The translations under genes were made by a program, and so were the position numbers. The notes below the pieces were generated by a model that saw only the letters and a list, made by a program, of their open reading frames with translations, was not told the origin of the DNA and made no database searches. Source: Acidobacteriota bacterium (GTDB lineage Bacteria > Acidobacteriota > UBA890 > WLXD01). Taken from it: a DNA stretch of 64,000 nt. Location: assembly GCA_963666055.2 (NCBI GenBank), contig CAXWPH010000015.1:1568001-1632000 (forward strand), written 5' to 3'. Below, piece after piece: positions 1 to 64,000 of this stretch (position 1 is the stretch's first letter; every line of letters begins with the position of its first letter).

Positions 1-344
1 GACTGGCGCCAGCGCCGTGGCTCGAAAGAAGCGAAAGGAACAGCAAGTCTGGAAGCGCCGCATACATCGCTGCCTGGTCCTTCACCCAGGAGACGCAGTG
101 CTACCGCTGTGCCCTCGGGGAGCCCGGCAAGCGTACGCAGCAGCCCTCGTTGGGCGAGGTCCCGCTTCACCCCTCCCTCGACCTGTTCTTTCATGCTCCC
201 TGAAACGTCGAGCACGACCACCATAGCGGCGTCGTACGACTGCGCGGCGGTCACCTGGGTTGCCCCTGCCAGGCCAACGGCTGCGAGCGTTGCGACTACG
301 GCAGGTCCGCAGAGGGTCGGGCACCGGCGAGCTGAAGAGGTCAT
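1..344 (-). CDS. VWA-domain exported protein, 5' part (runs off left edge)
   Basis: Not in ORF track. Manual translation from ATG 344: MTSSARRCPTLCGPAVVATLAAVGLAGATQVTAAQSYDAAMVVVLDVSGSMKEQ..., i.e. a signal-like N-terminus then the MIDAS DxSxS motif; frame stays open to the window edge. Confidence 0.75.
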   Translation of the reverse strand, partial: MTSSARRCPTLCGPAVVATLAAVGLAGATQVTAAQSYDAAMVVVLDVSGSMKEQVEGGVKRDLAQRGLLRTLAGLPEGTAVALRLLGEGPGSDVCGASRLAVPFASFEPRRWRQ

Positions 345-510
345 GCTCCGTCCGTGGGTGTTCAGAGATCACAGTGCAGGATTATAGGTCCGCGGCCGGT
401 TGTGTAGGCGCTGCCGGGTATGTTCCGGCTTGGCCGGTCAACGGACACTTCCACCACAGCCTGTTAAGGTTCGCTACGCCATGTCCCGCAGATTCACAGG
501 AGCCCGACCG

Positions 511-1425
511 ATGAAACTCCGCCGCGCTGCTCTAGTCGTTGCCACCACCTTTATCCTCGCCGTCGGCGCGGTCATACCGGACCTGTTCGCCCAGCAGGAT
601 TTCGACGCTGTGGAGATCGATACCATCGAGGTGGCGGACGGCGTCTACATGCTGATGGGCGCCGGAGGCAACATCGGCCTGAGCGTCGGGGACGACGGCG
701 CGTTCGTCGTCGACGACCAGTTCGCGCCGCTTACCGACAAGATCCGCGCGGCCATTGCGGCGGTGACCGACGCGGAGGTCAAGTTTGTCGTCAACACCCA
801 CTGGCACGGTGACCACACCGGCGGCAACGAGGCCTTCGGATCCGCCGGCGCCATGATCGTAGCGCACGACAACGTCCGCAAGCGGATGAATCCGGAGCAG
901 TTCGGGGAGGTGATGGGGAGCACCGAGCAGGCGCCGCCGGCGGCCTTGCCGGTAGTGACTTTCAGCGACGAAGTTACGTTCTACTGGAACGACGAGAAGA
1001 TCCAAGTCGAGCATGTCAGGCACGCGCATACCGACGGCGATGCCCTGATCTGGTTTACCGGCGCCAACGTAGTGCACATGGGCGACAACTTCTTCAACGG
1101 TGTCTACCCATACATCGACGTCGACTCGGGCGGCAACGTCGACGGGATGCTCGCCAGCGCCCGGCAAGTCTTGGCGCGAATCGACTCCGACACCAAGATC
1201 ATCCCCGGCCATGGGGCGCTCGCCGGCGCCGAGGAACTACGCCGGTTCCGCGACGTGCTGACCTTGGCGCGTGACCGCGTCGGCGCGATGATCAACGACG
1301 GGATGAGCCTCGAGGAGGTCATCGCGGCGCTGCCGATGTCCGACCACGACGAGGCATGGGGCGGCGGCTTCATGTCGCCGGATCGTTTTCTGACCGTCGT
1401 GTACCGCAGCATCGCCGGCGAGTAG
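511..1425 (+). CDS. MBL-fold metallo-hydrolase (cyclase-like), exported
   Basis: THWHGDH motif, HTDGD, GD, IPGHG; signal peptide; AGGAG upstream of ATG 511. Confidence 0.88.
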   Translation: MKLRRAALVVATTFILAVGAVIPDLFAQQDFDAVEIDTIEVADGVYMLMGAGGNIGLSVGDDGAFVVDDQFAPLTDKIRAAIAAVTDAEVKFVVNTHWHGDHTGGNEAFGSAGAMIVAHDNVRKRMNPEQFGEVMGSTEQAPPAALPVVTFSDEVTFYWNDEKIQVEHVRHAHTDGDALIWFTGANVVHMGDNFFNGVYPYIDVDSGGNVDGMLASARQVLARIDSDTKIIPGHGALAGAEELRRFRDVLTLARDRVGAMINDGMSLEEVIAALPMSDHDEAWGGGFMSPDRFLTVVYRSIAGE

Positions 1426-1536
1426 GCGCAGCAGCGGTCCGCGCCGCGATGGCCGGCGTTGCGCCTCCTTGAAGTAACCAATCTACGTCTGCGTCGGCGC
1501 GCCTTGGCCTCCGCGCCGCGTCCTCGCTGTTGCGCC
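1425..1536 (-). repeat. Structured repeat unit (CAAGG...AACGC motif) inside an enclosing stem
   Basis: Outer stem GGCGCAGCAGCG (1425-1436)/CGCTGTTGCGCC (1525-1536); minus-strand core caagg-c-gcgcc-gacgcag-hairpin-aagga-ggcgc-aacgc matches the units at 26.0 and 52.7 kb. Confidence 0.6.
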
Positions 1537-1614
1537 CGCTCGCTCTGGATCCGCGCTTGGGTTCTCGTTGTCGGACGGGTTGTCGGACGAGGAGGTCGCT
1601 CGGCGAGGTAATCG

Positions 1615-3378
1615 CTAGTAGCCGATCGCGGTGCCGTCCTTTCGGGGATCGGTGCCGCCGTGCAGCATGCCGGTGACCGGGTTGATCATGATCGCCTGGT
1701 AGCCGCCCATTGCGCCGCCGCCGGCGCGGCGAATCACGTGCCCCATGGCCTCGAGCTGGGCGACGACTTCGTCGGAAATACCGCTCTCTACCAGCACCGT
1801 GCCACCGGTCGGGGCTTCGCCGGCTCGGGGCGTCTCTCCCATGTGGCGCCAGCGTGCCGCATCACCGGCCTCCTGCACGCTCAAGCCGAAGTCGATGAGG
1901 TTGGCCAGCACCTGAGTATGGCCCTGCGGCTGCATGTTGCCGCCCATGACGCCGAACGTCAGCCACGGGACGCCGTCCTTGGTCACCATGCCCGGCATGT
2001 TGGTGTGCAGCGAGCGCTTGTGAGGTTCCAGTACGTTCAGGTGGCCCTGCTCGAGGCTGAAGCCGATGCCGCGGTTCTGCATTGCGAAGCCGAGGTCTCC
2101 GGGCACCACCCTGGAACCGAACGAGTCGAAGATGCTCTGGATCAGCGATACGGCGTTGCGGTCCTTGTCGACCACCGACAGATAGACGGTGTCGCCATGC
2201 TCGAGCGGGTCGCCTGGTGTCACGGTGAGCGCCGCGCGCGTCGCGTCGACCATGGCGCGTCGGCTGACCCCGTAGGGCTTGGAGATGAGCTCCGCCACCG
2301 GCAGAGCGTTGAACTCGGGGTCGGCGACGTAATGAGTGCGGTCGGCGAAGGCGAGCTTCTTGGCCTCGATCATTCGATGTAGCGTGGCGGCGCTGTTGTG
2401 CCCCAGGCTCGCGAGGTCGTAGCCCTCGAGGATGTTGAGCATCATCAGCGCGGTGATGCCGTGACTGTTGGGCGGTAGCTCCCACACCTCGTAGCCGTGG
2501 TAACTAGTACTCACGGGCTCGACCCAGGTCGACGTGTGGTCTTCGAAGTCGCGCTTCGAGAGGTAGCCATTGTTGGCTTCGCTGAAGGCGACGATGCGAT
2601 CGGCTATGGCGCCTCGATAGAAGACGTCGCGGCCTTCGTTGCCGATCGCCTCGTAGACGCGAGCGAGGTTCGGATTGCGGAAGACGTCGCCCTTCTTTGG
2701 GGCGTGCCCGCCGGGGAGGTAGGTCTTGGCGGAATCCGGCCACTCGGCCAGCGCTGCCTCCTCCTCCTGCCATTGGCCGGCGATGATCTCGCTGACCGGG
2801 AACCCGTCGCGTGCGTATGCGATCGCCGGTGCCAGCACCTGCCCGAGCGTCATCGTTCCATGTCGTTCGAGTAACTCTGCCCAGGCGTCGACCGCGCCGG
2901 GCACCGTCCAGGGCACCAGTCCTCTGCCTGGGATCCGATCGAGATTACGCTTGCGTAGCGCTTCGAGACTCAGCGCGTAGGGGGACCTACCGGTGCCGTT
3001 GAGAGCGTAGAGCTTCTGCTCTTCGGCGTTCCAGACGATGGCGAACAGATCGCCACCGACGCCGTTCATGTGCGGCTCGACCAGCCCTAGCATGGCGTTG
3101 ACCGCCACCGCCGCGTCGATAGCGTTGCCGCCCGCCTTGAGGATGTCGATGCCAACTTGTGCCGCCAGCGGTTGGCTGGCGGCAACCATGCCATGGGGCG
3201 CGATCACTTCCGAGCGGCTGCCCTTGGGCGTGTGAGCCGGCCGATCGTACCCGGATCCCTGCGTGCTCGATTGATCCTGAGCGCCCGCCGTCTCGGAGCT
3301 GGCCAGCTCGGGGAAGTCACTACCGGTGATGCTCACTGCCACCACCGTGATCGCGAGCAACGCTGCGCCAACATGCAC
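1615..3378 (-). CDS. ggt: Gamma-glutamyltransferase
   Basis: GGNAIDAAVA, GGDLF, autocleavage Thr in GDTVYLSVVD, GVMGG, C-terminal DPRKDG; AGGAGG RBS before GTG. Confidence 0.93.
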   Translation of the reverse strand: MHVGAALLAITVVAVSITGSDFPELASSETAGAQDQSSTQGSGYDRPAHTPKGSRSEVIAPHGMVAASQPLAAQVGIDILKAGGNAIDAAVAVNAMLGLVEPHMNGVGGDLFAIVWNAEEQKLYALNGTGRSPYALSLEALRKRNLDRIPGRGLVPWTVPGAVDAWAELLERHGTMTLGQVLAPAIAYARDGFPVSEIIAGQWQEEEAALAEWPDSAKTYLPGGHAPKKGDVFRNPNLARVYEAIGNEGRDVFYRGAIADRIVAFSEANNGYLSKRDFEDHTSTWVEPVSTSYHGYEVWELPPNSHGITALMMLNILEGYDLASLGHNSAATLHRMIEAKKLAFADRTHYVADPEFNALPVAELISKPYGVSRRAMVDATRAALTVTPGDPLEHGDTVYLSVVDKDRNAVSLIQSIFDSFGSRVVPGDLGFAMQNRGIGFSLEQGHLNVLEPHKRSLHTNMPGMVTKDGVPWLTFGVMGGNMQPQGHTQVLANLIDFGLSVQEAGDAARWRHMGETPRAGEAPTGGTVLVESGISDEVVAQLEAMGHVIRRAGGGAMGGYQAIMINPVTGMLHGGTDPRKDGTAIGY

Positions 3379-3481
3379 GGAGCCCCTCCTTGAAATTAGT
3401 AGATGGCGGCGAAGTTACCAGAATGAAGGGCCGAGTATCAGGGGCGAGAGGAGTCTGGCGCGGTCGCGCTGTGATCCGTCC

Positions 3482-3529
3482 TTGACAAACTGCGACAAAC
3501 GACGCACTTTAAGTGCGACACTTGTCGCA
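3482..3529 (+). promoter_or_regulatory. Putative sigma70 promoter overlapped by two BlaI-type operators
   Basis: TTGACA 3482-3487; perfect palindrome TGCGACA-ct-TGTCGCA 3514-3529; imperfect copy TGCGACA-aa-CGACGCA 3491-3506; directly upstream of the BlaI-family gene. Confidence 0.7.
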
Positions 3530-3553
3530 GTTCTTGATAGAGGAACTCAGGCA

Positions 3554-3949
3554 ATGGCAAGGAAGCTTCCAGACTTATCGAGATTCGAGCTGCAGTGCCT
3601 GCGGTTGCTGTGGCAGAGCGGAGAAGCATCCGCTGGCGTGGTCCACGCACAACTCCAAGACCCGCCCTCATACTCGACTGTCCGCAAGATCTTCGAGCGT
3701 CTGGAGACCAAGGGCGCCATCGAGCGCGTCGGCAAGTCCGGCCGCTCGGTGGTGTATCGGCCCTCGGTCAGCGGGCCGGCGATGATCCGCAAGGAGATCG
3801 CGCGGTTGCTCGATTCGTTGTTCGACGGCGCCGCGGCTCCGTTGCTGAGCCACCTGGCCCAGATGCGGGCGCTGGACCTCGACGATCTGCGTGAGATCGA
3901 GAGACAGCTCGCCGGCGACGACGCCCTCGACCGGGAGTCGGAATCATGA
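3554..3949 (+). CDS. BlaI/MecI/CopY family transcriptional repressor
   Basis: LSRFELQCLRLLW, SYSTVRKIFERLETKG, LLDSLFDG; overlaps M56 gene (ATGA). Confidence 0.9.
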   Translation: MARKLPDLSRFELQCLRLLWQSGEASAGVVHAQLQDPPSYSTVRKIFERLETKGAIERVGKSGRSVVYRPSVSGPAMIRKEIARLLDSLFDGAAAPLLSHLAQMRALDLDDLREIERQLAGDDALDRESES

Positions 3950-5583
3950 GCTTCCTGCAGATCGACCACCGAGCATTCTGGGATGCGTTCGCCGTCCACC
4001 TGTGGCAAAGCGCGCTCGTCGTTGCAGTACTTCTGTTGCTCGACCGCCTGCTGCGCGGCGGACCAGCCCGTCTTCGCGGCTACCTCTGGTCGATCGGGCT
4101 GCTGAAGCTGATGCTGCCCGTATCGCTGCTGGCGCCCTGGGCAGCCGAATTGCTTGCATCCCTTAGTTCCCCCAAGGCGAGCGTTACGGTGACGACTGCC
4201 GTGCGTGGTCTGCGAGCCGTGTTCGAGCCTCAGCTATGGATCGTTCCGGCGCCGCGCTTCGCCGGCGATGATGTTGTGTATCAGCTCCTCACCGTGGCCT
4301 GGCTGTTTGGTGCGGTGGCGGTGGCGGTGGCGCTGTGGCGTCGCAGGTCGACGCTGGTGCGCCAACTTTCCCGTCAGGCGACCGCGCCGCTCCCCGTGCG
4401 GCTCGGCCGCGTCGCCAGCCGTCATGGGGTAGATCCGGCCCGCATCGAGGTAGTGGATTGGCCAATCATGCCGAGCCTCGTCGGTTTGCGGCGACCACGA
4501 ATTCTGCTACCACGCTCATTGTGTGAGGCGCTCACCGCCAAGCAGCTGGGCGCGGTGGTGGCGCACGAAGATGCTCACCGACGGCTCGGCCATCCGCTCC
4601 AGCGGCTCGTCGCCATGCCGGTGCTAGTGGCTTTCTACTTCTTTCCGGTTGCTTGGCTAGTGCTTGCCAGGCTCCATCGCGTCGCCGAGCTTGCTTGCGA
4701 CGAAGCCGTCCTGCGCGCCGGCGTCGACGCGCGCACCTACTCGCAAGCTCTGGCGCGCACGCTCCGTCTTGGATTCGTGCAGGGCGCCGGTGATCTTGCG
4801 CTCTTGGTACCAAGCACATCCGTCTTCACCGCGCGACTGCGCCACATTCACGAGATCGGGAGGCCCGTCGTCATGACAAGACACCGACTCGCGCTGACTC
4901 TGGCGGCCATCACGTTCACCGTCTCGGTGGTGGCCGGCGCGTTCGGGACCCCGCCGGGGGCGGGCTCGGGCGAGCCGAGTGTCCCGCAGGCGCGCCGACT
5001 TGCCGCGCAGACTGGCCTGGAGGCAGATTTTCCGCATCTGCTCGAGCTTCGAGGCGGTGGGCGTCAGGCGAACGTCGAATTCGAGAACAGGCTGCTGCGC
5101 GATGTGCTCGAGCAGCTTGCCGGGCTGGGCGGCTTCGAGCTGGATACGTCGCAGCTTGGTGGTAGCCGGCGGGTGACGTTGGTAGCTCGCAACAGCACGG
5201 TGGCGGCCACGCTGGCGTCTCTGGCCAGGTCCGCGGACCTGTGGTTCACGGTCGAGGATCGTCGGCGGTTGGTGGCGCACGAGGTGGTCTCCATCGCGGA
5301 TCGCGAGCAGAAGCCCACACGCATTCACTACGTGGCCCCGCGCTACCCGGAGCAGGCGCGCGCCGACCGCATCCAGGGGGAGGTGGTTCTGGAGGGCGTC
5401 ATCGGGCTCGACGGTCGGATGGAGCGCATCGTGGTGACCGGAAGCGCGCATCCGCTCCTCGACGTTGCTGCGAGAGAATCTGTCGAACAATGGCGCTACG
5501 CGCCGGTCATCGTCGACGGTCAACCGGTGAAGACGCGCCTCATGGTGACGGCCCAGTTTTTTCTGCAGACGCTGCTACAGTAG
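3946..5583 (+). CDS. BlaR1-like M56 metallopeptidase fused to C-terminal TonB domain
   Basis: TM N-terminus, HEDAH, ELACDEAV; C-terminal PRYPEQAR..IQGEVVL..QWRYAP TonB_C signature. Confidence 0.88.
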   Translation: MSFLQIDHRAFWDAFAVHLWQSALVVAVLLLLDRLLRGGPARLRGYLWSIGLLKLMLPVSLLAPWAAELLASLSSPKASVTVTTAVRGLRAVFEPQLWIVPAPRFAGDDVVYQLLTVAWLFGAVAVAVALWRRRSTLVRQLSRQATAPLPVRLGRVASRHGVDPARIEVVDWPIMPSLVGLRRPRILLPRSLCEALTAKQLGAVVAHEDAHRRLGHPLQRLVAMPVLVAFYFFPVAWLVLARLHRVAELACDEAVLRAGVDARTYSQALARTLRLGFVQGAGDLALLVPSTSVFTARLRHIHEIGRPVVMTRHRLALTLAAITFTVSVVAGAFGTPPGAGSGEPSVPQARRLAAQTGLEADFPHLLELRGGGRQANVEFENRLLRDVLEQLAGLGGFELDTSQLGGSRRVTLVARNSTVAATLASLARSADLWFTVEDRRRLVAHEVVSIADREQKPTRIHYVAPRYPEQARADRIQGEVVLEGVIGLDGRMERIVVTGSAHPLLDVAARESVEQWRYAPVIVDGQPVKTRLMVTAQFFLQTLLQ

Positions 5584-5618
5584 CTGCCTGTCCGCCCGCT
5601 CGGCCAGATGGCGGCAAG

Positions 5619-6284
5619 TTACCAGAACGACACATCGTGCATCATGCGGCGGAAGAAAACGCGCGTATCCTGGCCGATGGCGACGGCGTAGGCAAGATAG
5701 GAGAGCATCACTGGGAGGCCACCCGCGTCGCCGCGGATCTGGTCGAACGCATGGTCGAGAAGCACGACGGCAATGAACACTCCTGGCACGATGAAGACTA
5801 GCTGCGCGGCGCTCTTCAGCAAGTGCCGCAGTACGTCTCTCCAGCCCCACTCCTGCACGGTCTTGGAGACGAAGGGACCGATCGTCAACACCAGCATGAG
5901 GCCCAGCCACATGCCGCAGACGTAGACCGTCGATAGGTCGACCAGGAAGTCGACCGCGGCCGCACCGGTGTCGGTATCTCCCCTCAGCAGCCGCATGGCG
6001 CCCATTAGCACGACCGGTGGCAGGATCAGCCCCAGCATCCCGCTGACCGTCATCGGCAGGAACTTGCGGAAGAGTAGTTGCATGAAGCCGGTAAAGAGCA
6101 GAAACGGGATCGCCACCAGGCCGGCCTCCGGCCGCGAGATCCAGACCGTGGCTACGAACGGCAGCGCCACGTGACCGCCGGCATACAGCATCCACAGCAG
6201 CGTCGCAGGCCATCCCGGGAGCGCGATCTTGTCTTCGGGCTCGGCGCGACCCCGGCTCCGCCGCCGCCCGTGTTTTCTTGCCAT
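5619..6284 (-). CDS. Hypothetical multi-pass membrane protein
   Basis: 221 aa ORF with several hydrophobic segments; no family recognised. Confidence 0.6.
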   Translation of the reverse strand: MARKHGRRRSRGRAEPEDKIALPGWPATLLWMLYAGGHVALPFVATVWISRPEAGLVAIPFLLFTGFMQLLFRKFLPMTVSGMLGLILPPVVLMGAMRLLRGDTDTGAAAVDFLVDLSTVYVCGMWLGLMLVLTIGPFVSKTVQEWGWRDVLRHLLKSAAQLVFIVPGVFIAVVLLDHAFDQIRGDAGGLPVMLSYLAYAVAIGQDTRVFFRRMMHDVSFW

Positions 6285-6356
6285 TCGTGCTCGTGTCGCT
6301 TCCGCTGCCGGGCGGTATCGGTCGACTTTCGGCTGCAGTAGTCGAATCCGCCGGCG

Positions 6357-8123
6357 CTATCCGACGGCGCGCAGCAGCGGATCGCTGACGCCGATCACGT
6401 AGGCCGCCAGCAGGCCGAGCAGGCCGAGCACCGTCAAGTAGTAGAGGGTCGGGACGATCGTCTTGCGCAGCGTCGAGCCCTCCTGGCCGAGCAGCCCGAC
6501 GGTGGCCGACGCGGCGACGACGTTGTGGATGGCGACCATGTTGCCGGCCGCGGCGCCGACCGCCTGCAGAGCGACGATCAGCGCGCTCGATAGCGCCAGA
6601 CGCTCGGCAACGCCGTACTGAAACGCCGAGAACATCAGGTTGCTGACCGTGTTGGAGCCGGCGATGAAAGCTCCAAGGGCACCGATCACGCCGGCGAAGG
6701 CGGGCCAGCTGGCCCCGACGTTGGTGGCCACCCATTCGGCCAGCGCGATGGGCATGCTCAGATAGCCGCCGCTGTTGGCGCCGGAGTTGATGTATACACG
6801 CACCATGGGGACGGTGAAAACAAGGACGAACCCGGCGCTGAGCAGAACGCTGGCGGATCGTGTCGCCGCTCGCAGCATCTCCGCTCCCCGCATGCGGTGT
6901 AAGAAGAATGCGAAGCCGGCGGCGGCCATGAGCACCGTGCCGGGCAGATACAAAGGCGTCGTCGCTGCGGTGATATCAGTACCCAGAATCCCTTCCCAGT
7001 CGAAACGGGCGCGGCGGAGCCAGTCACCAAGAGGGAGCCAGGGCAGGCGCGTGAGCACCAGCATTGCGCCCACCGCTGCGTAGGGGAGCCAGGCGCGGAG
7101 CACGCTGATCGCCGGGTCGGTGGTGAGGACGTCGTGCTGGGCACCGGTGGTGGTGTCTCGGGGTGCGCCGTCGGTCTTATCCTCGAGAGGGCTCTCGGCG
7201 GTGATCTCCATGCCGCTGACCCAGTCCCGCGGCCAGTTCTTGGGGGGTGGAAAATCCCAATGATCCGCCGGGATGAGCCAGCCGCGTCGAATCACCGCGA
7301 CGACGATGGCCAGTCCCACCGGCGCGCCGAGTAGCGAGGGGAACTCCGGCCCGAGCAGCGTTGCCGCCGCCACATAAGGAACGGTGAACGCCAGGCCGGC
7401 GAACAATGACAGTGGCAGCACCGAAAGGCCCTCGGTCCACGAGCGTCGGGCACCGAAAAACCGCGTCATCACCATCACCATGAGGGTCGGCATGAGGGTG
7501 CCCGCGATGGCGTGCAGGTAGGCCGAGCGCGTCGCAACAAGGTTTACGTACTGTGCGAGCTCGATACCCGACGCGGCCAGTCGGGCGTCGAAGGCCGAGC
7601 TACCGACACCGCCCGCGACACCGACCAGTATCGGCGTGCCGGCGGCCCCGAAGGTGACCGCGGTGCTCTGTATCATCATTCCGATCACCACGGCAGCCGC
7701 AGCGGGAAACCCCATGGCGACGAGCAGCGGCGCCGCGACCGCTGCAGGCGTTCCGAATCCCGCGGCGCCTTCGATGAAGGAGCCGAAGAGCCAGGCGATG
7801 ACGATCACCTGAACGCGTCGATCGCCACTGAGCGCACCGAAGGACCGACGAATCGCCGACACACCCCCCGATTCTTCTAGCGTGTTGAGCAGGAGGATGG
7901 CGCCGAAGATGATCCACAGCAGGTCGAAGGTGAGGAACAAGCCCTGGATCGTCGAGGCGATGACCCGGATTGGCGCGACACCCCAGGCGCCCACTGCGAT
8001 CACGACGGCGGCAACATAGACCGCCGGCATCGCCCGTCGCGCCGGCACGCGGAAGCCGACCAGCAAGACACCGGCCAGCAGTATCGGCAAGACGGCTAGT
8101 GCCGCCTGCAGTCCAAGGGTCAT
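6357..8123 (-). CDS. lctP: L-lactate permease
   Basis: [49 protein letters not shown]. Confidence 0.9.
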
Positions 8124-8357
8124 CGCTGCACCCTAGCCCGGGACGCAGCTCACGTACAGTTGACGTCGGCGGCGGACTGCATCGCCCCGCGGCATGACCG
8201 TGCCTTGACGTGGGCGGCGGGGGCCGGATCGGCGCGCTGGGATCAGGCGGCTGCGCGGTCCATACAAGCGGTTAGAATCAGGGCGCGCGGACCTTAGCGC
8301 ATGCGCGGTGTTGCCGCTAGCGCGTCCGTGCAGCCTCAACAGCTTCCAGAGGACCCA

Positions 8358-9761
8358 TTGATTCGCCTCTGTGCCCTGGTACTTTTCTCGGTGTCGGCGA
8401 TCGGCGGTCTCGATCCAGGGGCGGCCACGGTCGACGAGCGCCCCAATATCCTGATCATCTATGCCGACGATCTCGGCTACGGCGATCTCGGAGCGTACGG
8501 TCACCATACCCTGCGGACCCCCAGCCTGGATCGACTCGCGCTCGAAGGGATGCGCTTCACTTCGTACTATGCGCCGGCGCCCCTGTGCTCGCCGTCGCGC
8601 GCCGCGCTGCTCACCGGGCGGACTCCGTATCGCACTGGAATCGAGAGCTGGATTCCACCAGGCACCGACGTCCAGCTCGGGGCTCGGGAAGTGACCATTG
8701 CGACGCTGCTGCAAGCCATCGGCTACCAAACGGCGATGGTCGGCAAGTGGCACCTGAACGGCGGTCTGGAGGTGGTCGAGCAGACTCAGCCGGACGATCA
8801 TGGCTTCGACCATTGGCTGGCGCTGCACGGCTGGCCAGTGCCGCACAACCGCAACCCGCGCAACTTCTTCCGCAACGGCGAAGCGCTGGGCGAGCTCGAG
8901 GGATTCACCGCCGATATCGTCATCGACGAGGCCATTGATTGGTTGCAGGGACGCGATCCAGAGCGCCCTTTTTTCCTCTATGTGCCGATGATCGAGCCCC
9001 ACTCGACCATCGCCAATCCGCCCGAGTACAACGCCCTTTACGACGAATACACCGACGGGGTGCCAGACCCGCTGGAGAACGGCTTGCCCTCGCCGCCCGG
9101 CAACTTGGCGGCGCGCGGGCCGGGCGAATACTACGCCAACGTCACCTATATGGACCACCAGATCGGACGACTGCTGGACCGTGTCGACGAGCTCGGGCTG
9201 CGCGAACGCACTTTCGTGTTCTTCGCCTCGGACAACGGGCCGGTGACGACCGACTGGCGTCGGTGGTGGGAGGTCAATCTGTACGGCAGCACCGGGGGCC
9301 TTCGCGGTCGCAAGCACGAGCTGTTGGAAGGCGGTATTCGGGTTCCCGCCATCGTTCGCTGGCCGGGCACCGTGGCGGCTGGCTCGCTCGCCGATGCTCC
9401 GGTGAGCGGCTACGATCTGCTGCCAACTCTGGCTGCCGTGGTCGGTTTCGATGTGCCAGATGATCGACCGATCGATGGCGAGGACATGTCGGCAGTATTG
9501 CGTGGCGAGGCGTGGGAGCGCCAGCGACCCTTGTATTGGGAGTTCGATGATGAGCGGGGTTTCGCTTACGCCTTGCGCGACGGCGACTGGAAACTGTTGA
9601 TCGACCGGGAGCTGCAGAGCCCGAGGCTCTACAACCTCGCGACGGATCGTTTCGAGGTGTTCGACCTGGCGGTCCAGCGACCCCAGATCGTCGCCAGCCT
9701 GGTAACCAAGTTGCGGGAGATCAGTGAGAGCGTCACCGCCGATCCGTTGCGCCCGCGATGA
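8358..9761 (+). CDS. Cys-type sulfatase (arylsulfatase A-like)
   Basis: PNILIIYADDLG, CSPSRAALLTGR, GKWHL, SDNG; TTG 8358 start inferred from RBS and signal peptide (ORF opens at 8301). Confidence 0.9.
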   Translation: MIRLCALVLFSVSAIGGLDPGAATVDERPNILIIYADDLGYGDLGAYGHHTLRTPSLDRLALEGMRFTSYYAPAPLCSPSRAALLTGRTPYRTGIESWIPPGTDVQLGAREVTIATLLQAIGYQTAMVGKWHLNGGLEVVEQTQPDDHGFDHWLALHGWPVPHNRNPRNFFRNGEALGELEGFTADIVIDEAIDWLQGRDPERPFFLYVPMIEPHSTIANPPEYNALYDEYTDGVPDPLENGLPSPPGNLAARGPGEYYANVTYMDHQIGRLLDRVDELGLRERTFVFFASDNGPVTTDWRRWWEVNLYGSTGGLRGRKHELLEGGIRVPAIVRWPGTVAAGSLADAPVSGYDLLPTLAAVVGFDVPDDRPIDGEDMSAVLRGEAWERQRPLYWEFDDERGFAYALRDGDWKLLIDRELQSPRLYNLATDRFEVFDLAVQRPQIVASLVTKLREISESVTADPLRPR

Positions 9762-9844
9762 ACGATCTCGTTCTGGCGCGTCGCGGAGCGGCCGCCAATG
9801 AGCACTCTGCTAGCTCTTCTGTGACATCTCAGGAGCCCATCAAC

Positions 9845-11257
9845 ATGCCTCGTTGGAAAATACTCGCCGGGTTGCTTATTGCCGTGATGCTGTCGACAAC
9901 AGCCGCAGTTCCGGCGTTCTCCGGTCAGCAGCCCGAGCGCTATCAGCGGCTGGCCACCGATATCCTCCGTGAGATGGTCGAGTTCCGCTCCGCCGCGGCG
10001 TCTCCGGATGAGACCGCGGCGTTGCTCGAGGCGGCCATGGGACGGCTCGCTGCGGCCGGTTTCGACGTCGACGACATGACATTGGTGCGCAGCCCCGGCG
10101 ACATTCCGAACCTGGTGGTGCGCTATGCGGGCACCGGCGCCCGCCGTCCGGTGATGCTCATGGCTCACGTCGACGTCGTCGATGCCGAGCCCGACGCTTG
10201 GCGGCTCCATCCGTTCGCCTTCCTCGAGCAGGACGGCTACTACTACGGTCGAGGAACGAGCGACAACAAGGCCGGTGCGACGACCCTGGTGACCAACTTC
10301 ATCCGGCTGCGCGAAGAGGGCTACGAGCCCGACCGCGACCTGATCATGGTGCTTACCGGCGATGAGGAGACCACCGGCGGTGGTATCAACCACCTAGTCA
10401 ACGAACGCCGGGACCTCGTGGAGGCGGAGCTCGCCCTGAACACCGATTCCGGTGGCGGCGTGTACGACCCCAACGGCGAGCCACAGATGTTCAAGGTGCA
10501 GACGAGCGAGAAGCTGTACCAGAGCTATGAGCTCGAGACCTCGAACCCGGGTGGGCACAGTTCGTTGCCGCGTCCCGACAACGCCATCTACCGCCTGGCC
10601 AAGGCACTGGGCCGCATCGAGACCCACGACTTCCCGATCGAGCTCAACGATGGCACCCGCCTCTTCTTCCAGCGCTCTGCAGCGTTCGAGCATGGGGCGA
10701 CTTCCGATCTGATGCGTATCGTTGCCGGTGAGTCGCCGGACGAGGACGCGGCGCGCCGGTTGGCGGCGGTCAGCCCTCTGTTCAACGCCACGCTGCGTAC
10801 GACGTGTGTGGCCACGATGCTGAGCGGCGGGCACGCCGAGAACGCCCTGCCGCGCGCCGCCAAGGCGACGGTGAACTGCCGCATCCTCCCGGAGCACACG
10901 CCGGAGGCCACCGAGGCGGTGTTGCGGGAGGTCATCGCCGATGAGGGTGTGTCGATTCGGCCGACCGGGGTAGCGACGCCGAGTGAGCCGTCTCCCTGGG
11001 ACGCGCAGCTGATGGAGCCGATCGAAGAGCTCGTGCAGCAAATGTGGCCGGGAACACCGGTGATTCCGAACATGGGGACCGGGGCCACCGACGGGCTGTA
11101 CGTTCGCAACGCCGGTATTCCGGTGTACGCGATCGGGGCGATCTTCGCTGATCCAGGGGACGTTCGCGCCCATGGCCTCGACGAGCGCGTCGGAGTGAAG
11201 GAGTTCCACGACGCCGTCGAGTTCTGGTACCGGATGCTGAAGACGGTCAGTAGCTGA
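9845..11257 (+). CDS. M20/M25/M40 family metallopeptidase, exported
   Basis: AHVDVV, GRGTSDNK, GDEE, GGHSS, GATDG, HGLDE; RBS before MPRWKIL signal peptide. Confidence 0.9.
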   Translation: MPRWKILAGLLIAVMLSTTAAVPAFSGQQPERYQRLATDILREMVEFRSAAASPDETAALLEAAMGRLAAAGFDVDDMTLVRSPGDIPNLVVRYAGTGARRPVMLMAHVDVVDAEPDAWRLHPFAFLEQDGYYYGRGTSDNKAGATTLVTNFIRLREEGYEPDRDLIMVLTGDEETTGGGINHLVNERRDLVEAELALNTDSGGGVYDPNGEPQMFKVQTSEKLYQSYELETSNPGGHSSLPRPDNAIYRLAKALGRIETHDFPIELNDGTRLFFQRSAAFEHGATSDLMRIVAGESPDEDAARRLAAVSPLFNATLRTTCVATMLSGGHAENALPRAAKATVNCRILPEHTPEATEAVLREVIADEGVSIRPTGVATPSEPSPWDAQLMEPIEELVQQMWPGTPVIPNMGTGATDGLYVRNAGIPVYAIGAIFADPGDVRAHGLDERVGVKEFHDAVEFWYRMLKTVSS

Positions 11258-11286
11258 GCGGCGGCGCGTCGAATGCGTCGCCGGGA

Positions 11287-11437
11287 GCCCTCATCCGACG
11301 CTTCCAGGCTCCAGGTCATGCTGCCGCTGACCGCCAGGGTCTGCAGTGGTCCGAGTCCGCCGACCATGCGAAGAGTGGCTCCGGGTGCGCCGCGGAATCT
11401 GCATGTGCACCGCGTTGTCGCCGTCATCGAACCGCTC
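11287..11437 (-). pseudogene. Frameshifted internal fragment of an SRPBCC/START-like protein gene
   Basis: ERFDDGDNAVHMQI / frameshift / APGATLRMVGGLGPLQTLAVSGSMTWSLEASDEG; recognised from memory of the family only. Confidence 0.45.
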
Positions 11438-11452
11438 TCAGCCAGTGCTGGC

Positions 11453-14151
<2,699 letters not shown>

Positions 14152-14155
<4 letters not shown>

Positions 14156-14514
14156 TGCGTCTCCGGCACCGAGACCAGTAGATCAACGTCGGCCCGGCGG
14201 ACCAGATCGGCCAGGCGCCGAGCCTCCGCGGTGGCCACTTCGTTGCCGGCCGCGGTCAGCCGATAGTACCGGCGACGCGCGTCTTCCCCCTCATCGACGG
14301 CGTCTGTGTGCTCGATTAACCCCTGCGCGCGTAGCTCCTTGAGCGTCCGGTAGAGGGTGCCAGGGCCGAGGATCGCCTGCTGTCCGACGTGCTCGTTGGC
14401 CCGCAGCATGATTCCGTAGCCGTGCAGCGGCGCCTCCCGAAGCACCACCAGGATGCTGAACACGACGGGCCGGAGCGGCAAGTGTGCTTCGGGGTCGAAT
14501 ATCGTTCGCGGCAT
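14152..14514 (-). CDS. PadR family transcriptional regulator
   Basis: LHGYGIM, LGPGTLYRTLKEL, RRRYYRLT; overlaps the permease start. Confidence 0.9.
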
Positions 14515-14558
14515 GGCGTAACCGTGGCGCTCGAGGGGAAAGTCTTCGCATTCGACTA

Positions 14559-14578
14559 TATCCATTACAGAATGGATA
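14559..14578. promoter_or_regulatory. Putative PadR operator
   Basis: Perfect AT-rich palindrome TATCCATT-acag-AATGGATA about 45 bp upstream of padR. Confidence 0.6.
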
Positions 14579-14720
14579 AGCAACGCGCTCGCGTCCCTCG
14601 CGGATGGAAGGGCTCAAGTTGCCGCGCTGGGGCGCCCGGGGCTGCTGGCGCGAGACTCGCGGGTGACCGGTAGACTACTGGCGCTCGTATTGTCCGCACC
14701 CCAGACTTCGAGGTAACTGC

Positions 14721-15491
14721 ATGCGCTGGCTTCGCTCCCTGTGGATGTTGTCGTTGTTGGCGATCCCGGTCGCTTGCGGCGGGACCGAGCCTGCCGCTGA
14801 GGACGCAACTCCCAGCGTCGAGCCGCCGGCGACGGTCGAGTCACCTTCGGTCGAGCTACCAGCGGCGCCGCCCGCTACCGAGCCGGAGCCGGAGCCGACA
14901 CCGACCGTTCTGCCGCCGCTGCTGAACCCGGCGCACCCCGACGCCAACGCCACGGCCCCGGCACAGTACCGGGTCGTTCTCGACACCACCAAGGGCGACA
15001 TCGTGCTGCAGATCTATCGCGATTGGGCGCCGCGGGGCGCCGACCGTTTCTACAACCTCGTGCGCACTGGATTCTTCACCGACGTGCGGTTCTTCCGGGT
15101 CGTCGAGGGGTTTGTAGCGCAGTTCGGAATGAACGGCGATCCTGAGGTCAACGCCGCCTGGGACGCGGCCGAGATGCCGGACGATCCGAGCATCGGCGAG
15201 ACCAATTCGCGCGGCCGCATAACGTTCGCGCACGCCGGGCCGAACACCCGCACGACGCAGCTGTTCCTGAGCATCGGCAACAACGCGTTTCTCGACCGAC
15301 AGGGCTTCCCGCCGTTTGGCGAGATCGTCGAGGGCCTCGGTGTGCTGGACAGCCTCCATAGGGGGTACGGCGAGGGGCCCCCGTCAGGTAGTGGACCCGA
15401 CCAGGGGCGGATTGGTGCGCAGGGTAACCGGTACCTGGAACGCGAGTTCCCGATGCTCGACTATGTGCGTCGTGCGCGCTTGCTCGAGTAG
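14721..15491 (+). CDS. Cyclophilin-type peptidyl-prolyl isomerase, lipoprotein
   Basis: Lipobox-like PVAC, Pro/Glu linker, FFRVVEGFVAQFG, NTRTTQLF. Confidence 0.88.
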   Translation: MRWLRSLWMLSLLAIPVACGGTEPAAEDATPSVEPPATVESPSVELPAAPPATEPEPEPTPTVLPPLLNPAHPDANATAPAQYRVVLDTTKGDIVLQIYRDWAPRGADRFYNLVRTGFFTDVRFFRVVEGFVAQFGMNGDPEVNAAWDAAEMPDDPSIGETNSRGRITFAHAGPNTRTTQLFLSIGNNAFLDRQGFPPFGEIVEGLGVLDSLHRGYGEGPPSGSGPDQGRIGAQGNRYLEREFPMLDYVRRARLLE

Positions 15492-15581
15492 CTGGGCCTG
15501 TCGGGTGCGTGTCCACCGGAGTGTCGAGCCACATCCAAGACAGCACATTAGCGACCAGACCCCCGACGTCGGCCGATCAAC

Positions 15582-17351
15582 GTGACGTTCGAGATCGGCA
15601 TCCTACTGGTTCTTCTCGTCGGTGCCATGGTGGTTTTCTCGATGGAGTGGCTGCCGATCGATGTGGTTGCCATCAGCCTGGTCGTGGCGCTGGTGCTGCT
15701 GGGTATCCTCACGCCGGCCGAGGCGTTCGCCGGTTTTGCCAGCGACGTGATCATGGTGCTGTGCGCGATCTTCGTCCTGTCGGGCACCCTGGTTCGCACC
15801 GGGGTGATGGAGGAGGTCGGCCGCTGGCTGCACCGCCTGGCGGGCAACAGCGAGCGCCGCGTGGTGGCGGCGGTGATGACGCTCTCGGCTGGTATGTCGA
15901 GCTTTCTCAGCAACACGAACTCGACTGCCGTGCTGACCCCGGCGGTTATCGAGTTCTCGCGCCATAGTCAGCTCAGCCCGAGCCGGTTTCTCATTCCGCT
16001 GGCCTACGCGTCAATGCTCGGTGGGGCGTCCACGCTCATCGGCACCTCTGCCAACCTTGCCGCCAGTGGCTTCATGGAGCGCGCCGGTCTCGAGCCACTG
16101 AGCATGTTCGAGCTCTTGCCGGTAGGGGCGGCGATGAGCGTTGTCGGGATCGCCTACATGGTCCTCTTCGGCTACCGCCTGTTGCCAAAGACGGCGAAGC
16201 CATCGCTGAGCGAGGAGTACGACCTCGGGCGCTACCTGTCTGAGGTGGTGCTCGATACCGAGTGCGAGTTCCTCGGCAGCGACTTGATAGCGCTCGATCT
16301 TGCAGATCGGGGCGTGTACGTGTTGGCGGTGCGACGAGCCGGGACGCGGCTACTACCACGTCGTGCCGGCGTCTTACGTGCCGGCGACGTCATGGTGATC
16401 GAGGCAGATCGCCAGGCGTTGCTCGATCTGGAGGCCATGCCAGGGCTGGACTTCCAACGCCCGACGCCGCTGGTCGACGAAGATCTGGAAGGTGACGCGG
16501 TGGAGTTGGTGGAGGCGATCGTGATGCCGGGGTCGTTGTTCTTGGGTCGAACGTTGCGTGATATCGGTCTACGTAACCGCTATGGCACCTCGGTTCTGGC
16601 GATCCATCGTCGCGGAGTGCCGTACGCCATCGGACTGCGCGATTTACGTCTCGCGGTCGGCGACATCATGTTGGTGCGCGGTGGTCCCCAACAGCTGGGT
16701 CTGCTCGAGGCCACCGGCGACCTGCGTCTGATCGGCGAAGTGGCCCACGAGCCTGCTGCGCGACGCAAGGGGCTCATTGTGCTCGGGGCACTCCTGGGTG
16801 CGGTGCTGGCGGGAAGCACCGGGATCATGCCCCTGTCGATCAGCTTTCTACTTGCCGTGTTGGTAGTCGTGTTGTCTCGGTGCGTGGCCGTCGACGAGAT
16901 GTACGCGATGATCGACTGGCGGGTCATCGTGCTCATCGGCGGCATGACGTCGTTCGGGGTGGCGCTTCAGAAGACCGGAGCGGCCGACTGGTTGGCGCGG
17001 TTGTTGGCGGATGCGGTGCTGCCGTTCGGCACCTACGCAGTGATGGCCGTTTTCATTGCCCTGACGATGGTGCTTACGCAACCGCTGTCGAATGCCGCCG
17101 CGGCCCTCGTAGTGCTGCCGGTAGCGCTGTCGGTGGCGGCGCGCATCGGCGTCGACCCCCGCGCCCTGGCGATTCTCGTGACCCTTGCGGCGTCGCTATC
17201 GTTCATTGCCCCATTCGAGCCCGCGTGCCTGCTGGTGTATTCGCCGGGCAGGTATCGCTTTCGAGATTTCATCGTGGCTGGCGTGCCGCTGAGCCTTCTC
17301 GCCGTGGGCGTGCTGTTGCTTCTCGTGCCGGTCTTCTGGCCGCTCGGCTGA
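15582..17351 (+). CDS. SLC13/CitT-family permease with two TrkA-C domains
   Basis: SSFLSNT, LGGASTLIGTSANL, central TrkA_C repeats, LSNAAAA, PGRYRFRDF. Confidence 0.88.
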   Translation: MTFEIGILLVLLVGAMVVFSMEWLPIDVVAISLVVALVLLGILTPAEAFAGFASDVIMVLCAIFVLSGTLVRTGVMEEVGRWLHRLAGNSERRVVAAVMTLSAGMSSFLSNTNSTAVLTPAVIEFSRHSQLSPSRFLIPLAYASMLGGASTLIGTSANLAASGFMERAGLEPLSMFELLPVGAAMSVVGIAYMVLFGYRLLPKTAKPSLSEEYDLGRYLSEVVLDTECEFLGSDLIALDLADRGVYVLAVRRAGTRLLPRRAGVLRAGDVMVIEADRQALLDLEAMPGLDFQRPTPLVDEDLEGDAVELVEAIVMPGSLFLGRTLRDIGLRNRYGTSVLAIHRRGVPYAIGLRDLRLAVGDIMLVRGGPQQLGLLEATGDLRLIGEVAHEPAARRKGLIVLGALLGAVLAGSTGIMPLSISFLLAVLVVVLSRCVAVDEMYAMIDWRVIVLIGGMTSFGVALQKTGAADWLARLLADAVLPFGTYAVMAVFIALTMVLTQPLSNAAAALVVLPVALSVAARIGVDPRALAILVTLAASLSFIAPFEPACLLVYSPGRYRFRDFIVAGVPLSLLAVGVLLLLVPVFWPLG

Positions 17352-17470
17352 GCCGGCCGCCGAGCGAAGTTCGCATTTGCCGAAGAAACCCTCGCCTTTC
17401 GCTATCGATGCAGCATCGCATCAGGGGACGGGCGCGTTTCCGACGAACGGCCCGGCATCGGAGAGTCGAA

Positions 17471-17794
17471 GTGAGAGGAAAGCATCTGGGCGAGCTCGAG
17501 GAGTTGGTGTTGCTGGCGGTACTCGGACTCGGCCGCCAGGCGTATGGCGTCGGGGTACAACAGCAGATCGAGCAGCGCACTGGCCGTAACGTGACGATTG
17601 GTGCGGTCTACTCGGCGCTCGACCGCCTGGAGCGCAAGGGGTACCTGCGCTCGCGCGTCGGGTCTCCTGGAACGGACCGCGGTGGCCGTCGTAAGCGGTT
17701 GTTCGCCATCCGACAGGCCGGCCGCGCGTCGCTAGAGCAGGTGCGCGCCGACCGCGCGGCGATGTGGCAGGCTGCCGAGCCGCACGATGCGTGA
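17471..17794 (+). CDS. PadR family transcriptional regulator
   Basis: GTG start; HLGELEELVLLAV, AYGV, GAVYSALDRLERKG, RGGRRKR. Confidence 0.9.
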   Translation: MRGKHLGELEELVLLAVLGLGRQAYGVGVQQQIEQRTGRNVTIGAVYSALDRLERKGYLRSRVGSPGTDRGGRRKRLFAIRQAGRASLEQVRADRAAMWQAAEPHDA

Positions 17795-20633
17795 CCCGCA
17801 GCCGTCGCCACCGGCAACTGCCTCTTGGTTGCTGCGCCGGCTGTGCCGCCCGCGCTATCGGGATTTGGTGGAAGGCGATGTCCTGGAGCTCTTCGAGCTC
17901 CGGTTGCACAGCCATGGCCGATGGCGGGCCGCTGTGAGGTACTGGATCGATGTGTTGAGCCTGGCGCGAAGCCCATACGGACGTGGCCGGCCAGACGATC
18001 GAAACGCCCCGGACCAGGGGCGGCTAACGGAGTGGATCATGAATCTTCTGCAGGACATACGACAGGCGGTGCGCGCGCTGGTCAAAGCGCCGGCGTTCAG
18101 CGGCGTGGTGGTGATAACCCTGGGGCTGGCGGTCGGTGCCAACAGCGCGATCTTCAGCGTTGTCGATGCGGTGTTGTTGCGGCCGCTGCCGTATGACCAG
18201 CCCGAGACCATCGTGGTGATCAACGAGCGCGGCGGCGGTGAGCTCGAGGGACTCACGCGCTCCGGTGCATCACAGAACCTTTTTCTCGAGTGGCGCTCCG
18301 ACAGCCGCGCGTTCGAACAGATGGCGATGTACTCACAGCAAGAGGCCACCATCACTAGCTTCGAGGAGCCCGTTCGGCTGAACGGGCTCGCGGCGTCGCC
18401 GGCGCTGTTCACATTGCTGCGCGTCGACGCCGCGATCGGCCGGACGTTTACCCCCGACGAGGAGGAGCCCGGGCAGGACGATGTCATCGTCCTCGGACAC
18501 AGCGCCTGGCAGCGATACTTCGGTGGCGATCCGGGCGTCGTTGGCACCCAGCTACACCTCGATGATCGCAGTCGGACCGTGGTGGGCATCACCCCACCAG
18601 GGTTCCAGTTTCCGGACGCCTCCATCGAATACTACGTGCCCATGTTGGCGTCGCTCCCCGATTCGATCGGGGGTGCCGAGGAAGCAGCGCGATCGGGAGC
18701 CTCGGTGCGCAGAGAGAGTACCGTCCGCCAGGGCGGTGCAGGTGGTCCAGGTAGTCCAGGTGCACCGCCGGGTGGCTCCGGGCCAGCTGGCGGTGGCGGG
18801 CAAGGCGGTGATGACGGTGAGGAGAGTGAGGACCGGATCGAGCTCTGGGCTCGGGTGGTGGCACGGCTGAACCCTGCGGTTACGCTCGAGATGGCCTCCG
18901 AGGAGGGCACGGCGCTGGTCCGAGGACTGCGTCAAGAAGACGTTGCTACCCTCGGTGATCGCAGGGCGGAAGTGATCTCGATGCAGGAGGACGTGGTCGG
19001 CTCGGTGCGGCGGTCGTTGCTGACCCTGATGGGCGCCGTCGGCTTCGTCTTGCTTATCGCCTGTGCCAACGTCGCCAACTTGGTGACGGCGCGCTCGGTG
19101 GAACGGCGCAAGGAGATCGCGGTGCGGGCGGCCCTGGGCGCCGACAAGTGGAAGCTGTCGCGTTACCTGTTCCTCGAGAGCCTGTTGCTGGCGCTTGCCG
19201 GCGGGGTGGTGGGTTTGGGGCTGGCCTTCGGCGGCCTACGGCTACTGGCGGCCTTGAGCCCCGACTTCATCCCGCGGCTCGAGGGGGTGAGTATCGACGT
19301 CCGCGTGCTCGGATTCACGCTCTTCGTGGCGGCGGTCACCGCAGTGCTGTTCAGCTTGATGCCGGCACGCGGCGCCTCGCGGCTCGATCTCACACGTGCC
19401 TTGAAGGAGGAGTTCAGCACGGCCGGGCTAGGCCGCAACGCGCTGCGCAAGCTGTTGGTGACGGTCGAGGTTGCGTTGTCGGTGGTCTTGCTGGTCGGTG
19501 CCGGCTTGCTGATGGCGAGCTTCATACGGCTGGCCAGCGTCGATCCTGGCTACGATCCCAACAACTTGCTGCACTTGCACATCAGCCTGCCCGCCAACGC
19601 CTACGCTGACGCTGCGTCACACCTGAACTACTACGATGATCTGGTGCGGCGCCTGGAGAGCATGCCGGGAGTTCTGTCGGCAACCGTCGCCAGCCAGCCT
19701 CCTTATCTGCCGGCGAATATCCGCGTGGCGATTTCGACGCAACGCGGTGATGCCCCCCCGTCGCCTGAGCAGCGCCCGACACCGGTGGGTGTGCGCATTG
19801 TCGAGAACGCCTATTTCGAGACGCTGCGTGCCGCTCCCACGGCGGGCCGGCTCATCAACCGCGATGATCGGCCGGAGACGCTGGCGGTGGCTGTTCTGAG
19901 CCGCTCCGGCGCGCAAGCGATGTTCGGCGACCGCGACCCGGTGGGGAAGAAGATGCCCTTTATCGGCGGACAGGAGCTCGAGATCGTTGGCGTCGTTGAC
20001 GACGTCCGCACCGCTGGTGTCGATCCGACACCGCAGGCCGACATTTTTCTGCCGTATCGTCAGGCGCCCGAGCGAATGGTGCCGAGGCTATTCAGCACGG
20101 CGCACGTGCTGATTCGTACCGGACCCGCTCCATTGAGCGTTCTACCGGCGGTGCGCACGGCACTGCGGCAGTCGGAGGGTGGGTTGCTCGTGCTCAGTGC
20201 CGCCACTATCCGCGACCGGCTGTCCGATTCGGTTGCCGAGCCGCGCTTCTATGCGAGCCTCGTCGGTGCCTTCGCGCTGCTGGCGTTGTCGCTGGCTGCC
20301 ATCGGGATCTACGGCATGCTGTCGTACTCGGTACAGCAGGGGGTGCGCGACACAGCGATTCGGCGTGCTCTCGGCGCACCGGTGGGCGGCATCCTGCGCC
20401 GGGTCCTGGGTGAGGGTATGGGTCTGGCGGTCGTCGGCCTGGTGCTCGGCATCACCGCGGCGCTGACCTTGACGCGCCTGCTGGAGTCGATGCTGTACGA
20501 GGTCGAGCCCACGGATCCGTCAGCGCTGACCGTTGTGACGCTGGTTTTTCTGGCCGTGGCACTATTGGCAGTGTGGATCCCGGCTCGCCGGGCCACGCGC
20601 ATCGACCCGATGGACGTGCTGCGCTACGAGTAG
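17787..20633 (+). CDS. ABC transporter permease, ADOP-like
   Basis: PPATASWLL prefix, LAVGANSAIFSVV, IACANVANL, EIAVRAALGA, PARRATRIDP. Confidence 0.92.
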   Translation: MRDPQPSPPATASWLLRRLCRPRYRDLVEGDVLELFELRLHSHGRWRAAVRYWIDVLSLARSPYGRGRPDDRNAPDQGRLTEWIMNLLQDIRQAVRALVKAPAFSGVVVITLGLAVGANSAIFSVVDAVLLRPLPYDQPETIVVINERGGGELEGLTRSGASQNLFLEWRSDSRAFEQMAMYSQQEATITSFEEPVRLNGLAASPALFTLLRVDAAIGRTFTPDEEEPGQDDVIVLGHSAWQRYFGGDPGVVGTQLHLDDRSRTVVGITPPGFQFPDASIEYYVPMLASLPDSIGGAEEAARSGASVRRESTVRQGGAGGPGSPGAPPGGSGPAGGGGQGGDDGEESEDRIELWARVVARLNPAVTLEMASEEGTALVRGLRQEDVATLGDRRAEVISMQEDVVGSVRRSLLTLMGAVGFVLLIACANVANLVTARSVERRKEIAVRAALGADKWKLSRYLFLESLLLALAGGVVGLGLAFGGLRLLAALSPDFIPRLEGVSIDVRVLGFTLFVAAVTAVLFSLMPARGASRLDLTRALKEEFSTAGLGRNALRKLLVTVEVALSVVLLVGAGLLMASFIRLASVDPGYDPNNLLHLHISLPANAYADAASHLNYYDDLVRRLESMPGVLSATVASQPPYLPANIRVAISTQRGDAPPSPEQRPTPVGVRIVENAYFETLRAAPTAGRLINRDDRPETLAVAVLSRSGAQAMFGDRDPVGKKMPFIGGQELEIVGVVDDVRTAGVDPTPQADIFLPYRQAPERMVPRLFSTAHVLIRTGPAPLSVLPAVRTALRQSEGGLLVLSAATIRDRLSDSVAEPRFYASLVGAFALLALSLAAIGIYGMLSYSVQQGVRDTAIRRALGAPVGGILRRVLGEGMGLAVVGLVLGITAALTLTRLLESMLYEVEPTDPSALTVVTLVFLAVALLAVWIPARRATRIDPMDVLRYE

Positions 20634-20652
20634 TCGCCGCGGCGCGCCCGGA

Positions 20653-20678
20653 ACCACGCTTTCACCAAAGCCTGCTAG
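20653..20678. repeat. Solo terminal inverted repeat of the MITE-like family
   Basis: accacgctttcaccaaagcctgctag vs accacactttcaccacggcctgctag (26051-26076). Confidence 0.65.
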
Positions 20679-21220
20679 AACCCGATCGTGATGCCGGCGG
20701 TCACCATCTGCAGGTCCTGGAGAAAATCGACCCGGAAGCGTTCGTACTCGGCTCGCAGCGAGAACGTACCCAATCGCAGCGCTGCGCCGGCGCCGTATAC
20801 GAAGTCGGTACCCTTCGTCTCCGTGATGTCACCCGCGATGCCGGTTTCATGCTTCCATCGGAACCAGCCGCCGCGGCCGAAGATCTCAAAAGGGCCGGCC
20901 GGAAGGATCAGCAGCATCGATCCCTGGAAGCCGGTCGTGCGCGCCGTCAAGTCTGAGCCCGGGAAGCTGGCAGTGAGCTCGCGTAGCGAGCGGTAGTCTA
21001 TCTCGAAAGCTATGTATCGCGATCGATGGCCGGCGCCGGCCTTCCAGGCGATCGTCGTATCGTCGATCAGGTTGATCTCGTCGACGTCGAGCCGAATTAG
21101 GGCAGCGCCGATCGAGCCGGCGATGTACGAACCTTCGGCAGCAAGCCCTCCTTGCGCCAACGCCGGGCTAGTGCAGCCCAGCAGGACGACGAGTACACCG
21201 ATTCCGCACAGCCGTTTCAT
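20675..21220 (-). CDS. Outer-membrane beta-barrel protein (OmpA-TM/porin-like)
   Basis: Signal peptide, YGAGAALR, LRAEYERF, terminal Phe. Confidence 0.82.
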   Translation of the reverse strand: MKRLCGIGVLVVLLGCTSPALAQGGLAAEGSYIAGSIGAALIRLDVDEINLIDDTTIAWKAGAGHRSRYIAFEIDYRSLRELTASFPGSDLTARTTGFQGSMLLILPAGPFEIFGRGGWFRWKHETGIAGDITETKGTDFVYGAGAALRLGTFSLRAEYERFRVDFLQDLQMVTAGITIGF

Positions 21221-21331
21221 CGATACACCCACGATTCGTGGGGCGTGAACGTAGCCGGTGCGCAACCTGGCAGATGTTGCGACTGGCGCGGCGTGGCCCC
21301 CACACCACCTCCGCTCCACTAGCGTACTTCA

Positions 21332-21366
21332 GGCGCGGCCGCCGGATATCCGCCGGCGGCCGCGCC
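21332..21366. terminator. Perfect 14-bp GC hairpin, possible terminator or stabiliser
   Basis: ggcgcggccgccgg-atatccg-ccggcggccgcgcc just downstream of the methyltransferase stop; no U-tract. Confidence 0.4.
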
Positions 21367-21374
21367 GGTCTCCG

Positions 21375-22115
21375 TCAGCTCGCCGCTCTGCGGAACTTCA
21401 GCAGCATGCGATCCATCGAAGAACGGCTGTCCCAGTATGCTTGGGTGAAGTCGTCGCCGGGGTTGGCGAGCAGCTCGGAACGATCCACCAGCTCGAATCC
21501 GCGAGCCTCGATCTCGGCGATGACCAGCGCCTCCGATACACGGTGTGTGTCGCTGTCGATACCCTCGCCGGGCATGCGTGAATCGACCACGCCGAGTATG
21601 CCGCCAGGCTTCAGTGTTCGCAGCAGCTCGCTAAAGATGGGGTCGGGCTGCATTTCGTACTGTTCGGCGATCTCGGGGATGAGCATGTCGTGGACGTTGC
21701 GGACGACCACACACACATCGAGGCTGGCGTCGGGCACGTCGGCGAGGCTCTGGTGTATCTCGACGTTGTCGAGTCCGGCCGCGGCAAAGCGCTCGGCGAG
21801 CCGCGTGGCGCCGCCAGCATCGGTGCCGACGCTATGAACGCGCCCGCTGGTGCCGACCATAAGGGCCAGAACGTGGCTGTTGTAGCCGCCGCCGGGAACC
21901 AGGTCTGCCACCGTGCTTCCGGGTCCCACGCCGAGCCAAGCGAAGACCTCGAGAGGCTTACTGCCGGCGTCGCGTGCGCGGTTCTCGGCGGGCCGCGACG
22001 GGTCGCCCAACGGGTCGTGTTGAATCGCCGACACGGGTGCCACGGTGATGGCCAGCGCCAGCCCTAGAAGCAAAGCTGCGCTTTGTGCGGCAATGTTGCG
22101 ATGCAGGTAGAGCAT
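21375..22115 (-). CDS. Class I SAM-dependent methyltransferase-like protein with signal peptide
   Basis: VADLVPGGGY, RNVHD, LKPGGILGVVD, GFELV..SELLANP.DD. Confidence 0.8.
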   Translation of the reverse strand: MLYLHRNIAAQSAALLLGLALAITVAPVSAIQHDPLGDPSRPAENRARDAGSKPLEVFAWLGVGPGSTVADLVPGGGYNSHVLALMVGTSGRVHSVGTDAGGATRLAERFAAAGLDNVEIHQSLADVPDASLDVCVVVRNVHDMLIPEIAEQYEMQPDPIFSELLRTLKPGGILGVVDSRMPGEGIDSDTHRVSEALVIAEIEARGFELVDRSELLANPGDDFTQAYWDSRSSMDRMLLKFRRAAS

Positions 22116-22899
22116 CGATCGGTAACTCCAGGGGATGCGAGTGGTTGGTACGACGCGCGACCGCGGGAACAGTCTCGCGCGCGTTGGGTGCGCACAAGGT
22201 CGCGCCGGACGGCGAACGTAGCGGCTACGTTCGATCGCCGTGCCAGACGCACGGCAACCCCGTGCTTGATCTTGCCAGGGCTACGCAACCTACGCCACCG
22301 CTCACGCCTCCAGAAGCCGAAGTGGCGCCGCTTCGCCACCCCTCTCCGCCGCCGCACGATTTGTGGGTATCGATATCAGGGTCGACCGGTTGCTCGACCG
22401 GTCGGATCGCGAAAAACCCCGACAGCGTCAGCGTAGCGATACTCCACGCGCGTGCGGTTGTGCAGGTACACCGGGCTAACGGGTGTAGCAACTTGCACCT
22501 CCCCCGATAACTGGTCATGCCGCTTGCGGCATGCCGACCCCCTGTTACGACCCGCGGCGCGATCCTAGTCCTCTCGCGCACGTACTGAAAGCCTCTTGGC
22601 AAGAACTTCTCGCTTTCTTTTTGGGGGCAATAATCCACGATCCGAGCGGCGGCCTAGAGATCGCGCAGCAACTCGAGGTCACCCGCGACTTGCAGCATCT
22701 CTCGACGGCTGAGCGACGAACGAAAACGAGCCATCGGTCCCCTCGCTGACTCGGCATTGTGCGCCTCGAGCTGGTGCACCGGTGCTCGCCGCGGGCCGAG
22801 TATGATACGGGAGGCAGCGCTGCCGCGAGCCATGGATGGCGATCGGCCCGCCTCGAGTCTCATGCTCGTTGTCGCCACCATGACACCGAAGGCAGAACA

Positions 22900-23844
22900 A
22901 TGAAGGTTCCCGTGGCGCCGGCTGTCGCGCCCCAACAGCCACCGCTGCCGGCAACGGATGGGAATTCGTCACTGCCGATCGCCTACGCCGTCGGCGCTGT
23001 CGCCATCTTTGCCATCCAGGATGCGATCATCAAGCTGCTGGTGGCCGACTATCCAATCATGCAGATCCTCGGCCTGCGCAGCTTGGTGATGTTGATTCCG
23101 GCCGCCATCCTGCTGCGCGCCGAAGGCGGACTGCGATGTCTCCGCACCGATCGGGCACGAGAGCAGGCGCTCCGTTGCCTGTTGACCCTCTTGACCTGGC
23201 TTACCTTCTACTTCGCCATCGCCAGTCTGCCACTGGGCGAGTTGGCGGCGATCGTCTTCTCGGCGCCGCTGATAATCACGGCGCTGTCGGGACCGCTGCT
23301 CGGGGAGCACGTCGGGGCGCACCGCTGGACAGCTCTGTTGATCGGTTTTCTGGGTGTGCTGCTGATCGTACGGCCGACCGGTGATGCTGCTGTCGACTGG
23401 GCCGGGGTTGCGGCGCTTGCCTCGAGCTTTTTCTACGCTCTTGCGATGATCCAGACGCGCCGGTTGACGCGTACGGATTCCAGCGCCGGGATGCTGGTGT
23501 ATAGCGCCGTCTTCATGACGCTGGTGTCGATTGTCACCTGGCCTTTTCAATGGGTCACTCCCGGAAGATTCGACCTCCTGCTGCTGGTGACACTGGGCCT
23601 GCTTGGCGGGTTCTCGCACTACGCGATGATCCAGGCATATCGCCTGGCACCGGTTTACGTGGTGGCGCCATTCGATTACACGCACCTGGTGTGGGCGATG
23701 GCGCTTGGCTACCTGATCTGGGCCGAGGTTCCGACCGTCGGGATGCTGGTCGGCGCCACGGTGGTTGTCAGCAGTGGTCTCTACGTGCTGGGCCGCGAGG
23801 CTCACCTCAAGCGGCGCCGCGTAGGGCTGAGGGCGGCGGGCTGA
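22900..23844 (+). CDS. DMT/EamA family transporter
   Basis: About 10 TM segments, LLGEHVG..RW, APFDYTHLVW. Confidence 0.88.
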   Translation: MKVPVAPAVAPQQPPLPATDGNSSLPIAYAVGAVAIFAIQDAIIKLLVADYPIMQILGLRSLVMLIPAAILLRAEGGLRCLRTDRAREQALRCLLTLLTWLTFYFAIASLPLGELAAIVFSAPLIITALSGPLLGEHVGAHRWTALLIGFLGVLLIVRPTGDAAVDWAGVAALASSFFYALAMIQTRRLTRTDSSAGMLVYSAVFMTLVSIVTWPFQWVTPGRFDLLLLVTLGLLGGFSHYAMIQAYRLAPVYVVAPFDYTHLVWAMALGYLIWAEVPTVGMLVGATVVVSSGLYVLGREAHLKRRRVGLRAAG

Positions 23845-23976
23845 GAGCGCTAAGCTGGCGCCTCAGTGACGTTGCCGATTCAAACGCCCAACAGATCGTC
23901 GCTCACCGTTAGCCGGCGCCGCAGGCCATGCGGTCTGACGTCGAGCGGGCTCGACGTCGACGCTTGGCATCGGGAG

Positions 23977-24531
23977 ATGGCAGAATCGGCCGCCGTGAGC
24001 AATACGGCGAAGATCGGTATCGTGACGGTCTCGGATCGAGCCAGCCGCGGTGAGTACGAGGATCGCGGCGGACCGGCTATCCGGAGCTATCTTAGCGAGC
24101 TCCTTACCTCGGAATGGGAGCCGGTGGCACGCCTGATTCCCGATGAGCGGCTGGTGATCGAGAATACGCTGCGCGATCTCTGCGACAACGAGGGGTGTTG
24201 CCTGGTGGTTACCACCGGCGGAACCGGTCCTGCGGCGCGCGACATCACCCCCGAGGCCACCGAGGCGGTGAGCGTCAAGCTCATGCCGGGCTTCGGGGAG
24301 CTCATGCGCACGGTGTCGCTGCGCGCTGTTCCTACGGCGATCCTGTCGCGCCAGACGGCCGGCATCCGGGGAAGTAGCTTGATCCTGAACCTCCCGGGAC
24401 AGCCGAAGGCGATCGCCGAGTGCCTGGATGCGGTGTTTCCGGCGATTCCGTACTGTGTTGACCTGATCGGTGGCCCGTACCTGACGACGGACGCGGCCAG
24501 GCTCGTTGCCTTCCGGCCCAAGAAAAAGTGA
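23977..24531 (+). CDS. mog: Molybdopterin adenylyltransferase
   Basis: IVTVSDRASRG, TTGGTGPAARDITPEAT, MPGFGE, LSRQTAGIRG, NLPGQPKAI; start could instead be GTG 23995. Confidence 0.92.
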   Translation: MAESAAVSNTAKIGIVTVSDRASRGEYEDRGGPAIRSYLSELLTSEWEPVARLIPDERLVIENTLRDLCDNEGCCLVVTTGGTGPAARDITPEATEAVSVKLMPGFGELMRTVSLRAVPTAILSRQTAGIRGSSLILNLPGQPKAIAECLDAVFPAIPYCVDLIGGPYLTTDAARLVAFRPKKK

Positions 24532-24575
24532 ATCGTGCCGCTCAGCGTCGGTCCGCTGAGACGCAGGAGTGCCTG

Positions 24576-25802
24576 ATGCAGCTGATACGCCCGTTCCGTG
24601 CCCTGCGATCGACACCCGAGAGCGTCGGCCATGTCGCCGCTCCGCCCTACGATGTGCTCGACAGCGAGGAGGCGCGACGCCTGGTTGGCGACAACGCCGA
24701 CTCGTTCCTGCACGTGTCCAAGCCAGAGATCGATTTCCCGCCGGGCACCGACCCGCACGCGCCCGAGGTGCACGCCCGCGGCCGGGCGAATCTCGATCGG
24801 CTGATCGACGAGGGCTTGCTGCGGCGCGACGAGGTCCCTTGTCTGTACGTTTACCGGATCGTCATGGGCGAACACACCCAGACCGGGGTGGTGGCCGCCG
24901 CCAGCATTGCCGCTTACCTGGATGGCCGCATCCGGCTGCATGAGCACACCAAGGACGACAAGGTCGACGATCGTGCTCGCAACGCTGACGCCCTCGACGC
25001 ACACACCGGCACGCTGTTCCTGACGCATCGCGCCGACCCTGAGGTCGATCGACTGGTAGCCGACTGCCGCACGCAACTGCCGGCCCTCGACGTGCCCTGC
25101 GAGGACGGTGTACGGCACACCCTCTGGGTGGTTTCGGAGCCCGCGGCGTTGGTGGCGGCGTTCAACGCCATGCCGGCGGTGTACATGGCCGATGGTCACC
25201 ACCGCTCGGCGGCGGCGGCCAAGCTGTACGAATGGCGTCAGGAGCGGCGCGCGGCGGGAGAAGAGGTGGGTGGTGCCGATTGGTTTCTGGCGGTGATATT
25301 TCCCCACGACCAGGTGCAGATCCTGCCCTATAACCGCGTCGTGTCGACGCTTGGCGGGCGCACCGCCGACGAGCTGATCGAAGCCCTCGGCGACGCGTTC
25401 ACCGTGGAGTCTAGCGACGGCGCCGTGCAGCCGTCGCGCCCGGGAGCGTTCGGCCTTTACGTCGCGGGTCGCTGGTACCGGCTAGAGATCGACCCGGAAC
25501 GGGTTCCCGCAGATGCGCTCGGCCGGCTCGACATCAACCTGCTGGGCGCTAATTGTCTGGGGCCGCTGCTCGGCATCGAGGATCAGCGTACCGACGACCG
25601 CATCGAGTTCGTCGGCGGTATCCGCGGCCTGGAGGAGCTCGAGCGACGTGTGGACAACGGTGAGATGAAGGCCGCGTTCTCCTTCTACCCCACGCAGCTC
25701 GCCGACGTCCTGGCAGTCGCCGACGCCGGCGAGGTGATGCCGCCGAAGTCGACCTGGTTCGAGCCCAAGCTGCGCGACGGCTTGGTGGTGTTGCCCCTCT
25801 AG
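24576..25802 (+). CDS. DUF1015 family protein
   Basis: PFRALR, PPYDV, HEHT, ADGHHR, MPPKSTWFEPKLRDGL; AGGAG RBS. Confidence 0.88.
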   Translation: MQLIRPFRALRSTPESVGHVAAPPYDVLDSEEARRLVGDNADSFLHVSKPEIDFPPGTDPHAPEVHARGRANLDRLIDEGLLRRDEVPCLYVYRIVMGEHTQTGVVAAASIAAYLDGRIRLHEHTKDDKVDDRARNADALDAHTGTLFLTHRADPEVDRLVADCRTQLPALDVPCEDGVRHTLWVVSEPAALVAAFNAMPAVYMADGHHRSAAAAKLYEWRQERRAAGEEVGGADWFLAVIFPHDQVQILPYNRVVSTLGGRTADELIEALGDAFTVESSDGAVQPSRPGAFGLYVAGRWYRLEIDPERVPADALGRLDINLLGANCLGPLLGIEDQRTDDRIEFVGGIRGLEELERRVDNGEMKAAFSFYPTQLADVLAVADAGEVMPPKSTWFEPKLRDGLVVLPL

Positions 25803-26076
25803 CAGGCCGTGGTGAAAGTGTGGTGGTCTGGCGACAGGGACTTGCGAAGTGGAGGCAAGGAGAGAGGAGAAGGCGATGGTTACCCCATCGTTGACGAGGA
25901 ACGACGCAGCATACGCGCGCAACCCCCTGTCGCCCTAAGGGTTACGGCGATTTGGGGCCATCTGCAGCGTTGGCCTTCCTGGACGATGGCTAGGGCATCG
26001 CCTGTGTCCGGCCGCCTTGTATCCGGCCCCAACTCGCCGTAACCAGACCCACCACACTTTCACCACGGCCTGCTAG
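25799..26076. mobile_element. MITE-like non-autonomous element, CTAG-flanked, two inverted structured units
   Basis: 28-bp perfect terminal inverted repeat CTAGCAGGCCGTGGTGAAAGTGTGGTGG (including CTAG); no coding capacity; related copies elsewhere in the window. Confidence 0.8.
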
Positions 26077-26281
26077 TTCCGACCGTGTCGGCGCACGGGC
26101 AAGATCTTTCGCCGAATCCATCGCAGAGCTGCGCTCATCGTTCGTCGCCCTAGTGGTTGGGGACCTCGAACAACAACACGTAATCGCGACTCGGTTTGCC
26201 TCTCGCGGTCTCTCTGTTGTTGCGCGCCCGAGGTGAGCTCGCTTGATCGCGCCGCCGTTGCGCCAGTACGCTGCCGTTGAG

Positions 26282-26872
26282 ATGAGCATGGAGCCAGCGG
26301 AGCAGGACGACCATCGGGTGACCGAGCTGTTGCTCGGCTGGAGCGAGGGGGACGACGAGTCGCGCGATCGCCTGATGGACATCGTCTATCAGGAGCTGCG
26401 ACGCATCGCCGGCGCCCAGCTACGTGGCGAGCGCCGCGGGCACACGCTTCAGGCTACGGCTCTGGTCAACGAGGCCTACTTGCGCCTTGTGGACCAGAAT
26501 CGTGTTCAGTGGAAGAATCGCGCCCACTTCTTCGGCATTGCTGCGCGGCTCATGCGGCGAATCCTGGTGGACCATGCGCGCCGTCAGCGGGCCGAGAAGC
26601 GCGGCGGCGGCGCGACGCTCCTGGCGATCAACGAGGAGGTCGTGGCTGGACCCGAGCGCGACTTCGACCTCGTAGCCCTGGACGACGCTCTCGAAGAGCT
26701 GCAATCGTTCGATGCCCGGGCGGCTCAGCTCGTCGAGCTGCGCTTCTTCGGTGGTCTCACCATCGAGGAGACCAGCGAGGTGATGGAGCTGTCGCCGGCG
26801 ACCATCAAGCGCGAGTGGAGCACCGCCCGCGCCTGGCTGCACCGCGAGATCGTATCCGGGCAAGTCGAGTGA
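26282..26872 (+). CDS. ECF sigma factor (TIGR02999-like, kinase-associated)
   Basis: VTELLL.W, VYQELRRIA, HTLQATALVNEAYLRL, RRILVDHAR..AEKRGG, ELRFFGG, ARAWL. Confidence 0.92.
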   Translation: MSMEPAEQDDHRVTELLLGWSEGDDESRDRLMDIVYQELRRIAGAQLRGERRGHTLQATALVNEAYLRLVDQNRVQWKNRAHFFGIAARLMRRILVDHARRQRAEKRGGGATLLAINEEVVAGPERDFDLVALDDALEELQSFDARAAQLVELRFFGGLTIEETSEVMELSPATIKREWSTARAWLHREIVSGQVE

Positions 26873-29480
26873 ACCCGGAGCGTTGGCGACGGGTGAAGGA
26901 GCTCTTCCAGCAGGCTCTCCAGATGCCTGCCGGCGAGCGCCAGGCGTTCATCGAGGCCGCCACCGCCGCCGACGAGTCATTACGAAAGGAGGTTCACACG
27001 CTGCTGTCGTCACACGATGCAGCGACCGACTTCCTGAACAACCCACCGCGGGCGGCGGCGGCCGAGGTCACCGAGTTGCACGATCGCGCCTCGCGCGTCG
27101 GAGACCATATCGGCCCCTACAAGGTGCTTCGCCGTATCGGGCGAGGCGGTACGGGCAGCGTCTACCTCGCAGTGCGCGACGACGACGAGTTCCAACGGCG
27201 CGTCGCCATCAAGCTCGTGCGGCGCGGCATGGCGACGGCCGACATTTTGCGGCGCTTCCGCAGCGAGCGTCAGATCCTCGCTAGCATCGACCACCCCTAC
27301 ATTGCACACCTGCTCGACGGTGGCTCCACCGATGACGGTGTTCCCTACTTCGTCATGGAGTACATCGAGGGCGAGCCGATCAACGTCTATTGCGACCGTA
27401 ACCGGCTGTCGATCGAGGAGCGCCTGGCGCTTTTCTGCCAGGTGTGCTCGGCCGTCCAGGTCGCGCACCAGAACTTGGTGGTGCATCGCGATATCAAGCC
27501 GGGGAACATCCTGGTATCGGCGGCCGGCGTTCCCAAGCTGCTCGACTTCGGGATTGCCAAGCTGCTCAACCCAGAGCTATCGGCCGCTGTGGATGACCCG
27601 ACGCTGCTCGAGCTGCGTGTCATGACACCAGAATACGCCAGCCCCGAGCAGATGCGCGGCGGTGCCATCACCACCGCCAGCGACGTGTACTCGCTCGGCA
27701 TCTTGCTATATGAGCTGCTGGCTGGTCGACGACCGTATCAACTCGACAACCTGCCGATGCCGGACATGGAGTTGGTGGTCTGCACCACCCACCCCTCGCG
27801 TCCGAGCGATGCTGTCTCGCAGCCGGATGTTGCGCGAGTTTCGGAGGGATCCGTACCGATCGATGCCGCGACCGTGGCACAGGCGCGTGGCGAGGCACCG
27901 GAGCGCCTGCGACGGGCGCTTGCCGGTGATCTCGACAACATCGTGCTCATGGCCCTGCGCAAGGAGCCCAATCGACGCTACTCCTCGGTCGAACACTTCG
28001 CCGACGACATTCAGCGCCATCTGAAGGGGCTGCCGGTGACCGCCCGAGCCGACACGCTCGGCTATCGCGTCGGAAAGTTCGTCGGACGCCATCGCCTGGG
28101 AGTGGCAGTGGGAATAACGGCGGTGTTGTTCGGGCTGGCGTTGGCGACGACGATTGTCGTGCAGGCCGGTCAGGTGGCTGCTGAGCGGGACCGTGCCCAG
28201 CGGGCGGCGGAGCGTGCCACGGCGGTCAGCGACTTTCTACAAGAGATCATGGCGTCAGCCGACCCGATCGAGGGAATGGGTCGCGACGTGACGGTGATCG
28301 AGTCCGTCGAGGCGGCGGTTCCTAGGATCGGCAGCACCTTCGACAATCAGCCCCACCTTCAGGCGGCGGTCCGCCATACGATCGGCACGACGTTCTTGCG
28401 GCTGGGGCGGCTCGAAGAGGCGGAGGAGCAGCTGCGATTGGCATTGGCGATCCGCAGGGAGATGAACGGCGCGGCGAATCTCGACGTTGCCGCCACCCTC
28501 AACAGCTTGGGTGAGGTGCTCTACGATCGCGGTGATCTTGAAGGCTCCGAGCAGCTGTTCCGTGAGTCGTTGGAGATGCGCGAGGCGTTGCTCGGCCGCG
28601 AGCATGCCGACGTCGCTTGGGTACTCGACAACGTTGCCAACACCGCTCACGATCGCGGCGATCTCGACCAGGCCGAGAGCATGTACCGCGAGGTCCTGCA
28701 GATTCGACGTCTGGTGTTGAGCCCGGAACACCAGGACATCGCCTCCAGCCTCAACAATCTGGCGTCGATTCACCACGACCGTGCCGAGCTCGATGACGCG
28801 GAGCGCCTCTATCGGGAGTCGCTCGCCCTCTCCAGGGTGGCCCTCGGCGACGAGCACCCGGACGTTGCGACCTCGTTGGCGAACTTGGCGGCGTTGCTGC
28901 TCTGCCTCGTCAGCGTTCTGACGAGGCAGAGCCGCTGCTCCGGGAGGCGCTCCGCATGAACCGCAAGCTGCTGGGCGACCAGCATCCGGGGGTGGTCAAC
29001 GCGCTCGAAAACCTCGCCGCGTTGCTCGAGGAGCGTGGCGCCATCGATGAGGCACGGGAGCTCTTCTTCGAATCGTTGCAGACGTCGCGACAGATTTGGG
29101 GCGCTGGTCTCATGGTGGCGGACACGCTGACCAGCCTCGCTCACCTAGAGTTGAGCAGCGACCGGCCGGCGGCTGCCGAGCCCTACTTCGCCGAGGCTCT
29201 GGAATTGACGCGTCGCGTCCGCGACGCCGACCACCCCGCTCTGACCTGGCTCAACGCCTCCTATGGCTACTGCCTGTTCGAGCTCGGGCGCTACGAAGAA
29301 TCGGAGCGGGCTTTGCTCGAAGCGCTTAGCGCCGAGCAGAAGCGTGAGGAGCAGGACGCCGCCCTGCTAGGCGGTATCGCCGCCGACCTGGTCGCTTTGT
29401 ACGAGGCGTGGGGTCACCTCGATGAGGCTGCCGCCTACCGCGTCCTTGCGCAGGGTGCGACGCACGACACCGAGCACTAG
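26869..29480 (+). pseudogene. Membrane Ser/Thr kinase with TPR repeats, split by a frameshift near 28900-28920 (ORFs 26869-28959 and 28956-29480)
   Basis: GRGGTGSVY, VAIK, HRDIKPGN, DFG, YASPE, a TM helix, then HPDVA..NLA TPRs; the repeat continues as DEAEPLLREALRMNRK in another frame. Confidence 0.8.
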
Positions 29481-29516
29481 CGGCCCTTCCACCACGGCCT
29501 GCTAGCGGCCCTTCCA
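29477..29516. repeat. MITE-end remnant within a 15-bp direct repeat
   Basis: CTAGCGGCCCTTCCA at 29477 and 29502; ccaccacggcctgctag 29489-29505 matches the element end. Confidence 0.6.
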
Positions 29517-30287
29517 GTCGGGCTGACGTTTCTCCAAGAACGCCCGGACACCTTCGTCGGCGTCTTCGGAGGTGACGGCGGCGATCACCGCCGGAAGGCG
29601 TTGTGCGGCGGCCTCGGCGACGCTCAGGTGACCGGTTCCCCGCATCACTTGTTTGATCGCTCGTGTCGCCAGCGGCGCGCAGGCGAGGATGTCTGCCACC
29701 CAGCGGTCCACTGCTTCGTCGAGCTGCGCTCGGGCGACCACCTCGTTGACGAGCCCGAGGCGCTTGGCCTCGGTTGCATCGATGCGGCGCCCGGTGAGCA
29801 GAAGGCCCAGGGCGGCTTTCTCGTGGATCTTGCGACTCAGCAGCGTCATTCCGCCGTCCAAGGGTAGCCGTCCAACACGCGGCTCGGGGAACCCGAACTG
29901 AGCGTCGTCACAGGCCACGGCGATATCACATCCGAGTAGCATCTCCATGCCGCCGCCCAGCGCGTAGCCGTTCACGCGAGCCACCACGGGGGTGATCAGC
30001 TGGTCGTTCATTGCCAGGCCGGCAAAGCCACCGGGGCGGGCGCTCGCCAAGTATTCCAGCCCCGTGACCTCCTCGCCCTCAGCGGCGCTCTTGAGGTCGG
30101 CGCCGACGCAGAACGCACGATCGCCAGCTCCGGTCACCACGATGACGCGGACGTCTCGATTGTTCTCGAGCTCGTCCCACAGGGCCCGTAACTCTCGCTC
30201 GGTTGCCTGGTCGATGGCGTTGAGCACCTCGGGACGATCGATGGTCACGCGCGCCACGTGGTCAGCTACCTGCAGCTGAACGCTCAT
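29502..30287 (-). CDS. Enoyl-CoA hydratase/isomerase (crotonase) family
   Basis: RPEVLNAI, AFCVGADL, VNGYALGGGME, PEPRVG, EGVRAFLEKR. Confidence 0.92.
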   Translation of the reverse strand: MSVQLQVADHVARVTIDRPEVLNAIDQATERELRALWDELENNRDVRVIVVTGAGDRAFCVGADLKSAAEGEEVTGLEYLASARPGGFAGLAMNDQLITPVVARVNGYALGGGMEMLLGCDIAVACDDAQFGFPEPRVGRLPLDGGMTLLSRKIHEKAALGLLLTGRRIDATEAKRLGLVNEVVARAQLDEAVDRWVADILACAPLATRAIKQVMRGTGHLSVAEAAAQRLPAVIAAVTSEDADEGVRAFLEKRQPDWKGR

Positions 30288-31471
30288 GCCACGACACCGC
30301 GCGAGCGCAACACGGCGATAGCCTCGGCATCGTAGCCGAGCTCAGCGAGGATGGCGTCGGAGTGCTCGCCGAGTCGCGGCGGCGCTTCGGCACGTCGTGT
30401 GCGCGTCCCGCCTATTACGATGGGGGTGGCCACGGCGCGCAGACTGGACCCGCTCGGATGCGTCATCGCCATCACCATGTCATTGACAGCTGTTTGCTCA
30501 TCGGCCAGAGCCTCACCCAGCGATCGGACCGGAGCGCAAAGCAGATCGTGTTTCTCCAACACCTCGATCCAGTAGGTGGTGCCCTGTTGCGAGAATCTCT
30601 GGCGGAAAATCGCTTGCAGCTCGCTACGGTTCTTGACCATCTGACGCATGGAGTCGAAGCGTGGATCCTGGGACAGGTCTTCGATGCCAAGGGCCATCGA
30701 GATGTCTCGTAGCGGGTGGCGCTTGAAGGCGCCGACCATCACCAGCGCCCCGTCGGTGGTCGCGAACACGCCGGAGAGCGGCATGGCGCCCCAGTTGAGA
30801 TCGTGCTCGCGCATCAGCCACATCGACGCCTCCTGCATCTGCATCGCCAGCATGGCGTCGTAGAGCGAGACTTCGACCTCCTGGCCCTTGCCGCTTTGCT
30901 GCCGTTCCAGCAGCGCCAGAAGAATTCCCTGCACCAGATGCATGCCGGCGGCGTAGTCGGCCAGCGCGGTTGGGTACACGCTGAGCGGCTCATCAGGGTT
31001 CGACCGCCTGGCCATCACGCCGGAGACCGCCTGCGCGAGGATGTCCTGCCCGCCCTTGTGGGCGTTGGGGCCGCTGCGCCCGAAGCCTGTGCCGACGGCG
31101 TAGATGATGCCGGGATTGATCTCCGCCAGCTGCTCGTAACTCAGTCCCATGCGCTCCATTACGCCGGCGCGGAAATTGTTGGCGACGATGTCGGCGTGGC
31201 GCAACAGCTCGATGAGGATCTGGTGACCTTCGGTGGACTTCAGATCGAGTGCCAGGCTGCGCTTGTTGCGGTTGAGGCTGCCGAACACCGGGTTGTCGGG
31301 TCCATCGGGGTCGTCGGGTAGCGCCCACCGCATGAGGTCGCCGCTGCCCGGTCGCTCGATCTTGATGACGTCGGCACCGTAGTCGCCCAGAACCTGCGTG
31401 GCACAGGGGCCGAGCATCGCCTGGGTCAGGTCGACGACCCGCATGCCGCTCAAGGGAAGCGTGCTGCTCAA
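30284..31471 (-). CDS. CaiB/BaiF family (class III) CoA-transferase
   Basis: GADVIKIERP..GD, NRNKRSLALDLK, NFRAGVMERMGL, D in GQDILAQ, PPRLGEH; TTG start overlaps the upstream stop. Confidence 0.92.
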   Translation of the reverse strand: MSSTLPLSGMRVVDLTQAMLGPCATQVLGDYGADVIKIERPGSGDLMRWALPDDPDGPDNPVFGSLNRNKRSLALDLKSTEGHQILIELLRHADIVANNFRAGVMERMGLSYEQLAEINPGIIYAVGTGFGRSGPNAHKGGQDILAQAVSGVMARRSNPDEPLSVYPTALADYAAGMHLVQGILLALLERQQSGKGQEVEVSLYDAMLAMQMQEASMWLMREHDLNWGAMPLSGVFATTDGALVMVGAFKRHPLRDISMALGIEDLSQDPRFDSMRQMVKNRSELQAIFRQRFSQQGTTYWIEVLEKHDLLCAPVRSLGEALADEQTAVNDMVMAMTHPSGSSLRAVATPIVIGGTRTRRAEAPPRLGEHSDAILAELGYDAEAIAVLRSRGVVA

Positions 31472-32832
31472 CTCGATGCCCCCGCCGAAACTCCAGCACG
31501 AAGCGTGGCGCTCGCCGACGGCGTTTCGCCCGGATCGGCGCCCTGCTCGCGAAGGCGGCGCTGCAGCGCCGTCACGTCGATTTCGCGAACCGCCGCCCCG
31601 GACTCGACCGCCATGGCCGCAGCCAATCCGGCGGCCTCTCCCATCGCCATGCACGGTGGGATCTCGCGCGACGTCTTCTGTGCCTCGGGCGTTGCCGAGT
31701 AGTGCCGCCCGGCAACCAGAAGCTGACCGACCCCGCGGGGCAGCAGCGCCCGGTACGGTGTGTAGTAATCACGCCCGCGGGCGATGCTGTCGGCGAAGTG
31801 GACGCGGTTGGCAACGTCGTCGTGGGTCACGACGTACTCGCCCCGGAGCATGCGGGTCTGACGTACCCCGGTCTGCGGCGCCACGTCGACGAGCTGACAG
31901 CGCTCGAAGCCCGGTAGGTGGCCCCGTGCGTGCTCGATCACGGCGTCGATACGCCGGCGTCCCTCGAGGACGGCAGCGGTCAAGTCGTTCACCTTGGCGC
32001 CATCGTATCCGGTGAGGTGTGGACAATTGCACCAAACGACGCCCGGTAGGGGCGTCTTCAGCCACCAGCGGGCCCACGAGCCGCCGAGTATCTTGCGAGC
32101 CTCACGGTCGAGACGCGTGAACTCGTCGTGCTCCTCGAACTCGAACCTCTCTGCCGCAGCCGTATCGACGTCGCCGAGCCTGAACACGGTGGTCAACATG
32201 TATGTACCGCCGACGAAGTCGGCACCGGCGCGCACGGCCACATCGAGATCACCGGTAGCGTCGATCACCACGCCGCCGAGGATCGCCTGTCTACCCTCCT
32301 TGGTGTCGCAGATCACGCCTTCCACCCGTCCGTCATTCATCACCGCAGCCGAAAACCATGAATGTAGGCGCAGACGCACACCAGTTTCGGCGACCATATC
32401 TTCTGAGGCGCGCTTCCACGCTTCGGGGTCGAACGCCACGGCGTAGGTAATGGGTTGCGGACGGTCGCGCGAGTAGTAGTCGTACACGCCCCAACGCGAC
32501 CACTTGCGCCACATCTCGGGGCTCGGTTGACGGTCCTCAGGAGGCGGGTATACCGCTAGGCCCATACGGTCCATGCGGTCGATGACCTCCTGGCAGATGC
32601 CGCGGACCACCACCTCGGCGCCGTCGCACATGTCGTCGAGCACCAGCACCTGGCCCCCGGAGGCCAGGCCGCCAAGATGCGAGTAGCGTTCGAGAAGGGT
32701 GACGCGTGCGCCGCTTCTTGCTGCCGCGACCGCCGCCGCCAGGCCGGCCGGTCCGCCGCCAACGACGACGACGTCACAGCGGTCAACAACCGGCGTGTGC
32801 CGCGCCGGCTCTTCAATGAAATCCGAGGTCAT
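31468..32832 (-). CDS. FAD-dependent oxidoreductase (FAD_oxidored-like)
   Basis: DVVVVGGGPAG, IDATGDLD, GVRQTR, PYRALLP, LLVAGR, CMAMGEAAG. Confidence 0.88.
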   Translation of the reverse strand: MTSDFIEEPARHTPVVDRCDVVVVGGGPAGLAAAVAAARSGARVTLLERYSHLGGLASGGQVLVLDDMCDGAEVVVRGICQEVIDRMDRMGLAVYPPPEDRQPSPEMWRKWSRWGVYDYYSRDRPQPITYAVAFDPEAWKRASEDMVAETGVRLRLHSWFSAAVMNDGRVEGVICDTKEGRQAILGGVVIDATGDLDVAVRAGADFVGGTYMLTTVFRLGDVDTAAAERFEFEEHDEFTRLDREARKILGGSWARWWLKTPLPGVVWCNCPHLTGYDGAKVNDLTAAVLEGRRRIDAVIEHARGHLPGFERCQLVDVAPQTGVRQTRMLRGEYVVTHDDVANRVHFADSIARGRDYYTPYRALLPRGVGQLLVAGRHYSATPEAQKTSREIPPCMAMGEAAGLAAAMAVESGAAVREIDVTALQRRLREQGADPGETPSASATLRAGVSAGASS

Positions 32833-33575
32833 GGCGCCGCGTCCCAGGTAACGATGCGCCGCTCGAGCCAGCTGATGAGGGCGAAGAACGCAACGGAGAA
32901 GGCCGAGGCGAGCACCACCGAAGCGTACAGCAGCGGCGTGTCGAAGTTGTATGTCGCCTGGATGATGAGCGCGCCTAACCCCGCAGTGCTGCCGATCCAT
33001 TCGCCGACGATGGCGCCGATCACCGCTGTCGAGGTGGCGATGCGCAGAGAAGCGAACAGGTAGGGCAACGAATTGGGTAACCGCAACTTGAAGAACACTT
33101 CCCGGTCGCTGGCCGCCAAGACGCGCATTAGCTCCACCGAGCGTGGGTTCACCGACGACAGCCCACGCACCATATTCACCAGTGTCGGGAAGAAGCAGAT
33201 GAGCGCCGCGATAGCGATCTTGGGCTTCATGTCGTTGCCTAGCAGCAGCACCAGGATCGGCGCGATCGCGACGATCGGAATCGTGTTGATCACCACGGCT
33301 ATCGGAAAGAATGCGTCCTGCAGGGACCGTCTTTGGACGAAGGCGATGGCCAGTAGCACCGAGGCGAAGTTGCCCAGCAGGAACCCGGCCACGCTCTCGA
33401 CGGCGGTAGGTATCAGGTTGGCGAACAAAGTGCCCGCATCGCGCCACAATGTCTCTGCAACCGCCAGGGGCGAGGGCACCAGGTAGCTCGGTATCCGGAG
33501 CCACCAAACCGCGGCCGCCCAGGCGGCGAGTAGCGCGGCGGCGCTGAGCAATGGCAACCATCGTGCCGCCCTCAT
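32829..33575 (-). CDS. NitT/TauT family ABC permease
   Basis: VPSP, IPIVAIAP, KLRLPNSLPYLF, GAIVGEW. Confidence 0.9.
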   Translation of the reverse strand: MRAARWLPLLSAAALLAAWAAAVWWLRIPSYLVPSPLAVAETLWRDAGTLFANLIPTAVESVAGFLLGNFASVLLAIAFVQRRSLQDAFFPIAVVINTIPIVAIAPILVLLLGNDMKPKIAIAALICFFPTLVNMVRGLSSVNPRSVELMRVLAASDREVFFKLRLPNSLPYLFASLRIATSTAVIGAIVGEWIGSTAGLGALIIQATYNFDTPLLYASVVLASAFSVAFFALISWLERRIVTWDAAP

Positions 33576-34378
33576 CCGCACTGCTCCAGCAAGGCTCGCA
33601 GCATTGCCGCCTGGTGCACGAACGGTTCGCTCTCCCGCACCGCAAGCCGGCGCGGCTCGGGCAGATCGGTGGTCGCGATGTCGAGAACCCGCCCCGGCCT
33701 GGCGGCGAGCACCAGCACTCGACGTCCCAGGAACAACGCCTCCGAGATACTGTGGGTGACGAACACGATCGTGGTGCCGGTCTTCTGCCAGATCTGCACC
33801 AGCTCTTGGTTGAGGCGATCGCGGGTGATCTCGTCGAGAGCACCGAACGGCTCATCCATCAGCAGGAGCCGGGGACCGGTGACCAGAGCACGCGCGATGG
33901 CGACTCGCTGGCGCATGCCGCCGGAAAGCTCGTGCGGTAGCGCCAACTCCCGATCGGCGAGGCCTACAAGCGTGAGTAGCTGCGACGGTGTCATGGCGTT
34001 GGCCGGCACGGCGCGCCGCGCTCCGACTTGCAGCGGCAGCTCGACGTTCGCCCGGACACTTCGCCATGGCAGCAGCGCATCCTCCTGGAACACGAAGCCG
34101 ATCTCCTTGCGCTCGCGAGCCGCCTTCGGCGGCTGCCCAAGCACTCGAGCGCTGCCGGACGTGGGGGCGACGAGGTCGGCAATGACGCGCAACAGCGTCG
34201 ACTTGCCACAGCCCGAGGGCCCGATCACGGTCAGGAAGTCGCCGGAGTCGATGGTCAACGACACGTCCTGAAGGGCAACGACGGACCCGCGGTCGCTGGT
34301 GAACTCGACGCTCACGTCCTCGAGTTCGACGATCGCCTGGCGTCGCCGCGGTGCGAACAGCCCGCTGTCAGCGTTCAA
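33572..34378 (-). CDS. NitT/TauT family ABC ATP-binding protein
   Basis: GPSGCGKST, LSGGMRQR, LLMDEPFGALD, VTH; TTG start inferred from AGGAG. Confidence 0.9.
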   Translation of the reverse strand: MNADSGLFAPRRRQAIVELEDVSVEFTSDRGSVVALQDVSLTIDSGDFLTVIGPSGCGKSTLLRVIADLVAPTSGSARVLGQPPKAARERKEIGFVFQEDALLPWRSVRANVELPLQVGARRAVPANAMTPSQLLTLVGLADRELALPHELSGGMRQRVAIARALVTGPRLLLMDEPFGALDEITRDRLNQELVQIWQKTGTTIVFVTHSISEALFLGRRVLVLAARPGRVLDIATTDLPEPRRLAVRESEPFVHQAAMLRALLEQCG

Positions 34379-34412
34379 CCTTGCTGCTCTCCTTGCCGCG
34401 ATCGGCTCCGTC

Positions 34413-35453
34413 TCACGCCGGTGCACCAAGGTGTGGGCGTGCGTCGCGGGTGGCGTCGAGGATGGCGCCGGATACCAAATCGTCCAGCCGCGGAGCCCGG
34501 GTGGAGAACTGCCCGAGTCGCGCGTAGGTCTCCAGCTGCTCGCTCCAGGTGTCCGGCGACATGCTGCCCCAGCCAAACTCGGCGGTGCGCTCGTTGAACA
34601 CATAGGGCATCTGGAGGCGGGCGGCGAGAATCTCGTCTTCGGGCCGCAGGATCGGATACTCATCGGTGAGCAACTCGACGGCGCGTTCCGGGTTACCGTG
34701 GACGAAGGCCCAGCCGCGGCCGCTGGCACGCAGGAACGCCGTGAGGACATCGGCGTCCTCGTCCAGCGTCCGGTGGGTAGCGTAGTAGGGCATGGCGTAC
34801 AACCGGATTCCGGCGTCCCAGAGCCGCATGGAGAGCTGGCGCCCACCGAGTGGTCGCAGCGATGCAGCGTTTGTCGCCCAGCCGGTGATCACGTCGACCT
34901 GTCCAGTGGCCAGGGGTACGAGCGAGGAGCCGACGACCTGCACTTCGAGCCGCGACGGGTCGATCTGATGTCGCGCCAAGAGCGCGTTGAGCAATACTCG
35001 GCCAGTGGGCTGAATACCTATCCGCTTGCCAACCAGATCGCCGGGCTCGTACACCGGGTTCTCGGGCAGCGAGAAGTAAGTGTACGGGTGCTCCTGCATT
35101 GCCACCGCGAAGCAACGAATCGGGATACCCTGCGAGACCGCCAGCATGATCGACGGACTAGATGTCGTCTCGCCAACCAGGTAGCGCCCCGAGGCGACGA
35201 TGGCCACGCCGTCGATGTTGGCTCCTCCGGGACGAATCCGGAAAGCGAGACCCTCCTCGTCGAAGAACCCCAGGCGCGCCGCCGCCACCTCGCCGAGTTG
35301 ATTGACCCCCACCAGCCAGCCGAGCTGCATCTCGACGATTCGGCGTCCGTCCGCCGTCGTTCCTGACGTTCCTACGCATGCCCCGAGCCCCAATCCGCCG
35401 ACGGCTGCGGCGCACCCATGCAGGAAAGCGCGCCTTGTCCGAGTGTTGCTCAT
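34413..35453 (-). CDS. ABC substrate-binding protein (NMT1/THI5-like), Tat lipoprotein
   Basis: TRRAFL + LGAC; QLGW, GFFDEEGL, PGG, DLVGKRIG. Confidence 0.85.
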   Translation of the reverse strand: MSNTRTRRAFLHGCAAAVGGLGLGACVGTSGTTADGRRIVEMQLGWLVGVNQLGEVAAARLGFFDEEGLAFRIRPGGANIDGVAIVASGRYLVGETTSSPSIMLAVSQGIPIRCFAVAMQEHPYTYFSLPENPVYEPGDLVGKRIGIQPTGRVLLNALLARHQIDPSRLEVQVVGSSLVPLATGQVDVITGWATNAASLRPLGGRQLSMRLWDAGIRLYAMPYYATHRTLDEDADVLTAFLRASGRGWAFVHGNPERAVELLTDEYPILRPEDEILAARLQMPYVFNERTAEFGWGSMSPDTWSEQLETYARLGQFSTRAPRLDDLVSGAILDATRDARPHLGAPA

Positions 35454-35551
35454 GGCGGCGAATCTATCGCCGTCCCTAGGTGCGGGACAACCAGCTGTCG
35501 AGGGGAGCTCGGAGCGTGGGTCTCCTGAGGCCCTTCCCTCGTCCTCCGAGA

Positions 35552-37369
35552 TCAGACGGCCGCCGCCTTCTCCTGCGCCGCTTCTTGGAGGCGTGACCGC
35601 AGGGCGTCGAGTTGCTGCGTCAGCGCTTCGGGGAGGCGCTCGCCGAACTGCTCGTAGTGCTGCTCGATCAACGGGATCTCCTGCTGCCAGCCGTCGATGT
35701 CGACGCGCAGCAGTTCCTCGAGATCGCTCCGCGCAAGGTCCATCCCGCTGACGTCCAGGGCGTCGGCAGTGGGCATGCGGCCGACGGGTGTGTCGATGGT
35801 TTCGCTGAGTCCGTCGCAGCGCTCGAACACCCACTTGAGGACACGCGAGTTGTCGCCGAAACCGGGCCAAAGGAAGCGGCGGTCGGCGTCACGGCGGAAC
35901 CAGTTCACGTAGAAGATCTTCGGTAGCTTGGCTGGGTCAGTCTTCGCTCCGAGACGCAGCCAATGGGCGAAGTAATCGCCCATGTGGTAACCGCAGAAGG
36001 GCAACATGGCCATTGGGTCACGGCGTACCTCGCCAACTTGCCCGGCGGCGGCAGCGGTCTTCGCCGACGACATGATCGAGCCCAGGAACGTGCCGTGCTC
36101 CCAATCGAAGGCCTCGGTGACCAATGGGATCACGGTTTCGCGGCGACCACCGAACAGGAAGGCGCTGATCGGCACTCCCGCCGGGTCCTCCCATTCCGGC
36201 GCGATCACCGGGCACTGGTGGGCGGGGGCGGTGAACCGGGCGTTCGGATGTGTCGCCGGCCGACCCGAGTCGGGCGTCCAAGGTCGTCGCAGCCAGTCGA
36301 CAAGCTCGGGGGGCGCTTCAGGCGTCATGCGCTCCCACCACGCGTCGCCGTCCGGGGTGAGGGCGCAGTTCGTGAAGATCGAGTTGCTCGCCAGCGACAG
36401 CATGGCGTTGGGGTTCGATTGGACGCTAGTACCGGGCGCGACGCCGAAGAACCCGGCCTCGGGATTGATCGCGTAAAGTCGCCCATCTTCGCCGAATTTC
36501 ATCCAGGCGATGTCGTCACCGATTGTTTCCACCTTCCAGCCAGGCAGCGTCGGGTTCATCATCGCCAGGTTGGTCTTGCCGCAGGCGCTGGGAAACGCGG
36601 CGGTGATGTATTTCGCGTCACCGGCGGGCGAGGTGAGCTTCAGGATCAGCATGTGCTCGGCGAGCCAACCGTTGTCGCGGGCCTGTACCGAGGCGATGCG
36701 CAGTGCATGGCACTTCTTGCCGAGCAGCGCGTTGCCACCGTAGCCGGAGCCGTACGACATGATCTCGCGGCTCTCGGGGAAGTGGGCGATGTACTTGTTG
36801 TCGGTGTCGCATGGCCAGGGCAGGTCTGGCTGTCGGTCGCTGGTGAGCGGGTAGCCGACGGAGTGCAGCCCGCTCACGAAGCTGTCGTCGTTGCCGAGCA
36901 CCTCGAGCACGGGAGTCCCCACCCGGGCCATGATGTGTAGGTTGCAAACCACATACGGCGAGTCGCTGATCTCGATGCCGATCTTGGAGATGGGGCTGCC
37001 GATCGGTCCCATCGAATAAGGGATCACGTACATCGCGCGTCCGCGCATGCAGCCTTCGTAGAGGCCTCGCAGCGTGGTGCGCATGTCGTCCGGATCGGCC
37101 CAGTTGTTGGTCGGTCCGGCATCTGTTTTCGACTCCGAACAAATGAACGTTTGATCCTCTACGCGCGCCACATCGGCGGGATCCGAGCGGCACAGGAAAC
37201 TGTTCGGGCGTTTGTCCGGATCGAGTCGGATGTACGTACCCGAATCGACCATGAGCTGGCTCAGGCGCTCGTATTCCTCTTGCGAGCCATCACACCAGAC
37301 AACCGTGTCCGGCTCGCACAGCTGTTGGACCTCGTCGACCCAGGCGTTGAGCTTGTCGTTGGTGGCCAC
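35552..37369 (-). CDS. pckG: Phosphoenolpyruvate carboxykinase (GTP)
   Basis: [54 protein letters not shown]. Confidence 0.96.
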
Positions 37370-37637
37370 GCGAAATCCTCGAATTGCGGTGTAGAACTCA
37401 GCAGGTTCCGGCTAGATGCCAGATCGGCATGCCGGAGATACGGTGAATTTAAACAGACAGGAACGCTGCGCGTCGCCCTCGGTCTGCTACTAGTCTGACG
37501 GTTGCAAAAATCTGTCGAGAGGTCGTCGACGACCAGACCTGCCGGCCGCGAGGCTCCCGACCCGCAGCGGTCGTGAGGCAAGCGCATCGTCTGGATGGCA
37601 AACTGCGTGCTCGAACCAGAGCCCCCGGAGCTACTTG

Positions 37638-39179
37638 ATGACCGAGTTGATACAACTGGACTCGCCGCGGCCGCCCAAATGGGCCAAGGTCATCGATCAC
37701 GATGTCTGTATCGGGTGCCACGCTTGCTCGACGGCGTGCAAGTCGGAGAATGCCGTTCCCCTGTCGGTGAATCGCACCTATGTGAAATATGTCGACGTGG
37801 GCGTGTTCCCGAACGCTCACCGAGCATTCCAGGTGACGCGCTGCAATCAGTGCGACAATCCGCCTTGCGCCACCGCTTGCCCGACCTCGGCGATGTACCA
37901 GAGGCCGGACGGCATCGTCGACTTCGACAAATCGATCTGCATCGGCTGCAAGGCGTGTATCGCTGCCTGTCCTTACGACGCTATCTTTATCAACCCGGAG
38001 GACCACGCGGCGGAGAAGTGCAACTTCTGCGCTCACCGACTCGATATCGGCCTGGAGCCGGCCTGTGTCGTCGTGTGTCCCACCGAGGCGATCCTGGTGG
38101 GCGACATGCACGATCCGACGTCGCGTGTCTCGCAGATCGTGCAGCGCGAGCCAGTGTCGGTACGGCGTCCAGAGAAGGAGACGGCGCCGAAGCTGTTTTA
38201 TACGGGTGCCACACAGGTCACACTCGATCCGCTGGCGGCTCAGCGCCCCCCGGGGGGCCTGTTCATGTGGAGCGAGCAGACTTCTGGTGGGCAGCACGTC
38301 GTCTCCGGTCACCCGGATCGCCCCAACAACGCTGCCGCCGCCATGCTGTCGTACGACATCCCGCACCAAATTCCGTGGGACTGGCGGGTGAGCGCCTACA
38401 CGTGGACCAAGGGGATCGCGGCGGGGAGCTATCTGGTAGCCGGGTTGGCGGTCCTGCTGGGCTTCCTCGAGGCTACTCACCCGCTGTGGCAGTGGGTCGC
38501 GCCGCTGGCTGCGATGGTCTTTCTGGCGATCACGGGCGGTTTGCTGATCGGCGACCTGGAGCACCCCAAACGCTTCTACTACATCTTCACGCGGCCGCAG
38601 TGGCGAAGCTGGCTGGTGAAGGGCGCCGTGATCATCACGGCGTACGCGGCTGTGCTAACGGGACATCTGATCTGTAGCCTGCTCGGCGCCTACCAGATCC
38701 AGCTGGGATTGCTGCTTCCGGGGTTGCCCTTGGCAGTGATGACAGCGGTGTACACGGCCTATCTGTTTGCCCAAGCGAAGGGCCGCGACCTGTGGCAGAG
38801 CCCGCTGCTGCCAGCGCACATGGCGGTGCAAGCGATGCTCGCCGGCGCCGCTGTGCTGCTGCTCTCGGCGACATTCGTAGCGATTCCCGCCGCCGCGCGG
38901 TCGATGCTGCTGGGCGTCTTGTGTCTGGCCTGCGGTGCACATCTCGCCATGGTCTGGGGCGAGGTGACGCTCACACACTCCACCGCCCACGCCGGTCTGG
39001 CGATCGAGGAGATGACCCGAGGACGCTACGCCTGGTATTTCCGCATCGGCCTGGTGCTGACATTCGCCGGGCTGCTGGCTCCGTGGTGGATGATCACCTC
39101 CGCGCTGGCGGCGCTGGCCGGCCTCCTGTTGCACGAGCACGCCTACGTTCAGGCGGGCCAGTCCGTGCCGCTCGCATGA
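37638..39179 (+). CDS. Fused 4Fe-4S (PsrB/NrfC-like) + NrfD/PsrC membrane anchor
   Basis: CIGCHACSTAC, CNQCDNPPCATACP, CIGCKACIAACP, KCNFC..CVVVCP, then about 8 TMs with DLEHPKRF. Confidence 0.88.
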   Translation: MTELIQLDSPRPPKWAKVIDHDVCIGCHACSTACKSENAVPLSVNRTYVKYVDVGVFPNAHRAFQVTRCNQCDNPPCATACPTSAMYQRPDGIVDFDKSICIGCKACIAACPYDAIFINPEDHAAEKCNFCAHRLDIGLEPACVVVCPTEAILVGDMHDPTSRVSQIVQREPVSVRRPEKETAPKLFYTGATQVTLDPLAAQRPPGGLFMWSEQTSGGQHVVSGHPDRPNNAAAAMLSYDIPHQIPWDWRVSAYTWTKGIAAGSYLVAGLAVLLGFLEATHPLWQWVAPLAAMVFLAITGGLLIGDLEHPKRFYYIFTRPQWRSWLVKGAVIITAYAAVLTGHLICSLLGAYQIQLGLLLPGLPLAVMTAVYTAYLFAQAKGRDLWQSPLLPAHMAVQAMLAGAAVLLLSATFVAIPAAARSMLLGVLCLACGAHLAMVWGEVTLTHSTAHAGLAIEEMTRGRYAWYFRIGLVLTFAGLLAPWWMITSALAALAGLLLHEHAYVQAGQSVPLA

Positions 39180-39186
39180 GGACACG

Positions 39187-42108
39187 ATGAACGACCTCGA
39201 GAAGCTGAACGAGCGGGTAAGCGCCGCGCGGCGCGAGGTCGAGGGGCGTGGCGAGACCTTTTATCCGGGCCCGAGTCGCATCCATCTGGCCAGCTTTCCG
39301 CCCAAGGAGCGGTGGGACGACTGGGTGGAGCTCGAGTCACGCGCCTGGCCTCGTCGTGAGGAACGTCACTACATGCTGGTACCCACGACCTGCTTCAACT
39401 GCGAATCGGCATGTGGGCTTCTCGCCTACATCGATCGAGACACCATGCAGGTACGAAAGTTCGAGGGCAATCCGGAGCACCCAGGTTCGCGCGGCCGCAA
39501 CTGCGCCAAGGGGCCGGCGACGCTTAACCAGATCACCGATCCCGACCGCATCCTCTACCCACTCAAACGTGTCGGCGCTCGCGGCGAGGGTAAGTGGAAG
39601 CAAGTGTCGTGGGACGAGGCCCTCAACGATATCGCCGGCCGCCTACGCAACACGATCTCGGAGAACCGCCACAACGAGATCATGTATCACGTCGGAAGGC
39701 CGGGTGAGGATGGCTTCACCGAGCGGGTGATTGCGTCGTGGGGGGTCGATGGCTACAACTCCCACACCAACGTGTGCTCCGCCGGCGCGCGCACCGGCTA
39801 CGCGCTGTGGTGCGGAATCGATCGGCCCAGCCCGGATCATGCCAACGCCGACGTGATGTTGTTGGTGTCGGCGCATCTCGAGACGGGCCACTACTTCAAC
39901 CCACACGCCCAGCGCATCACCGAGGCGCGTCGCCGCGGGGCCAAGCTCATCGTCTTCGATACCCGGATGTCGAACACCGCCACCCACGCCGACTATTGGC
40001 TGGCGAGTTACCCGGGATCCGAGGCGGCAGTGTTGCTGGCGATCGCCAACCATCTGATCAAGAACGAACTCTACGATCGCGAGTTCGTGCGTCGCTGGTG
40101 GAACTGGCAAGAGTACATGGTGAAGGAGCGTGCCGATGAGGCCGCTACCTTCGAGTCCTTCGAGACAGCGCTCAGGGGACTCTATGCCGAGTTCACTTTC
40201 GAGTTCGCCGCCCAGGAGTCGGGGCTCGATGCCGACGTTATCGCCGAAGTGGCTGCCGTGGTGGCGGGCGCCGGTACCCGGTTGGCCACCCACAGTTGGC
40301 GCAGTGCCGCCGCCGGCAACGAGGGAGGCTGGCAAGTGGCACGTACGCTGATGCTCCTCAACGCGCTGACCGGATCGGTGGCGACGCCCGGTGGTACCTA
40401 CCCGAACGCCTGGAACAAGTTCGTACCCCGGCCCATCCACGCACCGAGTCATCCCAAGACATGGAACGAGCTCAACTGGCCGCGGCAGTACCCGCTGTCG
40501 ATGTACGAGCTGTCGTTCCTGTTGCCGCACCTGATGCGCGAGCAGAACGGACATCTCGACGTCTACTTCACCCGCGTATATAACCCGGTGTGGACCAATC
40601 CCGACGGCTTTTCGTGGATCGAGATGCTGAGCGACGAGGCCAAGGTGGGCCTCTACGTAGCGCTCACGCCGACCTGGAACGAAACCGCTTACTTCGCCGA
40701 CTACGTGCTGCCGATGGGCCACGGATCGGAGCGTCACGACATTCACTCCTATGAGACCCACGACGCCCAGTGGCTGGGCTTTCGCCAGCCGGTGATGCGC
40801 GCTGCCCGCGAGCGTCTGGGTGAAGTCATCACCGATACCCGGCAGGTCAACCCCGGCGAGGTATGGGAGGAGAACGAGTTCTGGATCGATCTGACTTGGC
40901 GCATCGACCCCGACGGCGATCTCGGCATCCGCTGGTTCGCCGAGTCGAAAGCGCGGCCGGGCGAGAAGCTGACCGTCGACGAGTACTACGGCTACATCTT
41001 CGACAACTCGGTTCCGGGCCTGCCGGAGGCGGCCAAGGCCGAGGGCCTGACGCCGTTGCAGTACATGCGGCGCTACGGTGCCTTCGAGCTATCCGACCAT
41101 GTCGGCCCGCTGTACGAAGAAGAGGTCGCTGACGATCAGCTGGTCGATATCGGCGAGGACTTGTTCGGTCGCGTCTACACTGCGGCGCCCGCCCCGGCGC
41201 CCGACAACCTCGTGCCCACCGGCGTCCCGGACCCTGATGAGGAAGGTCGCCGCCCCGCCGGCGTGCGCGTCGACGGCGTCGTCCGGCGAGGCTTCCCGAC
41301 GCCGAGCGGGCGACTCGAGTTCTATTCATCAACGCTGGCGCAGTGGGGCTGGCCGCAGTTCGCGCTGCCCAACTACATTCGAAGTCACGTGCATCCCGAC
41401 AACCTCGACGACGGACAGGTGCCGTTGATCTCGACGTTCAGGCTGCCGGTGCAGATTCACACGCGCTCGGCCAACGCCAAGTGGCTCGACGAGATCGCCC
41501 ACACGAACCCCCTGTGGATCCACACATCACACGCCGCTGGTCTGGGGCTACGAACCGGGGACCTGGTGCGTGTCGAGACCGAGATCGGCTACTTCGTCGT
41601 CAAGGCCTGGGTTACCGAGGGGATCCGCCCCGGCGTCGTTGCCTGTAGCCACCATATGGGCCGTTGGAAGCTCCACGACGAAGGGCAGCGGCAGTTGATG
41701 GCCACCGTTGCCCTCGACCGTGAGGGCAGCAGTTGGGGCATGAGTCGTCGTCGCGCGGGTGGCCCGTACGAGTCCGACGATCCGGACACCCGGCGCATTT
41801 GGTGGACCGATGTCGGCGTGCACCAGAACCTCACGTTCCCGGTCCATCCGGACCCGGTGTCGGGCATGCACTGCTGGCACCAGGCGGTGCGCGTCATGCC
41901 AGCCAAGCCGGGCGACAGCTACGGCGACATCGCTGTCGATACCGAGCGCTCGCGGCGCGTCCACGAGGAGTGGCTGAAGAAGACCCGGCCGGCGGACGTG
42001 CATTCGCCGGACGGTACTCGGCGCCCGTTCTGGTTGGTGCGGCCGCTCAAGCCCTCACGCGACGTCTACGTGCTACCCGGCCGCGAGCCGGAGGTTGTGC
42101 CGTCGTAG
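39187..42108 (+). CDS. Molybdopterin (DMSO reductase family) oxidoreductase catalytic subunit, Psr/Arr/Ttr-like, no Tat signal
   Basis: CFNCESAC..NCAKG FeS motif, RILYPLKR, SWDEAL, SHTNVC putative Cys ligand, ADYVLP, C-terminal Mo-binding domain. Confidence 0.88.
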   Translation: MNDLEKLNERVSAARREVEGRGETFYPGPSRIHLASFPPKERWDDWVELESRAWPRREERHYMLVPTTCFNCESACGLLAYIDRDTMQVRKFEGNPEHPGSRGRNCAKGPATLNQITDPDRILYPLKRVGARGEGKWKQVSWDEALNDIAGRLRNTISENRHNEIMYHVGRPGEDGFTERVIASWGVDGYNSHTNVCSAGARTGYALWCGIDRPSPDHANADVMLLVSAHLETGHYFNPHAQRITEARRRGAKLIVFDTRMSNTATHADYWLASYPGSEAAVLLAIANHLIKNELYDREFVRRWWNWQEYMVKERADEAATFESFETALRGLYAEFTFEFAAQESGLDADVIAEVAAVVAGAGTRLATHSWRSAAAGNEGGWQVARTLMLLNALTGSVATPGGTYPNAWNKFVPRPIHAPSHPKTWNELNWPRQYPLSMYELSFLLPHLMREQNGHLDVYFTRVYNPVWTNPDGFSWIEMLSDEAKVGLYVALTPTWNETAYFADYVLPMGHGSERHDIHSYETHDAQWLGFRQPVMRAARERLGEVITDTRQVNPGEVWEENEFWIDLTWRIDPDGDLGIRWFAESKARPGEKLTVDEYYGYIFDNSVPGLPEAAKAEGLTPLQYMRRYGAFELSDHVGPLYEEEVADDQLVDIGEDLFGRVYTAAPAPAPDNLVPTGVPDPDEEGRRPAGVRVDGVVRRGFPTPSGRLEFYSSTLAQWGWPQFALPNYIRSHVHPDNLDDGQVPLISTFRLPVQIHTRSANAKWLDEIAHTNPLWIHTSHAAGLGLRTGDLVRVETEIGYFVVKAWVTEGIRPGVVACSHHMGRWKLHDEGQRQLMATVALDREGSSWGMSRRRAGGPYESDDPDTRRIWWTDVGVHQNLTFPVHPDPVSGMHCWHQAVRVMPAKPGDSYGDIAVDTERSRRVHEEWLKKTRPADVHSPDGTRRPFWLVRPLKPSRDVYVLPGREPEVVPS

Positions 42109-42151
42109 CGCCAGGCGTCGGGCGTGTTGGGCACTGGCCGCGAGCTGTCAG

Positions 42152-43003
42152 GTGATCGAGCTGATTCGCGCGTTGGCGGTGCTGGCGGAGCCGCCATCCG
42201 AGGCGACGCCGCAGTTGGCCGAGCTCCTCGACCTGCCGTCTGTCCCCGAGCCGTGGCAGTACACCGATCTGTTCCTCGGACAGATGTACCCCTACGCTTC
42301 GGTGTATCTCGGGCCCGAGGGCATGCTGGGCGGGGAGGCCCGTGATCGCGTCGCCGGGCTTTGGCGCGCCCTGGGCGAGGAGCCTCCGTCTGAGCCGGAC
42401 CATCTGAGCGTCCTGCTCGGCCTGTACGCTCGCTTGATGGAGCTGGAGTCGGCAGCGACAGAGCGTCAGGCGCTGGCCTGGCAGCGCGCTCGCGCGGCAC
42501 TCCTCTGGGAGCATCTCCTGAGCTGGCAGGGAGCCTGGCTCCGCAAGCTGGAGCTGGTCGCTCCGCCCGCCTATGGTGCGTGGGGACGCGTCTTGGCTCG
42601 CACACTCCAGCACGAGGCGTCGGGGCTGACGCTGCCCGACGAGCTCCCGGTTCACCTGGTGCAGGCTCCACTACTTCCCGAGCCGCAGCAAGAAGGCGGC
42701 GAGGCGTTTCTCGAGGGCCTGCTGACGCCGGTGCGGTGCGGCTTCATCCTGACGCGCACCGACCTGGAGAACGCCGCCGCCGAGCTGCAGCTCGGGCTGC
42801 GCGCCGGCGAGCGTCGCTACGCACTGCGCGCCCTGATCGGACAGGATCGCGCCGCCACCCTGGGCTGGCTTGCCGAGTACGCGCGCCAGACGGCCGGGCA
42901 GAGCCCCGACAACCCTACCGCTACCAGCCCGATCGACGCGTTTTGGCGACAGAGAGCGCTCGCGTCGGCGACGCGCCTGGGGCAGGCGGCAACCTCAGCG
43001 TGA
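42152..43003 (+). CDS. TorD/DmsD family maturation chaperone
   Basis: YTDLF, PYASVY, EPDHL, EHLLSW. Confidence 0.85.
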   Translation: MIELIRALAVLAEPPSEATPQLAELLDLPSVPEPWQYTDLFLGQMYPYASVYLGPEGMLGGEARDRVAGLWRALGEEPPSEPDHLSVLLGLYARLMELESAATERQALAWQRARAALLWEHLLSWQGAWLRKLELVAPPAYGAWGRVLARTLQHEASGLTLPDELPVHLVQAPLLPEPQQEGGEAFLEGLLTPVRCGFILTRTDLENAAAELQLGLRAGERRYALRALIGQDRAATLGWLAEYARQTAGQSPDNPTATSPIDAFWRQRALASATRLGQAATSA

Positions 43004-43068
43004 TCGCGCTGTGCGCCGCTTCTGCGGGTGCCGGACGGCAGTTCCGGCGGGCTGCTGTAACCCCTCGA

Positions 43069-44718
43069 CTAATCGATCCCGTGGAGCCGCTGCCAGGCCC
43101 CCTCGAATTCGTTGCCAGGTCGCCAGCGTGGCATCTCGTCGCCGTTGGCGACAACGCCTGCGGCACGGAAGACGATGCGCAGATCGCGCTCCAGGCCGGC
43201 CAGGTTCCACTCGTCGCGTACCTCGTCGGACACCTGGTGGTAGTGCGCCTCCTCGTAGGCAAGCGGATCGAACGGTAGCGGCTCGATGTAGTCGGACCCG
43301 GGATTGAGGAACAGCGCCGGAATGCCCGCCTTGGCGAAGTTGACCTGGTCGGATCGGTAAAAGCTGCCGGCAGACGGGTTCGGATCGCCGCGCACCACCA
43401 CCGTCTGCCCGTCGCCTACCGAAAACTCCGCCGCCGCGGCGCGTAGTGCATCACCTAGCTCGCTGGCGTCCTCGCCGATGACCGCGATGTCGGCGGTTAC
43501 ACCGAAGATCTGCGGCATGTCGATGTTGAAGTTGGCCACCATCGAGCTGCGTGGCACGGGTGGCTGGGCGACGAACCAGGCGCTGCCGAGCAGCCCGCTC
43601 TCCTCGGCCGCGCAGGCGAGGAATAGCAGCGACCTGCGTGGCGCTTCGTCCATGTTGGCGAACGCGTCGGCCAGCGCGACGATCGAGGCTACGCCCAGGG
43701 CGTTGTCCCAGGCGCCGTTGAACACCTTGTCGCCATCGAGCTCCGGGTTGGTACCCAGGTGATCGTAGTGGGCGGTGAACACGACGATTTGGTCGCGCAA
43801 GTCGGGATCGCTGCCGGGCAAGAAGCCGAAGACGTTCTCGGTGCTCAGGCGGCGCACGGTGGTGTCGAGATGGGCGCTCACCCGATAGCCCGTATCGACG
43901 GGTTCGAAGTCGCGCTGTTGCGCCAACTCGAAGAGCCCGGCCAGGTCGGTGTCGATCGCCTGAGCGATCTCGTCCGAGAGTTGCTCGTCGAGCCAGCCCA
44001 ATAAATCGACCTGATAGCCGGCGCCCGACAAATCGAGCGCGAAGTTTTCGCTCGACCCCGAGTACTGAACGACGCTGAACGGGTATGAAGCCGACGGCGT
44101 GGTATGCACCATCAGTGCGCCGGCGGCGCCAAGGCGCATGGCCTGTTCGAACTTGTACGACCAGCGGCCGTAGTAGGTGCGGGCCTCGCCGCCGAAAAGC
44201 TTCTCGCCGTTCTCAACTACCGGCGGGTCATTGTTGAGAAAGAGCAGCACTTTGCCGCTTACGTCGACACCCTTGAAATCGTCCCACCCGTATTCGGGCG
44301 CCTGTACTCCGTACCCTACGAACAGCAGTGGCGCCTCGTCGATGTCGACCGTGTCGCGTTGTGCCGACGACCAGAACGCGACGTTGCCGGTGTCGACAAG
44401 CTCCAGCTCGTTGCTCGCTGATGCGATGCGCAGTGAGGCCGTAGCGTCATCGCGCCGCATGCCAACCAGCCGTACTTCCTGGCGAAAAAGGCCTTCGATG
44501 GGCGACAACCCGACGTCCCGGAAACGCTGCTCGATCCAGCTCGTGGCCCGCGCTTCGCCCGGGGTTCCGGTGCCGCGCCCCTGCATGTCATCGGCCGAAA
44601 GTGCCCGGACGTCGTCGAGTACCACCGCAGCGCTGATTCGTTGATCGGGTGTTGTTGCAACGGTCGGAGTGCAGGCGATGGTGATTGCTAGAAACGAGAC
44701 GCCGATGGTTGCTCGCAT
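43069..44718 (-). CDS. M28 family peptidase with PA domain, lipoprotein
   Basis: MQGRGTG, FVGYGV.APEY.WDD, AHYDHLG, NGAWDNALG, AEESGLLGS, RSDQ, YHQ. Confidence 0.9.
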   Translation of the reverse strand: MRATIGVSFLAITIACTPTVATTPDQRISAAVVLDDVRALSADDMQGRGTGTPGEARATSWIEQRFRDVGLSPIEGLFRQEVRLVGMRRDDATASLRIASASNELELVDTGNVAFWSSAQRDTVDIDEAPLLFVGYGVQAPEYGWDDFKGVDVSGKVLLFLNNDPPVVENGEKLFGGEARTYYGRWSYKFEQAMRLGAAGALMVHTTPSASYPFSVVQYSGSSENFALDLSGAGYQVDLLGWLDEQLSDEIAQAIDTDLAGLFELAQQRDFEPVDTGYRVSAHLDTTVRRLSTENVFGFLPGSDPDLRDQIVVFTAHYDHLGTNPELDGDKVFNGAWDNALGVASIVALADAFANMDEAPRRSLLFLACAAEESGLLGSAWFVAQPPVPRSSMVANFNIDMPQIFGVTADIAVIGEDASELGDALRAAAAEFSVGDGQTVVVRGDPNPSAGSFYRSDQVNFAKAGIPALFLNPGSDYIEPLPFDPLAYEEAHYHQVSDEVRDEWNLAGLERDLRIVFRAAGVVANGDEMPRWRPGNEFEGAWQRLHGID

Positions 44719-44987
44719 GGCACCTGGGATGGGGGTGTCCGGGAAGTGAACGAAGCAGCCACTATACCCGTGTCGACGGTTGCCGTTGCAGTGAGCCGCG
44801 TCGCTGCCGGTTCCCCAGTTCGTCTGATTGGTTCCCTTGTCAGAGACGTCGGAGTGCGTATAGCGTCGGCTGCACCGCGCCACTTCGAGATCGATCTCAG
44901 CTGAGTTTGCGCCGTGCCGCTTGCCTGCGACTCGGGTCACCGCTTGGCAGGGCCATGCAACTCGGAACCTGGCCCGAGTCCCGGGTG

Positions 44988-47900
44988 CTAGGCGTCGGTT
45001 TCCAGCCGCTCGCGACACAGTTGGATATGCACGCGCTGCTCTGCTGTGCTCGGTATTCCACTTGCTCCTTCCCGCCAGGCGGCGCGTGCCGCCGCGTCTC
45101 GCCCCAGAGTCTGCAATGCCACACCGCGCCAATAGCGGCCACGTGCCTCGATCGGACGATGCGGCCGGCCGACGTTGAGATTGCGTGGGTAGGTGAGCGC
45201 CGCATCGAAATCCGCCAGGGCCGTTTCCGGGCTGCTGGCCTCGAGGCGTTGAATACCGCGCTCGATGTGCGCTTGATAGAAGATCTCGCGCGAGCCTGCA
45301 TCGCCTTCTCGCTGGGTGAATCGAGTGCCGGACAGCAGCGCGATGGCATCGTCGAAGCGCTCGACGTCGATGTACGCGCGAGCGAGCGTGAGAGTAACGT
45401 CCGCTCGGCGATTCGCTGCAGGCACGGATTCGAGGGCCGCCGCCGCCGCCGCCGGCTCGCCCTGTTCGATGCGCACGCGAGCCAGGTCGCGATACAACGT
45501 CTGGTCCTGCGGGCGGATCGAAACGGCCTCGGCGAGCAAGGCGGCGGCGCCCGCCAGGTCGCCATCGATGCGCCAGCGATAAAACGCCAGGCTGCGGCGC
45601 GCCGTGCTCAGATCGGGCGCCGACTCGACGACCGCGCGCCATTCACGCGCCGCGTCGTCGAGCCGTCCGAGGCCGGCGAGCAGATTGCCCAGGTACAGCC
45701 GCGCTCGTGCGTCGCCCGGGGCTCGGGCCAGCGCGTTGCCGAAGACCGAGAGCGCTTCGGTCCGCGACGGGAAGACGTATTCGGCACGGGCGGCGGCGGC
45801 ATCGCGCAGCCAACGTGCCGCTTGCGCATCATCGCCGACTTGGTCGAGGTAGTAGGACAGATAGTAAAGCGGCAGGGGCCGCCGCTCCGCAGGCGCGATC
45901 GTCGCCACCAGCGTCGCTTCCACGATGTTGGCTGCATCACGGTATAGACCGAGGTCCGCTAGGGCGACGCTGAGCTCGAGGAAAGCGAACTCCGGCTCGC
46001 CGACCCACTCCCGCGCCCGGTGCGCGAAGTCACGCAGGTGCTGATCGGAGCCCAGTGCCTGAATCACATGCGGGACGAGCCGTGTGCTGCCGGCGTCGAT
46101 GTTCCGTTGCGCCAGCGTCAGGGCACTCCGAAAGTCACCCGAGGCGTAGGTCGTTAGCAGGATCTGCTCGAAGAGTCGAGTCCAGTCCGCGCCGCCGGCG
46201 GATAACCCGGCGGTGAACGCTTGTGTCGCTCCGGCGTAGTCGCCCAGCCGGGCCCGTGCGCGGCCTGCGAGGCTGTATCCCAAAGCCGTCGTTCCCGTAC
46301 GCCGGACAGCCGTGTAGCCAGCAGCGAGGGCCTCGTCGATGTCGCCTTGACGGAGCCGCGCAACGCCCAGCTGGTACCAGGTCAGGCCATCGTCGGGGTC
46401 ACGCTCAATCGCCCTCGTCAACAGATCGACAGCGGTCTCGAAACGCCCCGCCTCGATCTCGAGGTCGCCAAGGGCCCGCAAGGTGAGCGAATGCCCCGCG
46501 TCCAGTCGCAGGGCATCGGCGTAGCGGGCACGAGCGCCCGGCCGATCGCCTCGCTTGTCGAGCTCGCGCCCAGCGCGATACGCGGCTTCCGCGGTAGGCT
46601 CCGGCTTGTCGCGCTCGGCAGGAATCTCGCGCCGCGGCACCCGCAGCGGCGACGAGTATTCCAGCAGAGTCTCCCCGTCGGCGTTGTCGATCTGGATTTG
46701 CAGACGGACCTCGCCCAGGCTGGCGCTGGCAAGGCCAGTTTGGACGACGAACGACTCCGTCCGGGCTGGCGACAGATCGAGCTGGCGACGCTCGAGGCGT
46801 CTGCCGCGCAGCTCTACTACGATCTGCGCACCCGGGATCGAGCGCGTAGAAGCGATACGCAGCTCGACACCCTCGGGATGGTCAAGGCGCTCGATAGCCA
46901 GATCACGCGTGGCGAACTCGAATCCCTGACCCAGACCATTGACCGGATACCAGGTCTCGCGCCATGACACTTCTTGCCCGGGCGCCAGCTGCCCAAAGTC
47001 AGCCTGGGTGGGCAAGGGTCCGCTCTGCACTTCGATATATGGTCCGTCCTCATCGGTAAGCACCGACTGCGCCACCAGGCCAGCGTCGGCCTGTCCCCAG
47101 GTCCATGCTTTCTTGCCCGGTAGCTCGTGGTGGTTGGCTACCTGGACGATGCCGAAGTCGCGGTCGACGTCGTAGGCTCCGAAGAAGTCGAACGCGACCT
47201 CATAGCCGAACACCGAGGTGGGCTCCGGATAGTTCCGCAGCCAGCTGAGGTCGCGCCCCTCGTGCATCGGCCAGCTGAAGAACTCGGTGCCCGAGTGGTC
47301 GGTGCCGAGGCTCATCGGATACACGAAGCGCGTGCCTGGGGTGTTCGGAAACGCCGTGTTGTTCCAGAAGTAATAGGGATGGAAATTATCGGTGGGATTA
47401 AACAGCCGGATCTGCTCGTCGAGGGCGCGAGTCTCGGGATGCAGAGTCAGCCGCACCTCCCATCCGGTACGGAAGTTCTGCTCGGTACTGCCGATCAGCA
47501 ACGCCGCGGACCCATCCGGATACTGCACGGGTACCACGTCGACGGGCGAGAAGCTGGTGACGGTGTGACCTTGCGGGCCACGGTTCCACTCGATACCGCC
47601 CGAGACCCAAGCGCCGCGAAGCGCGATATGGCCTGGCCGAATCACGTGGTTGCGGTAGAACATCTCCTCGCCGGTGACTTTGTCGAGGACCGACTGGATG
47701 CGGCCGCCGATTTCCGGCAGGCACATGACCCGCAGGTATTCGTTTTCGATGAACACGGCGCGATAGGTGCGATTCACGCGATCGGTGCCGAATCGATCCT
47801 GGGCCGTGTAGGGATAGATGATCGTCCTCTCGAGCTCGTAGAAGTGGGGGTTCACGTCGTCGGGGCCGAGTGGGTATGTGGGAATCTCGACCTCTGCGGT

Positions 47901-48035
47901 CCACGTTCGAACAGCGGCCGGCCGGCCAGCGGCACGCCCCTGAACGGCCTGTTGCTGACTCATTGCCGGTGCCGCGCTCGACGCGATTGCCAGCAAAGCG
48001 AACCCGGCGGTCAACTTGCGAGCCGGCCTGATCAT
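44988..48035 (-). CDS. DUF5107 domain + TPR protein, exported
   Basis: IYPY, ENEYLRVMCLPEIGGRI, SGGIEWN, PGKKAWTWG, YIEVQSG, then many TPRs; signal peptide. Confidence 0.82.
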   Translation of the reverse strand: MIRPARKLTAGFALLAIASSAAPAMSQQQAVQGRAAGRPAAVRTWTAEVEIPTYPLGPDDVNPHFYELERTIIYPYTAQDRFGTDRVNRTYRAVFIENEYLRVMCLPEIGGRIQSVLDKVTGEEMFYRNHVIRPGHIALRGAWVSGGIEWNRGPQGHTVTSFSPVDVVPVQYPDGSAALLIGSTEQNFRTGWEVRLTLHPETRALDEQIRLFNPTDNFHPYYFWNNTAFPNTPGTRFVYPMSLGTDHSGTEFFSWPMHEGRDLSWLRNYPEPTSVFGYEVAFDFFGAYDVDRDFGIVQVANHHELPGKKAWTWGQADAGLVAQSVLTDEDGPYIEVQSGPLPTQADFGQLAPGQEVSWRETWYPVNGLGQGFEFATRDLAIERLDHPEGVELRIASTRSIPGAQIVVELRGRRLERRQLDLSPARTESFVVQTGLASASLGEVRLQIQIDNADGETLLEYSSPLRVPRREIPAERDKPEPTAEAAYRAGRELDKRGDRPGARARYADALRLDAGHSLTLRALGDLEIEAGRFETAVDLLTRAIERDPDDGLTWYQLGVARLRQGDIDEALAAGYTAVRRTGTTALGYSLAGRARARLGDYAGATQAFTAGLSAGGADWTRLFEQILLTTYASGDFRSALTLAQRNIDAGSTRLVPHVIQALGSDQHLRDFAHRAREWVGEPEFAFLELSVALADLGLYRDAANIVEATLVATIAPAERRPLPLYYLSYYLDQVGDDAQAARWLRDAAAARAEYVFPSRTEALSVFGNALARAPGDARARLYLGNLLAGLGRLDDAAREWRAVVESAPDLSTARRSLAFYRWRIDGDLAGAAALLAEAVSIRPQDQTLYRDLARVRIEQGEPAAAAAALESVPAANRRADVTLTLARAYIDVERFDDAIALLSGTRFTQREGDAGSREIFYQAHIERGIQRLEASSPETALADFDAALTYPRNLNVGRPHRPIEARGRYWRGVALQTLGRDAAARAAWREGASGIPSTAEQRVHIQLCRERLETDA

Positions 48036-48772
48036 TTGAACACCATTGAGCGAAACACCTCCGGAACGTGAAAGCTCTCGGCGGGGACGGGTGACCACGC
48101 CGCCAGCAGCAGATCGCGGTGTGGGTCGCCGGGCCCGTGAGGTCGCTTGATCCGGAAGACGTTGAACCGCCAGCTGTCACCGGCGAGCGGCGGCAGCCGC
48201 ATGTCGGTGTCGGGAAGGGCCGCGAAGCCCGCCCACGGGAGCAGCGCGATCGCCGTCCAGCCGCTCCTGTCGCTGTCCCATGGTTGCACCGCGGTTCGCA
48301 GGCCTCGGAAGTCCCAATCCAGATCGCTCTGCTTGTCGGGATCGCCCCGCAACATGAGCAAGTCGCAGACGACGTTGGCCGGGCTGATCTCCACCTCGGC
48401 GTAGTTGCGACCGTCCCCGTCCGGGTCGATGAAGATCTCCACCACCTCCTCCTCCCACAGAGGGTCGTCGCGCCGTGTGTAGGTGTGCCACGGGGATGGG
48501 TCGTCGGCATCGAACCGTATCCAGAGCCCGTCGGCACTCCATAGGGCACGGAAGCTCGTGCTGTGGCGTGGCTCGCCCCAGACGATGGTCGCCGCCGGTG
48601 ACCAGGCAGCTTCGACACCGTCGAGAAGTTGCTGTGGCGTACTCGCAGCTGCTACGACGTGCAGCCCGGTAGGATGTTGGTTCAGCGCACTGGTCAGACC
48701 GAGTGCACCGGAAAGCCTCAGACCTCCGGTGGCTAGCAGAACGAGCTGGCTGGCAGGGAGGGTCATGGGCAT
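48032..48772 (-). CDS. Carbohydrate-binding family 9-like (DOMON-like) protein
   Basis: RDDPLWEEEVVEIFIDP, YAEVEISP, WRFNVFR, AWSP..SFH.P; start uncertain (48772 or 48766). Confidence 0.8.
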   Translation of the reverse strand: MPMTLPASQLVLLATGGLRLSGALGLTSALNQHPTGLHVVAAASTPQQLLDGVEAAWSPAATIVWGEPRHSTSFRALWSADGLWIRFDADDPSPWHTYTRRDDPLWEEEVVEIFIDPDGDGRNYAEVEISPANVVCDLLMLRGDPDKQSDLDWDFRGLRTAVQPWDSDRSGWTAIALLPWAGFAALPDTDMRLPPLAGDSWRFNVFRIKRPHGPGDPHRDLLLAAWSPVPAESFHVPEVFRSMVFK

Positions 48773-48889
48773 GCGGGCAGTCCGTCGCCGCCGTTGGGCA
48801 ACGGTAGGATAACGTGCTCCTGCCGCTCGATGGGGTGCTCGTGCGCCTCGAATGAAGATGCCGGTCGCGGCAAGACCGTGAGGTTCGAC

Positions 48890-50428
48890 ATGCGCTGGCG
48901 TTGCTCGATGTCCTGGGCGTTGTTGCTCACCTGTATGACGCTCTCCGCTGCCGCACAGACGAGCGGAAAGTTGGGGCCGGCGGTACAGGCCGCTCGTGCT
49001 TATCGAGCCGCGCACGAGATCGAGATCCTGACCGCCTACAGCGAGTTGTTGAAGCTCCCCAACTTCGGACGGGATCTCGAAGATAGCATCAGCGTGGCCA
49101 CGCATATCGCGGCCCAGCTCGAACGGCGGGGCGTGGCTGTGGAGTTGCTCACGCTGCCCGACGTGCCACCGCTCGTGTACGGCGAGATCCGTGTGCCTGG
49201 CGCCACCCGAACGCTCGGAATCTACGTTCACTACGACGGCCAGCCACCCGCCGGCCTGGACTGGGTACACGGCCCCTACGAGCCTGTTCTGTATACCGAC
49301 CGCATGGACCGGGGCGGAAAGCCGCGCCCCATGCCGGCCGCCGGCGAGCCGGTCGATCCGAGCTGGCGCATCTACGCGCGCTCCGCCTCCGACGACAAGG
49401 CGCCGATTTCGGCATTGCTCACCGCGCTGGACGCGTTGCATGCCGCCGACATGCCGTTGACCTCGAACGTCAAGTTCCTGTTCGAGGGTGAGGAGGAGAT
49501 CGGATCAGCGCACCTGCAGGAGTATCTCGAGACCTACCGTGATCGCTTCGACGTCGACCTGTGGCTATTTTGCGACGGTCCGGTACATCAGAGCGGCTTG
49601 CCGCAGATCGTCTTCGGTGTACGCGGCGTTACCGGGCTCGATCTGACCGTCTTCGGGCCGGCACGCCCGCTCCATAGCGGCCACTACGGCAACTGGGCGC
49701 CGGTGCCAGGTCAGATGCTGGCCGAGTTGATTGCCAGCATGAAGGACACCGACGGAAACGTCACCATCGACGGGTTCTACGACACCGTCGAGCCCCTGGG
49801 ACGCCAGGAGCGCGAGGCGCTCGATCGCCTCCCTGACATCGACGCCGAGCTGCGGCGCGATCTCGGGCTGGGGTGGACCGAAGGCGACGGCAGCCTGAGC
49901 GAGCGCCTGCTGCTTCCGTCGCTCACCGTGCGCGGCCTGCGTAGCGGTGACGTCGGCATGCAGGCGCGCAACGTGATCCCCGACCGGGCGGAAGCGGCGC
50001 TCGGCGTGCGGCTGGTGAAGGGAAACGACCCGGGCGCCATGCTTGATCGGGTCGAGGCGCACATCCGTGACCAGGGGTTCCACATCGTCCGCGAGGAGCC
50101 CGATCTCGCAACCAGGTCGCGGCATCGGCGGCTGGTCATGGTCGCCCGCCGGGGCGGGTATCCCGCGTCGCGCACCGACATGGGCTTAGCGGTGGTCGAG
50201 GAGATCATCGATGCGGTTCGCGCCGCCACCGAGCAGGAGGTGCTGCTGGTGCCGGCGCTCGGTGGCTCCCTGCCGCTCTATCTGTTCACTGACTTGCTGG
50301 CGGCGCCGGCAGTGATTCTTCCGATCGCCAACGCCGACAACAACCAGCACGCCTCCAACGAGAACATCCGCATCGGCAACCTCTGGTACGGCGTTGATTT
50401 GTACGCCTCCTTGCTGACCATGCGATGA
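48890..50428 (+). CDS. M20/M25/M40 family metallopeptidase, exported
   Basis: HYDGQP, ARSASDDK, EGEEE, HSGHYGN, NNQH..NEN. Confidence 0.88.
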   Translation: MRWRCSMSWALLLTCMTLSAAAQTSGKLGPAVQAARAYRAAHEIEILTAYSELLKLPNFGRDLEDSISVATHIAAQLERRGVAVELLTLPDVPPLVYGEIRVPGATRTLGIYVHYDGQPPAGLDWVHGPYEPVLYTDRMDRGGKPRPMPAAGEPVDPSWRIYARSASDDKAPISALLTALDALHAADMPLTSNVKFLFEGEEEIGSAHLQEYLETYRDRFDVDLWLFCDGPVHQSGLPQIVFGVRGVTGLDLTVFGPARPLHSGHYGNWAPVPGQMLAELIASMKDTDGNVTIDGFYDTVEPLGRQEREALDRLPDIDAELRRDLGLGWTEGDGSLSERLLLPSLTVRGLRSGDVGMQARNVIPDRAEAALGVRLVKGNDPGAMLDRVEAHIRDQGFHIVREEPDLATRSRHRRLVMVARRGGYPASRTDMGLAVVEEIIDAVRAATEQEVLLVPALGGSLPLYLFTDLLAAPAVILPIANADNNQHASNENIRIGNLWYGVDLYASLLTMR

Positions 50429-50537
50429 GGCGGTCGGGGGCCAGCATTGCGGGCAACTCCGTCGGAACCGACACGTAGGTGGGATGATCGACGATGTCGA
50501 CATGGATGGAATCGGGTCGCGCAACTCTCCCACTGCA

Positions 50538-51437
50538 TCAACCCCGGCGGATCTGCTCCCACTCTTCCACGGTTCGCGGCCAGTCTTTCTTGAGCAGCTG
50601 CGACAACACCCTGTCGGCGTACACCTGGCCGTCGGTCTGGCAGGTGGCGCAGTAGTTGGTCTCGCGGCTGCTGTAGATGATGCGCTGCACCGGATCGCCG
50701 CAGCGCGGACAAGGCTCACGGTAGCGTCCGTGGACCGCCATCTCGGGACGAAAGGCGGTTACCTTCCGTGGGAACCCATCGCCGGCCTGACTTCGGAGCC
50801 GTTCGGTCCAGTCGGTCAGAACGGTGATCGTGCTGGTGTGTAGGTCCTCCACTTCCCGGTCGGAAAGCCGCGAGGTCCAGCTCAGCGGCGACAGGCGTGC
50901 GTGGTGGAGGATCTCGTCGGAGTAAGCATTTCCGATTCCAGAGAACAGTCGCGGCGAGGTCAGTGCCCGCTTCAGGGTGTGGTTCTCGGACCCCAGCCGG
51001 GTTGCGAAATCGCCGAGGCTGCATTCCAGAATCTCGAGACCCCCGGGATCGTGCTCGGCAAGCGCCTCGCGTCCGCGCACGACGTGCAGCGATGCACGCT
51101 TCTTGGCACTCGCCTCGGTCAGCACCAGCGTGCCGCTGGAGAAATCGAAGGCCGCCAGCCCGACCTTGGCGGGTACGCGGGCGCCGGCGTCGTGCCAGCG
51201 GAAGCGGCCGGCAACCATCAAATGGACCACCGGAAACAGATCGTCCCGTAGCGCGATAACGATTCGCTTGCCGATGCGCTCGACGCCGACCACGACCTTG
51301 CCGTAGGTTTCCATGACCGGAGGGTCGAAGGTGCGCAACAGGAATGGACTGGCGAGGCGCACACCAGCAAGCGTTTCGCCTGTGATCCTGCGCTCCAGGC
51401 ACTCCACATAAACGATCACATCGGGCAACTCGGGCAT
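50538..51437 (-). CDS. Fpg/Nei family DNA glycosylase
   Basis: MPELPDV, GKR, SGIGNAYSDEIL (H2TH), CPRC..CATC zinc finger. Confidence 0.9.
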   Translation of the reverse strand: MPELPDVIVYVECLERRITGETLAGVRLASPFLLRTFDPPVMETYGKVVVGVERIGKRIVIALRDDLFPVVHLMVAGRFRWHDAGARVPAKVGLAAFDFSSGTLVLTEASAKKRASLHVVRGREALAEHDPGGLEILECSLGDFATRLGSENHTLKRALTSPRLFSGIGNAYSDEILHHARLSPLSWTSRLSDREVEDLHTSTITVLTDWTERLRSQAGDGFPRKVTAFRPEMAVHGRYREPCPRCGDPVQRIIYSSRETNYCATCQTDGQVYADRVLSQLLKKDWPRTVEEWEQIRRG

Positions 51438-51521
51438 CGAGGGCAATGTTCGCATGCCGGCGACACAACCGGCTTGGTTGTTACCCGTCAACGCCGTGGA
51501 GAACAGGATGACCGGGCGGTC

Positions 51522-52676
51522 ATGAACGCTCCCTTGATAGCTGTCGTTCTGACCGGCGGCGGCGCGCGCGGCGCCTACCAGGCGGGAGTGCTTGCCGGCA
51601 TCGCCGATCGCGCCCGTTGTGAGGTTTACTTTCCGATCGTCACGGGAGTTTCGGCGGGAGGGATCAACGCCGCGGCGCTCGCGGCTAGCCGTGCCGGGTT
51701 CGATGCCGCCACGCTCGAACTGCGCGAGGCGTGGCTGCAGCTCACCACCGACAACGTATTCCGCTCCAATTTCCGTACCCTGGCCTGGAGCGCCTTGTGC
51801 TGGATGGGCAAGATCGGCAGCGGCGGGACACTGCCCGTCGACCTGCGGGGCCTGCTGGATACGGCGCCCTTGCGCAACTACCTGGCTGCGATAATCGATT
51901 TCGACGGTGTCGCAGACAATATCGCGGCGGGTCGCCTGCAGGCGTTGGCGCTGTCGATGACTGAATATTCCACTGGCCGCACGGTGACCGTCGTGCAGGC
52001 AACCGAGCAGGTGCGCGACTGGAAGCGCGCCAGACGCCTTTCGGAGCGCAGCCAAATCACCGTCGACCACGTCATGGCTTCGGCAGCCTTGCCGGTGGTC
52101 TTTCCGGCCATCCAGATCGGTGACGATTACTACGGTGATGGCAGCATCCGCCAGTCGGCGCCACTTTCGCCGGCTATTCACCTCGGTGCCGACCGCATCC
52201 TGGCGATCTCGGTGCGCTATTCTCCAGCGCCGCACGAGCGCATCCAACCGCAGACCGTCGGTTACCCACCGGCGGCCCAGATCCTCGGGATGATTCTGCA
52301 CGGCGTGTTCATCGATGCGCTGGAGGACGACGCCGAGCGTCTACAGCGCATCAATCGCACCTTGGAAGGGGTGCCACCGGGGACCGAGCTCCGGGATCAC
52401 CTCCGCCCGATCGAGATACTGCTGCTGCGGCCGTCGCGGGATCTGGGGAAACTGTCGGCCGGCCTGGTCAACGAGCTGCCGCGGCCGCTGCGACTGCTGG
52501 CGCGCGGCCTCGGTGCGTCGCGAACCACCACACCAGACTTCCTCAGCTACCTGTTGTTCGAGCGGCCCTATATCGAGCGGCTAATGGAGCTCGGCTTCGA
52601 GGACGCCCGAGCGCAGTGGGACAACATCGAGCCGCTGGTTGCTGGCGATCTCAGCGTCAGAGCTCCTCGACGATGA
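51522..52676 (+). CDS. Patatin-like phospholipase
   Basis: GGGARG, GVSAG, DGS. Confidence 0.9.
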   Translation: MNAPLIAVVLTGGGARGAYQAGVLAGIADRARCEVYFPIVTGVSAGGINAAALAASRAGFDAATLELREAWLQLTTDNVFRSNFRTLAWSALCWMGKIGSGGTLPVDLRGLLDTAPLRNYLAAIIDFDGVADNIAAGRLQALALSMTEYSTGRTVTVVQATEQVRDWKRARRLSERSQITVDHVMASAALPVVFPAIQIGDDYYGDGSIRQSAPLSPAIHLGADRILAISVRYSPAPHERIQPQTVGYPPAAQILGMILHGVFIDALEDDAERLQRINRTLEGVPPGTELRDHLRPIEILLLRPSRDLGKLSAGLVNELPRPLRLLARGLGASRTTTPDFLSYLLFERPYIERLMELGFEDARAQWDNIEPLVAGDLSVRAPRR

Positions 52677-52763
52677 CCTTGGCATCGCCCTCGTCGCTCT
52701 TCCTTGATCTCGCCAGCAAGACCCACCCGCCAGACCCATCAGAGTTTTTCAGCACCCTGCTAA
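52639..52763 (-). repeat. Diverged copy of the MITE-like family (one TIR + one structured unit)
   Basis: Minus strand ttagcagggtgctgaaaaa...ttgctggcga..caagg-a-agagc-gacgagg-gcgatg..catcgt-cgagga-gctct-gacgc..tcgccagcaa. Confidence 0.7.
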
Positions 52764-54433
52764 AGCTCGAAACGCTTGAGCCGCTCGACGATGTGGTTGC
52801 AGGCGCGAACGGTCAGCGCCATGTAGGTGAGCGACGGATTCTGACACGCCGAGCTGGCCATGGCGCCGCCATCGACGACGAACAGATTCTCGACGTCGTG
52901 GCACTGGTTGTAGCCATTGAGCACCGACGTCTTCGGATCGCGGCCCATGCGCGTCGTCCCCATCTCGTGGATGCACAGCCCTGGTGGCGTGCCGACTGCG
53001 TTCATCCTGATGTCCTTGGCGCCGGCGGCCTCGAGCATCTCGGCGGCCTGCTCGGCGGCATCACGCTGCATGACGAGCTCGTTCTCGCGCCAGTGCATCT
53101 GGATGCGCAGCACGGGAATACCCCAGGCGTCGACCACATCGGGATCCAGCTCGACGTAGTTGTCCTCGTACGGGAGGCACTCACCCCACGCTCCGAGGCT
53201 CATACGCCACGGCCCGGGTCGGCTCATCGATCGCTTGAAGTCGGCGCCAAAGCCCGCCTCACTCATGCCGCGATTCCAGTCGAGGCGTGCGGCGCTGCCC
53301 TGGTACCCGTAGCCGCGTAGGAAGTCGGGGTGTTGATCCCAGACGTTGCGGAACCGGGCTATGTAGACGCCGTTGGGCCGATGGCCGAACGTCGTGCGGT
53401 CGGTCCAACCGTCGAAAGTCCCGGAGGCGCCGACGCTCATCGTGTGATCCATCAGATATCGGCCGAGCGCACCGCTCGAGTTGCCGAGCCCGTCAGGGAA
53501 CGTCGGGTTGGCGGAGTTGAGCAGAATTCTTGACGACTCCAGCGCTGCAGCCCCGAGCACTACCACCCGCCCCTTGAACTCGATTGACTCGCCGCTTTGG
53601 CGATCGATGATCAGCACGCCGGATGCCTTGCCGTTGGCGTAGGTGACATGGCGCACGACGCTGTTGGGTCGAAGCGTCATCTTGCCGGTCGCCGCCGCTG
53701 CGGGCAGCGTGGCGTTGAGGCTACTGAAGTACGACTTGGTGATGCAGCCGCGGTGGCAGGGGCCACAGTAGTGACAGGCGGCACGGCCGTTGTGATCTTG
53801 GGTGAGCACGGCGCTGCGACCGGGCGTCAGCACCCGTTTGCCGCCCCAGGCATTGCCGATCACGGCGCGCACGTGTTCCTCGACGCAGTTCAGTGGCATC
53901 GCCGGCAGGAACTGGCTGTCCGGTAGCTGGTCGAGCCCTTCCGCCTGGCCGCTGATGCCGGCGAAGCGCTCGACGTGGTCGTACCAGGGCGCCAGATCTG
54001 CGTAGCGTAGCGGCCAGTCGATACCGAATCCGTCGCGTGTCGCAGCGCCGAAGTCGATGTCCGACAGGCGGTAGCTCTGCCGCGCCCACATGATCGACTT
54101 GCCGCCGACCTGGCGGCCCCGAATCCACAGGAAAGGCTTGCCGTTGGCCTGTACGTAGGGGTTGTCGACGTCGTCGACGAAGAACTTCTCGGCGGATTCG
54201 TCGCAGGCGTAACATTCCTTCTGGACGGCCTGGCGCTCCGACTGCTTGCGGCGGTCGCGGAGCCCACGAAAACGCTTGGCAAACGGCGGAACGTGCTCTA
54301 CATAGTCGCGCTCAGGAACAATCATCGGGCCGGCCTCGAGCACCAGAGTTTCCAGCCCGGCTTCGCTGAGCTCCTTGGCCGCCCAACCTCCGGTGATTCC
54401 GGTCCCGACGACGATCGCGTCGTAGACCTTCAT
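52760..54433 (-). CDS. GMC family oxidoreductase (glycoside 3-dehydrogenase-like flavoprotein)
   Basis: GTGITGG, VGGKSIMW, CHYCGPCHRGC, YLMDH, HEMG, NPSLT. Confidence 0.88.
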   Translation of the reverse strand: MKVYDAIVVGTGITGGWAAKELSEAGLETLVLEAGPMIVPERDYVEHVPPFAKRFRGLRDRRKQSERQAVQKECYACDESAEKFFVDDVDNPYVQANGKPFLWIRGRQVGGKSIMWARQSYRLSDIDFGAATRDGFGIDWPLRYADLAPWYDHVERFAGISGQAEGLDQLPDSQFLPAMPLNCVEEHVRAVIGNAWGGKRVLTPGRSAVLTQDHNGRAACHYCGPCHRGCITKSYFSSLNATLPAAAATGKMTLRPNSVVRHVTYANGKASGVLIIDRQSGESIEFKGRVVVLGAAALESSRILLNSANPTFPDGLGNSSGALGRYLMDHTMSVGASGTFDGWTDRTTFGHRPNGVYIARFRNVWDQHPDFLRGYGYQGSAARLDWNRGMSEAGFGADFKRSMSRPGPWRMSLGAWGECLPYEDNYVELDPDVVDAWGIPVLRIQMHWRENELVMQRDAAEQAAEMLEAAGAKDIRMNAVGTPPGLCIHEMGTTRMGRDPKTSVLNGYNQCHDVENLFVVDGGAMASSACQNPSLTYMALTVRACNHIVERLKRFEL

Positions 54434-55050
54434 TGAGACTCCTCCAGAACACGACAAGGATCCCACTCGCCGGGAAGGAAGTTGTGCCGCAGCTCCTCGG
54501 TCATCCCCACCTCGGAGGTGAAGTACCCGACCAGCGTCCAGCGCTTCAGCTGGTAGAAGAAATGCTTCGGTGCGCTGGGCTCGGGCCGCTCGTCGGCGTC
54601 GTACGGGTCGTAGTCAGCAGCCCGGTCGGCGGCCAGCAACTCGGCTACCTCGTCGTCCATCGAGGCAGTGATCTCCACCTGTTGCGAGCTGCTGCACTGC
54701 ACGAATGAAGTGCCGAAGCTCGCTTGTGCGCGGTGCTCGAGATCGTTCATCCCGACGAGGAACGCATCGCGCTCCTCGTCCTCCATCCAATCCGTCAGCA
54801 GCGTGTCAATGAACTCCGTAACGCCCGCACCGCTGGCGCCGGGAGTGTCGGTGGCGGGAATGATGATCTCCGCGAGTACCCGTAGCGACCGCGCCTGCGC
54901 AGGCGTCAATGTCCCCAACGGTGTTGGCGCGGTGGACATGGTCTGCCGAACCGTCTGACCCAACTCGAGCAGATGGTTGAACGAGGCGGCGCCAAGCAGC
55001 GGCGTCGCTGCGACCGCGGCGAACGCCTGCAGCGCGTCACGACGATTCAA
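54430..55050 (-). CDS. Gluconate 2-dehydrogenase subunit 3-like protein, Tat signal
   Basis: NRRDAL, IIPATDTPGA, GYFTSEVG; TTG start after GGAGG. Confidence 0.85.
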   Translation of the reverse strand: MNRRDALQAFAAVAATPLLGAASFNHLLELGQTVRQTMSTAPTPLGTLTPAQARSLRVLAEIIIPATDTPGASGAGVTEFIDTLLTDWMEDEERDAFLVGMNDLEHRAQASFGTSFVQCSSSQQVEITASMDDEVAELLAADRAADYDPYDADERPEPSAPKHFFYQLKRWTLVGYFTSEVGMTEELRHNFLPGEWDPCRVLEESQ

Positions 55051-55190
55051 GCTCGCCTCCTTGCGAATTACGGTGGGTTGCGCACAATAGGCGCCGCAAC
55101 AAGTATCACGGACCGCCGCGCGCGGTCCATAGGAGACACGCTCGGCGCGCCAGGCACACCGTGGCAAGCCGGCAGGTGAGGGCAACCGAG

Positions 55191-56747
55191 ATGATGCAGC
55201 GAACCATTCTTCGCGCGGTGCTGGGACTGGCTCTGGTGGCCAACGGCTGCGCCGCACCGGCTGACGTCGACAGCGTGCTGTTGGTAAACGCCCGGCTGAT
55301 TGATGGCACCGGCGCTGCGGCGCGCGATGCGGCGGTCAGGATCCTCGACGGGCGTATCGCGGAGGTGGGCAATCTCACGGCGCTGAACGGCGAGCAGCTC
55401 GTTGACCTCGAGGGTCTGGTGCTCGCTCCCGGCTTCATCGACACTCACAGCCACCACGACTGGGGAATCTTCGAGCGTCTCGAGGCGCGGGCGGCGGTGA
55501 GCCAGGGGATCACCACGGTGATTGTCGGCAGCGATGGTGGCTCGCACTATCCGCTCGCCGATTTCTATGCGGCGCTCGAGAAAACGCCGCCGGCCATCAA
55601 CTTTGCCTCGTACTCGGGTCACAACACCGTGCGAGCGCATGTGCTCGGCGACGACTTCCGGCGACCGGCGACCGACGAGGAGATCGCGCAGATGCAAGCG
55701 ATGGTGCGTGCCGACATGGAGGCAGGCGCGCTCGGTCTCTCCGCAGGCCTCGAATACGATCCGGGGATCTACTCAGATCCCGCCGAGGTAATCGAGCTGG
55801 CGTCGGTTGCGGCCGAATACGGCGGCCGCTATATCAGCCACATTCGAAGTGAGGATCGTTATTTCGAAAAGGCGATCGACGAGATCATCGAGATCGGCCG
55901 GCAGGCTGGTCTTCCGGTGCAGGTGTCGCACATCAAGCTGGCGATCAGGAGCCTGTGGGGACAGGCTGACCGGATCCTCGCCAAGCTCGATGCCGCCCGC
56001 GTCGAGGGCATCGACATCACCGCCGACATCTATCCGTATCCGTACTGGCAGTCGACGCTCACGGTGCTGTTTCCAGCGCGTGACTTCGAAGACCTCGCCG
56101 AGGCGCGGCGCGTGCTGGACGAGATCGTCCCCGCCGACGGTGTGCTGGTGACCACATTCGCGCCGCAGCCAGACTACGCCGGCAAGACCTTGACCGAGAT
56201 CGCTGCGCTGCGTGGCGAAGAGCCCGCCGTCGCCCTGCTGGCCTTGATTCACCAAGCCGAGGAAATGCAAGTGGCGCTCAACGATACCGACGAAGAGAGC
56301 CTGAACGTCGAGAGCATGATCGGCACCAGCATGATCGAATCGGATATCGAGGCGCTCATGCGCTGGCCGCACGCCAACTTCTGCACCGATGGGGCGCTGG
56401 CCGGCGCTCACCCGCGAGGTTTCGGCAGCTACACTCGCGTCCTCGGCCGCTACGTGCGCGAACGAGGCGTGATGTCGCTCGAGGAGGCGGTACACAAGGC
56501 GAGCGGCCTGGCCGCCGATCACATGGGCTTGTCGGATCGTGGGCGAATTGCGCCAGGAATGTGGGCCGATCTGGTGGCGTTCGATACAGAAGCTGTGATC
56601 GATCGGGCGACGACGGACGATCCGCAGGCCGTGTCGCTGGGAATCAGCCGCGTATGGGTGAACGGCGAGCTCGTTCAGTCCGTCGATGGCTTGACGGACG
56701 CCCACCCCGGCAAAGTGCTCAGGCGCGCCCGCGGCGCGATCGAATGA
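55191..56747 (+). CDS. N-acyl-D-amino-acid deacylase family amidohydrolase, putative lipoprotein
   Basis: IDGTG, APGFIDTHSH, SHIRSE, SHIK, HPRGFGS, ADLV.FD. Confidence 0.85.
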   Translation: MMQRTILRAVLGLALVANGCAAPADVDSVLLVNARLIDGTGAAARDAAVRILDGRIAEVGNLTALNGEQLVDLEGLVLAPGFIDTHSHHDWGIFERLEARAAVSQGITTVIVGSDGGSHYPLADFYAALEKTPPAINFASYSGHNTVRAHVLGDDFRRPATDEEIAQMQAMVRADMEAGALGLSAGLEYDPGIYSDPAEVIELASVAAEYGGRYISHIRSEDRYFEKAIDEIIEIGRQAGLPVQVSHIKLAIRSLWGQADRILAKLDAARVEGIDITADIYPYPYWQSTLTVLFPARDFEDLAEARRVLDEIVPADGVLVTTFAPQPDYAGKTLTEIAALRGEEPAVALLALIHQAEEMQVALNDTDEESLNVESMIGTSMIESDIEALMRWPHANFCTDGALAGAHPRGFGSYTRVLGRYVRERGVMSLEEAVHKASGLAADHMGLSDRGRIAPGMWADLVAFDTEAVIDRATTDDPQAVSLGISRVWVNGELVQSVDGLTDAHPGKVLRRARGAIE

Positions 56748-58462
56748 GCTGCGGATCTTCACGAGGGCCGGAGATCATTCGCGGTCGCCAGCAGTGCGAC
56801 GTATGCATCGTGGGCTCCGGGGCCGGGGGCGGCATGAGTGCGAAGGTGCTCGCAGAGGCCGGCGCGCAGGTCGTGATGCTCGAGGCCGGGGGGGCGTGGG
56901 ACGCGGCCTCGGACTCCGCCATGCTCAGGTGGCCGTATGAGTCGCCACGACGCGGTGCCGCAACGCCGGAGCGCCAGTTCGGCGAGTTCAACGCCGGGCT
57001 CGGCGGTTGGTCACTTGATGGCGAGCCGTACACCGTCGCCAACGGCGACGCGTTCGACTGGTTTCGGGTACGCATGCTCGGCGGCCGGACCAACCATTGG
57101 GGTCGGATCTCGCTGCGCTTCGGCCCCGACGACTTCAAGGCACGGAGCGTCGACGGCCTCGGCGACGACTGGCCGATCTCCTACGACGACATCGCCCCCT
57201 ATTACGACAAGCTCGACCGTTTGGTCGGCTTGTTCGGGTCGCTCGAGGGCCGCCACAACGATCCCGACGGAATCTTCCAACCGCCGCCCGAGGCTCGCTG
57301 CTGGGAGAAGCTGATCCAGCGGGCTTGTGTGGGGCTCTCGATTCCCTGCATCCCAGCACGGATGTCGATTCTCACCAAGCCACACAACGGTCGCCCCGCC
57401 TGCCACTACTGCGGCCAGTGTGGTCGCGGTTGCGGAACTCACTCCAACTTCTCCACACCCTCTGTGCTATTGCCTCCGGCCCTGGCTACCGGGCGGCTCG
57501 AGGTGGTGACCCAGGCGATGGCGCGCGAGGTAACCGTCGACGGACAGGGCCATGCCAACGGCGTTGTCTATGTTGACAAGCGCACCGGCCGTGACGAACA
57601 CGTGCGCGCCCGCGTCGTGGTGTTGGCAGCGAGCGCCTGCGAGTCGGCACGGCTGCTGTTGAACTCGACGTCCGGCTTGTTTCCCGACGGGCTGGCGAAC
57701 TCCAGCGGTGTGGTGGGCAAGTACCTGACCGATACCACCGGCACCAACGTGGCCGGCTTCATCCCCGCGCTGGCCGCGGGTGTACCGCACAACGAGGACG
57801 GTGCGGGCGGTGCCCATCTCTACATGCCGTGGTGGCTCGACAATCGACAGCTCGACTTCCCGCGCGGCTACCACATCGAGATCGGGGGTGGCCGGGACCT
57901 GCCATCGTACGGGGTCATGGGCGGCATTCATCGCTACCCAGGCGGCGGTGGGTACGGGCGCGACCTCAAGAACCTGTATCGCGATTACTACGGCAGCACC
58001 GTCGGTTTCGCGGGCCGCGGCGAGATGGTCCCGAACCACAGCTGCTACTGCGAGATCGACCCTGAGGCGGTCGATCGCTGGGGAATTCCGGTGCTGAAGT
58101 TCCACTTCGAATGGAGCGACCACGAGCTTCGGCAGGTGCGACACATGCAGGAGACCTTCCGCGAGATCATCGATGCCATGGGCGGTACGCCGCTGACGCC
58201 GATGCCGGATGAGTCGGAGGGGTACGGTATCCAGCCCGGGGGGCGCATCATCCACGAGCTCGGAGTGACGCGCATGGGCGAGTCCCCGAGCAGCTCCGCG
58301 CTCAACTCTTTTTGCCAGGCGCACGACGCCCGCAACGTATTCGTCGCCGATGGCGGCCCGTTCGTGTCGCAGCCCGACAAGAACCCCACGTGGACGATCC
58401 TCGCGCTGGCCATGCGGACCAGCGAGTACATTGCCGATCAGCTGCGTCAGGGCAACCTTTGA
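56744..58462 (+). CDS. GMC family oxidoreductase
   Basis: GSGAGGG, LGGRTNHWGR, CHYCGQCGRGC, HELG, NPTWT. Confidence 0.88.
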   Translation: MSCGSSRGPEIIRGRQQCDVCIVGSGAGGGMSAKVLAEAGAQVVMLEAGGAWDAASDSAMLRWPYESPRRGAATPERQFGEFNAGLGGWSLDGEPYTVANGDAFDWFRVRMLGGRTNHWGRISLRFGPDDFKARSVDGLGDDWPISYDDIAPYYDKLDRLVGLFGSLEGRHNDPDGIFQPPPEARCWEKLIQRACVGLSIPCIPARMSILTKPHNGRPACHYCGQCGRGCGTHSNFSTPSVLLPPALATGRLEVVTQAMAREVTVDGQGHANGVVYVDKRTGRDEHVRARVVVLAASACESARLLLNSTSGLFPDGLANSSGVVGKYLTDTTGTNVAGFIPALAAGVPHNEDGAGGAHLYMPWWLDNRQLDFPRGYHIEIGGGRDLPSYGVMGGIHRYPGGGGYGRDLKNLYRDYYGSTVGFAGRGEMVPNHSCYCEIDPEAVDRWGIPVLKFHFEWSDHELRQVRHMQETFREIIDAMGGTPLTPMPDESEGYGIQPGGRIIHELGVTRMGESPSSSALNSFCQAHDARNVFVADGGPFVSQPDKNPTWTILALAMRTSEYIADQLRQGNL

Positions 58463-59118
58463 TGAGCCAACGTCCTTCCCACCCGTCCCGCCCGCCAGTG
58501 CCGTCGGCCGCCCTCGACACGACGGACATCAGTCGCCGTCAGGCGCTCGGTCTGCTCGCATCGGCAACCGTGGGCTTTGCCTGGTCACCCGCTCAGGCGG
58601 TGCTGGCGCACGAGCGCGCTGCCGTGGCGCTGCAGCATGCCGCTGCGGCCGGTAGCTCGTACGCGCCGCGCTTCTTCACGGTGCATGAGCTGGCCACGGT
58701 TCGACAGCTTACCGACATGATCATCCCGGCCGACGAGCGCTCTGGCAGCGCTACCGACGCCGGCGTGCCCGAGTTCATGGACTTCATGATGATCGACCAA
58801 CCGGAACGTCAGGTGGCTATGCGCGGCGGGCTGGCGTGGATCGATCACCAAGCACAGGAGCGCTTCGGGCAACGCTTCGTCGACTGCACCTCGATGCAGC
58901 GCGAGCAGCTCCTCGACGACATCGCGTGGCCGGAGCGCGCCCCCCGAGAGCTTCGCCACGGGGTGGCGTTCTTCAATGCGTTCCGTGATCTCACCGCGAC
59001 CGGCTTCTGGACCAGCAAGATGGGCGTCGAAGACCTCCAGTACATGGGCAACGAGTACGTCTCACGCTGGAGCGGGTGTCCGCCGGAACAACTACGCAAG
59101 CTCGGGCTAATCGACTGA
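58462..59118 (+). CDS. Gluconate 2-dehydrogenase subunit 3-like protein, Tat signal
   Basis: SRRQAL, IIPADERSGSA, GFWTS..G..DL.Y.GN. Confidence 0.85.
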   Translation: MSQRPSHPSRPPVPSAALDTTDISRRQALGLLASATVGFAWSPAQAVLAHERAAVALQHAAAAGSSYAPRFFTVHELATVRQLTDMIIPADERSGSATDAGVPEFMDFMMIDQPERQVAMRGGLAWIDHQAQERFGQRFVDCTSMQREQLLDDIAWPERAPRELRHGVAFFNAFRDLTATGFWTSKMGVEDLQYMGNEYVSRWSGCPPEQLRKLGLID

Positions 59119-59169
59119 GCGGGTGGTCGTTGCGGTCCGGTCCCTCCTGCAACGTCACCGTACTGATGA

Positions 59170-59505
59170 TCAGGAGCACCGGTCGGCAAGCGGCAGCCGG
59201 TGCCGCCGCCAACGCGACATGTGGCCGCGCAGCAGGCGAACATCTACGCCACGGTGCTCGAGAAGCTGGCGCGCTAGCCAGGCCCGTGGCCCCAGCTCGC
59301 AGTACGCGACGATCTCCGGTGCGTTCTCCAGTGACTCGGCAGTCGACGCCAGCAGTGCCCTCCAGAGCGGCGTGCGCCGGGCTCCAGGCAGGTGGCCTCG
59401 GCGATACTCCCAACGAGATCGCACGTCGAGAATGACCGGCTCCCCTTGTCCGCCAAGGCGTTCGAGCAACTCCTCTGGATCGATATCGGGCGGTGAGTTG
59501 CGCAT
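59170..59505 (-). CDS. Single-domain rhodanese
   Basis: ILDVRS..EY..GHLPGA, active-site YCELGPRA. Confidence 0.82.
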   Translation of the reverse strand: MRNSPPDIDPEELLERLGGQGEPVILDVRSRWEYRRGHLPGARRTPLWRALLASTAESLENAPEIVAYCELGPRAWLARQLLEHRGVDVRLLRGHMSRWRRHRLPLADRCS

Positions 59506-59633
59506 GACAGTACGGTCCCGGCTGACGTGATAACTTCTGCCTCCGACCTTGGCTGGCGCCCGGGTAGGAGTGCGGTCGGGGTCCACTATACCCGTATCTA
59601 CCGCGGCCAGCGGGTACCTGGAGAAGCGAGCCG

Positions 59634-60611
59634 GTGGAGATCCTCGACGACATTCTGGGCGCGCTCGGCGACACGCCGTTGGTGCGCCTGCGGCGCTTCT
59701 GGCCGCAAGGTGCCGAGCTCGTCGCCAAGATCGAATCGTTCAATCCTGGATCGAGCGTCAAGGACCGCATCGGGCCGCCGTTGATCGCCGCCGGTGAAGA
59801 GTCTGGAGAGCTGCAGCCGGGCGGCACGATCGTCGAGCCAACCTCCGGGAATACCGGCCTGGGCCTGGCCATGGCCGCTATTCTCAAGGGCTACCGGATG
59901 GTCTGTACCGCGGCCGACAAGATTCCCAAGGAAAAGGTGGCGCTGCTGCAGGCCTTCGGTGTGGAGGTAATTCTCTGCCCTACCGAGGTAGATGCGGACG
60001 ATCCGCGCTCCTACTACAAGGTCGCCGAGCGACTGCGCGACGACGAAGGCGCTTATCTTCCCTACCAGTACTACAACCAGGCGAACCCACAGGCCCACTA
60101 CCTCACTACTGGCCCGGAGATCTGGCGCCAAACTGATGGGCGCATCACTCACTGGGTCACTGGAATGGGCACCGGCGGCACGATCAGTGGCACCGCCAAA
60201 TACCTGAAGGAACAGAACCCCGATGTTCAAGTCGTCGGCGTGGACACGGTGGGCTCGATCTACGCCTACTACAAAGAACACGGCAAGATGCCGCCGCAGG
60301 AGCAGATCCACCAGTACCTTATCGACGGGATCGGCGAGGATTTCATGCCCGAGACTGTCTGGTGGGACTACATCGACGAGGTGATCACAGTGGATGATTC
60401 GGCAGCCTATCGCGCCGTCCTCGAGTTGGCCCGCAGCGAGGCCATCTTCACCGGTTCGTCCGGGGCGGCAGCGGCTGTCGGGGCGCGCCGCGTCGCACGC
60501 AGCGCCGCGGATGACGCGCTGGTGGTGACCTTGCTTCCTGACTCCGGTGAGCGTTACCTGTCGAAGCTGAACGATACGTGGATGCACGAGCACGGGCTGC
60601 TGGACGACTGA
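59634..60611 (+). CDS. Cysteine synthase/cystathionine beta-synthase family PLP enzyme
   Basis: NPGSSVKDR, EPTSGNTG, GMGTGGT, GIGEDF, PDSGERYLSK. Confidence 0.9.
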   Translation: MEILDDILGALGDTPLVRLRRFWPQGAELVAKIESFNPGSSVKDRIGPPLIAAGEESGELQPGGTIVEPTSGNTGLGLAMAAILKGYRMVCTAADKIPKEKVALLQAFGVEVILCPTEVDADDPRSYYKVAERLRDDEGAYLPYQYYNQANPQAHYLTTGPEIWRQTDGRITHWVTGMGTGGTISGTAKYLKEQNPDVQVVGVDTVGSIYAYYKEHGKMPPQEQIHQYLIDGIGEDFMPETVWWDYIDEVITVDDSAAYRAVLELARSEAIFTGSSGAAAAVGARRVARSAADDALVVTLLPDSGERYLSKLNDTWMHEHGLLDD

Positions 60612-60685
60612 GCCGGACTGCTCCTGGCCATTCCAGTAGTGTCTGAACCCCGGACGCTCTAGGATCGCGCCGTTTCCGCCACGAC

Positions 60686-60833
60686 CTAGCGGGCAGTGTT
60701 GGAGGTGTGGCGGGCCTGGCGACAGGGTCTTGTGGGGCGGAGGCAGGGAGAAAAGGAGGAGGCGATGGCTACCCCATCCTTGACGACGAACGACGTGGCG
60801 TACGCCCGCAACACACCCACCACGGCCTGCTAG
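60686..60833 (+). mobile_element. Shorter, diverged copy of the MITE-like element (single unit)
   Basis: CTAG at both ends; aligns by eye with 25799-25925 (ctggcgacaggg, ggcgatgg.taccccatc, gacga); right end caccacggcctgctag. Confidence 0.75.
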
Positions 60834-60844
60834 GAAAGGTGCTC

Positions 60845-62137
60845 ATGCCGAGTGGCCTCAGTGGGAGCCTGGCAGCGACCCTGTTCGCCGGAGGCGTGCC
60901 CGCGGCGCTGGTTTTCATTGCGTTGCTGACGCTACGCCGCCGCTATCCGGCGATGCGGGCACTCGGGCTGCCGGCGTCTTTGCTCACCTTTGCGCTCGGC
61001 GTCGCGGTTGCCAACGTGTTGGGTGTTGGCGATATGGACCGCGGCGGTGGCGTGCTGGCGGCGGTCGTTTCGTTCTTCCTCATCGTGGTGGTGATTCGCG
61101 GCGTCATCTACTTCGGCTACGAGGTGCTGCTGAGGCGTCAATGGGACATCGAGGTGCCGCCGTTGTTGCCGCGCGTCACCCGCTTCTTTATCTACGCCGT
61201 ATCGGGCGTGATGATCGTTTCGGTGGCGTTTCCGGATGACAATCTCGGCCCGCTGCTCGCTACCAGCGCCGTTACGTCGTTGGTGTTGGGTCTTGCGCTG
61301 CAACCGATCCTGACGAACTTCTTCGCCGGCGTGGTTATCGCGCTCGAACGTCCGTTCCGCATCAACGACTGGATCCAGGTCGGCTCACACGAGGGGCGGG
61401 TAACCCAGATCACCTGGCGGACGACCTCGATCCGTACGCGCCAGAACGATACGGTCATTTTCCCCAACGCCAACATGGCGCGGGAGACCCTCACCAACTA
61501 CCTGTATCCGCACCCGCTGCACATGTCGAGAATCTATGTCGGGGCCCACTTCCTGACGCCGCCACACAAGGTCAAGGCAGCGATGCTCGCGGCCGCCAAC
61601 CAGGTCGAAGGGGTGTTGGATCGGCCGAGCGCCGAGGTCTACCTAACCAATTTCGACGACAGCTCGATCACCTACGAGCTACGCGCCTGGATCGATGACA
61701 TGGGCCCATTGCGGCGCATCGAGAGCGCGCTACGCACCCAAATTTGGGAGCAGTTCCGGCGCAACGATATCGTCATCCCGTTCCCGATCCGCACGCTCGA
61801 GATCGCGCCGCGCGGTAGCGCGACGCGTGAGCCGGGCACGCCGCCGCCAGCCAGACTGGTGGTAAGCGAGGGGCCTGGTCGCGGCGTCGCGCTCGAGCTT
61901 GCCGACGGCGAGGTTGTGGTCGGCCGCGACCCTGAGTGCGACCTGGTCATATCGGACCCCACAGCCAGCAAGAGACACTTGAGCATCGTGTGGGAAGATG
62001 AGGCGTTCCATGTGCGAGACCTCGATAGTACCCACGGCACCCGGCTCAACGGTGAGCCTGTGGACACCGCCCCGTTGAGTGATTTCGACAAGCTGCAGGT
62101 CGGCGCAGCAACGCTAGTGATCGAGATCGATGACTGA
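60845..62137 (+). CDS. MscS-family mechanosensitive channel with C-terminal FHA domain
   Basis: LGLALQ..L.NFFAG, RPFRINDWI, WRTT, FPN, IPFP; then VGRDPECD, SKRH, DLDSTHGT.LNG. Confidence 0.87.
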   Translation: MPSGLSGSLAATLFAGGVPAALVFIALLTLRRRYPAMRALGLPASLLTFALGVAVANVLGVGDMDRGGGVLAAVVSFFLIVVVIRGVIYFGYEVLLRRQWDIEVPPLLPRVTRFFIYAVSGVMIVSVAFPDDNLGPLLATSAVTSLVLGLALQPILTNFFAGVVIALERPFRINDWIQVGSHEGRVTQITWRTTSIRTRQNDTVIFPNANMARETLTNYLYPHPLHMSRIYVGAHFLTPPHKVKAAMLAAANQVEGVLDRPSAEVYLTNFDDSSITYELRAWIDDMGPLRRIESALRTQIWEQFRRNDIVIPFPIRTLEIAPRGSATREPGTPPPARLVVSEGPGRGVALELADGEVVVGRDPECDLVISDPTASKRHLSIVWEDEAFHVRDLDSTHGTRLNGEPVDTAPLSDFDKLQVGAATLVIEIDD

Positions 62138-62720
62138 GCTACCCGAGCAGATTGGTGACTATCGCGTCGAGGCGCGGCTGGACAAAGCCGGGCACAGCGG
62201 AGTCTACAAAGCGGTCGGCTCGAGTGGGCAGGTGTTGGCAATCAAGCTGTACCCGACCGGGGAGCCCGATGTCCTGCGCGCTCGACGCCTGGAGATCCTG
62301 ACGGCCACGAGCGAGCTCGATCAAGAGAACGTCGCGCGCGTGCTCGACAGCGGCGAGCACGAGGGCCGCGTGTACGCGGTGATGGAATTCGTTCGGGGGT
62401 CGTCGCTCCGCAAGGTATTGGCACACCGCCGGCTCGATCCGCGCGACGTCATCGAGGTGTTGCGCGGCACCGCCAAAGCACTCGCCTACGCGTATGGCAA
62501 AGGCCTGCCGTGCGACGGCGTCGCCCCCGACCGCATTCTCGTCCACGGTGAAGGGCACGCTGTGGAAGGTCCCGCGCAAACACCTCGATGGTCGGCGATC
62601 GAGCCGGTGGCGCCAGTGGGCATGGATTCGGGCTCTACCGCCCGTTGTTGCTCCGGGTACCGCACCATCACGCGCACGTCGTCCCGGCCTCGCTGGATAC
62701 GCTGGGCCTCCTCGCCGTAG
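62130..62720 (+). pseudogene. Ser/Thr kinase-like (probable pseudokinase) protein, degenerate or truncated after about 62565-62640
   Basis: IGDYRV..L, GVYKA, LAIK, NVARVLDSG, YAVMEFV.G.SL; HRDxKPxN replaced by CDGVAPDR; no DFG/APE. Confidence 0.65.
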
Positions 62721-64000
62721 AACGCTTGTCGCACTTGGCGGCCGAGGTCGGACAGGGTCAGACCGAGGATCTCGGCCTGCGGCTTGATGTCGAGCTTCAA
62801 CTCGCGCTTGCCTTCCAGGAACGTGTCGCTGATCCCGTAAACGCTGTCGTAGCCCTCGAGCCGGCCCTTGAGCATATCCGCAGCCGCGGTAAGCGCGTCG
62901 AGATCGAGGCCGGTGAACCGCACATTGATGTCGTCTCCGACCGAGAACAACGAGGCCGTGACGTTGACCCGCACGGCGTCAGGGATCGTCCCGGTAAGGT
63001 CTCGCCAGCGGTTCGCGACCCACTCGCTCGAGACCGTATCGCGGCTCTCAGCGGGGGTGAGCTCCACGGTCACCTCGGCAAGGTGGGCCGTCGAGCCGCC
63101 AATCTCGACGTCGCCGAACCCTGAGCGCTGGGCTGCCTGCATGGGCTGGGCGCCGATCGCCGCGAACGTATGCACGAAGACGTCGCTGCCGAACTCGTCG
63201 ATGATCTCCTGCCGCAGGCGCTCGGCGCTGTCTTCGATGTGTTGCACGGTCAACGAAGTGACCTCTACCGGCGTGCCCTGCGGCATCGTCAGCGACATGA
63301 TGACGAAGTCGGCTTCGATATCAGGCATGAAGATGAACCGCACGAAGCCTGCGCTGACCAGGCCCAGGGTAACGAGCAATGTCGCTACGCCGACCGCGAC
63401 GGTGAGATAGCGCCAGCGCAAGCCGATTTGCAGGGCCGGTTCGTAGACGCTGTCGATGAACCAGCGCAGTTCTGCGGTGATCTTGCGCTGGAGCCGGAAC
63501 CACACACCGCGCTGGTTAGCTGTGTGGCGCCGTCGATGCGACAGGTGCGCTGGCAGGATGAACAGGGATTCCACCAACGAGAACGCCAGGCACGAGATCA
63601 CAATGAGCGGCGCCGTGGACATGATCTTGCCGATCACGCCGGGCACGCCCAGCCAGAGGCGCGAACGCGGCCATGCTGGTGAGAATGGCGAATATCACTG
63701 GCTTCGATACCTCGCGGGTACCCTCGATCGCGGCGCGCAGCGGATCGTCGTGCCGTTGCTGGTGCGTGTAGATGTTCTCGCCTACCACGATGGCGTCGTC
63801 GACGACCATGCCGAGTACCAGGATGAAGGCGAATAGCGACATCAGGTTTACCGAGACATCCATCGCCGGCATCAACCAGATAGCGCCGAGGAAGCTGACC
63901 GGGATGCCCAAGCTCACCCAGAACGCCAGCCGCAAGCGCAGGAATAGAGCGAGAGATAGGAACACAAGCGCAAACCCCACGCGGCCGTTGCGGAGCAGCA
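62640..64000 (-). pseudogene. RND (AcrB-like) efflux permease, partial, frameshifted near 63653 and truncated near 62640
   Basis: LGMVVDDAIVVGEN, FSLVESLFILP, QVRQAFYG.E.QR.QRG; an extra G converts APL-LGVPG into APLAGR; the C-terminal TM bundle is missing. Confidence 0.8.

Follow-up and report, generated by a model that had tools for sequence, protein, structure and literature searches.

The closest described systems are the psrBC-psrA complexes, which are known from Marine Group A (SAR406), green sulfur bacteria (as PSRLC3), Caldilinea, and Haladaptatus (Wright et al. 2013, PMC3906813, with Frigaard and Bryant 2008 and Gregersen et al. 2011 cited there for psrBC-psrA/PSRLC3). Wright et al. 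describe a psrBC fusion, a psrBCA gene order, the lack of Tat signals, and an inferred cytoplasmic location; the cytoplasmic complex of green sulfur bacteria is proposed to oxidise Dsr-derived sulfite (PMC3906813), and PSRLC3 is named an alternative sulfite-oxidising system (PMC6338057). A search of mainly open-access literature found no assay of any fused psrBC-psrA enzyme. A second point of reference is SoeABC of Allochromatium vinosum and Aquifex aeolicus, a sulfite:quinone oxidoreductase summarised in PMC8076601 and PMC10100899. An inverted NrfD anchor has already been proposed for its SoeC subunit (PMC8076601), and SoeA and bacterial SreA are cytoplasmic, Cys-ligated, and form their own lineage (PMC10100899). 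For the Psr homologues of Campylobacterota, the respective passages hold transcript data only (PMC10045233, PMC4584964).

The window analysed here—a stretch of 64,000 nucleotides from an Acidobacteriota bacterium—carries an operon of this kind (Table 1). We consider it about as probable as all other readings together that it encodes a cytoplasmic sulfite:quinone oxidoreductase of the Tat-less, two-subunit psrBC-psrA (PSRLC3-like) kind, which would probably be analogous to SoeABC but separate from it. Its single-ORF psrBC fusion, the position of BC upstream of A, the missing Tat signal on A with a predicted cytoplasmic orientation, the occurrence in several phyla including Chloroflexi and haloarchaea, and the Sulfurimonas relatives are all shared with the described psrBC-psrA/PSRLC3 systems, whereby the likeness is one of architecture, compared by description. 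The window copy differs from these in belonging to a subgroup (Acidobacteriota, Gemmatimonadota, Actinomycetota, and Binatota) that usually has a TorD-like gene, and in having no dsr cluster beside the operon. The novelty implied by the original prediction, which was made from the DNA letters of the window, is not supported, given the proposal for SoeC (PMC8076601), the layout in Wright et al. 2013 (PMC3906813), and the wide occurrence of the family. The window complex is a further member of a layout and likely orientation already published, to which the present analysis adds a swapped gate residue and the sister group as a natural control for the inversion.

Table 1. Features of the operon, with positions in the window.
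Feature	Position	Strand	Basis or remark
BC fusion, 513 aa; FeS electron-transfer domain fused to NrfD/PsrC-type anchor	37638..39179	+	without signal peptide
4x[4Fe-4S] domain, BC residues 14-195, PsrB/NrfC/TtrB-like	37677..38222	+	Cys motifs, PDB match
8-helix NrfD anchor, BC residues 243-508, predicted N-in	38364..39161	+	PF03916, AlphaFold helices, NrfD alignment, Lys/Arg bias
Codon of BC E500, Glu at the helix-8 'gate' Arg position of the NrfD family	39135..39137	+	alignment to E. coli NrfD/TtrC
Subunit A, catalytic Mo/W-bisPGD, 973 aa; FS0 cluster C69/C72/C76/C106; no Tat signal	39187..42108	+	domains, motifs
Codon of A C197, predicted Mo ligand (SHTNVCS); invariant R171 and H193 close in sequence	39775..39777	+	PsrA alignment
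D, TorD/DmsD/NarJ-family maturation chaperone, 283 aa	42152..43003	+	PF02613 above cut-off

The three genes lie on the same strand in the order BC, A, D and are intact in the window's ORF list. ORFs, Pfam domains, and the AlphaFold model agree with the arrangement first proposed, namely a fusion of 4x FeS and an 8-TM NrfD, a Mo subunit, and a TorD chaperone. A Mo-bisPGD subunit with FS0, a four-cluster subunit, an anchor, and a chaperone place the operon in the CISM/DMSO reductase (MopB) superfamily; none of the curated NCBIfam families reaches its cut-off for A, BC, or D. For D, the GTG at 42152 is a more likely start than the ORF start at 42095, because alignments with homologues begin only near residue 20 of the longer ORF. 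Upstream of A, there is no in-frame alternative start before the stop at 39091, and upstream of BC only a TTG (37635) and two CTG codons are present, the extension bearing an Arg run without a hydrophobic stretch. A Tat signal from an alternative upstream start, looked for as a possible refutation, is thus absent for both proteins. Within 37300-37700, no sigma-70-like promoter was found. The operon is flanked by genes for PEP carboxykinase and an M28 peptidase, and Mog (23977-24531, NCBIfam above cut-off) is indeed encoded about 13 kb away, which says nothing special. A link of the operon to mog, to the NitT/TauT-type ABC/CoA-transferase cluster (29.5-35.3 kb), or to PEP carboxykinase was rejected as unsupported beyond close kin.

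The 16 Cys of BC are arranged in four ferredoxin motifs (residues 24-147) and are invariant in 69 alignment rows; across A and BC, the Cys suffice for five FeS clusters. Fer4_11 and NrfD (PF03916) both score above their cut-offs, and the best PDB match of the FeS domain is Thermus PsrB (2vpw_B, E 7.7e-51). A poorly ordered linker (about residues 203-243) joins this domain to the anchor, whose eight long helices follow residue 249 in the AlphaFold model. Compared with Thermus PsrABC, the model matches PsrB (2vpw_B) in its FeS part and the PsrC fold (2vpw_C, target TM-score 0.80) in its anchor. BC is the sole NrfD match in its own genome, and PF04976 has no match anywhere in it.

The catalytic subunit A bears the Pfam domains PF04879/PF00384/PF01568. 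Its SHTNVC stretch was rightly read as a Cys-ligand motif, as C197 aligns with Cys173 of Thermus PsrA. The FS0 Cys, C197, R171, and H193 are invariant in 74/74 rows. An Arg/His oxyanion site like that of ArrA, suggested by one Arr-like alignment row, is given no weight. By sequence, Thermus PsrA is the best PDB match, and structural comparison of the A model puts ArrA (6cz7) first; ArrA, acetylene hydratase, and PsrA are matched by the model at only 17-22% identity. With PsrABC/PhsABC, TtrBCA, and ArrAB (Thermus 2vpw; Shewanella 6cz7), the window complex shares the folds of all three parts, the Cys ligand, and the quinone-site residues, whereas these systems are Tat-exported, face the periplasm, and form separate clades. 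Their family models stay far below cut-off for A: 193.9 against 694 for PhsA, 104 against 1750 bits for TtrA, and 96 against 1600 bits for ArrA. Membership in PsrABC/PhsABC was rejected on the missing Tat signal of A, the PhsA score, and a position outside the Psr clade, and membership in TtrBCA or ArrAB on the missing Tat signals and the respective scores.

The absence of Tat signals from BC and A, as originally predicted, is borne out, also in the relatives screened. No hydrophobic region comes after R15-R16 of A, and R16 is unconserved, Ala, Glu, and Gln being commonest among 74 rows. A regex/hydropathy scan of N-termini for a twin-arginine with a hydrophobic region flagged 0/76 A and 0/70 BC proteins of the fused family, compared with 37/38 A proteins of a sister group; the 38th is frameshifted and has its twin-arginine motif in another frame. 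It appears very improbable that the complex faces the periplasm by way of a cryptic Tat signal or piggy-back export. The RR near the start of A, the retained TorD-family chaperone, and the TatC encoded in the own genome—by which a Tat route exists—would suit such an export. None of the 146 N-termini was flagged, however, the neighbour clusters hold no conserved Tat-bearing partner, and B is part of one polypeptide with helix 1 of an anchor whose Lys/Arg count is 9 on the FeS side and 0 on the opposite side. The basic loops had been pointed out on the FeS side before, and the count agrees with this.

A search of 50% representatives brought up more distant relatives with N-terminal twin-arginine signals, one of which served as the query for gathering the sister loci. 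In this group, at 37-40% identity, A is Tat-bearing and unfused B and C genes lie ahead of it. One sister cluster holds 'Polysulfide reductase, subunit A' of Sulfurimonas gotlandica GD1 (EHP29240.1), which is 39% identical to the window A over 907 columns. Wright et al. give the order psrACB for GD1 (PMC3906813), and so their protein may be another paralogue. The Sulfurimonas/Sulfurovum-type complex shares with the window complex the gene order B, C, A and the GRP and SHTN(I/V)CS motifs and is its sister in both trees, but differs by the Tat signal on A, the separate B and C, the opposite Lys/Arg bias, a Lys at the gate, and an Asn in place of Y254.

Among aligned anchors from loci with a near-complete anchor and A match, Lys/Arg residues are more numerous on the FeS side in 81/81 fused anchors (mean 9.5 vs 1.3) and on the opposite side in 36/36 unfused anchors (mean 3.8 on the FeS side vs 6.7), the latter not being 36 independent cases, since related sequences dominate the sister set. 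The Thermomicrobium roseum anchor, outside the 81 and scored separately, counts 11 vs 2; as known controls, E. coli NrfD counts 5 vs 8 and TtrC 4 vs 8. The fused bias is stable at all ten helix-boundary settings, whereas the bias of the unfused anchors and of the known controls holds only with boundaries at or inside the helix ends: 24/36 unfused anchors keep it at limits one residue wider, and 33-35/36 flip at two or three wider, because short loops get swallowed. The opposite bias of fused and unfused anchors supports a flipped anchor orientation in the fused family. N-in topology of BC is likewise predicted from its assembly, as an FeS domain that receives its clusters in the cytoplasm and is fused to the anchor cannot cross the membrane without a Tat route. 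A cytoplasm-facing, quinone-linked complex with an inverted anchor, as put forward in the original prediction, thus gains support from this control, and the 'reversed bioenergetic sidedness' claimed with it holds for the topology only.

Phylogeny places the fused Tat-less rows in one group, with a FastTree support of 99 (22 rows) and an IQ-TREE support of 93/98 (11 rows, in a tree of 30 rows under LG+G4), the latter falling short of the starred level. This group is joined with the Tat-bearing sister at 100/100, and Tat-bearing Ttr-, Arr-, and Psr-like rows fall outside in both trees, TtrA being a long branch; the complex is hence not placed in one of these characterised clades. As the fused group nests beside a Tat-bearing sister with Tat-bearing rows outside, the loss of export and the inversion of the anchor are likely the derived state. 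That the nearest relatives are of the Tat-bearing Sulfurimonas type also suggests an inversion independent of the one in SoeABC, from which the complex is set apart by description. Both would have a cytoplasm-facing Mo-bisPGD/FeS/NrfD-like complex with a Cys ligand, an inverted eight-helix anchor, and an N-side quinone site, and the SoeABC reaction is the one proposed here; for the window complex, the orientation is a prediction. The window complex is nevertheless probably separate from SoeABC, as SoeABC consists of three separate subunits and SoeC has Arg297 in helix 8 where the window anchor has E500. SoeC is of the DmsC type, in contrast to the PF03916 anchor found here.

Y254, D306, S324, Y372, and T373 of BC align with TtrC and with Y21/H74/S92/Y162/T163 of E. 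coli NrfD, the quinone-site residues of Calisto and Pereira (Table 2 in PMC8076601). All of these putative quinone-site residues sit at helix ends on the FeS side. E500 aligns with R306 of E. coli NrfD and R280 of TtrC, and this position is Glu in 78/81 fused and Lys/Arg in 36/36 unfused anchors. A helix-8 Arg as the proton gate of the NrfD family is a hypothesis of PMC8076601, in whose passages on the gate an Arg-to-Glu change finds no mention; the Arg is kept in SoeC (Arg297) and FqoC (Arg293). The gate also bears on the idea of a formate:quinone oxidoreductase, which Calisto and Pereira name 'FqoABC'. Relatives often carry the database label 'formate dehydrogenase' (or 'polysulfide reductase'), and FqoABC, an NrfD complex yet to be characterised, occurs in Actinobacteria, Chlorobi, and Chloroflexi (PMC8076601). 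Nevertheless, E500 takes the place of the gate Arg293, the His that follows the Cys or Sec ligand in formate dehydrogenases (seen after Cys in 9vap_A) is Ser198 in 74/74 rows, and formate dehydrogenase models stay far below cut-off for A. Membership in this group was rejected, and a formate-converting enzyme is in our view highly doubtful.

Genomic context was assessed within about 6 kb of 80 relatives (66-93% identical), kept from the at least 708 GTDB stretches that encode a relative, by clustering and Pfam and recounted by tblastn. Hereby, MBL-rhodanese genes were found in 35, a SulP permease in 31, DsrE2 in 18, TusA in 15, and an SQR-like gene in 5 loci; at least one of these is present in 53/80 loci from six phylum labels, as compared with 45/5508 15-kb windows (0.8%) of the own genome as background. 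The queries were drawn from the counted loci or from Rhodococcus jostii RHA1, and kin among the 80 loci are non-independent. In RHA1, the order is dsrE-tusA-BC-A amid three MBL genes. We label the MBL-rhodanese proteins persulfide-dioxygenase-like, their NCBIfam GloB and Blh matches being below cut-off. Persulfide dioxygenase makes sulfite in the cytoplasm, and MBL-rhodanese, DsrE2, TusA, and SQR genes move and oxidise persulfide sulfur, giving cytoplasmic sulfite. With such genes and a SulP permease nearby, a sulfite-to-sulfate step fits. The 'unknown substrate' of the original prediction formally stands, but what surrounds the genes in relatives suggests intracellular sulfur oxyanions.

Persulfide or polysulfide as the substrate would fit these neighbours, too. 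A cytoplasm-facing complex reducing or oxidising sulfane sulfur (polysulfide, glutathione or mycothiol persulfide, or TusA/DsrE-bound persulfide) with a quinol partner is an unlikely but serious alternative to sulfite oxidation. TusA, DsrE2, and rhodanese carry persulfides, and the rarity of SQR (5/80) means that the enzyme could stand in for it. The match of A to Thermus PsrA, the 'polysulfide reductase' label of the sister, and the name Psr in Wright et al. (PMC3906813) point the same way; in Sulfurovum and Sulfurimonas, sulfur reduction has been ascribed tentatively to cytoplasmic Psr-like enzymes (PMC10045233), and the complex can be likened to cytoplasmic sulfur reductases proposed for Aquifex and Campylobacterota. 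On the other side, the Psr-like rows form a separate clade, A scores far below the PhsA cut-off, and the SulP permease adjoining in 31/80 loci suits an oxyanion product or substrate. Moreover, electron transfer from menaquinol to polysulfide is endergonic and needs a proton path (PMC8076601), whose gate Arg is lost here.

The sulfur neighbourhood is absent from the window copy, which counts against the sulfite reading. No sulfur-handling neighbour is present at the window locus, and in eight kin loci 0/26 scanned genes (102 called) are sulfur-related. By tblastn of the own genome, SulP, DsrE2, and SQR-like genes are without match to the queries used, and for MBL-rhodanese the best match spans two separate ORFs. 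Genes for MBL/rhodanese, TusA, Sat with APS kinase, and TauD lie elsewhere in this genome, TauE being doubtful. The 37 sister loci gave no match to the sulfur-neighbour queries, which are distant from sister sequences. Sulfur neighbours might mark only part of the family and the window copy might have diverged toward another oxyanion or organic substrate (thiosulfate, tetrathionate, arsenite/arsenate, or an S- or N-oxide), a reading that we regard as rather improbable. The lack of sulfur neighbours in the genus, the structural match of the A model to ArrA, the Ttr-/Arr-like nature of the nearest outgroups, and the position of one of these in an arsenic island of Azoarcus KH32C would be in line with it. 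The ArrA and TtrA scores are however low, the neighbour clusters frequent in the 80 loci include no arsenic-resistance family, and the candidate active-site residues of A do not vary between copies, whether sulfur neighbours are present or not, an argument for a single substrate.

If the complex is a sulfite:quinone oxidoreductase, sulfite made inside the cell would be oxidised at the Mo (SO3(2-) + H2O -> SO4(2-)), and electrons would pass from FS0 through the four clusters of B to a quinone at a site on the cytoplasmic face. Since substrate and quinone sites would share one side, there would be no redox loop, and the step would likely be electroneutral, with energy conserved downstream. Same-side modules are classed as electroneutral, yet QrcABCD proved electrogenic (PMC6303296), so that electroneutrality is inferred here. 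The Arg-to-Glu change at the proposed proton gate would fit an altered or lost proton path. D likely assists cofactor insertion, in the manner of NarJ for the Tat-less NarG. The lineage likely goes back to a B-C-A ancestor facing the periplasm, which lost its signal, inverted its anchor, and fused B with C.

A wider, tentative and on balance unlikely proposal is that this second, independently inverted sulfite:quinone oxidoreductase is what soil and marine heterotrophs devoid of SoeABC, Sox, and Apr mainly use to complete the oxidation of intracellular sulfur to sulfate. Together with the Sulfurimonas sister, which faces the periplasm, it would form a natural pair of homologous complexes in opposite orientations with an Arg/Lys-to-Glu change at the proposed NrfD gate. 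If sulfite oxidation is true, an uncounted step of the sulfur cycle would exist in many soil and sea heterotrophs, and 'psr' calls in metagenomes would suggest the wrong direction. The pair would allow a direct test of proton movement by NrfD anchors and of its mode, a flipped anchor with a swapped gate residue making a clean comparison for NrfD bioenergetics.

The family is highly conserved between phyla. A protein search gave at least 7999 candidates, the best 120 at 74-93% identity; no Chlorobi- or Marinimicrobia-named proteins were among the matches listed. The 80 loci stem mainly from Actinomycetota (29), Gemmatimonadota (25), Acidobacteriota (10), and Binatota (6). A BC homologue is present in 72/80 and full-length fused in 68/80, and a D homologue is present in 53/80. 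Of the eight loci without BC, six have A less than 1 kb from the contig start, and two (L002 and L063) have room for BC but no match. An apparent three-way BC-A fusion in L048 was rejected as a frameshift artefact. In the kin sample, 28/41 genomes hold a relative (E <= 1e-50), and the fused form is found in Thermomicrobium roseum (TRD_RS12035/12030), Rhodococcus jostii RHA1 (RHA1_RS43840/43835), haloarchaea, and also Chloroflexota. In this very widespread family, the fused Tat-less layout is the rule, and the window copy is an ordinary, typical, and intact member.

On plasmid pAZKH of Azoarcus sp. KH32C, a Tat-bearing operon with the order B–C–A–TorD (L085) has both ars genes and genes for a PhnD-type sensor system as neighbours. 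Its Mo subunit is 33% identical to A of the window, no NCBIfam model reaches cut-off at this locus, and the encoded enzyme likely acts on an oxyanion of arsenic or antimony. Two further loci encoding A homologues, L002 and L063, show no BC match despite 6 kb of upstream sequence, for which a stand-alone A, a different gene order, or frameshifts are candidate readings.

The gap between PEP carboxykinase and BC measures only 268 bp in the window, whereas in kin G007 and G006 these two genes flank a gene of 241 to 249 aa. Pfam and NCBIfam profile searches gave no match for this gene; one of its two representatives starts with what resembles a signal peptide. The minus-strand genes upstream in the window form a cluster for substrate uptake and catabolism, also present in same-genus G002.

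Coordinates of the features discussed
Feature	Location	Strand
NMT1/THI5-type ABC transporter, FAD oxidoreductase, class III CoA-transferase, enoyl-CoA hydratase	window 29505-35330	minus
B–C–A–TorD operon	L085 (pAZKH), 6245-11405	
241–249-aa gene	L171:12855-13577 (G007); L172:12678-13424 (G006)	
Partial A copy	G002:C9:908592-909909	
MBL-rhodanese match	L166:8119-9522 (G000:C7)	
DmsC-family matches in 541–556-aa frames	G106:C6:633450; G289:C1:272820; G262:C2:79968; G226:C6:46092	

Eight full-length relatives (P0122, P0125, P0130, P0148, P0171, P0213, P0221, and P0225) lack the Cys ligand motif, some of them also cofactor-binding motifs, and are possibly cofactor-less or Gly/Leu-substituted paralogues. 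G002 carries a second A copy, partial, frameshifted, and 92 to 98% identical, ~37 kb from the intact gene.

All four open frames with DmsC-family matches belong to a single family within the phylum and possibly represent a second, unrelated FeS–anchor fusion; one of them adjoins a Mo-enzyme gene. In the window's own genome, the best MBL-rhodanese (persulfide-dioxygenase-like) match comprises two ORFs separated by a 102-bp gap, which may be two genes or one broken gene.
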